DNA from: Camelus dromedarius
Lineage: Eukaryota
Assembly (NCBI RefSeq): GCF_036321535.1
Contig: NC_087436.1
Coordinates: 6,882,001 to 6,946,000, forward strand
DNA length: 64,000 nucleotides
Direction of reading: 5' to 3'
Part shown: positions 1 to 64,000 of the stretch, piece after piece
Position numbering within the stretch: the first letter of the stretch is position 1
Layout: the number at the start of each line of letters is the position of its first letter
Translations under genes and position numbers: made by a program
The notes under the pieces: generated by a model
Seen by the model: only the letters and a program-made list of their open reading frames with translations
What the model was told of the DNA's origin: nothing
Databases searched by the model: none

Positions 1-179
1 TCAACACCCTCTACTAATGGACACACCTCTAGATGTCCCCAGTTGGACGGAGCCCCTACAAGCCATCTCTGGTCCGAATCCCCACAACACGCCTAAACTT
101 ACCTGCTCAGTCAGTTCAACGCGACGAGTCCACTGCCGCCCCTTTGTCTTTCCCTCAAAGGTAGAGAGAAACCAAAGGA

Positions 180-427
180 AATGTGTCACCCTGACTGGAA
201 TCACTGGCAACAATGAAAAGGTATTTTAGGGGCAATTGAGTGACTTCGAATATAGACTGAATTTTAGATATTATTGAATTACATTTCTCAGGAATTATAC
301 TGGTATTGTGATTATATAGGAAATGTTCTCATCAGTAGGAAGTGCGGGCTGAAATATTTAGGGGTTCACTGTTATGTTGCGTGTAACTTGCAAGTTCAGC
401 AAAAAATGTGCACGTTATGTGTGTGTG

Positions 428-473
<46 letters not shown>

Positions 474-590
474 GTGATAGAGGGAGAGAGACAGAAGAAC
501 AGAAATAGAATGCAAAATGTGATCAAAATGTGGCATAATAAATATATACTGTCTTTTCAACTTTTCTGTAGGGGCAAAAAAAACACATAA
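180..590 (+). mobile_element. Old L1 3' end (L1MC/L1ME-like) containing a compound (TG)(TA)(GA) microsatellite at about 418-490
   Basis: Motifs such as ctgaaatatttagggg and tactgtcttttcaacttttctgta resemble old L1M 3' UTRs. Confidence 0.6.
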
Positions 591-2279
591 TCATTAAAAC
601 TAGAATGCCAAGTAGCAAAAGAAACATAGTTGGTCTTACATGAAGCTAATATTCTGGGGTTTTTTCTGCAGCCTGTAGGAAAGTTGGAGGGCTATACCTT
701 TGATTCATTAGATTCATCAAAGAAATCTACGTTTTAAAGACCATTTTCAGTCACACAGCGTAGGTAAGTGGATTTAGGCCTGCACACACACATACACAAG
801 CACGCAAAAATCTGAGTTTAATCATCCCTAGAAGTCACTGGCTAAATGCCGACCGCTTTCCGAGAAATTTCCGTCCTTTAAAAGCCAGCTTCACTGGTTC
901 CTTTTGATGAATTTCTTTAACAACATCTGCTTTCTAGGAGCTCAGAAAGTGCTAGGAATCAATAAAGCAGTGTTTCTTACACTCTCCCAATCAATAAAAT
1001 ACAGTTTCTTCCTTTATTCATCCAGTCACTAAAAACTTAGTGACCGCCTACACCGTGCCAGGCCCCATGTTAGGCCCAGAACACACACGAAATCCATGGG
1101 CCATGTCCTCAAGGAGTTCAGGGTCACCTGGGGAGGCAGACACTGGACACATGATCAGGGAATAATATAAAAAGTCTTGGAATAAGGGTATGTATAAACT
1201 GCTTTGGGAGCATGGAGGAAGGAACCCTAAGCTACCTGGTAGGGGAGAGAGGGGTAACGCTACAATAATAAACAATAATGGAAGCAACAACAAGGACAAT
1301 AATTGTGGTCCTACACCAGACATGTTCTAAACACAAAACTCACAGAGGGTTTGAGGAGGGTGGACCTGGCAGGAGTCAACACAGATTAGCCGCAGGGAAC
1401 GTGCCTGGACATTTCAGTACAAATCCTGGGTAAACATTTTGAGAAGTCTGCCTGGCTAAAACATTTTTGCTGTTGCCATGAACTCCCTCCCCAGGTGCCT
1501 CCCTGTTTTACCTAGATAACACTGCCTCCATTTAAAATAGGTCTCGAGGCTCCCAGGAGGCATGGGCGTGGCCTCTGGACAAGCAGCTGGTTTGTAGCAA
1601 GACAGAATCTAGGTTAGGACGCATGCGTTGTGGACTTGCGTTCCACCTCATTACATAACATCACCTGCCCACAGACCTCTGCTCAGGGAGGTCCTGAAGC
1701 AGGGAGTAGGGGTTTCACTGGTGACCCTTGCAGAAAAGACACTTCTGGCCAAGAGGTGAATCTGCAAGATGTTAAGGAAATGAGAGAGTTTGGCAAATCC
1801 TCATAGATCCAATTTTAGGAATGATGGGAGCCGAAGTTATGTGGGTGGAAAGTGGTGGAAGAGAAAGCTAGACAGGCATACTTGAGCCAGAAAACAGGGC
1901 TTTTGTATAAGGTACAAGGGATAAGTGTTGGAAAGTCACTGAAGTGCCCTCAGCTTTGGGATTATATGAGAGATTTGCCTTTTTAACAGATCATGCTGTG
2001 CAGAGGCCCAGGCAGTGTCTAAGAGGAGGGCAGCCAGCCAGGGGTGAGAGCCAGGCTCTAGCCAGGGACCCACCAGAAGGTGGAGCCTGGACTTTGACTG
2101 GGGGCAGCTGGCTGGATAAAGAGGTTATAACCTCGCCTGTGCTCTCTGTGCAACTTCTTTCAACATTACTAAGTGTCGTATCTTTTCATTATCATCATAA
2201 AGCATCATGCCAACATGTTCTCTTAAAACATTTTGAGTAGGTACCACTTTTGCAAATGGTGCCAGGGAAGCAATGGTTT

Positions 2280-3285
2280 CCTCTGCTGCCTTCATGGGAA
2301 TACTCTGAAACTCCCATGCTGCTCCTTTGGAGGTATTTTTTGGTGGGGATGGGATGGGAGACAGGGAATAAGTTTCAAGGGAATGAGTGCCTGGACTAGG
2401 TCAAGGGCAGCAGAGGTGGAAGGGAGGACTGGCTTGTGATTCAGCATAATTTTAAGAATTGAACTCAGGGACTGAGAGTGAGTCAAAGATGACTCCTGGT
2501 TTTGCCTGAGCAACTGGGTGGATGGTAGCGTCGTTCTCCAAGACAAGGGCGTACTTCGAGAGAGATTTTGGAAGAAAGATGTGGAGCTCAAATTTGAACA
2601 TGTCGATTTTGCACGTGGATGTCAAATTGTTCCAGCACCATTTGTTGAAAAGACTCCTTTCTTCACTGAATTATCTTTTCCCCTTTGTCAAAAATCAGTT
2701 GATTTTTTTTTTTTTTGCAGGTCTATTTCTGGCCTTTCTATTCTGTTCTGTGGGTCTGTGTTTTAATCCTCTGCTGATATCACACTGTCTTGATGAATGT
2801 GGCTTTATAGTAAGTCTTGAAATTGGATAATGTAAACCCTTCAACTTTGGTCTTTTTTTTTTTAATCAGAAGTGTTTTGCTTTTCTATATAAACTTTGGA
2901 ATCAGATTGTCAATACCTACAAAAAACTGGCTGAGATTTTGATTGGGATTGCAGTGATTCAATAAAATATATTTGGAAACATTGCCATCTTAATACTGAG
3001 TTTTCTTATTTATGAACATGGTATTCCTCCTCACTTTAGACATTTTTGATTCCTTGTATTGGATGCCACTCTGGTGTGTATCCCTAAGCCCTTTATTTCT
3101 GTTGGACTTGTCAGTTTTGAGGCATCTGTATACATCTATGTGCAGATGTCCTGGGGGCAAGCCTGGAGGTCTAGGGTATTGTCCGAGCTGGAATTCAGGT
3201 TTAGTATAATCACATGTTTCATGAATGTCACATTTCTCAGGGACAGAAGACAGAGAAGAAAACAGGGCTAAGGACTGAGCCAACT
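2280..3285 (-). mobile_element. L2 fragment split by an L1 insertion
   Basis: L2 motifs gagtcaaagatgactcctggtttt...gagcaactgggtggatgg up to about 2610, resuming at about 3100 (gttttgaggcatct...gggctaaggactgagcc). Confidence 0.7.
2611..3060 (-). mobile_element. Old L1 ORF2 fragment
   Basis: Antisense ORF2 motif ggatgtcaaattgttccagcaccatttgttgaaaagact...gattgggattgca. Confidence 0.85.
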
Positions 3286-3374
3286 TAATTACTTACATCA
3301 AGTGGTTAATTCTGGCACTTGTTCTGAGTTTAAGAAATAAGCCAAGGAAGACCTGAGAAACCCACAGTGAAGGC

Positions 3375-3585
3375 TGGACACGTAGACTTTGGCACCAGAG
3401 AGCATGTGTTTAGATCCTGGCTCTGGGACTCACTGAGTCTCAGTTTCCCCTAATTATAAAATGTGTATGGTAACAGAACCCACCTCCTAGGGTTGTTGGA
3501 AGATTAATTAGCATGGTACATCCAGAGGATGTGGAACAGTCCTTGGCATGGTGAGCACCCAAATACCTGTTGGCTATTGCTATGA
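3375..3585 (+). mobile_element. MIR SINE
   Basis: MIR core ctcagtttccc...taaaatg...cctcctagggttgttggaagattaa. Confidence 0.8.
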
Positions 3586-3776
3586 GTTACATAAATGAAT
3601 TGCCAGGACCCTGTTTGGGGAATGCCTTGGGAAAAAACTGGTTTTTGAGAATCCTGGCATTGTTAGATAATGCCTATTGGTCTTCATAAGAAAAGATGGG
3701 ATTCACTGCCTGTGATCATTTTTCTGGCACCATATACACCTGGGACTTGGTACCCCTTCCAAAGATAAACTGCACA

Positions 3777-4334
3777 AGAGAAATGCAGATCAAAACTACA
3801 GTGAGGTATCACCCACACCAGCCAGAATGGCCATCATTCAAAAGTCCACAAATGATAAATGCTGGAGAGGCTGTGGAGAAAAGGGAGCCCTCCTACACTG
3901 CTGGTGGGAGTGTACATTGGTGTAGCCACTGTGGAGGACAGTATGGAGGACAGTTCCTTAAAAAACTAAAAATAGACTTACCTTGTGATCCAGCAATCCC
4001 ATTCCTGGGCATATACCTGGAGAAAAATAAAATTCAAAAATGCACATGCACCTCAATGTTCAGCACTATTTACAATAGCCAAGACATGGAAACAACCCAA
4101 ATGTCCATCAACAGATGACTATATAAAGCAGATGTAGTACATATATACAATGGAATACTACTCAGCCATAAAAAAGAATAAAATAATGCCATTTGCAGAA
4201 ACGTGGATGGACCTGGAGATCATCATTCTAAGTGAAGTGGGCTGGAAAGAGAAAGGAAAATCCCATATGATATTGCTTATATTTGGAATCTAAATAAAAT
4301 AAAATAAATTTAAAAATATATAAGGACAAAAAAG
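3777..4334 (+). mobile_element. 5'-truncated L1 (ORF2 C-terminus) lacking the 3' UTR, with target-site duplication (TSD)
   Basis: Encodes [12 protein letters not shown] and [24 protein letters not shown] aagataaactgcaca (3762-3776) / aagatgaactgcaca (4335-4349). Confidence 0.92.
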
Positions 4335-4959
4335 AAGATGAACTGCACAGAAGAAAGAATATATAACGTCTGACATTTCCTGCTAAAAGCTCTTTGTTGA
4401 GAAACCATGTCTGCTTACGATTTTTGATATGTGTTTCAAGCATTCCCCAAATGAAGTATGACAGTTGTGAGTACATATCACCAGGGACTCACAATTTCTT
4501 TCTGAAGCAAAGCAAGAGAAGTGGTCAGGAACACCATATCTTGCCTTCCTACCCCTGACACACAGCTCTGGTTCTGCCCTGTGGAGCCCCGGAGGCTTTG
4601 TGGCGAAGACCCACCCCATCTAGCTCTGTCACACTCTTAGCCTTGAGCAAATGCTGATCATCCCCAGCTAGGAGCCACTGGCCCAGATAAAACCTTATTT
4701 ACTTTTAAGGCTCTGGGCTACTTACAATAAGTAATTAAAGTTTATTTACTGACATAAACTAAGTAAAAGAACCCTCTCTAAGGTCAAGGTTCTGCATATA
4801 AAGTCAATCAGGCAGGTCAATTTATTTTTAAACTAACATCATTCTTTCCTAGAAATTGGAAGGGCCATATATTCTTTGACTAAGGCTATTCCTTTTAAGG
4901 GAGGGGTGAGATGAGTAAGATTATTTTCTTTTATAAATCCCATTTTGAGTCATTGTCAT

Positions 4960-5125
4960 AGTAAGCTAGCAAGGAAGCTATTTCTCACTACATTTTACAA
5001 AGGTAGAAACTAAAGTTCAGAGAGGTTAAGAGCTTTCTTCCAGGTCGCAAAGCTCACGTCTATCAGAAAAGGCTTTCAAATTCAAAGTTGTATGATATTA
5101 GATTCCAAGGTTTTCCCACTGTATT
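4960..5125 (-). mobile_element. MIR SINE
   Basis: cattttacaaaggtagaaactaaagttcagagaggttaag is the antisense MIR core. Confidence 0.75.
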
Positions 5126-8100
5126 ACTTATATATTCCACTGTACCCATGTAAAGCCTTGTTTATTGACTCCACTGGGGGAAAAAATGACATTTTTCCCC
5201 CTTCAGCGACATGATAAAATTCTTAGTCTAATTATTTCTATGCTGTCTCCTGTGTCAACAGATCTGTCTCTGAAGCATCTGACCAGGTTGGGGTGGAGTT
5301 CTGTGGGTTTATGCTGGTCTTTATCCTGATTTAATTATCTCTGGATTCTTATAGACAGCTATGATGCCACAGGTTCATTCCTTGTAGATGAGGTAAGCAT
5401 AAGGTGGGACTGACCTCTGTTTTAAATGTCTTACCAGCACTTACCACTGGTCCTGGGTATCTTATGTGACGAGTACAATATTCGCATAAGAAGAGCACTG
5501 CTGAAGATGGCCAGGACCTCTGTGGTGTGTCTCCCAAGGGGTCGGAAGGTTCTGAGTCACGTCTCATGTATCATCTTTACCTGGTTCTCACATCAGATCT
5601 CAGCCGACGTCCAGAGGTTCTCTCTTTTCACCATTTACTTGTGCTTTCCTCTCTGAGGTCTCTGATGTGCCCATCTGCCATTTCCTATTGAAGGTTTCCT
5701 CCTTCAACCCCCAAAAGGCAGTGTGTCTTTCTTCCTGACTGCTCTGCTTTAGATTTTTGTGTTGCAAAATAATACACGATACAATGAGATAGCCTCCCTT
5801 TATAAACAGGCCCTCAGTGCCTGTTTCCCACGCCCTTGTTTGCCCTTCACTTCCTTTGCTCAATTTAGATTTGTCAGCTCAGCGCACAGTCACTTCGTTT
5901 ATGTACACACGATGCCTAGCACTAGGCTTGGGTTTAATGAATATTAAATAATCATGACTTCTGAATGATTATTAGTATTGGCATTTAAAAAGTCACAGCT
6001 GGTCAAGAATACTTTTTTTTTTTTTTTTTTTTTTGCTCTGATGACCTTGTCTGATGTTGACCTTCCTCTACAGACAGCTGTGTAATAGCACAATTACTTT
6101 ACCCTTGAATATCAGTTGGGGACCAGAGCTAGCAATGATTGGAACGGCTCTTCTTCATTGGAAGACATTTACAAATTCTGCACTGGGTACCAGTTTGCTA
6201 GTAGATGTAATTTCAGTTGTATGTAATCACCTTAACATAACTGGAGAAGCCCAGATACAACTTTATACAATGTTCCCTTACGACAAAATTATCTCACTGG
6301 GTTAACTTTGCATGTTTGCAATGGAAGGTTTTTTTGTTTTTTTTTTTCTCCTCTCTTGGCATGTTTAATTTAAGCATTCAAGATATCCAGTATGGGCTTT
6401 TAAAATCCCCGCATTAAGTACTCATTGAGGGTGTGGTTGCATTGACAGTGTTAGGTTTTGAAATACAGTCCTTCATTTTACCTATTTTTCGGCTTAAAGA
6501 AAACCCCTTATCTGCATATTTTATGTAAACCCTTTAGAGGTTTCCTTAAAATTGACAGACTGATTTTGGACTACAGTTCCTTAGGGCAATTCATAAAGAT
6601 AAATGCCAAACACTGGGCAACAATAGAAGGAATTGATGGTGGATCAAAAGTTTAACAACGCATTTCCTTTCAGAGATGCCAGCACCAGCTTTCTCACAAG
6701 CTGGAAATAAAGAAGGCTGTGCTCTCCCACTGGCCGAATATTTCAAATGCAGACAAACCAACGGAAGAAAGTGGTTATGTCAATGTGAGGAACACAATCC
6801 TGTAAGTGAGGAGAACAGTTTTATTTGTGAGCTTGAATATCCTCTATTTATATTTTTATTTAATTCTGTGTCCAAGGCAGAACCAAGGTCATAATATTGA
6901 TAAATTAGGGCAAAAATGGTTTCTTCTTATAGAATCAGTTCCAAAATATCTGAACATCTACATGACATCACCAGTACGGTCGTTCTTACTCATGTGATAC
7001 CATCCTCAACTCTGAACTCATGGTGATTCCTATCCAATCAGACGTAACAGTCTGAGTCTAATTGTGCTTTTGGTAGTTTCTCTCTAACTTGTTTCGTGAG
7101 CTCTCTCCTATGAACTCACTGTATTTCTCCCTGGACTCAGTAACTGGAGTCTCCACCAGGGACTCTCCGGAATGCTATATGCAGGTAGATACAATGTTTC
7201 CTAGTGGAGTGAGCTCAGTGAAACTGATACAGTGTCGAAGCTACAATCTCCAGACTCCTGAGATTTAAGTAACTGCCAGACAATGTAAACAAAAATTGTT
7301 TGCTGGGTGTAGGGGAGGCAGGTGTTTATGTGGAATATCTTTAATAGAATTCAACCTCTCTCAGCTCTAAACCTTGCCTTCGGATGGTTATAACAACTGG
7401 AGAAAATGGTAACCAGAGGAGTCCTTGTCTTAGCAGAAGTGGGCAGCTTCCTGGATCCGGGCATTCTCCTAGGTGAGGTGAGTAAATTAGGCAAGTGCCT
7501 GGCACACAGAGCAAGCTCCCACAAGGCTGGGAAAGGGACCACGTTTGTCTTAGCCATCATTGGTACTTGAAGCACAGAGATCAGTACCTGGCACAGAGCG
7601 CCCAATAAATATTTATTCTGATTGAACAGTAGACGTTCATGTGTTTTTTGGAACAAAGTGACTTTCTATAAATAGATATAGAGGTATCACTTGCTAACCT
7701 TGTGCCATAGCTGGACCCCTAAGAATTTTTGAAAGTTATTTTATTCACTTTAAAAGATGACCCTAAACACCTAGCCTCCATGATATATTTAGAGATGTAT
7801 TCGATTTTACTGTTGGAATCATCAAGGCTTTTTAAAGTTACAGGTAGGATGGTATTAAGGGCAGAACTTGAAATGAATTTCTAGACTTAACACCCAGTGT
7901 TCTGTCTCTCTTTCTACCCCCTAATGATTTTCTAGATAATTCGGTGCAAGGAAACTCTCATTTTCATACCTGTCTTTATAAGGCAGCACAATAGATGGCT
8001 TCCTTTGATTATGGTTGATGCACACAGTTTGGTTTAGACGAATCAGCAAGCTGGCAGATCTGTGTCTAATTCCGTCATCCGTGGTACACACAGCAAAATG

Positions 8101-8844
8101 TTCATGGTCAAATGTTAATAAAACAGCAATGCGTGCCAGGTATCAGGTGTCCTAGATACTGAACGGTGATAAGCATTACTGACATACTTAGATAAGTAGA
8201 TTATAAACAGTGGCAAAATTGACTTTAATTGAAATTAAATGATAGCTTAGCAATTGACAGGGAGTGAGTCATTCTGTTGGTGGATAAGACATTGTTATTA
8301 CCCCTCACCTGAGGTCACTGGTGCGATTCAGTATCACAGAAGGGCATTCAGAAAGAAAAAAAAAAAAAAAAAAAAAGAGCTGGGTTTGCATGTGCAATTC
8401 ACAATGTTCTGGCTGGAATGTCTGGGTGAGGAGTGCCTGCCTGCTGCCCAGGCTCTGGAGGGCCTGGCTCTGACTTCACCCTCCCCTTGGGACAAGGAGT
8501 TTCATGCTCTCTGAACACCCTGGACCCTGGAACTTACTGCCTTGCCACTTCCAGGCCTGACCATCCAAAGCTGGAACATGGTTGGAGGAATCAGCAGGTG
8601 ATGGCTCTTGTGAGAGGTATGATGTAGTTTGGATGCTCGGGCTGGGGTGTCCTCAAGTGTGGGAGCCTTTTTCTGGTAAGGATTGGATTGGAGATGGGAA
8701 GAAAATGGGGTGTGAGTTTCACACCAGAAGCAAGCAGTTCCTCCTGCAGCACCGTGTTCTAGTTCATTTCTAGTTTCAATAATTTATGATGGGTTCTACG
8801 ACGGCTTGCCCCAGACCCTTCCAAACTGCAAGGCAGGCTTGGAA

Positions 8845-9100
8845 CTAGGGCAAGTCAGGTAGCCTATTTTAGTCTCAAGTCTCCTCATCTGTAAACAGGA
8901 TGATAGTAACTGTTCCATTAACCTCAAAGGGTTGGGATGATGAGAACGATCTTAAAAATAACTCCCATTTGCTGAGCACACACTACAGTTCCAGCACTGT
9001 GCAAGACACTTTGTGCACACTGTATCTGATCCTCACACATCTTCAGGGCATGCAATTTTTCTCTGCTTTTTAAAGAACAGAAAACAGGCTCGGAAAGGTT
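8845..9100. mobile_element. Two MIR fragments in tail-to-tail orientation
   Basis: Plus-strand core ctcctcatctgtaaacaggatgatag, then minus-strand catttgctgagcacacactac...aaaacaggctcggaaaggtt. Confidence 0.65.
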
Positions 9101-9184
9101 GTTTCTCTCCTTGCCTCCCCTCCCCCATCAGGGGCAGAAGTAAGAAGACGTAACAGTCTCATGCACACACAAGGGAATGCTGGA

Positions 9185-10130
9185 GTCATCCATTCATTTA
9201 CAGCACCTTGGGGGATGTAGCAATGAACAAAAGGAACAAAGACTAATGACTTCAGAAGCTCACATTATAGTGAAGGGAAACAAACAAGAAATAAATAAGT
9301 AAAAAATTTATTTTATTATGTTAGATGGTGATGAGGAAAACAAGGAGAACCAGGGTGAGTGGAGTCACAGGGAAAGTGATGTTTGAATCAAGATAGAAGG
9401 AGGGGAGGGAACAACATTCTGGGTTTTGTTTTGGTTTGGTTTTTGGTGGGCTGGCAGAGGAACTGCAGAGGGAAAGGCCATGAGACTGGGGTTTACTTCC
9501 TTATTCCAGAAGCAGCAAGGAGGCCAGTGTGGCCCAGAAAATGAGTAGGGAGTAGAGAAGGAGGAGATGAGGTCAGAGAGATCAAGAGGCGGGGTGTGCG
9601 GGGAGGACCGGGTCTATAGGTCTTCTAGGCCATGATCAGGACCTGGGCTTTTACCTTCAATGAAATGGGAGAGCAAATGGATTTTTTTTTTTTTTTAAAG
9701 CACAGGAGTAACTTCAGCTGGAGAGAAAAGACTCACTGTGGCTGCTGTGTTCCAAGTAGACCACTGGAGTCAAGGGCAGGAAGAGGGAGGCCAGGGAGGT
9801 GGTTATTGCAAAGTGCAAGCAAAAGAGGATGCCCACTTGGACCAGGGTCATGGCAGTAGAGGTGGTGGTCAGAGGTTAGATTCCAGCTATGGTACTTTAA
9901 AGGTTGAGCTGACAAATTTACTGAAAACTTGTGGGGTGTAAGAGACAAGAAAGAGCCAAGAAAAGATGCCAAGGTTTTTCACTTGGTCAAGGGGTGATGA
10001 GGTGTAGATGACATTTATTTGAATGGGGAAGGCTGTGTGTGGCACACGTTTGGGGCAGGAGATCTGGAGCCTGGTCTGCACATGTTAATTCTGAGGTGTT
10101 TACCAGACACCAGACGGAGATGTCAGGTAT
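9185..10130 (-). mobile_element. L2 LINE 3' region
   Basis: L2 motifs cagcaaggaggccagtgtggc, ggagatgaggtcagagag and catgttaattctgaggtgtttaccagacacc. Confidence 0.85.
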
Positions 10131-12374
10131 ATTTTCTCACTTCGTTGGATTTGATTTTCCTTCTCTCTCTACGCAGAGCTGTAATGATACCCATGCTCCT
10201 TTGCTTTCAAGGTGATGGTCTACGCCATCAAGAATTTGATGCTGGGCCTCAGCTAAAGGATGCAAGAGAAATACTGGGAAGCAGTATGAGCAAGGGTAAT
10301 AGAAAGGGTCTAGAGATAGATACAATCTGTAACTCAGATTCAGTTTCACAAGTTTGGGCAGGGACAGTCCTGTCTTGTGGAAGCCACACACTTTGTTTAA
10401 TACAGGTGATTTGCAGACTGTAAAATCATTGTTCATAACCTATCCCAAGTGTTTAAACCAAACTAGATGTTGAAAAAGTATGTTCGGAAATTTGAAAAAA
10501 GTTCCATGTAGTAGGTCATACAAGTAACAATCCTCCCCTAAGTATGGCTGGATACAGACAACAAACATGAAGTTGTTGGAGATGGGGCAAGGGGAAGCAG
10601 ATAAAAGTAAGCCCCTAGGACCAGAACACAAGAGCGGTTCCCGCTGCTTGGCTGTCCTTACACACCTCGACCTGGCTCAGAGAGGGAGTGGGAGGAGCAG
10701 TGACATTTTAAAGGGCTACGTCCCAGCGTTCCCCGCACCACGTGAGTCCAGCTTGGATGTGGGGTCTGGAGGTTTGTTATGCCCAACGCGAAACCACATC
10801 TGCCAGTGTTTCTGATGATGTCACAGAACTTGCTGTCCAGGTCTCGCGCAGAAGACCGACCACCTTTAAATCTGGACTATCTGCCTGTCCAAGGGTGGTA
10901 TTTGGTCTAGTGTTGAAACTGGCACGTTTCCATCTCCTTCGTTTCGTGCTCATTTAAGTGTCTGGAGGTGCCGGATGTGCACGGAACGCAGGAGAGGAAT
11001 GTTTTCCCTGCAGCAAGTTACAAATAGGCAAAATCCATCCTTAGAGGATTTCTCGCCTCTGAAGCATCTTAGGACCCACCCTGGGTTCCAAAAGAATGCC
11101 CAGGGCGGCCCAAGCTGCGGGCCGGACCTCTGTTCCGGGTCAACTTGCAGACCCAGCGGCCGAGGCCTGGCGCCAGGAGGAGTCTGGCGAGGCGAGGCGA
11201 CGCGACGCTGCAGGGTCCCCCGGGGCCCGGAGTGGGCTGTGGGCAGGGGGCGCGGCGCGCGCTGGGGAAGGGGTGGGGAGCGGGGAGCGGAGAGCCCTGC
11301 GCCTTCCGCCCGGGCGCCAGGATGCCGCCTCCTCCAGGCCAGGCGGTGCGGGGCCCCAGCCGCTCCGGCCGGGGGCGCTGCAACCCTCCTCGACGGCCCT
11401 GGCTCGCGGCTCACCTGGGCGCCGCCGCGGAAGGTACGGCCCCGGAGCCCGGGGCGCGGCCGGCGGGCGGGCGGGCGCGGAGGTGGGGGGGGGCGCCGGG
11501 GGTGGGGACCGGCCCCGGGACGCCCCGCCCCCGCCGACGCGGCGCGCGCCGACTGGCCGCTGGCCTGTCACTCACCCTTCACCATGGTTGCAGCACAAAG
11601 CGACCGGCCCCGGAGGCCGCTTCCTCCCTGAGGAGCGGCGGGGCGGCCGCCGAGGCGCAGGAGGAGGAAGAGGCGGGGAAGAGGAGGGGAGTCGCCGCTT
11701 CCCAAACACTCTCCGGGGGGCTGTGCGCGACGCCCGCTGCTGGGAGTCCGGAGCCGGCCGCCCGCGGCCCCTTCCCTCCCACGCCCCGCGCAGACCGGGA
11801 ACAAAGTTGCCGAGAGCGACCGGGCTGCGGGCGCAGCCCGGCGGCGCGCTGGCCGCTCCGAGCGTGCCCATGGCGGGAGGCGGCGGCGGGGCGCACGGCA
11901 GCGGTCGGAGCGGCGGCGGGGCGGCCCGCGGGGATGCAGCAGCAGTCGGGCGGCGCGGCGGAGCGCAGTAGACGGAGCACCGGCGCGGCGCGGACGGCGG
12001 CCGAGGCCCCGCGGCTGGGCAGCGCCCGGACCTGAGCGTCCTCCGACGGCGGCCGCGGCGCCCGAGTACCGCCCGGAGCCCCGAGAAGAGGGCAAGGAGG
12101 CCCGAGCGCCCGCAGCCTCCCCCTCTCCGTCGCTCGAAGCTCCCTAAAAATAGCTCAGGCCCGCCGGGGCCGGGAGGAGCCGCCGCCTGCCCCGAGGGGA
12201 GCCGGGGAGGCGTGTCGAGCCCGAGCCCGGAGGGCGCTTGCCCGGCTGAGCGGCGCAGAGGAAGCGGGGAGCGCCGGGCGCTGCTGGGACCCTCGGCCGC
12301 GGGGCCGGGGCTGCGCGGCCTCGCGCGCCCCCCGCCTCGCCGCACCGTCCCCGGGCCCCCTGCCCCCACCCGCC

Positions 12375-12413
<39 letters not shown>
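12375..12413 (+). repeat. (CCG)13 trinucleotide repeat upstream of the ATG
   Basis: Counted directly: 39 nt, uninterrupted. Confidence 0.97.
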
Positions 12414-12414
<1 letters not shown>

Positions 12415-12462
12415 GGTTTGGCTGGTTGGCCCGAGGCGGGCGGGCGGAGCGCGCAGGGCGGA

Positions 12463-12483
12463 GGCGGCGGCGGCGGCGGCGGC
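12463..12483 (+). repeat. (GGC)7 trinucleotide repeat upstream of the ATG
   Basis: Counted directly. Confidence 0.95.
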
Positions 12484-12546
12484 GCGCTGGGCCGGGAGGA
12501 GGCGGCCGAGGGCGCGAAGCGGCCCCGGCCCGGGCCGCGGGGGGAG

Positions 12547-12615
12547 ATGGCGTCCTACGTGGATAACAGCTTCCGCCAGGCGGTGATGAAGAACCCGGCC
12601 GAGAGGACCCCCCAG
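12547..12615 (+). CDS. RAPGEF2: RAPGEF2 (Rap guanine nucleotide exchange factor 2, PDZ-GEF1), first coding exon of the long isoform; 23 codons, phase-0 intron follows
   Basis: gagATGG start in a good Kozak context. Translation MASYVDNSFRQAVMKNPAERTPQ matches the RAPGEF2 N-terminus as I recall it; the paralog RAPGEF6 starts MNSPVDPGARQALRKKPPERTPE. Followed by donor CAG|GTGAGC at 12616, inside a CpG island. Confidence 0.93.
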
Positions 12616-15600
12616 GTGAGCCCCGCGCTGGCCGCGCCCTCCCCCCCCCCCCCCAGCGCGGTGCGCCCCGCGCGCCCGCTTCTCATCAGGAGCCCAACTT
12701 CCTATGGCATCCCATCGCGGCGTCTTCTCCCCTGTCCATCCTGTCCTTACGGTCCCCTCTCTGGGATCTTCTTTTCGCCGCAGCTGACCTTCCCACCGCG
12801 GAGGAGAAAAGTCTCCTTCGAGCATCCCCAATTCTAGCCGCGCGTCGGGCCTGTGAGTCTCTGGTGGGGAGAGGGTGGTCACCTCCCCTGGCCGGCCCCT
12901 CCTGCCAGCCTGGTCGCAGGCTCCCTTCCCAGTGCTTGCGGCCCCGTCCACCTTCCAGAGTTCCCTGGTGTCTGCAGAGGTAGAGGAGGAAACTTGCAGG
13001 GCTTCTACCAAAGACAGAGCCGTGGTGGTCTTCGGCATACAGCGTTGAGATGTTGGTATATTTGCTATTTTGCTTTTTGGAGAAAGGGCTGCTGCTTTCT
13101 AACGAAGAGGGGGAAAAGTTGAACCGCTCGGTTCTTGGGTTTAGTTTCAATCGCAGACAACTGCAGAGCAGATTCAGATACACCCCCGGGAAGGGCACCC
13201 TGCGGGTTCTTTTCGCTGTTGCACAACCCCGTCAAAATTAGATAAGTTTGTTAGTTTTAAGCGTTCGTTTACCTTCAGGCTTATTTTTTCTCTTGCTCGA
13301 AGTGGAGGAATTGCTGATGGTTTTGGATTTGATCGTCTGAAGTTGGACTTGAGAGGGGGAAATTTTATAAAAATGTGGTGGTTTTATTTTATTTTACTTT
13401 TTTGCTTTTAGTGGCTGACTGGATAATGACGCACGTTCCTAAGCGTGGGGATAGTGACTCCAGGGCATCCCGCTGCCAACCGTCTTAAGACAAATAAGCC
13501 CTCCTGATCCTTGGGACCATCAGACATTTAGGATCTAGTGCTTGAAAGAGTTGCTTTGCTTGTTAGGTGTTAGATGCCATCTGTTCACATCCAAATGCTC
13601 TGCTTCTCTGACGTTGATTGTTATTATTTAATGCAGGGAGAACAGAATAACATAGCATCTTCCACTGTCTGTCTTTGGACAAGGCCCAGGAGTGGCACCT
13701 GGTACCGTTTTTGATTCTTGATTTTTTTTTCTGGCAGAGCCATCACATCTGGGGATGATGGGTAGATTGCACATATTTACCAAACGTGTGGAAGATGGGT
13801 GATAGTTTTACAAGAAAATTCATTTCACAGTGACTCCAGAAAATTCCTCTTCTGCAGTATTGTTTTGTCAAAAACAAAGAATGTCCTGTTTTGACCTTGT
13901 TGCCCTTCCTCTGCTGTGCCTTCTTCATCTGCTGTTTGTTTTACACTTGTCAGTGGAATCAGTCTTGTGTATCTGAAAATGCACGTTCCCGGTCACAGTG
14001 TGGTGGAAAAGCAAATTTCAGCGAAATATTTCAATACCTTCCAGTGTTTGAAGTGCCAAGTGAAATCATACATGCTGAGAATATTAGAACCTAGCCAGGC
14101 TGGTCAGAAAATGATGTCAGAGGCCTTTCGTGGAAATTAGAGGCGAAGTGGTGTCTTTGGCTGGCTGATTAGAATAGCAGTGACGTGAAACCTACTATCA
14201 GGTGGGTGGAAAGTTGAGGGGGTGGGTCACCAAACAAAACTGGAAGACAAAACCTCCACTGTGACAGCGGGTGGATTGTGCCCGAGAAGTGAACTGTTAA
14301 ACGTTCCTGTTCCCGTGCCAGTTGTGGAGAATGGAGTAAAAACCGGCCCAGCATAGAGCTTGGCCAGTGACTACTAACCCCACAACGTGAAAGCTTCAGG
14401 GACCATCTGAAAACAATATGTTCCCCCCACCACACCTTCATAGAAAAAGTAAACGCAGGGAAACTTACCAAACGTTTTGAACATTCTTAAGTGTCCATAT
14501 TGCTAACTTTGACGCTCACTTGGTGATTACTTATTATTATTTTAAAGAGAGAAAGTAGTTGGAAATGTGAAATGTAGTTGAAATGTGTTTTCCATCTTTA
14601 CTGGCTTGTTAATCTTCTAAAAGTTTGAAATTTGCTCAAAAGTAAAAAATGTTTTGGTACAAGGTGCTTTTGATACTGAGTGCTTTGTGAAGGCAAAAGC
14701 TGGAAGTTTTTCTGTACTATCTTTTCTCATGGGTGCTCGAGTTAGGATTTTGTAATAGAAAAGCAAACTTATATAAACTTGATACGAACAGAAGGATATG
14801 AATTAGGAAAGTTTTGCTGTTGTGCTTCTGTTTCTCAGAATAGCCTTGGTAGAGGAGTTTGTGTGATTCTCACGACAGGCAGAAGAAAGGTACTTTAAAA
14901 AAAGAGAGGAAAATTGATTTTTGTGGTGTTGTTGTTGAATTCTTTTTCTTTTTTTTTTTTTTCAACCCCACCAACCCAGTTTCTCTCCCAAACTGTGAAG
15001 ACATACTTTTGTACTAGGTCAGTCAACTGTCTAGAAGTATTCGTGATGTCGCTGGTGTAACCTAAGGAGTTAGCTGGAAGAGAATCTGGGGGTGAGGAGA
15101 GGCTCTGTAAACACAGGGACTTGGAAAACTATTATAAAATTAGGGAGCTTTTCATGCCCAGTGGGAACCCATTTTCCCATTTATTTAGGTATGTCACTAG
15201 ACAGGGAATAGTAAGGAGAAACAACAACAAAAATTGTCACCCGAAGTTTTAGGCAGATCTCACATATTCAGCTTTAAGGGGCTGTCACTCACCTGATCCT
15301 CGGGGAGGAGGAAGAAAGCCGTCTTTGATGCAATGTGTGTCCCATATTGTGTGTCTGAAAAGTGGTTAAGTTCTAGTCAGTGGGCACTGTATTCCTGATA
15401 ACAAACCTCCTGGAAAATAAGGAACACTAAATGTTCTGTTGATGTATTTCAGTGCACCTCTGTTGAAAAACAGGACTCTTAAGTAATTGCTTTATTAAAT
15501 AAACTATTTGGGTTTCTGTCTTTAATCACTTAAATGGGAAGCTTGGTCACCTACGCAATTTAGTGAAGTAAAAGATGTAAATAAATTATAAACAGCTTCC

Positions 15601-16953
15601 CCCCCCCAAGGCTTTAAACAATAAAATGATTTGTCTAAACCATTTTATTAACTTCTTGAGTTCAAACCCTTTCAGATTGCTTATGTAGAGTGTTTAATCG
15701 CCCGTTTTTAGTTTTTCAGGTGAAACATCTATTGCAGAATTGTTTCTTCTACTTTTAAGATCTAACATGATGTGTTTTTAGCTAGTTGTAAAAGTTACTT
15801 TTTAAAATGGCTTGTGTAAAACACCTCCCACCTCGTCCCTTCCTAGTTAATAATTTGTTAACTTTGTTCTTCACTATTGGAAAACTTTTTCTTTTTTTTT
15901 TTTTGGCTATTACACCTTTTGATTTAGTCACTAATTCATAAATTTGTCATGGGAGAGCTCATAACAGCACAAGACTTAATTCTTTGTAAAGTCACTCAGT
16001 ACAGTACATCTTGAATCATAACCAGAGGGCTGAAAAAGTACCTTTAGCCCAGAGAACTTTAAATTATGAGAATCTGCACAAAAGAGTAACTCTGGTGAAA
16101 ATTTAACTTTCAAATCTAATGGAAGAATTGTGTCTATTACAGTAAAAATTTCCATTTCTTTTTTATCATTATTTTTGAGCAGTTTCATATTTTGACAGTT
16201 TATACTTTGTACTTTGGCTCATTTTGGGGCTCTAGTAATAAATATTTTTTTCTTAAGTAGTTTTTGTTCATAAAACACAACTGAATAATCTGGGTGCAAT
16301 TTTGGAAAGCGTGTCTCACAAAGTAATGCCTGTTTGGCTACAAGCATTTAGGTTTCATAACAATGATAATCTGAATTTGTAGGTTAAAAAAATGCACACT
16401 TATTAGTGAAAAAAATTTTTTTTCAAACTCTATTAGCATGAGACTTTGAACATGTGAGGACTTAAATTTATGATAAAAATTATTAACACTCCTTTGCAAT
16501 GTTGGTGGAAACTTAGTTGCCTTCAAATAACCTTTTAAACATTTATTAATTAACAGTTCCATAATTAGCTTTGCATAGCTTGGCCGAGGTTCAGAGTGAA
16601 TCTCTCCAGCTGCAGTGCTGTGTGGAGGCTGGCTTAACAGAGCCCTTCAGATTTCACAGAACACTCAAAAAATTAAAAAAAGGAAGAGGACTACCTGGTT
16701 GCCAACTCATTGCAGTTTTTTCCTCTCGAGTAGGACATAAAATAAAAACAAAACTGTCTGTAACCTCCTATCACTTTATTTTATTTATTGTGTCTCAGTA
16801 TTTAAAAAGAAGGGGTGGGGGGTGGCCAATACACTATCTCCCCAAAGCTCTGTTCTTGAAATCGGAGATTCTTTGCTTCATAGCTTTGTAAGAAAACTCA
16901 CAATGTTTCTTTCTTATAAAAAAATTACTATGTGTGAATGAGTTTTTCCTTTC

Positions 16954-17044
16954 TTTTTTTTTTTAAATGGAGGTACTGGGGATTGAACCCAGGACCTCAT
17001 GCATGCTAAGCATATGATCTACCACTGAGCTGTACTCACCCTCC
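16954..17044 (-). mobile_element. tRNA-derived SINE (camelid vic-1-like)
   Basis: Reverse complement shows A box (agctcagtggtaga), B box (gggttcaatccc) and an A tail; similar to five other copies here. Confidence 0.88.
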
Positions 17045-18737
17045 TAAAAAAATTACAGCTGGCCTGAAAAAAGTTTATGCAGGTGGATTCTGGGGGGAGT
17101 TAAATGATCACAGTAAAGTCTGCCTTCGGTGATGTTTGAAATTCAAATCACACAAATATAGTAATATTACATAAATAAATAGGAGTATATACCTCAGACA
17201 TAAATTAACTATTTGAAATACAGATACAATAACCTTTTAAAAAGGTGGAGTATGTTTTCTTGACTCATTTGAAAACTTACTCTTTCTTTAGCTTTGTTAC
17301 TTACTTTGTAAGTTTTATAGGGAGCGAAAGGGAGCTGGAATGACCTCAACTAACTTTGATCGAGACGAGCATAAAGAGGTATGGGGACATGGGCGCAGGT
17401 GTTAGTTCCTTGATAATCTGTATTTTAGGGGCCGTGCCCTCCCCTCACTCATTTCCGGTAACAGTTTTCTCATCTGTAAAATGTAGATTATAGCTTTCTG
17501 AGGTTATCTTGTGGATTGAGTGGAAGGAAGTCCGTTTACCGCTGAGTGCAGCGCCTAACATGAGCTCTTACGGTATCGCGTTTTAATGCAGTGCCTGTTA
17601 TTTAGCAGGCCTTGGGAATTCATGGATGAAATGAGACGTCGGTCCTTCAAGCCACTCCCCAATCTGTTGTGTCCTTGAGTAGGATGTGATTCATTAGTGC
17701 TGTGACAGCAGTCCCGTGCCAACACTGAAGAGAGGCGTGTTAAGTCTTAGGGCATGCGTGTGTGTTGCACATTAGGGGAGCAGGAACTCACGCTGCCAGA
17801 GGACAGGAGGAGATGAAGGACAGTCCAGACAAACCCATTGTCATGTTGGGTAGCACATGCGGTTGTGAGGAAACACAGGTGGGCCTTTGTTCAGGGTACC
17901 TGGAGCCCAAGGGATGAGAGGTGGATGGAAAATGACTGCATGTGGTGTAGACGCTTGTGGTCTGAGGATAGCGAGTAGAGGTCTGGCCTTCGGGGCTGGG
18001 TGGTTGGGAGCCCCAGTGACAAGGTAGAGTCCGCTGTGTGCACGTGTCCACCAGCTGCTCGTGTATCACACTGGGCACACGTGTACGCCAGTGCAGCCTG
18101 CTTGTGGCACATGACAATGACGGACACTCAGCTCCCAGGAAGAAAACCCAAGCGGTCGAATGTAATTGTCTTGATTTTTAAGATTTTTTAAAAAATCACA
18201 TTATTTTCCCTTAAACTTTGATGTCTTCTACATGTACATTCTGGAATCTAATACACAGTATCTAATTTATCACATCATTCTGCTAAATACGTTAGTATTT
18301 TTGTATGTCTGTAATGGTAATGTGATTTCTAGACGTTCCATCCTTCGGAAGAGTTGAGGAACACCTGAGTTGAAGGTTACAGTTGACTTGAGTTGGCCCA
18401 AGGTGACAATTGTAGCAAGTCTGTGGGGACAGTTCCTTACTCGCCTCCCCACACCATTTTTTGGTTAGATAGATGAATTAACATTGAAATTAGGAAGGAG
18501 AAGGAATTTTTAGTAGACATAATTGGTCTTGTGCAGCTTTGCCAGAGCTCGAATATATATAGTGAGTAAAAACACATTATCGGTGATCATATCAGCCTGG
18601 GTGGGGGGAAGTGCGCTGATGGCCACGTTATATTCACTGTTAGGATTTTTATCTTTTCAGGAAAAAAAAAACAACCACCACCGTCTCTGGTCTCACATGC
18701 TAATTAACCAGCACTTGCTGAACTGCTGTGCCATTTC

Positions 18738-18743
<6 letters not shown>

Positions 18744-18771
<28 letters not shown>
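18744..18771 (+). repeat. (TG)14 microsatellite
   Basis: Counted directly. Confidence 0.95.
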
Positions 18772-18772
<1 letters not shown>

Positions 18773-19389
18773 CTTGCTGTGTTCAGGTATTTACTTCTTC
18801 AGTCAATTGGTGTGATGGTGGGGGGTTAGCTTCTGTGGAGCGGGAGGTTTAGTCCTTGCATTTTAAATTCTCTTGGCACCATTTCTATGCTTTCATGCCC
18901 ATTAAGCAATAAAAAGTGTTTTGAAGGAGTTGGTGTGACTTGAACGAGAACCTTGTTTTGTCATTGGAACTAACGCCCCCTTTCCTCCCACTACAGTTCT
19001 CATGGCTTGCCTTCTACGAATTGGAAGTTGTAGATTGTGAAGGTTTAGAACTTCTCAGCTGTTTAATATGAGCCAAATGACTTGAGATGAGAACTGACGC
19101 CGGGATGCTGTTCACTGCTGGTGGCTCAGTTGACCAGCCCACCCTTATTGGCCCGTGGCCCCTTCTGTCCTTCCCTGGCCTGTGGTATTTGTTCCTCCGC
19201 AACAGAAAAGCTAACCAGGGGAGGAGAGACCCTAAAGGTTAGCCGTGAGCCGGTTGCTCCCGGGAGGCCTGATAGTAACTTCCCCAGCAGCCAGCTAGCA
19301 GCCAGTGGGTCTGAGGGGCTGGGGCACAGTGCTGATTATCTTATCCTGCGGAATATTCAATCTAGAGTTGAAATTCATTATCTTTAAAA

Positions 19390-19755
19390 AATTTTTTTTG
19401 TTTGTTTGAGACAATTGTAGATTCATGTGCAGTTGTAATTACTAACGCAGAGCTCCTGTGTACCCCTTACCCCGTTTTCCCCATTACGGGTACCTTGTAA
19501 AACTGGAGTGTCGTGTCACAACCGGGATGCTGGCGGTGATACAGCCTACCTACATGCAGGACTCCGCCACCGCAGGAGTGCCTCTTGTTACCTTTTATAA
19601 CCACACTCACTCCCCAACCCTCCCTCTGGCAAGGACTCACCTGTTCTCCGTTGCTATACTTTTGTCATTTCAAGAATGTTGTATAAGTGCAATCACAGTG
19701 TTTGACCTTTTGGATCAGCTTTTTTTTTTTTTTTTTTTTCACTCAGCGTAATTAA
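19390..19755 (-). mobile_element. Old L1 3' UTR (L1MB/L1MC-like)
   Basis: ttgagacaattgtagattcatgtgcagttgta...ttttgtcatttcaagaatgtt...ttcactcagcgtaat. Confidence 0.75.
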
Positions 19756-20149
19756 GGCTCATTACCTTTTGGCTAAAATGATTTCTCCGATTGTCTCTAA
19801 GTGGTTTGTGCTGTGTTCTTGAAATACCAAAAATATTTGGGGATGGGCACAGTACAGGGTAAGGTGGACTTAGTGACAGTGATTAGAAAATTCAATAATG
19901 ACATATATAATAAAGAGTAAAGGTCTTATATGAGCAAGAGTTGTGAGGGTACAGCACATTTGATATATTTCAATATATATAGTTTTTTTTTTCCCCATAG
20001 AAAAGTGTTTTTTGGTCACAATGTAAGTGGTAAAGCCAGACTTACCATCAGTGACCCCTCATTCGAAGAATTTACTTGATCTTCCCCAACTGAAGTGGAG
20101 TATTACAATTCAGAAGGAAGTTTAATGACTGTATTTATGAAGGTCGCCC

Positions 20150-20905
20150 AGGGGGCAATTTGAACGACAAAATAAAGAAGGATTATAACCTCTAGGGGAA
20201 GAATATCCATGAGCTCATGCCAATGTAAGTAAACCATCGAATAAATAAATAAATGGAGGAGAAGAGACAGCTCTTTGTTGCAGTAGAATTCCAATAAAAA
20301 ATGTAGAACGCCTGATGGAAATGGAAAATCACCAGGAGGCACACATCCCAGTCATAATTGTTGCAAGCAAGGATCAGTAGATGCCAAAATGAGTGGGGGA
20401 GAGTCTGATGAGAAATAGCATCCATCAGAATATTTCCATCGGCTCCAAGTGTCTTCCCCCACGAGATTAATCAATTAGTTATAAAGGGGAAATCAATAAT
20501 TTGATAGTAAAGAAACCAGCAGACAGCAGATCGCTAGGTGATTGAAATTATATGGGCAGACACATCAACACCCTTCAGTTTGAGTGCAGGAAACACCAGA
20601 CAGACTCACATTTTAGGACAGTCCACAAAATGGCCAGTACTCAGAAGTGCCCAGGTTGTCCCAGATCGGAGGAGCCTAAGGATGCAGGATAACCAGATGA
20701 GATGTGGGTCCTAGATTCAGTCCTGGACCAGAAAAAACAAAAACAAATTATTAGGAAAACTGGTGAAATTTGAATAGATAATTTTACTGTGTTTGTTTTA
20801 GATAATAAATTATGGGCAGCTGCATAAAGCATATATAGGATCTCTGAACTATTGTTTTAAATAACTTTTTTAGTCTAAAGTACTTTCAAAATTAAAAGTA
20901 AAAAA
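20150..20905 (+). mobile_element. Old L1 3' UTR (L1MC-like)
   Basis: ctagattcagtcctggaccagaaaa...ggaaaactggtgaaatttgaatag, ending in an A-rich tract. Confidence 0.7.
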
Positions 20906-21674
20906 CCACATAGCTTTTAGGGTTTTATTGTGACTCTGAAGAGGGGCTACCAAATTAAGATATTAAAAAAAAATCTTTTTCCTGATTAATGATTTAATCT
21001 TTAATCTTAATGAAGAGCTCAGTGCCTTTTAGCTAAATATTTGTATACCTTGGACCATTAGTGACATGGTTAAAGCAATCTATTAGAGGAAATTTAAAAT
21101 ACATACACACACAAGCTTCTAAACAATGGACAAGAAGAGCTAAAACAGTAACTTTTAACTATTTAACCCTTATTCCCATCTGGATTTTGTAGATATTCAC
21201 AAGATGCAGTGTATTTTACCAGTTGTGAATGTTTCATGATCTTGAGTGTAAGTAAATTAGAGTTTTTGTTGTAAGAAAAAGTGTGTAGGAGGTAAAATAC
21301 AACATGCACATTAAGCACTGCAGAAAGGAAATTGTGGTTGTGGTGGAAGGAGGTCAGTCTATGCGAAATCAAGTCCACAGGTTCCCCCTCCTCCTTTTCC
21401 TTTCCTGTGAACTTAAAAATTCTTTAAATTGTTACTTTTGGTAGGAGTGAGGGGGTGGGAGGGAGACAAGGGAATGGCAAGGGCGTGTTTAAGAGGGCTG
21501 GTCAGAGGCACTGTTACATCTGAGGATGGTACCTTCTGGCTGTGTGTGCAGTTCTTTCCTCTGCACTTTTCCTACCAGGCTCCAAAAAGGAAAAAAAAGA
21601 ATTAAAAATTTATATATATAAAAAAAGATTTGTAGAGAGATTTCTACCTTGAACTAGTTTTATATTTATATATA

Positions 21675-21706
<32 letters not shown>

Positions 21707-24350
21707 CTCATATATGCTGTTGCATTTCAGTTACAATGCCAGTCTCCCCCAACCCTCACTCCCTCACGTTAGCCACCTACCTTCCTTTTTTTGTGTGTGT
21801 GTGTGGTAAATCCTGGAGGATGCATGCTGTTTTTGTATACTGTGTACTTTTAAAATTTTTCCCCTGTTACTGAAGTTGGTGCCGGAAGATTGGATTGAAA
21901 AATATGGGCCCTGATGTTTCAGATAACTACAAATAAGTTAAAGCTGGAAGATCCTTACTATTTTCAATTGTAAAGATAAAACCATTTATTTTCTATATTT
22001 TAATAAGATTTTTTCTGTTTGATGTTTTTGATAACAAATTGCATCTGAGGGCACCTGTGAAAAAGGAAACAGCCAGCCCGGCTTTGAAGCAACTCCAATA
22101 TTATAAAATAAAACCTGTGAAAGTGTGTAGGTGTTGGCCAACCCTGTTTAACATGCGTCCAGTTGTTCTATATGTAACTGTTGGAATCCTTCAAGGCAGT
22201 AGGTTTCTGATTTCTTCCCTAAGCTACATTATGCAGTCTTACAAACTCTGCTTTCTTTTAAGCACACTCCTATTTGTTAGAAAATTCTTGATTGAGTTGT
22301 GAGAAATGTTTGGCCATCCAAGATACATGATTTAGTTGTTGGATTAAGAAAATGCTTGATTAAATTGATACATTTCCAAACAACCAGAGATGAGTTTGAA
22401 AAACTCATAAGTTAAAAAAAAAATTGAAATACAGTAGCCTAAGATGCCAAGAATTGAGGTAAAGAAGAATTCAAGTGCATTTCAGTTCTTTTCTGGGCTT
22501 CGTTCATGTTGGGCCCCTGGCTTTGGTAGAGCCGGAGTAAACCGAGGAGCTGGCTGTAGGGGGAACATCGTTGAGGACCTCCCTGCTCCTTCCACTGGGG
22601 AATCACAGACTTCTTCCAGAGGCAGACCGGGTATGCAGAAACCCCCAAGTTCTGTATTCCCAGATGCGACTCTCTGAACCTAAGGTCATCTGAGACCTAC
22701 CTCGTAATGGGTGAGAATTCCTGTCTTGATTCCATTTTCCTTGGTGTGGTTTAAATCTCCATCCCTTCGAGGGAACTCTGTGGGAGGCAACATGGTAGAA
22801 TCATTTCCCTTTGAAAGTCCTTGTTCCCACTTTGCATGTGGTGGGGTGGCTGTTTTCCTTCGTAGCTACACATTTGTGTCTTTGATTGTATTCATGCAGT
22901 AGTCATTGTGAGTTTATTTAGTGTGTTTCCTTCATCTAACATAGCGGTTATGAGCCTGGACCCTGATGTCCAGACCACAAACTGCTTTGTGGTCCTGGGC
23001 AGGTCACTTAACGCTAGTGGGGCTCAGACCCTTGCATTTCCTGGGCTGTTAAAGCTTCGCAGAACTCTGGGGAGCCGATGTTGGTTTGCCACCTGTTTAT
23101 TTTGCCAAGTGAGCATGTTAAGATGAATGTAGACTTGTTCCCCACTAACCCCATTTCATAGAAGAAAGGACATTTTAATGTTGCAAAGATAGAAAGGTCA
23201 TAATCTCAGAATAAGTAAATTTACCTTTCCTTCACCATATTGTTCTGTTTTTGTCAAGGATTGCTAAAATTTTACCATGGGTGAGTGTGGTAATATCAGC
23301 CTCCCAGAGTAAACATGTTTGTGTGCTTTAAAGTTCTTCAACAGTCTTTAGAGTGTTTACCGTTTTTTATTATTAGTATTATTATTTTCAATAGTTGGTA
23401 TTTATTTTTCCCTTAGATGATTTTTCATCAGTCATGTCTTACGATTGATTCACCAAAATGATTTGTAATATACATCCATTTGATAGACTTGGTTCCTGGC
23501 TTGGATTGAGTTAGACTTGCATTAGTCTGCGGGTTATCAGAAACTGCACACACAGAGGCTTACCTGTGGGCTCATTTTCCACACACAGTAAGAACTCTAA
23601 AGTTAGGCGGTGCAGGGTTAATGCAGATGGTCATGTTGTCACTAAGAAAACCAGTTCATTCTACTTAGCAAGTGATTTTAGTTTTCCAAGTCCCAAGGTG
23701 GTGGCTGCACCACCAAGCAGGGGAGAAGAGAGAAGGGAGGAGGTGGAAAATGCTTTTCTTGGAAAGAGTTTGCCTTTCATTTTGAAGGAACACCCTCTCC
23801 AGGTACTTGCAATTGGCCGGAGCTGTGTCCGTGGCTCCTCCTAGTTGCTAGGAGACTGACAGTTTGAGTATTTTCCTTTTCCGCCTCTATATTACAGAAG
23901 GGCCGGAAAGAAGGAGATGAAGATGGATGAGTGCTGTCGGTTGATAGTATTTGTCCAACCTACTTTGCATAGGAGACATCGTTTTCCTAAGTTTATGCAG
24001 TGATTCTCGGGAGACCTCTTTGAAAGTCTTAATGTATTACACAGCTGTATTCCTTTAGCCACAGTTAGGGAGAAATGAATACAGATATATAATGTATAAA
24101 CATATTCAACTTCTTGGCTTACTTATTAGATGTATGATTAGTAATTTTCTGAAGCACAGTCTCTTCTTTGAAAATAGAGGTTAAAATACCAGTGGGTGAA
24201 TTTTATATATAGATATAAATAAAACACTGAATGTAACTTTTAAGTATAATTATTTCTACATGATGACTATTGATTTAAGTATTGATTTCAAGTAAGATGT
24301 AGATTTATATGTTCTAAGTCAATTCTTTTTGTTTCAAATTACTCTGTTGT

Positions 24351-24501
24351 GGGGGAGGGTGTAGCTCAAGTGGTAGAGCACATGCCTTGAATGCATGAGG
24401 TCCTGGGTTCAATCCCCAGTACCTCCTCTAAAAACAAACAAACAAACAAACAAATAAATAAACAAGCAAACCTAATTTACCCCCCTCCCCACAAAAAAAA
24501 A
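24351..24501 (+). mobile_element. tRNA-derived SINE (vic-1-like), sense copy with full tail
   Basis: ggggagggtgtagctcaagtggtagagc...gggttcaatccccagtacctcc, then an (AAAC/AAAT)n linker, a cctaatttaccccc motif and an A run. Approximate TSD aaattactct / aatttactct. Confidence 0.92.
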
Positions 24502-26419
24502 TTTACTCTTATTTTTTGAAAACTTTTTAATGTGCTCCAATTTTGTGATCTGAAGTTTCTATGTGTAGTAATATTTTGTCATTTTTCTGGGACTTTGAAG
24601 TTTTCAATTTGTCATTCCTCCTAAAAGCTAAATAATCACTTTTTAGAGCTAAATATACGTTTGTGTATACAATGTTTGTAACAGCTGTTTGAATAGAGTT
24701 TTCTATAACTTGTTGATTCATACTTACAAACTTCTGTCTTTAAGAAAGGTGGTTTCATCTTGTATATATTTCCCTGCACTACACAGTGCAATCTTTTTGG
24801 CTATTGTACAAGACTAGCTTTGATATTAGATAAGTACGCACCATGCCCTGCCTTAGGGCAACCGTGGTGTTTGTTTATGGGCTTTTTATGATCGCATTCC
24901 AGATTTATGTAGATAAATTGCTCTTAATGTGTTGTTAGGTCATTTAAGCAGTTTGCTGTCAGAAGCTAATGGCTAGAAATGTTATTGGAAAGAGTGGGAT
25001 TTAATTTAAAATAGTCTTTTTTTTTTTTTTTAATATAAGTTAATTGTTTTGGGTGTGTGTGTGGGGGACTGGGAGGTAGTATATGCCTGAATTTGGAGTC
25101 CAAGCTGGAGCCTTGGTTTCACTTAAAATGGACTGACTTGCTCTGTGTCCACCAGCCTCACTAGAGAGCCTGCTGGCCTGGGGCTTGCCAGTCATGTCTA
25201 AAGCCCAGGACTTGGTGTGCTCTGCAGCACAGAACTGGAGCCAGCAAATGTTTAATGGCTTGGTCTTTGTTTTTCCCAAGAATTTGAGGTACAGGGGAAA
25301 AAGTAATTGTATGCTTCTATGTTAGTAGTGAATTGGGTGAAAGCTGAAAGGGGCAGCAACTTTTGGTTCAAGTCCTCCTTATAGAAACGTGTACTTTTGT
25401 GGAACAAAGTTATTTTTATGGAGTATCAGGCAGTCACCTGCCTGTAAGTTTAATCACTTGGTGCTGGGATTTTGAACTGTGATTTACGTGCTTCACTGTT
25501 ATTTAACAGACATATGTGTAAATTCTTCCTCTGATATCCTGTGACACCTTTGTTATATTATGCAATATCTGTTTTTTTTTTTAATTTTGTTAATTTGAGA
25601 TTTTGATTATCATCAGGGACAACAGTTTAAATTAATGATAGACTTATAAAATTAAACTCTAATATTTGGAACTAACTTGCAGACTGTAACTAAGTAGAGA
25701 TCCTAGCCTTGACCCATTTTAATAGATACAATGACCATTTTTAAATTGTAGAATGGTTTATAAGCAAATGTATTAACTTCTTAACAGGTGATTTCAGAAA
25801 CAGATTAAATATGCTGCACTGAAACCTTACTTATTGATTATATATAGAACTTTAGAAAAAAGTAACCTGTCATTAAACTTGTTCTGGGTAAAATTTTTGC
25901 AAATTTGTAGCAAAAGACATCTTAATTATATACACACATAGATTAGAATTTAGCTTTAACTTCATTGTCTTCTGCTTTTCCCCTGTACTTTTGGTCATTT
26001 TTAACATTGTCATGAGGCTGCTCTTCTTTGTGGGAGGAGATCGTGTGATTTCTCAGGAATCTGAACGGCCCAGGATCCGCAGGTTGCTTCCCTCACCTTC
26101 TGATGGTGCCTGAGGTGATGCTGAGGCCAACACTGGTTCTTGGCGTTGAGTGGAACCTTCGGGATCAGCTGACCAATGGTTTCCTCAGTGTCTCACAGAC
26201 CTGGAGGCTTCTCGGGGCCTCTGGGGAGTCCTAGAAATCTAGCTTAGCCTCCACCCTTCATTTTTATTAGAAAGAGGAGATTTACCACTAAAAATGTTGA
26301 AACCCCTTGTCCAGTTTGGACTTCTGAGTAGAGGAAATAAATACCCAGAGTAGTTGGGTGAATGTCCCCGTGTGACAGGGACAGAGCCATCAAACTGTTG
26401 AAAATTTAACCCCCTAGGT

Positions 26420-26613
26420 TGGGATGAGCAGACTGTAGCCCCTGGGCCACATTCAGCCCCTAGCCTGTTTTGTATGAAGTTTTGTTGGGACACAGCTGGG
26501 CTCAGTCTTTCCGTGTTGTCCGAGGCTGCCTTCATGCCAGAGCCTGAGTCTGGCCTGCAAAGCCTGAAGCATTTACTGTCTGGCTCTTTACAGAACAGGT
26601 TTGTCCTTTGCCT
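26420..26613. mobile_element. MER58A-like hAT-Charlie MITE
   Basis: gggccacattcagccc...aagttttgttgggacacagc...ggcctgcaaagcctgaagcatttactgtctggctctttacaga follows the recalled MER58A consensus. Confidence 0.8.
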
Positions 26614-27226
26614 TGGACTCTCGTTTCTGAGAACTTCCAGCTGATTTCAGGGCTCAAGGATCTCACAGGTCTGTTATAATTGTAAGTCTGATCATTTTCC
26701 CAAGGAGGTAGCTTTACCCAAAGGGAAATGAGGTGGAAGAGAGACACCCCATCCTAGTCTCTCTGTTACTTAAACACAGCAAAAGCAAAGCTCTCTTGTC
26801 CCATTTCAATTATTTTGTTCTTTCTGGGTATATCCAAAGAGGACCTGGACTTTTAGTCATCCTAATATAGTATCTCCTGGTGCTCTTCACAAATACACTC
26901 GGAAAGGAGAAAAGAAATTCTGTTCCTCAATAGCATTATTGACTCTTCATAGAAAGTCCTAAAGACACTGAGTATAATGTGTATTATTTATTATTGTTCA
27001 CCTGTTAAAGTTCACCCAACAGGGTTTTTCTGTGTTGTACAGTTTTGCTCCTAGGAAGGACATATTTTTGTATAGATTGTTGTCATATGTTTTCCAGCCT
27101 GACTTTTTTTTTTTTTTTTTTTGTAACTGTGGCCTTTTTCTAGGTTTTCTGTGAGTCTGTGGCCTTTTTTTAGGTTTTTAAGAAATCTAGAGTTAGATGA
27201 GTTTTAAGAAAACCCTCTTCCTACAT

Positions 27227-28098
27227 ACAAATGATCAATAGGCACATGAAAAAATGCTCAGTATCACTAATTATCAGAGAAATGCAAATCAAAACTACAA
27301 TGAGTTATCACTTCACACCTGTCAGAATGGCCATCATTCAAAAATCCACAAATGGCAAATACTGGAGAGGCTGTGGAGAAAGGGAACCCTCCTACACTGC
27401 TGGTGGGAATGCAGTTTGGTGCAGCCCCTGTGGAAAACAGTATGGAGATTCCTCAAAAGACTGGGAATAGACTTACCATATGACCCAGGAATCCTGCTCC
27501 TGGGCATATATCCAGAAGGAACCCTACTTCAAAATGACACCTGCACCCCAATGTTCATAGCAGCACTATTTACAATAGTGAAGACATGGAGACAGCCTAA
27601 ATGTCCATCAACAGATGACTGGATAAAGAAGTTGTGGTATATTTATACAATGGAATACTACTCAGCCATAAAAACTGACAACATAACACCATTTGCAGCA
27701 ACATGGATGCTCCTGGAGAATGTCATTCTAAGTGAAGTAAGCCAGAAAGAGAAAGAAAAATACCATATGAGATCACTCATGTGTGGAGTCTAAAAAACAA
27801 ACAAACAAACAGCATAAATACAAAACAGAAATAGACTCATAGACATAGAATACAAACTTGTGGTTGCCAAGGGGGCAGAGGGTGGGAAGGGATAGACTGG
27901 GATTTCAAAATTGTAGAATAGATAAACAAGATTATCCTGTATAGCACAGGGAAATATACACAAGATCTTATGGTAGCTCACAGAGAAAAAAAAAGTGACA
28001 ATGAATATAAGTGTGTTCATGTATAACTGAAAAATTGTGCTCTACACTGGAATTTGACACATTGTAAAATGATTATAAATCAATAAAAAATGTTAAAA
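27227..28098 (+). mobile_element. Relatively young 5'-truncated L1 (ORF2 C-terminus plus 3' UTR)
   Basis: ORF2 peptides [20 protein letters not shown] and [20 protein letters not shown]...YTMEYYSAIK, with one frameshift near 27378. AATAAA at 28082. TSD aaaaccctcttcctacat (27209-27226) / aaaatcctcttcttacat (28099-28116) next to a ttttaa endonuclease-type site. Confidence 0.96.
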
Positions 28099-29129
28099 AA
28101 AATCCTCTTCTTACATTAGGCTTCTGCTATTGAAACAAAATGAAACTATGAGTTGTTTAAGCCCATCCACTGTACCAGACCCCAGTCCCTGGCACACGCC
28201 GGGTGCTCTGCGTAATTAATCAACTTTGTGTACTCAGAAATACCCTAATTTCCATTATGTTTACAATCAAGAATTATTTGCCTGCTACTTTATCTTTTAA
28301 AGAAATGGTGGTAGGCATATTATCTAAACCTTTAAATTGGATTCAGAGATAAAACCGTTTACTTTTTATTAAGTTAGTTATCTTTCTTTATCTTGCATCC
28401 AAACAGAAACTCACGTGGGTTGGTAGTCTTTCCTCCTGCAGGGTGCTGTGGAGTAGCTGTTACTTCTTGGCAATCGCAGACAGAATTTAAACAGTTGACA
28501 GAGTATAACTTGTACATCTGTGGTAATGAATTGTATCAGTGTGAGTAAAGAAAAGAGACTATTCCATGGGACTTGTGGAGTTAGAAGTAAAATTACTCAG
28601 GTGAGAGGATTTGCTTTCATCAGAGTTCAGGTGGGAGACACTGACTACTCCAGAATTGCAACAGTGTCTTTGCCAGCGTTGAGTGAAACTTTGTAGAGGA
28701 TGCTGATAAAAACCTTATTACAATGTATATAGTATCAGAACTCCTCACTCCCCAATAGAAATGTTCCTGGTGTTCATGGTCCTTCAGTACGTTATCCTTA
28801 GAGGGTAATCAGTGTTCATTCTTTCAGACGTTACCTCTAAAGTTATCCATGGAAACAGTCAGTTAATGTCCTCTGGAAAGGATCGAGAACTATTTAATTT
28901 AAACTTTAGGCATTGTACAGTATTTTGAACACTTCTGTTTGTGATTTTTTTTTTTTTTAAGGAAGGGAGTAGATATTAAACATACTGAATCAATTTTTAG
29001 GAAAACAATATTCAAATTGGTCAAAAGAAAAGACAGAACAGCATGAGGGAAAGAGAAAAGAAAATAGCATCTCCTAGAAATCTTTGCAAGTCTGGCAGAA
29101 AGCAAGCCATACTTGTCAAGCTGGGTGCC

Positions 29130-29184
29130 ATTTTTTTTGTTTGTTTGTTTGTTTGTTTGTTTTTTGTTTTTTTGTTTTTGTTTT
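29130..29184 (+). repeat. (GTTT)n / T-rich tract
   Basis: Seen directly. Confidence 0.85.
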
Positions 29185-30422
29185 AGGAGACATAAGAAAA
29201 ATCCCACCCTTCGCTTAAGATCTGGCCTTCTGTATATCTTGCAGTTTTCTTTATATATGAAATAAGTGAAATGACTTACTGTAAAATGTCATTTACTTGT
29301 TCTTGTCCAAGGCTTTAAAAAAAGTGGCTAATCTCTATCATCTCTTTGAGAAGATTCTAAGAATTTCTCCACATTTTCTTCTGAATTTACTAGATAAACA
29401 CTCCCCCCTCTGACTGTGAAAAGGAACACCTTCAAAATGACCCCATCTGCGCTGCCTCTGGACTAGGTCCTGATTTACGTTTCCCTTCATTTTTCCTTTT
29501 CTCCGTTGATTATAAGATGGAGAGCACAAGAAGAGCAGTGCTGTGTGGACCTGTTTACTTTGGGTGGTATTTCAGAGGGGAACCCAAGGCCTCATTTCTC
29601 ATTGTCAAGTAGGGGCCCGCTCATGTGGATGGTAATTTTCAAGAATGAGCCTTGTAACCACAGAGAACAATCGTCTTGCATGATCTTCTGGGCAAACTGC
29701 TGCTCTGTTGGAACTGATTTTGTAAGAAACTAACCGCGGAGTTTGGGAAAGGGGACATTCCTTTGTTGTCCTTGGTAGCTCTTCTTTTCCTTCTAAGTTT
29801 CGTCCTCCTCAGGCTTCTCTCAGTGTCCCACTGGCCAGGTCCAACGCCTCCCCTTTTTACCCTTTCTGGTGACTCCATTCAGTGCTGGTCTCCCTCCCTC
29901 CCTCACACCTACCCCCGTCACTTTTAAGGGACTGGCTTAAATGTTTCCTTCTCCACGAAGCTTTCTTCTGGTCACTCGAGCCCAAGGTTGAATTGTTCTT
30001 TATGGGCTTTTTACTGGTTTTAAACTTGCGCATCTCTGCAAGGCATTTATCCTCTGGTAATTGTTTCATAATTATTAGGTATACACATCTTATCTCCTGT
30101 TTTATTTATTTATTTATATTACTTTTAAAAATTGAAGTACTGTCAGTCACAGTGTGTCAGTTTCTGGTGCACAGCATAATGTCTCAGTCATGCATTTATA
30201 TGCATATTATTTTATTTTTTTATTGAGGTAAAATTGGACATGACATTGTGGACATTTCAGGTGTACAACATCATTGATACTTGTGTGCCCTGCATAGTGA
30301 CCACCACTCTGTGTCTTGTTTTAGTTCATCACTGCACAGTTGACCCCCTTCACCCATTTTGCTCTCTGCTCCCCAATTCCCTTCCACCCTGAGACCACCA
30401 GTCTGTTCCCTGTATCTCTCAG

Positions 30423-30572
30423 TTTTTTTTTAATTTGTTTATTTATTTATATGGGAGGGAGGTAATTAAGTTTATTTATTCATTTATTTTTTGTAATGGA
30501 GATACTGGGGCCTGAACCTAGGACCTCCTGCATACTAAGCATGCACTCTACCACTGAGCTGCACCCTTCTGC
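30423..30572 (-). mobile_element. vic-1-like SINE nested in the L1 3' UTR
   Basis: ggagatactggggcctgaacctaggacctc...ctctaccactgagctg. Confidence 0.88.
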
Positions 30573-30751
30573 CAGTTTGTTTTTGTTTTGTTTGGCTTGT
30601 GCATTTGTTTTTTTAGATTCTATGTGTAAGTGAAATCATACAATATTTGTCTTTCCTCCATCTGACTTATTTCAGTTAGCATAATTCCCTCAAGGTCCAT
30701 CCATATTGTTGCAAATAGCAAGATTTCATTCTTCTTTACTTAGTAATATTC

Positions 30752-30752
<1 letters not shown>

Positions 30753-30794
<42 letters not shown>
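30753..30794 (+). repeat. (TG)n microsatellite (about 21 units) inside the L1
   Basis: Seen directly. Confidence 0.95.
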
Positions 30795-30796
<2 letters not shown>

Positions 30797-33700
30797 ACAT
30801 CTTCTTTATCCATTCATCCACTGATGGACAATTCCGTTGTTTTTCACATCTTGGCTATTATAAATAATGCTGCAGTGAACATAGGGGAGCAGATATCTTT
30901 TCAGATTAGTGTTTTCATATTCTTTGCATAAATAACTCAGAATTGGAATAGCTATGTCATGTGGTAGTTCTATTCTTAATTTTTCCAGGAACCTCCATAC
31001 TTTCTTCCACAGCAGCTACACCAACTTACGTTCCCACCAACAGGACATGAGGGTTCTCTTCTCTCCACGTCCTTGCCAATACTTGTTATTTGTTGTCTTC
31101 TTGATAATAGTCATCCTAAGAGCTGTGTGGTTTTGATTTGCATTTCCCTGGTGATTAGTGATGTTGAGCATCTTTTCATGTGCCTGTTGGCCATCTGGAT
31201 GTCTTCTTGGGAAAGTGTCTGTTCAGTCCTCTACCCATTTGTTTCTTTGATGTTGAGTTGTGTGAATTCTTTTTGTATTTTGGGTATTAACTCCTTATCA
31301 GATATACAATTTGTAGATACCTTCTCCCATTCAGTAGGGTGCCTTTTCATTTTGTTGATGGCTTCCTTCACGGCAGAAGTTTTTTAGTTTGATGTATTCC
31401 CACTTGTTTATTTTTGTTTTTGTTTCCCATGCCTTTGGAGTCAGATCTGAAAATATTGCCAAGACCAGTGCCAGGGAAGTTACTGCCTATGTTTTCTTCT
31501 AGGAATTTATGGTTTTCAGTTCTTACATTCAAGTCTTTAGTCTGTGTTTAGTTAATTTTTGTGTATAGTGAAAGATAATAGTCTTGTTTCAGTCTTTTGC
31601 ATGTGGTTGTCCAGTTTTCCCTGCACCATTTGTTGAAGGCTGTCTTTTCTTCATTGTATGTTTTTGGCTCCTTTGTTGTAAATTAATTGCCCTGTATGTG
31701 TGGGTTTATTTCTGGTCTTTTATGCTGTTGCATTGATCTGTGTGTCTGTATTTATACCAATGCCATATTGTTTTGATGACTGTAGCTTTGAAATATGCTC
31801 TGAAACCAGGGAATGTGATGCCTCCAGCTTTTCTGTTCTTTCTCAAGGTTGTTTTGGCTAGTCAGGGTCTTTTTGTGTTCCCATACAAATTTTAAAATTA
31901 TTTGTTGTAGTTCTGTGGAAAATGTCATTGGAATTTTGATAGGGATTACATTGAATTTGTGGATTGCTTTGCTTAGTGTGGTCATTTTCACAGTATTCTT
32001 CCAATCCATGAGCGTGGACTATCTCTCAACTTTATTTGTGTCTTCTTCAATTTCTTTCATCAGCGTCTTAGAGTTTTTAATGTGCTTTATTTCCTGTTTT
32101 AAACTCCAAAATTCCTTGAAGGTGAAACTATCTTATTGGCATTTGTGTTTCTGTGGTGTTTTGTAATTCTGTATCATTCCATAAATATTTAAACGTATAA
32201 AGTGTGGCAGACAGTCTCATGGTTATTCAATACGTAATACTGTTGGGACCTGATCCAATTTGTTACGGTTTTAAAATTTAACTCTTCAGAAATTATTTTT
32301 TTTACTATTTGAGCATAATGTGACTTTGGCTCGTGATTATTTTAAGACTGAGCCACAATTGATTCCTAGAATTGTGTGGTTAAGCCATAGTGATCCAAAT
32401 ATTACTCAGTCACCATGACTTTGGTAAGCCACAGAAGCAAGTCAGAAGTAAAAACCTGAATTCCACGCGTGACACTGTGAACTCCTAAGCCCTAGACTTC
32501 AGTTGTTGCCTTGGATTTTATTTGGGTATGTATGCATTTGCTTCTACAGGATTCTGAACTTTTTGTTTTACACATCTATCTTGTAACCTTCCTTAAGTTA
32601 GATTAACAATATGTTAAATTGTATATCTGATCTCTTGGAAGATCCAAGAGAAAAAAATTGAGACTGGTAATGCTGTAAGTCCCTTGGCATTGAAGTTGCT
32701 CTACTGCTGTCACTCATTTTGGGGTCTGTAATTCTAATGAGGAAGAGTCACTGGAAGGGCGACACTGCTGCTACACTCCTTACTCTTTGAGCGACCTTGG
32801 CAGCTTTCACTGTGCTTCATTTTTCTGGTTTGTGAAACAGAGCACACTGTTGTACCTTTCCTGTTTTCCAGGGTGTTTGTTATGGCTTAAATGAGCATAA
32901 TATATGAGAAAGTACTTCGCAAATGGGGAAGTCTACGCTAGTGTGACATGACGATCACTGACACAGCAAACGTATTAGTGCCGGTAGGAATTGTGAGTCA
33001 TGTTTAGAGATGATGGACTAAGATCCTTCTAGTATTTGGCTAATAGCACTTACAGAAATATGCCTGTTTCCAGGGTAAGGCAGTAAAACCGTGTTTCCAA
33101 ATTGCTCCTTTATTGGGTTGTCCAGCTTAATCCTTATCTGGACCATTTGAGAAGCACAGGCTTCACGTTGAGTTTTTAAAGAGCTTTTCCTTGCGAAAGC
33201 ATTTTCGGACTTCAAAGCACCATCGTGTAAGAACTCATCTGCACTGGTGTTATCTCGAGTAGCTTTGATTATTTTATTTTGAGTAAAAAAGCTGAGCCTC
33301 CAATTTTTCACTTTTAAAAGTACTCAAAAGTGGCAAAGTCTTTCCATATGTGTAACATGTATATATATTCTATTCTGAGTGTTCTTCAGAATACATGCTT
33401 TTAGAATAAAAGCTTTGTAATTGTGAGCTATGAACGGATATGATTTTCTTTTCCTTTCCGTTTATTGAAATCTGTCATCATTCTGTCTATAAGTTTCGGT
33501 GCTCTGTGAACCTTGACATATAGCCAGAGACGTACATAAGAGTATTAATCAATGTAAGAGTGTGGAATAAAAACCTCATGACTGTTTTTGAAGAATTTGA
33601 AGAGGAATTTGAATTACTTTTATAATGTAAACGTTCACTATTGAAAGGTGCAACAGTAAATGAACGAATCTTTATGTTACACTTCTGGTTATCCTTAGTA

Positions 33701-33911
33701 AGAGGTCCATATTAGTGATTTTAGGAGCTGTCAGTGTAATAATAAATAGTACTTCGCGTTGGGTTGTTTGCTCTTCATTTTACATCTAGGAAGAACGTAA
33801 CCAAGAAAAAACAACTGAGGGCTGAGGGAAGGTATCAAAAAACAATTGACATTGTTGAAAGGCAACTAGGCTTTCTTCCTCAAAATAGTTTTTGTTTTGG
33901 GTATTTTAAGT

Positions 33912-34010
33912 TTTTTTTTTTTTTTTTTTAATGGAAGTACTGGAAATTGAACCCAGGACCTCGTGCATGCTAAACATGTGCTCTACCACTGAGCTCTACG
34001 CTCCCTCCCC
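33912..34010 (-). mobile_element. vic-1-like SINE
   Basis: T tail followed by aatggaagtactggaaattgaacccaggacctcg...ctctaccactgagct. Confidence 0.88.
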
Positions 34011-36139
34011 ACCTTTAGTTAGTTTTTACATCAAGCCCATTAAGCAGGAGGCGCTGTCTTCAGTTTACCTGTGAAGAAGGGACTGAGGTATGGAGAGGTT
34101 ACGTAATTTGCTTAAGGACACAAAGCTGTCTAATTTTAAAGTCCACGTCTTTTCCCTGTATCATACTCCCTCTACAAGAAGATTGGGCGTCAACGTGGGT
34201 ATTGCTGTCAGTAAGGACTTTTACAAAGTGAAGTTCTGATTTTGTAGGATCTTTTTCTTTATTCAAGATGCTTCACTAGGTTACTTGCACTTTAGAGATG
34301 AACTTCAGGTCTAAGATCTAATTTTATTAACATTTTAATTTTTAAAATAATTGGAGTAGAGTGGGGCTGAATGGTCTACTTTTAACTTAGATTCAGGTAC
34401 TTAGCGAGTAGATATCCCTCAGTAAATGTTAGGTATTGTTATATTAACTCTGCCTTTTAAGTAGCTTGTCTTCATCACCGGGTGTATCAGAAATTAATAG
34501 AGTTTCACATAATGGTTTTAATAGCATCTAATATTTGTTGATAATTTTGTCACTGGACACTATGTTATGGTGTAGAGATATTATCATTCCCTCCTTCCCA
34601 GGACTTTATCCAGTTTATATAATGTGACTAAATAGTGTGATAAATGTATTATCTTGATACCTTCTTCTGTTTAGTTACTGTTGGCTTTTGGTTCTGTTTT
34701 TTTTTTTTTTTTTTTTTTGAATAATCAGCTACATTACTAAAGATTTTTGTCAGTTGAAGAGGAATGTAAAGTGATAGATCCTGTTCGAGTTCTTTGGTCT
34801 TTGGAATGGGCGAGCTTGATGCCTCCCAAGTTGTCCTGTACTTGGTGGGGGAAAGGAACCGGTTTTTCTCAGCAGCAGCATGACCAGGCATTGCCGGTCT
34901 GTCAGAAACGCCGCCGTGGCATATCTCTTACTCCCGCTGCTTGTGACGTTTCAACCTGGAATGGCTTCGGCACGTGGCCTTTCTGTCTAGGGGCACAGCT
35001 GGGAGTTTTCAGGGCTGACATAAACAAGCAGGGCACGGGGCTTGGGAGCTTGCTGCCAGGGACCAGATCTGCAGGTTGGCGGGTGAAGCATCCTTGGCAC
35101 TTCTCCTTTTCTCACTGTTGCCATGAGGACGTCCTGGCTTGTAGGTGACCTTTGTCGTCTGGCTGCCCTATCCAGAAAGGGGCTAATCACACTAGAATTG
35201 GACCAGAATCGAGAAACGTTCACAGGTTACTCAGATGTGCTAAGAATTAATGCATACGCCTGTGTCTTGGACACAGACACTGTTCAGGTTATCTGCCATT
35301 TTCTAGCGCCGGCACCAGTTTATGGTTGTGCTTCATGGCCTCGATCACAGAATGAAAGTCAGATTCCTAGGCTTTGGGATGCGAGATCTTAAAGAGTCTT
35401 AAGTGCTTCTCAGATGACTAAATCCAGATGTCCTGCTTGTGCTGGGAGCGTATCGGGGTTCGAACCATGTCTCTGAGTTGTATGGTTGCAGAAGACATGT
35501 GTCACTTTGTGGCAATGAGGCCTGCTTGTTCCCTTTTGTCCTTATAACACATAGAAGATGTCCTTACTTTAGGGCTGGAAGAGACCTCCGTCCAGGACGC
35601 AAAGGGAGGATGTTTACAAAGGACACAAGTGCTTGGCTTTTTTTTTTTTTAAACATCTGAATTTTCTCATTTTTAGCTCCTTAAAAAAAATCATTCCTTC
35701 CAAAGCATCTTTTGTTTGCTATCTCTTAGCCTCCTCATTGTCTTCTATTTTTGAGGGGTACTGGGCTGGGGAAGGTTGAGGGCACAGTCTCCTAGTGGAC
35801 GCTCCTTTTCTGCTCCTGATTGAAAGTTAACTTGCATTGTATAAGTGCACAGGGTAACGTGCTCTTGCATGTTGTCAGTGTTCCAGAAATAGTCATCATC
35901 TGGACCTAAATTAATGCATCTAAAAGTTAGTGTTTTAAATATTCTTTACTTAAGGTTTTCTTTTTTTCCTCATAGTTCACACATCAAAAACTATAGAAAG
36001 GAATACAGTGGAGGATCTTCTTCCTCTGTTCCACAGCTCCCTAATTCTCAGTTCCTAGTGATGGTGAGGGGTTTTAGTTGCTTATTTATTCTTCCAAAGA
36101 TTTTTGTTTGTTTGTTTGTTTTTGTCTTTTTAAGATCCA

Positions 36140-36339
36140 TATACAGACTTTGTGGCCTAAACAACAGGAATTTATTTTCTCATAGTTCTAGAGGCTAAAT
36201 GTCTGAGATCAAGGCTCTGGCTGATTTGGTGTCTGGTGAGGACTCTCTTCCGGGCTTGCTGTGTCCTCACGTGGACTTTGTGTCATGCAGGAGAGGGAAG
36301 GGGGGTGAGGAGAGAAGGAGAGAAGGAGAGAAGGAGAGA

Positions 36340-36407
<68 letters not shown>

Positions 36408-36615
36408 ATGAAAAAACAAAGAACAGAAGCTCTGCTGCCTCTCCCTCATTGATAAGGACACCTGTCCTGCTGGACCATGGCTGCACCCTCGTCCCCTCAC
36501 CTAACCCTAATTACCTCCTGAAGACCCCATCTTCTGATACCACCACAGTCGGGGTTAGAGCTTCATTATTCATTATGGGGCAAGTTTTGGGGGAGCACAG
36601 TTCACTTCATAACAC
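36140..36615 (-). mobile_element. MaLR solo LTR (MLT1A-like) with an internal (GA)n expansion at about 36342-36405
   Basis: aaacaacaggaatttattttctcatagttctagaggct...ggtgaggactctcttcc...ctaattacctcctgaagacccc, ending ataaca. Confidence 0.85.
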
Positions 36616-36760
36616 TTATCATGGTTCCATCCTTGAATACTGGGGTTACTTCACATTTCCCTTTTGAGTGGAGGTAAAAACAACAACAACAAAAAAAACC
36701 CCACTCCTTTTTAAGGTATTTATACCTGAGGCATCATTCTAGGAAATGAGAATGAGTTTA

Positions 36761-36892
36761 TAAAAAACAAATGCAAAAATAATGCAAGATCTAAGTTTAC
36801 TGGAAAGGGTAAATTTCTGAGATGCTTAAAAAACAAATGCAAAAATAATGCAAGATCTAAGTTTACTGGAAAGGGTAAATTTCTGAGATGCT
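36761..36892 (+). repeat. Perfect 2 x 66 bp tandem duplication
   Basis: 36761-36826 is identical to 36827-36892 base by base. Confidence 0.97.
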
Positions 36893-39800
36893 TACCTTCC
36901 AGAATATTTAAATACATGCAGCTCATTACCTGTGAGCACAAAGAGTAACAGTAATACTGTAAAAATGCTTTTTTTCCCCTGATGGAACTGATTTGGTGAA
37001 TTAAGAATTTGTTCATCTGTAATTTGCATTCAGCTAATGTGCTCGGGTTCTTAAATTCTTTTCTTAAGTAGGGTAAATGTGCCCACATACAGATTTAATT
37101 GCATTATTAATTTGCTTAGCATTTTCATGGTATAATCAACTTTAGCACAGACTGAATTACTAATTAGCAGAACCTTAATGAATATGGTCTAATCTTGCCA
37201 CATAATGTGGCCGGATACATCGGGCACAAGCTTTGTCTAGGGAGGTGCTGAAATGAGGTGTCTCCATGGGCATTTTACCCTGGTACCTGTTTCATCCCAC
37301 CCTGGCACTGCTGTAAGGACCTGTGTCCTGGGGCAGATGGAGATTTACACACACGTACAAAATGGGTCTGTACACACAAAACACCTAAAAGCACTGAAAT
37401 GGAGTAGTCCCTACTTTCTGATAAAAAGCAGGGGAGCGTGAAGTTTGTATTTTCATGTCTCCACATTATTCAGCTTAAATGCCAAAGACTGTGATACAAA
37501 TGGCTTGGATATGGTTTTTACTGCTATGTTGAGTAAAATTTCATCTTTTCCACTTTAGAACTACAGGCAAGTTTAGGGAAGAGGTAAGAGTGAGTCCATA
37601 TTTTTGGATGTAGGCCAGACTCTGTTGCCCCAGTTCCACTCTGCTCACATCTCGTTGAGTTGAGTACAGACTCTAGCAGGCCAGTAGAGTGATGTGACTC
37701 ACTCCCCTTGTGGTGAGTTGGTTAACGTAGTATTTGGGAAGTAGAAACATTCACATGAAGAAATAGAGTTTCTGTTTTGGGGAAAAATTTTCCTCCCAAT
37801 TTAATTTCTTTGGATGATGAAGAGAATTTGTAATTTATATTTCGAGTTTGGTTGATTGAAAGGATTAGCCATATCTTCTTGTATTTGTTACTGTTTTCTG
37901 AGACCGTGTGAACCAAAAACAGCGGGACCGGTCATCTTGTCCTAGGTGAGTTGGTCCATTGACACTGAAAGGGTACCCAACACAACCCCCACCTGCAGGG
38001 CATTTCCAGACTGTGATGCACTGAGTTAGGTGCGGCGGAAGAGGGGCGTCAGTTTCCATGGGGCAGGGTCTCGAGCAATTTGGTGCATCTGGCTAAGTGA
38101 CATTTTCAGTAAGTGGGTGACTGTGTCATAAGTCACAACTGTAGAGTTACAGGAGGCTCACACTTGCACAGTCGAGCCTCCATCACATGCCATACACTTC
38201 TGAGCACACCCGTGTGTGTGGCACCGTGTTGCCTGGGGCACTGGGAGCGCAGATGCGTGTGACACAGTGCAGGGGGCCCACGGTCCGGCGAGGGCAGTGC
38301 CCAGAGGAGGGAGTTCACACGACAGTGCGGATGTGCAGGGACAGGGTGGCGTGGACAGGAGAGGAAGGGACTTGAATGTGCAGGTGTCACAGGACAGGCT
38401 CTAGAGTTGTTTCTCTTGAAAGGATTCCATTGAAAGTGGCCTCTTCTGTATACCTTCTTCAGTCTCATTTCAGTTAAAATTCTGTAATACTTAGGGCTTT
38501 GAGAAGAGCATCCTACCTGGTGCAAAGCACACATTAGAGAGAATGACAAAAGACCCCAAATACACAGAGCACGTGCAGCTTTTTCCTTGCAGGCTATTTA
38601 GGTAACTTAAAGTCCTGAATTAGAATTATGGGAGGGATATTAAACTCAAAATTATTCTCGTTGTCTTTTGTTAAGTGCGGTTTGTTCAAAGACTTCTTTC
38701 TCTTCTCAGTGTTAGCAAATGGACAGCGGACAAGGCAGGCAGAGCTTGTCAGGCATCGACAGCTTGGCATCCTGTTGATCACACAGAAAATGCCTAAGTG
38801 ACTGTCGCTCTAAAAATAGCTTCCTTCAGGTTTTGGGTTTTGTCGCCCCAGGGGTGGAGGAGTCCTTAAACAGGAAGAATCAAGTCCGGTAAACAGGAAT
38901 TGCGTGCTGAGAGGCAGATTTTTGTAAGGGAAATGGAGAGCCAGGCTCAGAATATCCGTGGGATATTCCACCTTCATGGGAGGACCTTTCTGAGGAAGCT
39001 GGGTTTGATGGCACATCAGGCAGCCTCTGCTTTCCTCACTCCTACGGATGCTAAACAAGCTTTCCTAGAACCGCGTGGGGCAGGGTGAAGGTTTGAGAGT
39101 TAATGAGGTTGTATTTTCACAGGTGAATCCACTGTGGTGTTTGCCTCAGTGTTGTCAACACTTCACACTGCAAGGAGAGATTTTTTTTTCCATTTTAGGT
39201 GGAGATGGTTTTAGCGTCATTCAGAATGGTTAGTGTACTGTCAGACAGTTAGAGCCACGTGTTTCTACCTTTACATATATGTGCATTCAAGAAAGTTGGG
39301 GAAATGCAGCTATAATATTAAAAAAGCACTTCCCCCTTTCCTGGAAGTCCCGCAGGTAAACAGCAAACAAACCTGAATTTGCCTTTCCCTTTTAAAACAC
39401 TTGTTTTTGAAAGCTATATATTGATTCCAGTGGTATTACTAATTCTTAAAGTATTTTGGGGATGTTTCTTTTGTCATCGCCAGATGTTTCCTTGTGTGGT
39501 GACAGCTTTAAGCGTTGACAGTATCAGAGAATTCAGGATTTGCTGTGGGCAGGTCATGAGGAGGCTTCTGATTTCGGGGGTTGATGGGAGGGAAGTCTCA
39601 GCGCAGATAAGGAGAAAACGAAATCAAGACCAGCAGGTGAAGACCAGCGTGTTATTTAGCGGCTGGGGGCTGGGAGGAGAAAAGTTAACATCAGTGAAGC
39701 CAATATAATGTCTGATGGAAGAGCTTATTCAGTGATGCTGAATCTGTTTTGCACCCCAGGCTTTTTTTTCCCTAGAAGCATGTATTTTTTTAATCAAAAA

Positions 39801-39929
39801 CTATGAACACTCTATAATCTAATCTAAAACAAAATAAGAAAAATTGTCTCCCTCCTACATACCACTGTCCCAAAGTCTCTAAAAAGAGTTTATGTACTTG
39901 GGAGAAAAGTTGTGTAATCCCACGGCATA

Positions 39930-40470
39930 CTTTGATTTTTTTTTTTTAAATTAATTTAAGCAAATGGAGTCATTCTGTACTCACAGTTCTTGCCTTTCCT
40001 TGTAAATAATACTTCTGTGAGGTGGTCCCGAGTTCAGCCTCTTTCTGCTCCGCGCATCATCAGCTATGTTGGTGGTCCTCCCAGGGGTGGACCTTTGGGG
40101 AGTTTGCAGCGTCCTCGTCCCCTTACAAGTAGTGCTGTGGTCAGCATCATTATGCACGTGAGTATGTGTTTGTGCGTGCTGTTTGTGAACAGACAGATAC
40201 GATTCCTGGTAGTGGTTTACCAAACCTAGGGATATGTCGGTTAACAATTTGATAGGTAGTGCCAAGTGGCTCACTGAAAAAGCTGCTCCAGTTGTATTTC
40301 CATGAGCGGTGTGTGTAGAAATCCATGCCGCTGATGGCTTTTTATTAAACTTTCCCGATGTTGCCAATCTAAGAAGTGAAAAATTGTATCGCAGTGTTAC
40401 TAGATCACGTTTCTTTAATTCTGTGAAGTTGAGCTTTTTTCCCGTATGTTTGCTGGCTGGCATTGAAGGT
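39930..40470 (-). mobile_element. Highly diverged L1 (L1ME-like)
   Basis: aaatggagtcattctgtac...ttgccaatctaagaagtgaaaaattgtatc...gttgagcttttttcccgtatgtttgctggc. Confidence 0.65.
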
Positions 40471-42432
40471 GATTTTCACCCGTTTTACCTGTCAGTAAGA
40501 AATGATACCAAGTGGAGACAGGCTTCACGTGGTTCCTAGCACCTCAAAGGAGAAGTGCTAACATAGCGTCATGCAGTGTAACATCACAAAACAGTCTAAC
40601 CCAAGAGAAGTGCTTGTCTCAGTGCTGACTGGGGCGTCCGTGCAGAATGGAAGACAAAAAATTCCCTGTAAACTCCTGGATATGTGTGACCAAACATTTT
40701 TTCCACGTTGTGTCCATCTAAGATTATAGGAATAGTAATTCTTACTTTGTAGCAAAGAATGTTTTCTACAGCAGCTGAAATGTGTGACTTAACTTGGACA
40801 TTTATTTTTCTTTCGTAACTTTAAAAACAAAAAGAGATACCTTCATGCCATTCAGAACATGAAAAATCATGGTAATATCCTGTATTCTTTCTGTTTTGTT
40901 ATGATCAGAAGTTACTGGATTTACAGCTTTTACAAAAATGAGGAACATTTTTCTTATATGTAACGAATCCAGGTTGATTTCTGACAAAACTGATAAGCAA
41001 TTCATTTGCAGTATCTGAAAATAAATTATAGCATGGAAAAATCCGACTGGTACATTGGCAAGTAGAAGAACCAGATGAGCAAATATTTCATTTCTGTGTC
41101 TACATTTCATGAGTCAGTTTCACACAACAGCTGTTGTGGAGGCAGGATTGATCTACCAGAATACTTCATGGTTTATACAAAAAAAAGAAAAGAAAAGAAA
41201 AATAATATGGAATTTACTTGGCCATCAGAAGGTAAACTGAGCAAGTTTATCGCTAATAAATGAAAAAGATCGCTTAAAACATATAGTAGTTAAAAAGAGC
41301 CCGCCTTTTTTGGTTTCCACTGTCTGAGAGTTTTAACTGACAGAAAATGATGGCTAATTTTAAAAAGTTTCCTAGCTTATGAGTAGTGGCATTTATTGAA
41401 CCCTTGCTGTGTAAAACCGCTCCCCTGCATCGTGCAAAGCGGCTTGTCGGGGCTGGTGTGGGCTAAGGGCAGAGCTGGGTGTTTGAGTCCAGGGCCTCTG
41501 GTTCTGCAATGTACGTTCTCAAGCACTGAGTTCGACTGGACCCCAATTGTCTGGAGGAATACATGTGGCTTGTGCCTTGGGCATATACTGTTAAATAAGT
41601 ACCTGTTTATTTTAAAACATTAAAAAATTGTTCCCTGAGTACTTGTCAAGGATTAAGAAGAAATTGGTTCTGTCTGCAGTAAATACACATTTCTCCTCAT
41701 TTTGTTGATGAAGAATGTTGGTGTTGGTGCTGCTGTTGGTTCAGATCTTTATTTTCCCTTGTTTGGGTCCCAGAGAGGACGTGAGAACTCCTGCACCGCA
41801 TGGGCGCCCACAGAAGTGCGAGGGACATAGAAGTGCGTGTTGGCGATGTCTGTTTTTGCCATCTTACGGTATGCTCATGGAGAGTACATTTTCTGGCACA
41901 AAATATTCCGCTGGGCCTATACCTAGTTGATTAATAAAAGGAGAATTTGTGACAACCATCAGATATAATAGTTTGTCTTGACTGAGGGCTTGGATCAGAT
42001 TGTATACATTTTTTTTTTTTTTTACAGCAGAGGGACGTATATATGATGCAGAATTGCTCAGATTTTACATGGCTGCTTTAGAGCTGGCATTTGATGGGGA
42101 GTGAGTGACATGGAGTGGGTGTTTCTGGCTTTTTTTTTTTTTTTTTTTTTTTTTTTTTGATGGGCAGGGGCTTGTGGAGGAAGTATTTCTCTGATTCTGA
42201 ATAGGTGGCTCCCCTTTGGGCAGACCACGCTGTCACAGACACGTGGGGACCTTCAGCCACTCTAAGTGCAGACTCTGGGACCAGACAGGAGCATGGCACC
42301 AGGCCGTGTGGGTGGTGAGAGCAGAGCGCAGGCCGTACCGTCTGGTCCATTTGTTCAGGAAGTGATTTCACTGTGGCCACAGCCTGTCGGTCTTTTTTAC
42401 AGTCTCCTTCCCCTGTAATTCTTTTCTCCTCT

Positions 42433-42481
42433 GTGCGTGCGTGTGTGTGTGTGTGTGTGTGTGTGCGCGTGCATGTGTGTA
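42433..42481 (+). repeat. Imperfect (TG)n/(CG) microsatellite
   Basis: Seen directly. Confidence 0.9.
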
Positions 42482-43328
42482 TGACATGGAAACAGTGGAA
42501 CAGTGTGGGAAATGACCTTTAGTTTCCTTCTCTGGTCCCCTACTCCTCCTCTTGGAAGAGGACCCAGCACTGTTGAGAACTGGGTGGGTGTCCCTGAGTC
42601 CACGTTCTTCTTCGTTTACTCCGTATCTCCGGAAGCCATAGTTTGGTGGGTTTTCCCCCATGTATCATTCTGCAACTTGCCTTTTTCTCAGCCATGCTTC
42701 TTGCAGTCTCTTCATGTTGGTAGCTGTCTGGTTGGTGTGTAGAATTTCACAGTAGCACAGTTAATCTGGTTCCTTAGAAATGCATGTTTAGCGTGGTCTC
42801 CTGCTGTGTTTCTGTGTAACTCTTCCCATGTTGTTGAGCAGAGAAACTTAAATACTTGCTTGATTTAGTTTTGATTTGGCTGAAGCTGGGTCCTATGCTG
42901 TCATTAATCTGTTTTCTCATTCTCTCCGTTAGTCTCAGTTCATTTTATTATTTAAAAAAATCGTTTCAGTTATCCTCCAGCCATTCCTTTTTCTCACATA
43001 GGTGACCCAGTAGAACTGACCTGTGACCCGTATTGCACAGGCACCTGTAGCCTGGCCAGAGTCCGGGATGTTCTGGATGACCTTCGCAGAAGATTGTCAG
43101 TAACAAGCATTGCAATTGCAAGAAACCACTTGTCACGTCATAGTGGGTCTCGGATTTGCAGAGAGAGCCAAACTACACCCTTTTAAATACTTCTGATCAA
43201 GTTCCACTGATGACATCACTTGTTTCCTTATTTTCTCTTTTCTGATGATCACAGTACCGTTCAGAAAGTCCTGCTCAGGACTCAGTGTTCGCCTAATGCA
43301 ATTATCAAAATACAGGCTCTGTGTAGAT

Positions 43329-43621
43329 CAGTGCTGTCTGAGAGACGAGCCGCACGTGTGGTTTTAAATTTTCTGGTAGCCACATTAAAAAATGTAAAAC
43401 AAAATAGATGCCACGAATTTTATTTAACCCGTATATCCAAGGATATGTCATTTCAACATGAAAGCAGTGTAACTTACTGAGATATTTTACTTCTTTTCAT
43501 AGCAAGTCTCCAAAATGCAGTGTGCGTTTTACACTTTACAGCACATCTCCACAAGGACGCACCACGTTTCATGGATTCCACAGCCACCTGCGGTGAGTGG
43601 CTACCATATTGCATAGCACAT
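43329..43621. mobile_element. MER33-like hAT-Charlie element with 8-bp TSD
   Basis: Starts cagtgctgtc; internal ttttaaattttctggtagccacattaaaaa; ends tggctaccatattgcatagcaca. TSD gtgtagat (43321-43328) / gtgtagaa (43622-43629). Confidence 0.82.
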
Positions 43622-43654
43622 GTGTAGAAAATACAGTTTAAGAAGTATTAGTTG

Positions 43655-44060
43655 GCCAGCAAGATACCCAGATGGCAAGTAAACACATGAAAAGATGCTC
43701 CACAGCAAAGCTCCTCGGGGGATGTGAATTAAAACACCCGTGGGATTCCACTGCACACTTACTAGCACGGCCAAAATCCGGAACACTGACAACACCGAGT
43801 GCTGAGCGGGATGTGGAACAACAGGAACTTTCCTTCACTGCTGCTAGGAATGCAAATGGGGCAGCCACTTCGGAAGTCAGTGTGGTGCTTTCTCACAAAA
43901 TTAATACGCTCTTACTCACAAAGCGAATATACCCCAGCCACGGGATTCAGCAACTGTAGTCCTCGGTATGTGCCTAAAGGAGTTGAAAACGTAATTTCCC
44001 CACAAAACCCTGCACATGGATGTTTATAGCAGCTTGTCCTAAAGCTGCAAAAACTATCCA
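43655..44060 (+). mobile_element. Old L1 ORF2 3' fragment
   Basis: cagatggcaagtaaacacatgaaaagatgctc (MASKHMKRCS) ... cctgcacatggatgtttatagcagc. Confidence 0.85.
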
Positions 44061-45174
44061 AAAAAACTATTTCTTTTTAAGACACATTAATTACAACATT
44101 AATCTAATTTTTTTTTTCTTTTCTACATTACTGGTCTATTAACCGGTCTCTTTTTATTTGAAATGAAACATTAATGACTAATCATCATTGGGGGAAATTA
44201 TTTGCAACATTAAGGATACTATCTTTAAAGAACTCAGTAAGAAAGGCAAATGTATTAATAGTGAACGAAAGAAAAGGAAAAGTACAAAAACCCTTGGATT
44301 AAACAAATTTATTTCCTGCAGCATTTTTGGAGCCCTGGATTTTCAACTCTGCATTCCTGACTCTGCTGTGGGATGGAGTGGAGTATGTGTTCCCTAAACT
44401 GATGTGACTAGGCACCCCCTTTGCAAAAGCATCCTGGAGCGCACTCTGGGAAATACTGTTTTCAAGACAAACATAGAGCGCAGCAGAAGGAAAAAGGAGC
44501 TGGAATACCTACCCGTTGATTAAGAAGTAAAGTTGGCTCTTAAAATTATAATGTGGACATTTACAAAAATGCAAATTTAGTTGAAATTTCAGCTTTAGTT
44601 TTTCTTCTTCCTCCCCCATTCATCCCTTCTCTCTCTTGTTTTTTTTTTTTTCTTCCAACAAAATACTTTTATATAAATGATGAAAAACAACTAGGGAATT
44701 ATTCTGAATATTTTCCCCCTAAACAGATCATTTCTATGTGTATTGGTGATGTGAGTGCTCAAAAATTATGTTAAGTTTTAATGTGTTAGACAGTCCAATT
44801 TTGTAGAAACACTTACTAGAACAGAATTATTTAGGGTTGGGTAGGTTTGTCTCTTGTTTGTTTTAGAGCAGTCATCATCATAAGTTCATGGAAAAGTGGT
44901 TATCACAGAGAGATGTGACCTAGGACATAATTTTAAAACTTTATAAAATGTTGTAGCATGAACATTGTTCTAAAAGCAGTCGGTACAGGTGTCAGGTGTT
45001 GGATCTAGAAAATTCCCCTGTAATCTTAGTTCCTTCACTTAGAATATTTTGTTTTTTTGCCCCAGATTTTGCCAGTCCTAAAAGATTCGAGTAGTACTAA
45101 TTTTTTATGATCATTTATTTTTGTTTTTATTGTTATACTGTTACTGTTAGTAGTATCAGTGTATCTTACATTCA

Positions 45175-45775
45175 GGTAGTTATAGTCTGTAGAGATGTAA
45201 AGAACACTGAATTAGCAAATTCTGAACTATTGCTCCCAGGGGAGGTACACGGTTAGGGTCTTGCAAGCTTCTGGTCACATTTTCATCAACTGGTATAACC
45301 TTGTTTTACGTGTGTTTCTGTTTAAAGACACTTGCTCAGTATAGATTTTGCTACTGCACTAACACTGAACTCAGGGACAGCAGCGGAACAGAACACACCT
45401 GACTCAGGTGCATTCTCCCTGAGGCACCTCCCAGCCTTCCTGCCCTTAGGATCACTAGACAAAACTGCAGCATCTTTGGGGCCGTGAACAATGCGATCAC
45501 TAACGGGAAGCACAAACACGTGGAAACCAGGACACAGGATATTGCTCGTGAAGGATGCTGGTTTCCAGCGCAGGAACTGAAACAGGAGGGCATTGCCTCC
45601 TTCACCTCACACACCTTCTGGGACTGTGCACCAAGATGACTCACGTGTTCACCGCCCTGCACATGTCCCTGCACGACTGGGAAAGGGCGTCGAGTGTCGG
45701 ATTTGGGGCTGCACGTACATGTTCGCAAGTAGGCGAATTTACAAATGGGGACTCCCCAGTAACGAGGACCATGTG
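45175..45775. mobile_element. MER82-like TcMar-Tigger element
   Basis: attagcaaattctgaactattgctcccagggg...aaccttgttttacgtgtgtttctgtttaaagacac...gtaggcgaatttacaaat follows the recalled MER82 consensus. Confidence 0.8.
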
Positions 45776-47084
45776 CGTGTGGAGCGTTTAGGATGTGGCT
45801 CTGACCCGGAGGGTGTCAGGCTGCTGTCCAGCGCGCCGCCCATCCCTTCCGTCCCTTGCTCTTCTCCGTCGGGCCTCAGTCGGGGGGTGTGGTTGCTGCT
45901 GCTCTAGTCGGTGAGAAAAGCGGGATGTGATCAGGTCGCAAAGTCTGAGTGGTGAGCAGAACCAGGGCTTGTCTTCCTCCTGATTTTTTCGAGGGTTGGT
46001 GGCTGAATCCGAGTTCTGTACTGTGCTTTGGGAGTTACTGTCCTTTATGGTGGAAGCTGTGAATACTGCTTCCAAAGGTCGACCGCACCGTAGCAGCTTT
46101 AAAGCACTTTTGGTTGTGCTGTGTGGTTGTGGTGGTTTGACTTCTTTCCCCCCGTGATCTTACAGTTACTCACAGCTGCAGCCACAGATAGCAGCTTATC
46201 TACAGCGTCTAGTCTGGGTTGGTGCTGGTCATCTGATGTGGTAGGACACTGAACAGATGATTTGAATTGCAGTCAGATGACTAGTTTTCAACAGAGCACG
46301 TTTAACTGATTATTGAGAAGTATTTTGTTGTTGTTGTTGAGATTTTGAAATGGATTTAAAGGGGAGACTGAGTTTTTGAGGAAATCAAAGGACGTTTTAG
46401 GCACCTATTACAGATAATAGTTCAGTGCTGGGCTGGGGAGAAGGAATCTGAATGAGTAAGACCTGCTATTTCCTGGTTTTTAGGCGCTCACAGGATGAAA
46501 ACTATTGAGAAAAAGCAAAGAAAATAAGCCCCAAAGTGTTGTGGGCTTTTGGGGACGAGTTATTTTGGCTAGAGAGTCAGGTGCTTGGGGCAAGTGCGGT
46601 GAGAGGTAGGCTAAGGCAGGATCAGTTACTACTTTGTGCCACTACTTTTGGTAATTGTGTGTGTGTGTGTGTTTAACGTAGGCTGTCATCAAAGGTTCTC
46701 AAGTTCTGTGTTTCTGAAACATGACGATTGTGTGAAATTGATAGGCGGGGAAGACTGATGCCGTGGTGACGCCTTGGAAGAGGGGCAGGTCACGAGGTCT
46801 CGGCCGCAGGATGTCATTAAGGTGGGAGGAGAGCAAGTGGCTTTAAGCCCTCAGGTCTTTGCAGTGATGAATGTTTCTTCTCTCCTGGTCTGTAAGTCGT
46901 TCCCAAACTGGAACCCAGAACCCGGGATCCGGGGGCACCGTGTCCCTGGCCTGAACCTCTGATGTTCTTTTGCGATATTTTGTTCATTTATTTTTTTCAC
47001 CTGTGACAATGTAAGTTTTGGATTGATCTGTCCATGTGGATATGGTTCTTTCAAAAATAAATTTTTTTGTTCTTGAATAACTTT

Positions 47085-47245
47085 TTTTTTTATTTAAAAT
47101 ACTCTATTTACTTATTGTTGTATACCCGTATTTTTTGTTCTGGGGGTTCTAGGTTTATTTATTTTTAGAGGGGATGCTGGGGACTGAACCCAGGGCCTCG
47201 GGCATGCTGAGCACGCGCTCTACCACTGAGCCCTACCCTCCCCGC
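47085..47245 (-). mobile_element. vic-1-like SINE with extended tail and TSD
   Basis: Body ctggggactgaacccagggcctcg...ctctaccactgagc. TSD tcttgaataacttt (47071-47084) / tctggaataacttt (47246-47259). Confidence 0.88.
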
Positions 47246-47259
47246 TCTGGAATAACTTT

Positions 47260-48300
47260 AGATGAGAGGAGTTGGAAAGCTCCTGGTGTCCGCCCCTCTG
47301 CGTCCCTTCTGTCCTTACATCTTACGTTGCTGAGATTCACTTGTGAAACCGAGGAACAACACTGTGCGTTACTGTGACTAAACTGTCCACTTTCTTCCGG
47401 TTCCACTAGTTTCCCATGAATGCGCCCTCCTGTCCCCAGGCCCCGCCAGGACACCAGACCACGTCAGGACACCAGACCACGTCGGTCCTCACGTCTCCTC
47501 AGCCCCTTCTCACCTGTGTCCCTCACGCTCCCCTTGTTCCTTGGGACTTTGCAAGTTTTGGGGACTCAGGGTTATTTGGCAGAATGTCCCTCAGTGGGAT
47601 TTGTCTGATGTTCTTGTGGCTGTACTGCAGGCGTGAGATTCTGGGAGGGGGACCACGGAGGCAGAGTGCTGTTCATCATGCGGTACCAAGCCCGCATCCT
47701 AGGCGCCTGACTTGTCACAGGTGAGGCCGACCTTGTCCCCTGGCTGGTGTGGTGCTTCTCAGGTTCCTCTGCTATAGAGTTACGCCGGGCAGCTCTCCCC
47801 CCGTCTGTCCACACTCTGGTCTTTGGAAGCAAGTCATTCAATCCAGCCCATGCTCAGGGGGTGCGATAGGGGTGGGGACCTGAGCCCCATGCCCCGGAAC
47901 CATCTGTGTAAATAGTTTGGGATTCTCCTCTAAGGAAGATCACCTCTTCTTTCTCATTTATAATTCAATTATTTATGTCAGTGTGGGCTCAGATAAATGT
48001 TTTTTATTTTATTTTGTACTTTGGGGTATAATTTAAGAGGACATTATTTTATTGCTCTGAGTTTTCCGCCTTTTGGCATAGAAGCTCTTGTGGTTTTTTT
48101 TCCCTTGATCAATGGCTCTCTTTCCGGTACTCCTAAGTCTTGTGTTTTCTCACCTGTCTTAGAACCAGCCGTTTCTTTAAGGACCCCGGTTCCTTTTATT
48201 GGAGAAACTACGATCTGGGTGCTGGATGGGCTCCTTGCCCCTGGACTGTTTGCCCTTCTAGACCGTCTCCCCGGACAGAGCCGGTGTATAAATACATTTA
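47260..48300 (-). mobile_element. Old L1 3' UTR (L1MC/L1MD-like)
   Basis: gttatttggcagaatgtccctcagtgggatttgtctgatgtt...tttggaagcaagtca...cccggttccttttattggaga. Confidence 0.7.
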
Positions 48301-50904
48301 TACAGACACACACACAGGTGTAGTTCTTTGTATCAAGGGATTTGAATGTTCTCATGTGTGAAGCACATTTTGAAGTTGAAGTTATACTCCTCAGGCAAAC
48401 TGCCGTCTCTCTAGGCCCAGGGTTGAGTGTCTATAAATCCTAGAAGTAGATTAGACAGTGCTGTGAGGCACATATTTCCCCCAAAGTCTTCTCTTTCTCT
48501 TTCTTCTCTAAAGTTATTATATATTGATTACTGTTAACTCTTTGGGGATGAAAATCTAACCCATCTTTTTTGCTCTCTTCAAGAATAGTTTTTTTTCCCC
48601 CATAAGTGAAACATGTTTGAACACCTGGGGTTCATTCTGGGGTTTAGGAAGTTATAAGCTATAGGGTAGTTTCTTCTGCTGTTCAGTTTATTATGCAGAG
48701 GAAGTTCACATGCATGGATGGATTTCCACATTGGCCTGTGCACCCACTGTATTAGTATTTTTTCAGAAGAAGAGATATTTAAGCTGAGCAGTTAATCATC
48801 ATTTCTGAACTGTAAGAGCCTGTTAATGTTTTTCTAAATAAAAATAGAGAACTTTAATTTCTGGAGGAAGGCAGTTTCCCAACAATGTAATAGCATTTGA
48901 CTTAACACTTTCAGAAAGCTAGTTTTGGAAGTTATTTGCTGTGTTACTAGAATGACTTTGATCATCTTGTGACAGATGAGGGGGAGCCACAGACAAGCTC
49001 AGTGTGAACTGCTGTAAACACCTTGCAGGTGTTTTTCCTTTAAATAAAATTACCATTAGTGTAAGCATCACTATTTATATGATTTTTTATAATAAAAACA
49101 GGGAAATAATCCCAATATTATTGCCATCTTTCTGCTTCTTATCTTAATTACCAATTGGTCATAAATCGAAGCAGTAAACATCATCTCTGGTATTTGTGGG
49201 TTTAACAAATATTTTCAGAGCTGTGATAAGCAGCAGCATGGGCGGAACGCAGCAGAGGGGTTACAGCATTTCAGGTGCAGATTTATCTCATGTTGACCGC
49301 TTTTACCCTCTCTTCCTCAGGGTGACCGTTTATTAAAGTAAACTTGCCCAGACTTTCTGACATACTTTATACATCGCTTAAGTTTTATGTGTTAAAAAGA
49401 GCTAAGAAGTTGTATGATTCCATCTCCTTCCATTTTTCAGGTAAGAAGATTCCGCTCGGTGTAAGTGTGGTGTCTGTATCCCCCCAAATAGTCCACAGTA
49501 GGATCAGGAACAGGCTGTCCAGATACCCTGGCGTTTCCTCCAGTCCTTTCCCCCAAACTGTTACAGTGCAGTCTGATTTATTTTACATTTCATTGACCCT
49601 GTAACCCCCTTCTCATGTATTGTTGAATAAAAATTTGACCTTTTATTGAGCGAATTTTCGGGGCTGTTTGGCACGAGCCAGGCACTGCGCTTCGCAGTCT
49701 TACGTAGACTCTGTCCCTGAAGATTCATCAGAACGTTGTGCAGAGGCAGGTTAGGAAGCAGCGATTGAAAGCGTTTCATTTTTGTTGTGATTCATAACAT
49801 GATATGATTCATATCAGACTGTCAGACTTCAGGTATCTGTGGAATGGGGTGGACCGATGTTCCCAGATAATCTCAAAATGAGTTAATCTATTTCATTTGT
49901 GTTTACTAAGTGATCTAGGGTTTACAAAGCGCTGTGCAAAATGCGTATTTGCTGTAATGTGCATAAACACACTGTCCATGTATGGACATATATACACATA
50001 CGTATACATTTTGCAGTATGTTTATCTTAACTAACTTTGTAAGAATTGCTTAATATTAAAAATACATTTGTATTTTCTAAGACTCACTAGTTGGGAAGAA
50101 ATTGGCTTTTAGTTGCCTAATGGCAGAAAGTTTATGTGCACTGTTATTTAAAAATAATTCGCTTACTGAATGTAACGTGTCTCATTTTGCAAAGACAGGT
50201 ATTAAGGCTAATGATTAGTAAGCATTATGACAGAAGACATTTTATATTTTTTTCTGGCCTTGCCTAAGAAAAGATCAATCAGAATAAATACATCACGGTT
50301 TCAATTTTTTTGTTGCTGTTTTTATTATTTTGGCGGGGTGGGTCATGGTGGACAAATTACAGAGTAACATGAATTAACAGGGAAATCTTGTAAAGAAGAG
50401 AAAAGTTAGATCCAACTCTAGGGTGCTTTCATATTTGTAAAAAGGTACAGAATCTCATCTTTAAGACTTTTATTTTCACCATCAATCATGGTAGGAGATT
50501 ATCGAGAGGAAGTTTCTTTGGTTTGTCATTGTGAGGTCTCGTGAGAATATTTGTTGATAAGAGAAAGTTTGGGAAATTAAGAAATTACCACTGGACTCAT
50601 GTGTTTCTGGCCAATCTTTAGAGGAGTGTTGTATGTCGAAAGTGTGTTCTCGGCTCAGCCTGTCTTCTGTGTTCGCTGTCTGATTTCGGATTGTTGGCTC
50701 TCAGGTTGGCAGTGAGTGTTTGAATGCTTGTTATATGCCAGTTTATTCTCACTCTTACATGAGTGAATCACTATAGCTTTTCAGTAAATTACAATCACTA
50801 GCCCTTATGAGCATTAAAATTACCTGGTTCAGTGGACACGAGTTGACTTAGGTACAGAATTTGGGAAGTAGCTTGACCCTAGTGATCATCTGCTTCTTTT
50901 GTAT

Positions 50905-51050
50905 ATTGGAAACATCTGGGGACTTTTAAAAACGACTTGAAGTCCCACACCAGAGATTCCGATTTAATTGATTTGGAGTGTGGCCTTGGCGCCTGACTGC
51001 TGAAAAGTTCTCCCAGGTGATTCTGATGCAGTCAAGTTTGAGAGCGCTGC
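50905..51050. mobile_element. MER5A-like hAT-Charlie element
   Basis: cccacaccagagattccgatttaattgatttggagtgtggcc...tcccaggtgattctgatgcag...tttgagagcgctg. Confidence 0.8.
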
Positions 51051-54000
51051 GACAGTTCCTCATTCTTACTGAACAAGATACAAGACCCAGACTTACTAAG
51101 TGATTTCTACTTTGAGGATCCAGAATCATGAATAAAGTTGGTGCATTTAGTACGACTCTTACAGGAGATGTCCATACTGGTGGCTTTAATAATTCAGAAG
51201 TGTAACCAAAGATCGGGAGTCTCGTTGCCTCTTTAGCTGAGCTCTTGATGGCTTTCTAAGGTGAGGACTTTGAATATCAGCACAGGAGTGGCTAGATTTT
51301 CTCTGGCCTGCATAGCATTTCCTTCTCTGCCCTTGCATTTTTTTTTTTTTTTAACTTACTGAAATCAGGTCTTCACTTTTTTTTTTTTTTTTGGGAAAAT
51401 GTCCATTCCTTGTAAATTATTTATATAATTCTTGTAGGCTGTTCAAGAAAGGGTACTGGGAAAATTTGTGGTTGTGTTGTTTTACATGAACCCGCAAATC
51501 AGCTAACCTTACGTTGGGAAGCACACGTCTCGGCGCTTGACGTGGTGGGAGCTCAGTTTGCATGTGAGTGAGCAGGTGGAAGACTGGGTCTAATGTTTAA
51601 ATGTGTTTCTGCCTCTAAGTCCATAAATGCTGTAGCTTGTAAGGACCTTTGCGTGACTGACCGACTAGATAAGGAATCTGATGTTCAGTAAGTTGATTAA
51701 GTTCTTTAGGCTTCATTTTCCTTCTAAAGTGAGGGGTTGGTTAGATCCTGGCATTTTATGGTTCTGTGACCATAAACACAGGGCAGCCTAACTGTAAGTG
51801 CACGGTGGTCTGGCCTGTCTCCCGGAAGTGCCGTGGAGAGCTTGTCTTAGCCGGGTGATGCGGGTGGTCCTTCAGAGCCAGTGGGACTCAGTTCCCGGAG
51901 CAGTGGCAGGAGCACTTCCCGGGCAGGTGGGACGTGTCCCTCCCTGCACGACTCCTGAGCATCCTCAGATGGAAAGGACCCTCTTTTATTATTGCCTGAC
52001 TGGAACTGTCTTACGTGTCTGTTTCCATCTTTTCAAGTCCTTTCACTCATAGCGATATCCTTGTGCTGTAGGGACTGCATTCTCCTGGTGTGTGGAAATC
52101 ACATTACAGTCACGTTCTTATGTCAGCTCTCATTCCACTCATTTGCTTCCATTATTTCCTGTGTTTCTAATTCAGATTGCCTCGGAAAGTGGTGACAGCG
52201 TGTAGCATCTGAGAAAGATCAAGTGATCAGCGATTAATGTGTGGCCACGTTAATGTACCGGGTGATTTGTACAGCAGATTCTCCAGAGATAGCTGAGTTA
52301 GTGATTGACTAGGGAGATTTTAGGATTCAGAGAGCCTCAATTTAACCATTCTTAAAAAACACATCTGGAATCAAAGACCCACAGGGAATCAGCGATTCTC
52401 ACAGGATCTCAGATAGGTTTGCTTCCAGTCTCAGATTCCTTTCCCGTCACTTCAGAAGAATTTTACGTTAGACCAAGGAGGTGGAGACAGATGCTTTGTT
52501 CTGATAGTACTATGTGAGGGTGCCCACGTGCCATGGTTACAGTCACCAGTATAACCCGTTATAAACATATAGCACACACTGCTGCTTAGTCACTTACATA
52601 TTTATTTAAAGCAATAATTTTTAGGGTTGAAACACTCAGTATTATTAAGAAAAACGGGTATTTGAAATTTAGATATCCTATAACTTCCATAACATAAACC
52701 ACAGAAATTAACATGGGAAAACATTTAGCTGATGTGGCTACAGTGATTCTCAAATTGGAAATAGGGGACAGCCTTAAACCAGTGGGGGAGACAATGAGAT
52801 TTTTAACTTTTCCAAAAGTGCAGGGTGGCGGGGTGGGGGGTGGAGTTGAGAAGCTTGGCACTTAAAGCCAATGTGGAGTTCCAGCTGAGCAGTTTTAATT
52901 TTCCATTTTGATTGACAATCAGCCTCTTGTACATTCTTTATTTCCTCTTCCTTGTTTTGACAAGATCTAAGAGGATTAGAAAATTGAATGTTTAAGCATT
53001 TCTTCTTCTCTTTGGCCTTGAACAAAGGTGAGAATGTTTAATAATATAATTCTCTCTCGAGAAGAAATGCATTTAATGGAGAAAAGATAATGGCGTCTTT
53101 GTGAGGAAAGTTTCTGGGTGGAGGAGCACGGCAATGTTTTCTGCTCCTCTGGCAGGACTATTCCTGAGCATATTTAAGTTGTTCTCCAACTGAATTGACT
53201 GTTCAGAAGAGGGGAAACTCCTGGTATCAGTTTGAGCAATACTGCAGAAGACGTAGCAGTTCTCAAGTGTGTCTCGATTCCTTCTCAAGGAAGAGAGGAG
53301 TGGGACTCTCCTGTCTCTCACAGACCTGTGTCGTTTAATTAGTAAATGCATCCTCATGCTTCAAAGTTGGTTCATCTTGGGAAGTGAGAGCAGGGTGATT
53401 GGTCTTGAAAAACAGCGACTATTTTGCTTGTCGTGTGATTGTTACAAAGTGTAGGTGAGCTAAATAGTTACTTTGAAGACCGTCACTCTGTAACCTCCTT
53501 GCTCTGAAACCTTTGAGAAAGGTCTCCTTACTTAAAATAGAGAGGCACATGTTTCAGTCAAAAATTTATAATATCAAGTCAAATTATTTTTTGTTGATAA
53601 TTTCCCCTTCGTGGTTCTACTCACTTCTTCCCAAGATGCAAGCCTGAAATGAAGCCATCGTCCAAGTTCAGTTGTTGGAGTCAGTAGCGTCATTCTCACC
53701 TGTTGAGAACTGCTGTCTTCTCGAGCTGTGCAGATGTGAAGAGGTAGGCAGGATGGCTGTGCTTGCTCTTGGCTTAGCACCGCTCTGTCTGTGTGACGTT
53801 GGTGAAGTGCAGTCCAGTTGAAATGGTGATTGTGTTCATTATGAATATAAATGAGAGTTATTCATAATAAAGGTAGGTAAGCACAAGCAGAAAGCATTCT
53901 AAGCTTGAAATTTAGGCTAACCTAGACTTAAAAGAGAACCGGAATGTCCTTGACAACCAGCTTGGGGCAGGGGGTAGGTGCTTTAAGGAAACCGCTCCAT

Positions 54001-54144
54001 CTCACGTCCCGGGGAAGGGGTGCGCGTAAACCTAACTTGGAAACGTGAGACCTGATTTTACCCCCAGGACCCTGAATTAGCAGAGGTTGGGAGAAAGGAC
54101 CAAAATTTATTCTGCGTGTGTTATGTTGAAGACATCTGATTTAT

Positions 54145-54680
54145 CATGATGGTTAAGGGTGCTCGATTATCTCCATTTATGAGTTGTGTGGCCTTGAGCA
54201 AGTCACTTCCCCTTTCTGAACTTACCTACTTGTGAAACAGGAGCTGGTGAGAGGACCTACTCGTTGGCTCCTTTGAGGATTGAAGATGACCCTTTTCAAG
54301 CAGGTGGCTTTTATGATTTTCACGCTGTCGAATCTAATATTTGAGTTTGAATGATGCCTCATTTTATCTTGGGAAGAGCTGGGTGGAGCTGAGGAGAAAT
54401 TATAAACGAATAATTCAAGGTACGCATTTTTGATTGATTAAAAAGAATAGTTAGAATCGTGTCAGGTACAAGGTAAGTGCTCAGATGTGTTAGTTATTTT
54501 ATTAATGGTAGACCTGTTTCTTGCTTAGTTATAATGGTGAGACTGAATTCATTATTACCCCCTTTTATAAATGAGACTCAGAGACTCAGAGAAGTTTGTT
54601 GATTTGCTTCTTTGTGGGAAAGCGGAGATTGAAATCCAGGTCCTCAAATTCCCAAGCCAGGCAGGTTACCGCGCTCCAGT
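54145..54680. mobile_element. MIR cluster (plus copy about 54145-54300, minus copy about 54530-54680)
   Basis: gttgtgtggccttgagcaagtcactt (plus) and ttttataaatgagactcagagactcagagaagtt (minus). Confidence 0.7.
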
Positions 54681-55089
54681 GCGCTACATGTCTGTCTTCC
54701 TAAAGGACCAACAGGTACTTACCTACGTTTATTCCAGACGTTTAGGTGGGAGCTCACTGTGACCATGAAGACATCTTCTGCCGACGTTTTCTGTTTCGCT
54801 GGTTTCTGGCACCTTCGGTTATTTCTGGCACGGTATACTATAGCAGTAACACTGACTTACTGTAAACACAAACTGAGATTTTTATATCCTGCCTGGAAAA
54901 CTGCAGCTCCGCCATCATAGTGCCACCTGACACTGTCTGATGGGCAGGGACAGTGGGCATTAGGTGCTTTTGACAAGGAACACAAGTGCACACAGTAGGA
55001 AGCCAGTGAGTCCTTCCGGTGTTCCCTTATTTCTGTTGTCCCCAAACTCATCTAATGACAAGGATTGCTTGATGGAGGGGAGGGCAGGT

Positions 55090-55200
55090 TCTGCTTTTGA
55101 GAAATGCAGATGCCTGGGTCCCCAGAGTTTGTGGTTAGCACAGCTGGAGAGGGGCCCAGCACCTGTGTTTGAGAAGCTCCCTGGGGCTCCGACGGTCAGT
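55090..55200. mobile_element. MER5-like fragment
   Basis: aaatgcagatgcctgggtccc...ggggcccagcacctgtgtttgagaagctccctgggg. Confidence 0.6.
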
Positions 55201-58200
55201 TAATTAGGACCCGTTTCCCCACTCGGCGTGGAGCTTGGTTCCTTGGCTGTTCACTCTCCTGGGCTGGTCAAGGTTGGAGGTGAGGAAAAGAAATCTCCTT
55301 ACGGAGCTTCCTGGAATGCAGACGTCAGTAAGCAGGGGCAGGCTCTGTATCCCAGGAGCAGCTTCGCCCTCGGCTGGACGGACCTCTGATGGTTGTAGTT
55401 GAGCGAGCCTGAGTGAAAGCACGATGTGACAGCAGGACCAGTGCTGGCCCGGGGGGCGCACCAGCACCGCGGCGGGAGGGAGGGGGCACTGATGTCTGCA
55501 CCTGCGCTTGCGGGGGCTCCTTTTACTGCTAAATGGTGAGCTTATCGCAGTCTCCGCTTTCCGGTTTGCGAATCGTAAGCCTGTGTGTGCCCCTTTCAAG
55601 TGGTTTCTAGGGTTTCAGAGTTATGCCTTGGACTCAACTTGACTTTACCTGTTTGCCAGGATGAGTGAATGGCTTCTTAGAAGAACAGGTTTAACCAGGT
55701 TACCAGTTTTGTTTCACTTGTTATCTGTAATCTATTGGTGAAAAGGAATTCTTCACTAAGCCCATTTTTTTTAGGATGGAGGGGAAACTTAAGAGAGGAC
55801 CTGAAGTTTTGTATTGCAGTGGCCTTCCTGGTCCATTACCGTGTCAGCTTTTCCACTTGGAATTTTAAAAAGAGCCCCACATAGATCTGCTGCTGGAGTT
55901 TCATTCTGTAAGAAACGAGTCGCCTTTCTGGTCACAGTCCCTTGAGCAGTTGAAGCCGTGCCGTCCCCTCTTTCCTTCCCTCTGATGGCAGTGGCAGTGG
56001 TGAGCAGGTGGGGCAGGGAGCCGGGGGTCTGGGGGAGTCAGGGCATGGCACAAGGCAGAGGCAGCAACAGCGAGGTGTCATGAAATTCTGTGGTGGAAGC
56101 AGCAGTGGTGCCTGAGGTCGTTCTGTTTGAAAAGTTGATTCTCCCAGACGCTTGTTCCCCTTCTTTGTTTACCTGTAGCATTTCGGAGTTATACTGAAAG
56201 TTGATAATATTTTTTTTCTTAAGGGAGATAGATATAAGCTAAAAAGTCTTAATGGTTTTTATTCTTAAGAGAGTGTTGCATTTTTGCCAGAAGTGGGCAG
56301 AGAGAAGGTTCCTGTTTACTCCCAGCTTCCTTGGCTCCCCACCTACCAGCACATTCTAGGGGCTGCAGTTCCGGGCTGTTTTAGCCTTCATTGTTCTCCT
56401 CATCTGGCAAAACATTATTACCTAGGTGCAAATATAGACACAGATACAGGCTATACTTGGACAAGAAGCAAAGGAAAGCGTGTAACTGTCCTTTGGTTTT
56501 CTGTCTTGTGCCCTGAGCCTGGGAGACTGTCTAGTTAATCTTCAGTCTTCCGGGAGGGCGGCACCTAAACCACCTTTATGGGAAGCCCTCCAAAGGTCAT
56601 CAGACGTATCCAACAGTTTCCTACTTAAATTTCTCTTCTTTTAAGTAGAGGACACTTGTCATTCACAGAGTTCCTTATTAGGCATTTTGTGCCAATGTCC
56701 TTGTCCTTGTGGAGAGGAAAAAGTTAAGTACCAATGGCAATCCTTGGTGGTGGCCAAAAAAAAACATGCAGTCATTCAGATGAACATCCAAAGTGTCTTG
56801 AGACGCACACAAGACTAAGTCTTTTCAGTGTGCTCATTTTGTATAATTTTAATCTTACTGAGAACGATGAAATTTTACCAGCAGTATTTGCTAAATTGGA
56901 CTTGGGATCTTGAAGGAACCAGAATTGTCATTGGCTACCTGGCTGGAAGGTTTCAGTCTTACTTGGCATGGTGGAGCCTGGCTAATCTTTTTTTTTCCCC
57001 CTTAAATTTGAAATAGTGGCAATGGCTGTACACTAGCCAATGTGTAAGTGCTTTTTGTAACTTCCTTGGTCTTCACAGCAGCCCTGGAAAGTAGGTATCG
57101 GCTTCCGTTTACGTATGGTGGAGCTGAAGCATGGTAATAGCTTGAGTTGTTATGTAACTCGCCCGGCATCTCACAGCAGTGACTAGCGAAGTCAGGACCG
57201 AAGCTAGGTCCCGATGCTGGAACCTTTCCTCTGGATTGTTGCCCTCGGCCACCCCTGTCGTTTGCAGTGCCTGTTTGCAGTATCTCCTTCAGCCTTTCTC
57301 TTTTGGGATCATTGCAGCTGTTTGCACCACCCTCCTTCCATTTCACAAACCAGAATTCATAAATTCAGATTCCACTGTATGGCAAAAGTGGCCAGGTGAC
57401 GTTATTTATTCTCTTAAGGAAAAATTTGTTGCCCGAATCTGTGTGGGGAGAATTCTTTCCTTTTGACTTTAGGACTCGTAACGGGGTCAACGGATGGAGA
57501 TCTCCAAGAAAGCCAGGCTCACTGGTGTTCTTACTGTCCAAAGGTCTGTTAAAACGGAGATTGCAGAATCCAGCGTGACCACTGCACGATTCTTCATGTA
57601 TATCTTATGGCAAATTAAGTTAGAGGCATTATAGTTCCTAGTCTGAGAATTTTTTAATGATCTGTTATTTAAAAAGGATATGTGTACCCTGGCTGGGTCA
57701 TGCTGGAACAACTTAATGATTTATCAACCCATTCATCACCTTCCATGGTTTATTTTGTTCTCTTGTTTAGTACTTTCTCATGGCTTGAATAATTTTGCTC
57801 CTTGAGAAAAAATTAGCAGAATGTAAGAATTTCGCAACCTGGACTCTTCACTGGAAGTGTGGAAGTGAGTGCACCACAGTGATCTCAACTCGTGTGGCAG
57901 CAGCCCAGTCCTGGGGGGACGGGAGCAGCTGCTTCCTTTTTCTTAATTTAGGAGGAATGAACTCTATTGTTGTCAGGTCACCAGGGAATGCTCCTGTGGG
58001 AAAGTGTGAGACAATTATACCAGGTATTATTTATTGATCTCCCTCTAACCAAACTTTTATTAATCTGCAAGGAAGGAGAAGCTCTTCTAACACCTAAGTA
58101 TGAGAGGACGCATTGGACTCACAATAATTACACACTTACATTCCTTTTTCATTTAAAAGGGTTTTTTTTTTTTTCCATGAAGAAACTACGTTTGGCTGAC

Positions 58201-58761
58201 ATTACATTCGTGTTCTAGTTGGGCAAAGACTTTAAAAAGTCTTTTGTGTCAGATAAACTGTAGATGACATGTGTCTGTCTGTGCTCACGTTAAACTGGTG
58301 TTTATTCCATGACACGTACCCTTTACTGATGGATTCTCCCGTGTTATTTCCTGTCAATTTCTGGTAGTCATGCATCTGCGTGAAATGTTAGCAATAGCTA
58401 ATTATTTAGGCAGATTTAGTCTTCTCTCAAACCCAATGAAGAATCTGCTTTTTGTCCTTATTTAACAGATGTGGAGAGTTGAGGAGTTTACCCAGGTCAC
58501 ACAGCCAGGAAATGGTAAAACTGAGCCTCAAACCCATCTCTTCTGATTTTAAAGCACCCCCCTCCCCCAGTAACACAGGGGTGCCCTGCAGTGTTGGGAC
58601 TATGGCTAGAAGGTGTTCATTTATCTCAGTAGCACACGCATGAGGTGTATATCCTTAATACGGCACGTAACTTACCCTTTTCTATGTGCAACAAGCTATA
58701 TGGATGGGCATCTGCTGTTTTGTGCTTTAAAGCAATGACTCCAGAAGGAAGTGGACTCGAT

Positions 58762-58867
58762 CTTTTAAAAATTTTTATTTATTTTTAAATGTAGGTACTG
58801 GGGATCAAACCCAGGACCTCTCACGTGCTGAGCGCGTGCTCTACCACTTGAGCTATGCACGCCCCCT
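58762..58867 (-). mobile_element. vic-1-like SINE
   Basis: aggtactggggatcaaacccaggacctc...ctctaccacttgagcta, flanked by tggactcg / tggacttg. Confidence 0.87.
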
Positions 58868-61129
58868 GGACTTGGTGTAAGTGAGCTTGAAAGCGTGCTC
58901 TCTCTGTCTAAGCCTGTAAGTCACCTTTTTCTCTTTCACAATAAAACGTTTTGAGTGAAAGGCAGGAGTTCATACTCGAGTGGGTATTACTTATCCATAT
59001 TGAAGTTTAAATGGTAAAAATACTGCAACAATTTCTGCTCTAATTTGCCCTATGCTGTATTTTCAGTCTTCTGCTAATTCCTTGTGATCACGTATTTGGG
59101 ACTAATTAGAAGTTAAAGTTCTTTAAAGCTATAGGTTTTGAATACACAGACGCTTTTGATGAAAGGTAATATACAAATAATATGAGAAAAGAGGAAATGA
59201 AAGGAAACAGAATAGCTACTTGAATGAGGACAGTCTTTCAAGGATATGGTTTTTAAAAACCTTGGATATAATTTAAAAAAATGGATTGTTGTGTAGTATA
59301 TTAAACATTTTGAGATTAAAAAAAATTGTTCTCAGGAATTGGTTACTTAATGTGAATTGAAAAGTCCTTTAGGAAAATTGAGCTTTGTAGTCGATTTCTT
59401 CTGTGATATTGGGTTCAGAAAGCAAGTGGTTAGAAGAGATCCTAACTGTACTGGAAGTAGTTTTCTTTTAAAATAGTTAAATTGTATTTTCAGAAGTTTG
59501 TATGAGACATAACTTGTAGCTCCCTTGTAGTTTCTCTTCCCGCAAAAGTGTTCTTTGAATTGAAAGAAATACTTTAGATTGGGGTGGCAGTTCTGATAGT
59601 TTGTTAATCATAGCGCTACATAATCTTATCTTGATACATATTAAATTTGTGGTTAGGTTTGAATAAATCAGGAATGGCGATCTCATTCAGGAATCTAAGG
59701 GTTGCTTCATAGAGGCATTTAAGACTTGTTTTTTGAGAGCTAGAGTAATTTAGATTATCTCGCAGATACGTTCTAAACTTTCATCATTTAAAGCATGCAT
59801 CAGAAAATCCTGGAGCGAAAAACCCTCAGAACAGCATGTTAACAGCTGTAAACCTTCCATCCAGCTTATTTTTATGCTCTTAACAAATTTTTAAATGTTT
59901 ATTAAAAATCTAGGTCTCTATATATATTGAAAAAAGTTTGTGATAACTATCATAATTGTTACAAGAAAATAATTTTCAACTTCCAGGGAAGCATATTCTT
60001 AAATCTTTGCACTTAGAGTTCAGGTTGTTTGCATACATGAACAAACCTGGACCAGAACCTACGAAAGCCCCACTCACCCCTGCACATCACGCCTCCAGCC
60101 CTCACAGGAGCCCCTGAGCGCCTTGCGGGTGTCCTCTCCCTTAGCCCCACAGGGTCGGAGACCACGCTGGGGTTGGGCTGGCCTGCGTGGCGCGTCAGAG
60201 TGCACACGTCAGGAGGCGCTTCTGTTACTCCTGGTGGTGCTCTGTCTCATGTGGCCCCTCAGCGAGGGAAGAAGTGGGTGAAATGTCAGCGTGTAGGCAG
60301 TGGACTCTAACTATGATCATCTTTTTCTTACCTGCCGCCTCTTAACTCCCAGGGACCTCCTCAAATAGGCATTTCTCCTGGTCTGTGCACCACCTGCTGA
60401 GCTGTGTCAAATAATTCTTTTTTTTTTTTAATTAAAGAAAATTTGTACCATGTTATTCCAGAAAAGTTAACTACTCAACATTTATTCCTGCTAGAAGATG
60501 GGAGTGCTCGAAGCAAATGTCTGTTATTTTTCAGTGCTGGCAAAAAGGTCTTTTCTGCTCAGTTAATTTTGTGTGTTAAGTGATCATTGTACCTATTTTA
60601 CAGATTTCTAAAACTGTGGTGGAGTTTCCTTCCCCCCAAAACCCCAGTAACTCTATTCTCCATATAATGAGAGTTAATCGTGAGACACGATTTCATTGTG
60701 AAGTGTAAACACTGGATGTTGAATAAGCACTTTATCGTGATGGTGAATTAGCTGTGGTCACTTGTGGGAGCTAACTTTACTTTGGGGGGGGGTAATGGTT
60801 GTTTATGTTGATAGAACAATGCAAATACAGAATGATGGTAGTTTGGTAAAAATGAAGAGAGCATTCAAAATGTAAAGTCCTTATTATTTTCAGTTTCCAG
60901 AATTCATTTTTTTATCTTCAAAACTTTTTTCAGCATTATTGAGGTACAGTTGGCGTATAAAATTATAAGCTATTTGGTGTATGGTGTGGTGATTTAATGT
61001 ACATACACACTGTGAAAGGACTTTCCAACCAAGTTAACACATCCATCATCTCACAGACTTACTACCGTTTTTGGTGGTGGTGTTTAGAATATTTAAATTC
61101 TACTCGTAACAAATTTCAGCTGTCTAATA

Positions 61130-61629
61130 TAGTCGACCCTCTATATCCGCAGGTTTTGCAGATGAGGCTTGAAAATATTCAGGAGAAAAAATTGCAGAAA
61201 GTTCTAAAAAGCAAAACTGGAGTTTGCCAAGTGGTGGTGGCTATTCGCATAGTGTTAACATTATATTAGACAGTCAAGTAGTCTAGAGATGATGTAAAGT
61301 CTGGAGGATGTGCTTAGGTTATATGCAAATACGTCTGACCACTGGACGACGTGGGGTGTAGGGGCACCCCCCTCTTCCGGAAGGTGAAAACCCCCGTGTG
61401 ACTTTACAACCAACCCACACCTTCCACATCGGCGGTTCCACCAGCCTCAGAGTGTGTGGTCCTGCAGTCCGTGTTCAGTGAAGAAATCCTGGGGTGGGTG
61501 GACCCGTGCAGCTGAAACCCATGCAGGCTCAGCCGTCCTGCAGCATTTTATGTAAGGGACTTGCGCATCCTTGGGTTTGGCATCCATGGGGTCCCAGAAC
61601 CACTGCCCTAGGGAGACTGAGAATGGCAG
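61130..61629. mobile_element. MER2B-like Tigger MITE with TA TSD
   Basis: agtcgaccctctatatccgc...aaaaagcaaaact...tctagagatgat...ggttatatgcaaata [insert] cattttatgtaagggacttg. Confidence 0.8.
61332..61540. mobile_element. Tigger2-derived MITE (MER8-like) inside the MER2B-like element
   Basis: Ends resemble Tigger2 termini: tgaccactggacgacgtggggtgtaggggcacc and gtggacccgtgcagctgaaaccc. Confidence 0.65.
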
Positions 61630-61922
61630 TACAGTGCCGCACATCCTCAGACTTTGTCCGTCTTCTAACTGAAAGGTTGTACCTTTTACCGACCTCCCCC
61701 TACCTCCCCCACCCCAGCCCCTGGCAGCCACTTTACTACTTTGTTTCTACCTGTAAAACACAGCACGAGCTGTTTTTATCTTTCTCTGGCTCATTTCACT
61801 TAGCATAAAGCCCTCCAGTTCACCCACATTGTTGCATATGACAAGATTTCCTTCTTTTTAAAGGCTGAATAATATTCCACTACATACATGTGAAAAGAAT
61901 ATCACATTTATGATTATGTGTA

Positions 61923-61996
<74 letters not shown>
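61923..61996 (+). repeat. Compound (TG)9(TA)28 microsatellite
   Basis: Counted directly. Confidence 0.93.
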
Positions 61997-62000
<4 letters not shown>

Positions 62001-64000
62001 TATCTTGATCCATTCAACCATCCACAGACACTTAGCTTGTTTCCATGCCTTGGCTATTGTGAATAATGCTGCCTGAGTCCATGTTTTTTACGTGCTATAT
62101 AGCAGAAAATAATTTGTTAAACTGATGTTCACCCTTCTTAAAATCCAGGAGTAAAATCAGTCCAGTGGAACTGTGTAGAGGAATCCAAGAACATTTGGTG
62201 TTAAAATTAACTTATTTAAATCATTTGGTGGGCATGCAAATGAGAATTACCTTTTTCATTGCACTGGAAGAAATGTTTTACTCATTGACTCAGCACATTA
62301 TAACCGAGGGCATATTTAACGTGCTAACTGCTTTATAGTTAAAAAGATGCCACGATGGATGTACCCGACGGTCAAGGGGGTCGGGAAGGAGTGGACGTGG
62401 GAACCTTGTTGGGTGTCCAGGTGCCTGTGAAGCAGCAGCAGGACATGTGAGGGGACCACGGTCTGAATCTCAGGCTCCGGAGGTTGCCGGTGGCTTTGAG
62501 TGTGGTGAATATTACTTGGGTTTGTGACAAAATAGATAATAGTTTATAAATGATGAACTTTAAAAAAAAATGATAGGTTATGATTGGACTTGTATTTCTA
62601 AATATAGAATGCTACGGGCACGCACTTAGTTTTAGCTTTTTGGAGCGGTGATTGCTGAGTGGTTATATCATAGTTGAAACAGCACCAGGACTAACTGTAA
62701 GGTTTCATGAAGGCCGCGTTACTTCCGTTTTAAGTTTGCTGCACAGATAACCATAACATGTGTCACTCGTGGTAATTCTCCTTTTCTTTCTTTTTCTTTT
62801 TTTAAGGAGAGAGAAGGGGAGAGGGAGGGAGGAGAGAATATGAATGGATCCCAGGATATGATCATGAATGTGAATGAATGAGATGAATGAATACGAGCAT
62901 CTTTCTGGGATTTGAAAAGTCTGCTATAGCAGATACGTGACAGTCTTACTATGAAGTCTGATTTTGTGTGTGCGGCGGTGGCGTGGGGGCAGCTGTTTAA
63001 AAACTGTCTCTGATTTCTTCCCCTTTAGTAACTGTTAGATATGAAGTATCCACATGTGGGACTGTTAGAGAAATTAGAGATGGTAGATGCAGAACGTCCA
63101 GTACAACGTCTGGCGTTTAATAGGTAGTTGTTAGTGATCATAATTAAGTTACCCTCCATATAATATGGGTGGGATGATAGAGTATCATGGTTTAAATAAT
63201 GTCTTGAAGGAATAGGTTTCAAACCAATATTCTGGATACTTTATATTACTACACTGTGGAGACAGGCTGTCTCTGCAAAAATAATTGAGCCCACTGTCAA
63301 AACAGTAAACTGAATGCCGGATCATAAAGCTGCAGACGTCCGTTGTGTTTTGTGACTCAGTCTGGTTTAGTGTTTTTGTATTAGTCTTAAGGAAAACAAA
63401 ACTCCAAGACTCAGAAATATTGCAAACACACAGAATGGTACCAAAAAAAACAAAAAACAGTATGCTCCACTGAAAATCTTTAATATTACATACTCTTGCT
63501 GAAAATCTTTAATATTGGAATATATTTTGCAAACTTAAAAAAAAGTTAATACAGAGAGCCTTCTGTGTTTCTTGAAGGAATTTGTTTCCTTTGGGGGGAA
63601 GGGAAAAGGTCTGTGGGATAAATTATTTAATATGACATCAGTCAAATAAAGCCAGCTGTGAGTAATTATATCTGCTATTTGATTTCCAGCTGTTTTGTTG
63701 AACTATTATTGGCTCTCAAGGTATTTGGATATTAATTAAATGATGACTTATTGTAAAGGAGCCTTGTTTAAAGTAATGTTGCTTCAAATAGAACACTTAA
63801 AATGGGCCACCTGGTACAAGGTTTTAATTCTTTCTGGTGCAACTACTTTTTTAAAGTCAGTGCATTTTTAACTCAGAGGAAAACGTACAACTCAGATGTT
63901 TCGGTAGTGATTTTCTATGTATTCTATGTGTGTACATGGATAGAATTAAATGCATCCTCTCTTCCCCTAGAGATTTGCAAGCTCAAGTTACTCATTAGTG

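Follow-up and report, generated by a model that had tools for sequence, protein, structure and literature searches.

Composite AG|GT junction in the first intron of RAPGEF2

The window, the whole 64,000-nt stretch of Camelus dromedarius DNA analysed here, carries the beginning of RAPGEF2 on its + strand. The encoded N-terminus and exon 2 both match RAPGEF2-type proteins, bearing out the name given to the gene in the initial annotation, and 76 of the 84 listed RAPGEF2-type proteins holding the exon-2 motif join the exon-1 N-terminus straight to the exon-2 sequence. The exon-2 motif does not occur inside the 64-kb window; exon 2 was located in the DNA downstream, giving intron 1 a full length of 64,310 nt (12616 to 76925, in coordinates continued past the window). 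Approximately 195 kb of the gene is covered between exon 1 and the most distal exon identified, and its 3′ end lies further downstream. The exon-1 donor reads cag|GTGAGC and scores 11.5, and exon 1 is surrounded by a CpG island (GC 0.60-0.62; CpG observed/expected ratio 0.73-1.04). The flanks of this upstream donor are CpG-rich, and the acceptor tract of intron 1 itself has no CG. All splice-site scores reported here come from a weight matrix (PWM), not from a trained model. The features under discussion, all on the + strand, are the following.

12547..12615, + strand: RAPGEF2 exon 1, coding part, MASYVDNSFRQAVMKNPAERTPQ; phase 0, ATG at 12547, ends CAG
12616..64000, + strand: part of RAPGEF2 intron 1 that lies in the window; exon 2 located in downstream DNA
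49402..49418, + strand: branch-point-like pentamers CTAAG and ATGAT, with A at 49405 and A at 49417
49418..49440, + strand: acceptor half, pyrimidine tract TTCCATCTCCTTCCATTTTTC plus cAG; tract 49418-49438 (19 of 21 positions pyrimidine), AG 49439-49440
49441..49446, + strand: donor half GTAAGA, read directly; CAG|GTAAGA with either the genomic or the exon-1 CAG
49441..49460, + strand: putative RS-exon, the 20-nt interval between the two donors
49461..49466, + strand: second donor GTAAGT, context ggt|GTAAGTg, PWM score 5.6
49626..49631, + strand: AATAAA, at 185 nt past the acceptor, with a T/GT-rich stretch after it
L003:2926-2996 (downstream DNA, beyond the window), + strand: RAPGEF2 exon 2, DLEIVYSYLHGMEALSNLREHQLR

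The initial annotation had placed a candidate recursive splice site about 37 kb into intron 1. With exon 2 positioned downstream, this location holds: the junction lies 36,825 nt into the intron, 36.8 kb from exon 1. Direct reading of the letters likewise confirmed the proposed arrangement of a pyrimidine tract and AG followed by GTAAGA at 49441, with a second donor, GTAAGT, 20 nt later at 49461. The further claim that ligation of exon 1 would rebuild a donor also stands, since exon 1 ends in CAG at 12615 and the site begins with GTAAGA, giving CAG|GTAAGA.

Both halves of the junction score as well as the real splice sites of RAPGEF2. The acceptor half reaches 13.0, more than six of the seven real RAPGEF2 acceptors scored, and only 5 of the 4,473 AG dinucleotides in intron 1 score at least 13.0. 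The donor half scores 11.2, a value matched by only 3 of 4,293 GT dinucleotides in the intron, and the 11-mer at the site is identical to the real donor of RAPGEF2 exon 6, cag|GTAAGAAG. Branch points follow the consensus yUnAy and keep a usual distance from the AG. The two candidate branch-point A's lie 35 nt (49405) and 23 nt (49417) before the G of the AG, CTAAG and ATGAT each miss one consensus position, and no AG occurs between 49410 and 49438. The site has the sequence features of a vertebrate recursive splice site, namely a strong acceptor fused to GT and a strong rebuilt donor. These results are consistent with a genuine recursive site at which intron 1 would be removed in two pieces of 36.8 and 27.5 kb, a reading that we regard as possible but rather unlikely. 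In such a case, binding of U1 to GTAAGT at 49461 would help to define a tiny exon, exon 1 would first be joined to 49441, and the rebuilt CAG|GTAAGA would then outcompete the second donor, whose rare use would add 20 nt and lead to nonsense-mediated decay.

Strength of the junction relative to chance

To place the composite motif, all 2,102 AG|GT junctions in 264 kb were ranked (1,139 on the + strand and 963 on the − strand). The candidate came first by the sum of the two scores, by their minimum, and by both halves. The initial annotation had called it the strongest AG|GT junction on the sense strand, which is correct and, with the PWM, extends to both strands over the 264 kb. Its nearest rival lies in the same gene on the antisense strand, at continued coordinate 85445, and scores 11.8/11.2. 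The heptamer AGGTAAG by itself is no more frequent than chance would give: the 64 kb contain 6 copies on the + strand and 7 on the − strand. As a null model for the composite, 264 kb of sequence were simulated forty times with a Markov-1 model. On average, 0.075 simulated sites matched or exceeded the candidate in both halves, and 0.2 did so by the sum of scores, per 264 kb per strand, which corresponds to an expectation of approximately 0.02-0.05 such sites per intron of 64-kb length. The candidate site is therefore unusual for a single intron, and both its rank and the strength of its halves, which equal or beat the real splice sites of the gene, argue for the recursive reading and against a chance pairing of splice signals.

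The same simulated rate, however, implies that chance alone would produce hundreds of equally good sites on the sense strand of introns across a 2.3-Gb genome, and a near-equal site is already found on the antisense strand of this gene. The top rank is also partly a selection effect, because the candidate was chosen as the best of its window. A first rank among the AG|GT motifs of 264 kb is, alone, no evidence of use. These base rates favour a chance origin. The explanation that we prefer, to which we give roughly even chances of being correct, is that the junction is a sequence-competent but unselected and largely silent pair of pseudo splice sites. Ordinary intronic pseudo splice sites and pseudoexons similarly show good consensus deep in an intron with no annotated exon; the candidate differs from them in its position at the very top of the local scores.

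The second donor, the 20-nt interval, and their surroundings

The second donor (5.6) is the best donor within approximately 300 nt downstream and is weaker than the rebuilt donor (11.2), a relation reported for efficient recursive splicing that speaks for the recursive reading. On its exon side (ggt|) it is non-consensus, which counts against that reading. The hexamer GTAAGT occurs only 21 times in intron 1. Donors scoring at least 5.6 occur at 3.67 per kb in the intron, with a chance of approximately 31% of finding one within 100 nt; since an equally good donor is expected that often, the second donor adds little, and its near-chance presence speaks for a pair of pseudo-sites. A short UG-rich run follows the second donor (4 TG in 49461-49480).

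Joining exon 1, the 20 nt, and exon 2 shifts the reading frame, as the initial annotation had stated, and produces a premature stop that begins 11 nt into exon 2. Uninterrupted reading from 49441 runs into TAA at 49462-49464. The frame effect fits a recursive site whose RS-exon, when included, would trigger decay. An exon of 20 nt gives little room for exon definition. The interval is far shorter than the examples in the studies consulted, and this weighs against recursive use; those studies describe 51-nt Ubx microexons and sought downstream donors within 100-350 nt. On the other side, one human recursive-site catalogue recognises a category of downstream exons of <25 bp. A stronger version of the proposal appears quite improbable. 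In it, the site would be used regularly and be specific to the lineage, its RS-exon, defined by two donors 20 nt apart, would rank among the shortest known in a vertebrate, and the choice of donor would set the decay fraction of the exon-1 isoform.

These stops also bear on another reading, which we consider improbable, that the junction is the acceptor of a cryptic or poison exon that is missing from the annotation and is spliced into a minority of transcripts, where its premature stop would lower RAPGEF2 output. Such an exon might comprise just the 20 nt or extend further, for example over 309 nt to cag|GTTAGG at 49750, and protein binding at the pyrimidine tract or the UG-rich run may keep it repressed under normal conditions. 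The acceptor is strong, and every reading past 49441 ends in a stop, either the TAA at 49462-49464 or the exon-2 frameshift. A cassette exon in this intron would have a precedent, because 1 of the 120 listed RAPGEF2 relatives, a cat RAPGEF2 isoform (P0049), carries an insert between exon 1 and exon 2. However, when the cat insert and 6 other alternative N-termini were compared with the first 80 kb, only exons 1 and 2 matched and all other hits had E > 0.3, and no cassette exon at the site was found among the annotated protein isoforms of the 120 listed relatives. The latter result is in line with a silent pair of pseudo-sites. Moreover, every downstream donor is much weaker than the one that directly adjoins the acceptor, which would favour skipping of the exon. 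SRRM4-type neuronal microexons have a UGC after the pyrimidine tract and before the AG, and a length that preserves the frame. The interval does not resemble them, as 49410-49438 contains no TGC and 20 nt is not a multiple of three, and a neuronal microexon was rejected on these grounds.

The AATAAA at 49626, 185 nt past the acceptor and followed by the T/GT-rich stretch, could in principle mark an intronic terminal exon that yields a truncated polyadenylated transcript and would normally be suppressed by U1 bound at both donors. The + strand of the 64-kb window holds 51 copies of AATAAA, about one per 1.25 kb, and one within 200 nt of any position would often be expected. We therefore rejected this copy as a poly(A) signal on account of its chance-level frequency and, with no other support found around it, consider a terminal exon very improbable.

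The surrounding DNA was also compared with repeats, structured RNAs, and other sequence collections. Stretches of 321 nt and 2,201 nt around the site match only themselves in the 2.3-Gb assembly, and no repeat family covering the site was found in the part of the window from 40 to 60 kb; the site could still derive from an old, diverged transposon. No Rfam family matched at the site, and the predicted fold of 49380-49520 was no better than that of shuffled sequences (z = +1.11). CpG enrichment at the site was considered and rejected, as the observed/expected ratio of 0.53-0.61 (window median 0.33; 90th percentile 0.57) is equalled in many windows. Searches of metagenome contigs with the site patterns gave 0 matches and then 4 chance matches without similarity in the flanks. 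Among 24 sequencing runs listed, five recorded as RNA contain a fraction of 0.48-0.72 of the sampled words from 44441-54440, a result that is uninformative on use of the site; three raw-read RNA runs bear the label of the same species.

Recursive-site catalogues and the preferred explanation

A recursive site in RAPGEF2 intron 1 is absent from four catalogues, which cover human and mouse only. Supplement files 1-12 of the 15 in Zhang 2018 hold one RAPGEF2 row, which belongs to another intron and is the only row between the neighbouring genes in the position-sorted table. The annotation behind Zhang 2018 may have lacked the long RAPGEF2 isoform. In human, no conserved putative site is catalogued upstream of the first exon of the short isoform, an indirect and caveated hint against conservation. 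Neither the 4 files of Hoppe 2023 nor the 8 files of Moon and Zhao 2022, some of whose lists may exist only as figures, contain a RAPGEF2 intron-1 site. Table S1 of Bass and Salzberg 2026 lists one human RAPGEF2 site, at chr4:159,256,604 (hg38). It resembles the candidate in lying in the same gene and in an intron of approximately 60 kb, but its intron, 62,973 nt long, is not intron 1; the site lies 15,235 nt into it. The corresponding intron here measures 59,033 nt and separates the exon that ends in GYHT from the one that begins with LPADFTK. Assuming a constant coordinate offset, the human 62,973-nt intron and the 36,126-nt intron of Zhang 2018 would end at the same 3′ position. The literature searches found nothing that pairs recursive splicing with RAPGEF2, and of four papers in which RAPGEF2 occurs together with a cryptic exon, the one examined holds an unrelated co-mention; both results weigh against the poison-exon reading. 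The absence from all four catalogues counts against a recursive site and for the preferred pair of pseudo-sites, with the qualification that these negatives come from human and mouse and not from Camelus dromedarius.

Published base rates for motif-only candidates are low, which again counts against recursive use, and the strict catalogues are small, as the preferred explanation would have it. In the mouse cortex study, 20 sites were obtained from 1.15 billion reads, corresponding to <0.06% of transcribed long introns. These sites lie in introns >51 kb, 75% of them first introns; intron 1 (64,310 nt) exceeds this floor. The study also reports that 46 of 84 AG|GT candidates with junction reads were unannotated exons, and it describes 22 further RS-like cryptic exons, findings that speak for a poison exon. 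In human cells, 16 saw-tooth sites were found among 36,870 putative ones, and the largest human set has RNA support for only 3,022 of 1,674,568 motif-plus-SPLAM candidates. Against the preferred explanation, recent studies report widespread recursive use, including these 3,022 human sites and targeted assays that found junctions even among introns predicted to be non-recursive (25 of 86). A long first intron with CpG-rich donor flanks and an acceptor tract lacking CG is, moreover, a setting reported to be prone to recursion, a point in favour of a genuine site.

The candidate shares several properties with the vertebrate recursive sites, with cryptic RS-exons, of brain-expressed genes such as Hs6st3, Cadm2, and Lsamp (Sibley et al. 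2015, as represented in citing texts), including the YAG|GTAAG motif, a long tract, a long first intron, a rebuilt donor stronger than the downstream donor, and a premature stop upon RS-exon inclusion. Those sites, as the citing texts describe them, are defined by junction reads, saw-tooth patterns, and high conservation, and the RAPGEF2 candidate by its sequence features. It also differs from the mouse set, whose genes are >294 kb, in that approximately 195 kb of RAPGEF2 is seen (with the 3′ end beyond) and its RS-exon is only 20 nt. Drosophila ratchet points with short cryptic RS-exons (Ubx, kuz) have a comparable architecture of an acceptor fused to a donor with a second donor usually <100 nt downstream; they belong to a different lineage, however, and are numerous and efficient (197 sites versus a cited 10 in human). 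In mammals, the exon junction complex is reported to repress rebuilt donors.

Under the preferred explanation, a good acceptor, with its branch point, tract, and AG, would happen to adjoin a good GTAAG donor in the middle of intron 1. Most transcripts would probably remove the intron without a stop at 49441, because the surroundings give the spliceosome no exon definition; the sole downstream donor in reach, at a distance of 20 nt, has a weak exon side. If used, the site would act as an occasional and inconsequential intermediate stop at which exon 1 is joined to 49441. The rebuilt CAG|GTAAGA, which far exceeds the second donor in strength, would then be joined to exon 2, and the mRNA would show no sign of the detour. 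From these considerations we infer silence or near-silence of the site, and the absence of selection on it.

On its sequence, the site remains an ordinary candidate recursive motif. If it were used, it would be one more recursive site beside catalogues that already hold tens to thousands, and it would provide a test case of how an interval of 20 nt flanked by two donors can be defined as an exon. RAPGEF2 acts as a Rap exchange factor in neurons, and sporadic ALS has been linked to a de novo variant of the gene. Given this neuronal role and disease link, a decay-coupled switch in the long isoform would, if true, be of some interest.

Position and sequence of the site in RAPGEF2 intron 1

The initial annotation had placed a candidate recursive splice site with a 20-nt RS-exon in RAPGEF2 intron 1, about 37 kb from exon 1. 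Mapping exons 1 and 2 confirmed this position, since the intron is divided by the site, at 36,825 nt from its start, into pieces of 36.8 and 27.5 kb. Exon 2 and later exons were located in 200 kb of downstream DNA, into which the window numbering is continued (264 kb in total; L numbers denote pieces of this DNA with their own local numbering).

RAPGEF2 exons, continued coordinates
12547-12615, + strand: coding part of exon 1, MASYVDNSFRQAVMKNPAERTPQ, from the ATG; donor CAG|gtgagc, in a CpG island
76926-76996, + strand: exon 2, DLEIVYSYLHGMEALSNLREHQLR
About 93.7, 122.8, 125.0, 184.2, 198.3 and 207.2 kb: later exons

Because exon 1 ends at 12615, exon 2 starts at 76926 and the two are paired in relatives, intron 1 spans 12616-76925 (64,310 nt). 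With the fifth-exon product (56 residues) as query, 668 of 670 candidates qualified as relatives at E <= 0.001, and the full-length ones carry the source name rap guanine nucleotide exchange factor 2. Among the matches listed, the exon-2 motif was found in 84 of 120 relatives, directly preceded by the exon-1 ending in 76 of these 84. A set of short motifs matched no further RAPGEF2 coding exons inside the window. Long GCC/GGC triplet repeats (12375-12416 and 12462-12483) lie within the CpG island, just upstream of the start codon, and a run of about 14 C (about 12643-12656) follows just past the exon-1 donor.

The tract, the acceptor and both donors were present as originally described.

Elements of the site
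49405, + strand: A of the branch-point-like pentamer CTAAG, upstream of the tract
49417, + strand: A of the branch-point-like pentamer ATGAT, upstream of the acceptor
49418-49438, + strand: pyrimidine tract TTCCATCTCCTTCCATTTTTC (21 nt, 19/21 pyrimidines)
49439-49440, + strand: acceptor AG, directly after the tract
49441-49446, + strand: donor GTAAGA, abutting the AG
49461-49466, + strand: second donor GTAAGT (ggt|GTAAGTg), 20 nt past the first donor start

The two pentamers were judged by the branch-point consensus and its usual spacing, and AG is absent from 49410-49438. In sequence, the composite at 49418-49446 has everything that a vertebrate recursive site requires, which gives such a reading partial support. 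Two constitutive RAPGEF2 coding exons also start with GT after the acceptor, cag|GTAGAC (L008:952, continued 124952) and cag|GTTACA (L016:3238, continued 207238); they share the layout of annotated RS-exons, although the donors rebuilt there would be weak.

Strength of the composite junction against chance

The heptamer AGGTAAG occurs six times on the + strand and seven times on the - strand of the 64 kb, and alone it is not above chance at the site. We scored every AG|GT on both strands of the 264 kb using hand-set weight matrices (acceptor -20 to +3, donor -3 to +6), which makes the scores relative only. With 13.0 (acceptor) and 11.2 (donor), the site ranked first of 2,102 junctions (1,139 +, 963 -) by sum, by weaker half and by both halves, in agreement with its earlier description as the strongest AG|GT on the sense strand. 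Within intron 1, site included, the acceptor score was reached by 5 of 4,473 AG and the donor score by 3 of 4,293 GT. In forty runs of a first-order Markov model, each simulating 264 kb, junctions that scored as high in both halves averaged 0.075 per run (0.2 by sum), and the expectation from simulation is about 0.02-0.05 such chance sites per intron of 64,310 nt. The site acceptor scored higher than six of seven real RAPGEF2 acceptors (10.9, 11.9, 11.7, 5.5, 13.3, 9.1, 2.5). Its donor is identical to that of exon 6, cag|GTAAGAAG, and among eight real donors (11.5, 10.3, 4.8, 7.8, 10.2, 11.2, 7.7, 5.8) only that of exon 1 scored higher. Top rank, low simulated rate and scores on a par with real RAPGEF2 sites make the composite locally exceptional, its rank carrying a selection effect because it had been flagged as the best site in its window.

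By our own extrapolation, the simulated rate implies that the introns of a mammal carry several hundred chance sites this good on their sense strand. The runner-up, ...ttccattttacag|GTGAGA (11.8/11.2; L004:1445, continued 85445), lies on the - strand in the second RAPGEF2 intron. This antisense junction acts as a natural control: motifs of nearly the same strength arise without any tie to RAPGEF2 splicing.

Repeat origin was rejected, as the surroundings (321 nt and 2,201 nt) each matched only themselves in the 2.3-Gb assembly and the site falls outside all local repeat families; an ancient transposon origin is possible. Five tRNA-like Rfam matches (29.5-56.7 bits) lie elsewhere in the window.

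tRNA-like matches
16968-17039, - strand
24355-24427, + strand
33932-34003, - strand
47169-47240, - strand
58790-58862, - strand

Two of the five belong to the same 66-nt repeat family (74% similarity), and all are most likely tRNA-derived SINEs rather than tRNA genes; tRNA-derived repeats are in keeping with a mammal. Five RNA-recorded libraries, each below 1 Gb (four labeled transcriptomic and one metatranscriptomic, all reproductive-system samples), contained 0.48-0.72 of the words sampled from the purely intronic stretch 44441-54440, which suggests heavy pre-mRNA or DNA content.

The second donor and other exon readings

The second donor scores 5.6, the best within about 300 nt downstream, and its exon side, ggt, is non-consensus. 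Donors scoring at least as high occur at 3.67 per kb across intron 1, giving a chance of 31% within 100 nt and 7% within 20 nt; the exact hexamer GTAAGT is rarer (21 in intron 1). At these chance rates, the second donor adds little to the case for the site. Readthrough from 49441 meets TAA at 49462-64. Joining exon 1, the 20 nt and exon 2 gives a stop that starts 11 nt into exon 2, with many junctions still to follow a long way downstream, so the frameshift predicted for second-donor use holds. Stops well upstream of later junctions usually target an mRNA for nonsense-mediated decay, and this product would therefore be such a target.

The 20-nt interval does not resemble a neuronal microexon: these exons have TGC between tract and AG and a length that is a multiple of three, and here TGC is absent and 20 is no such multiple. 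It is improbable that the acceptor belongs to a cryptic or poison exon. The rebuilt donor scores far above the second donor (11.2 versus 5.6), and in the published model a stronger rebuilt donor favors clean recursive removal over exon inclusion. An intronic terminal exon opened by the acceptor could use the AATAAA at 49626, but this hexamer is present 51 times on the + strand of the window, and we rejected this reading as very improbable. In the cat isoform P0049 the parts from exons 1 and 2 are separated by 27 residues, and other N-termini occur in seven proteins among the matches listed; these map nowhere in the first 80 kb except exons 1 and 2, arguing against a coding cassette exon. A structured RNA was likewise rejected (no Rfam match at the site; fold not unusual, z = +1.11). 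Of two pattern scans of metagenome contigs for conservation, the first had no hit and the second gave four chance matches, none of them similar in the flanks.

Recursive splicing catalogues and the standing of the site

No paper with both 'recursive splicing' and RAPGEF2 was returned by a literature search. Zhang et al. 2018 tabulate by position 36,870 putative human sites (AG|GT, MaxEnt acceptor >= 5, PhastCons >= 0.5, UCSC Known Genes introns >= 5 kb). Among the rows listed, RAPGEF2 has just one, for an intron of 36,126 nt, and no other row stands between the neighbor genes; the annotation used may lack the long isoform. RAPGEF2 is absent from the junction-read-supported lists in supplement files 1-12 of 15, and no RAPGEF2 site was found in the four supplementary files of Hoppe et al. 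2023. In mouse cortex, 1.15 billion nuclear-RNA reads gave only 20 sites (Moon and Zhao 2022), and Rapgef2 was not found in the eight files of that supplement, where some lists may be figures. Bass and Salzberg 2026 list 3,022 human brain sites, one of them in RAPGEF2, at 15,235 nt from the start of an intron of 62,973 nt (Table S1). Assuming a constant offset between assemblies, the 3' ends of these two catalogued introns coincide.

Camel counterparts of the catalogued introns
L010, near 3480-3536 (close to 147.5 kb continued): MKPLATPANHGVTGQQEKHS (MKPLATPANHG...), alternative first coding exon, some 36.6 kb ahead of the LPADFTK exon
L008:1120 to L014:152 (continued 125120-184152): 59-kb intron, counterpart of the human catalogued-site intron

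The LPADFTK exon is preceded, at a distance of 59.0 kb, by the exon that ends in GYHT. Because 36.6 and 59.0 kb match the 36,126-nt and 62,973-nt human introns, respectively, the human site belongs to the long isoform's fifth intron rather than to intron 1. The 59-kb camel intron has sense-strand AG|GT junctions of moderate quality at 130868, 143127 and 148880, possible counterparts of the human site.

According to Wang et al. 2026, recursive use is common in first introns with a CpG-rich upstream donor, and a targeted assay finds it even in 25 of 86 predicted-negative introns. The RAPGEF2 exon-1 donor is CpG-rich like those of the introns prone to recursive use there, which points in favor of the site. 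Motif quality and sequence prerequisites thus uphold part of the original recursive-splice reading, but the base rates speak against it, as do the catalogues from human and mouse; regular recursive use is unlikely. The probability left by this and the other readings named here falls to some further explanation. We see about an even chance that the site is an unselected pseudo-site, either silent or giving only splicing noise.
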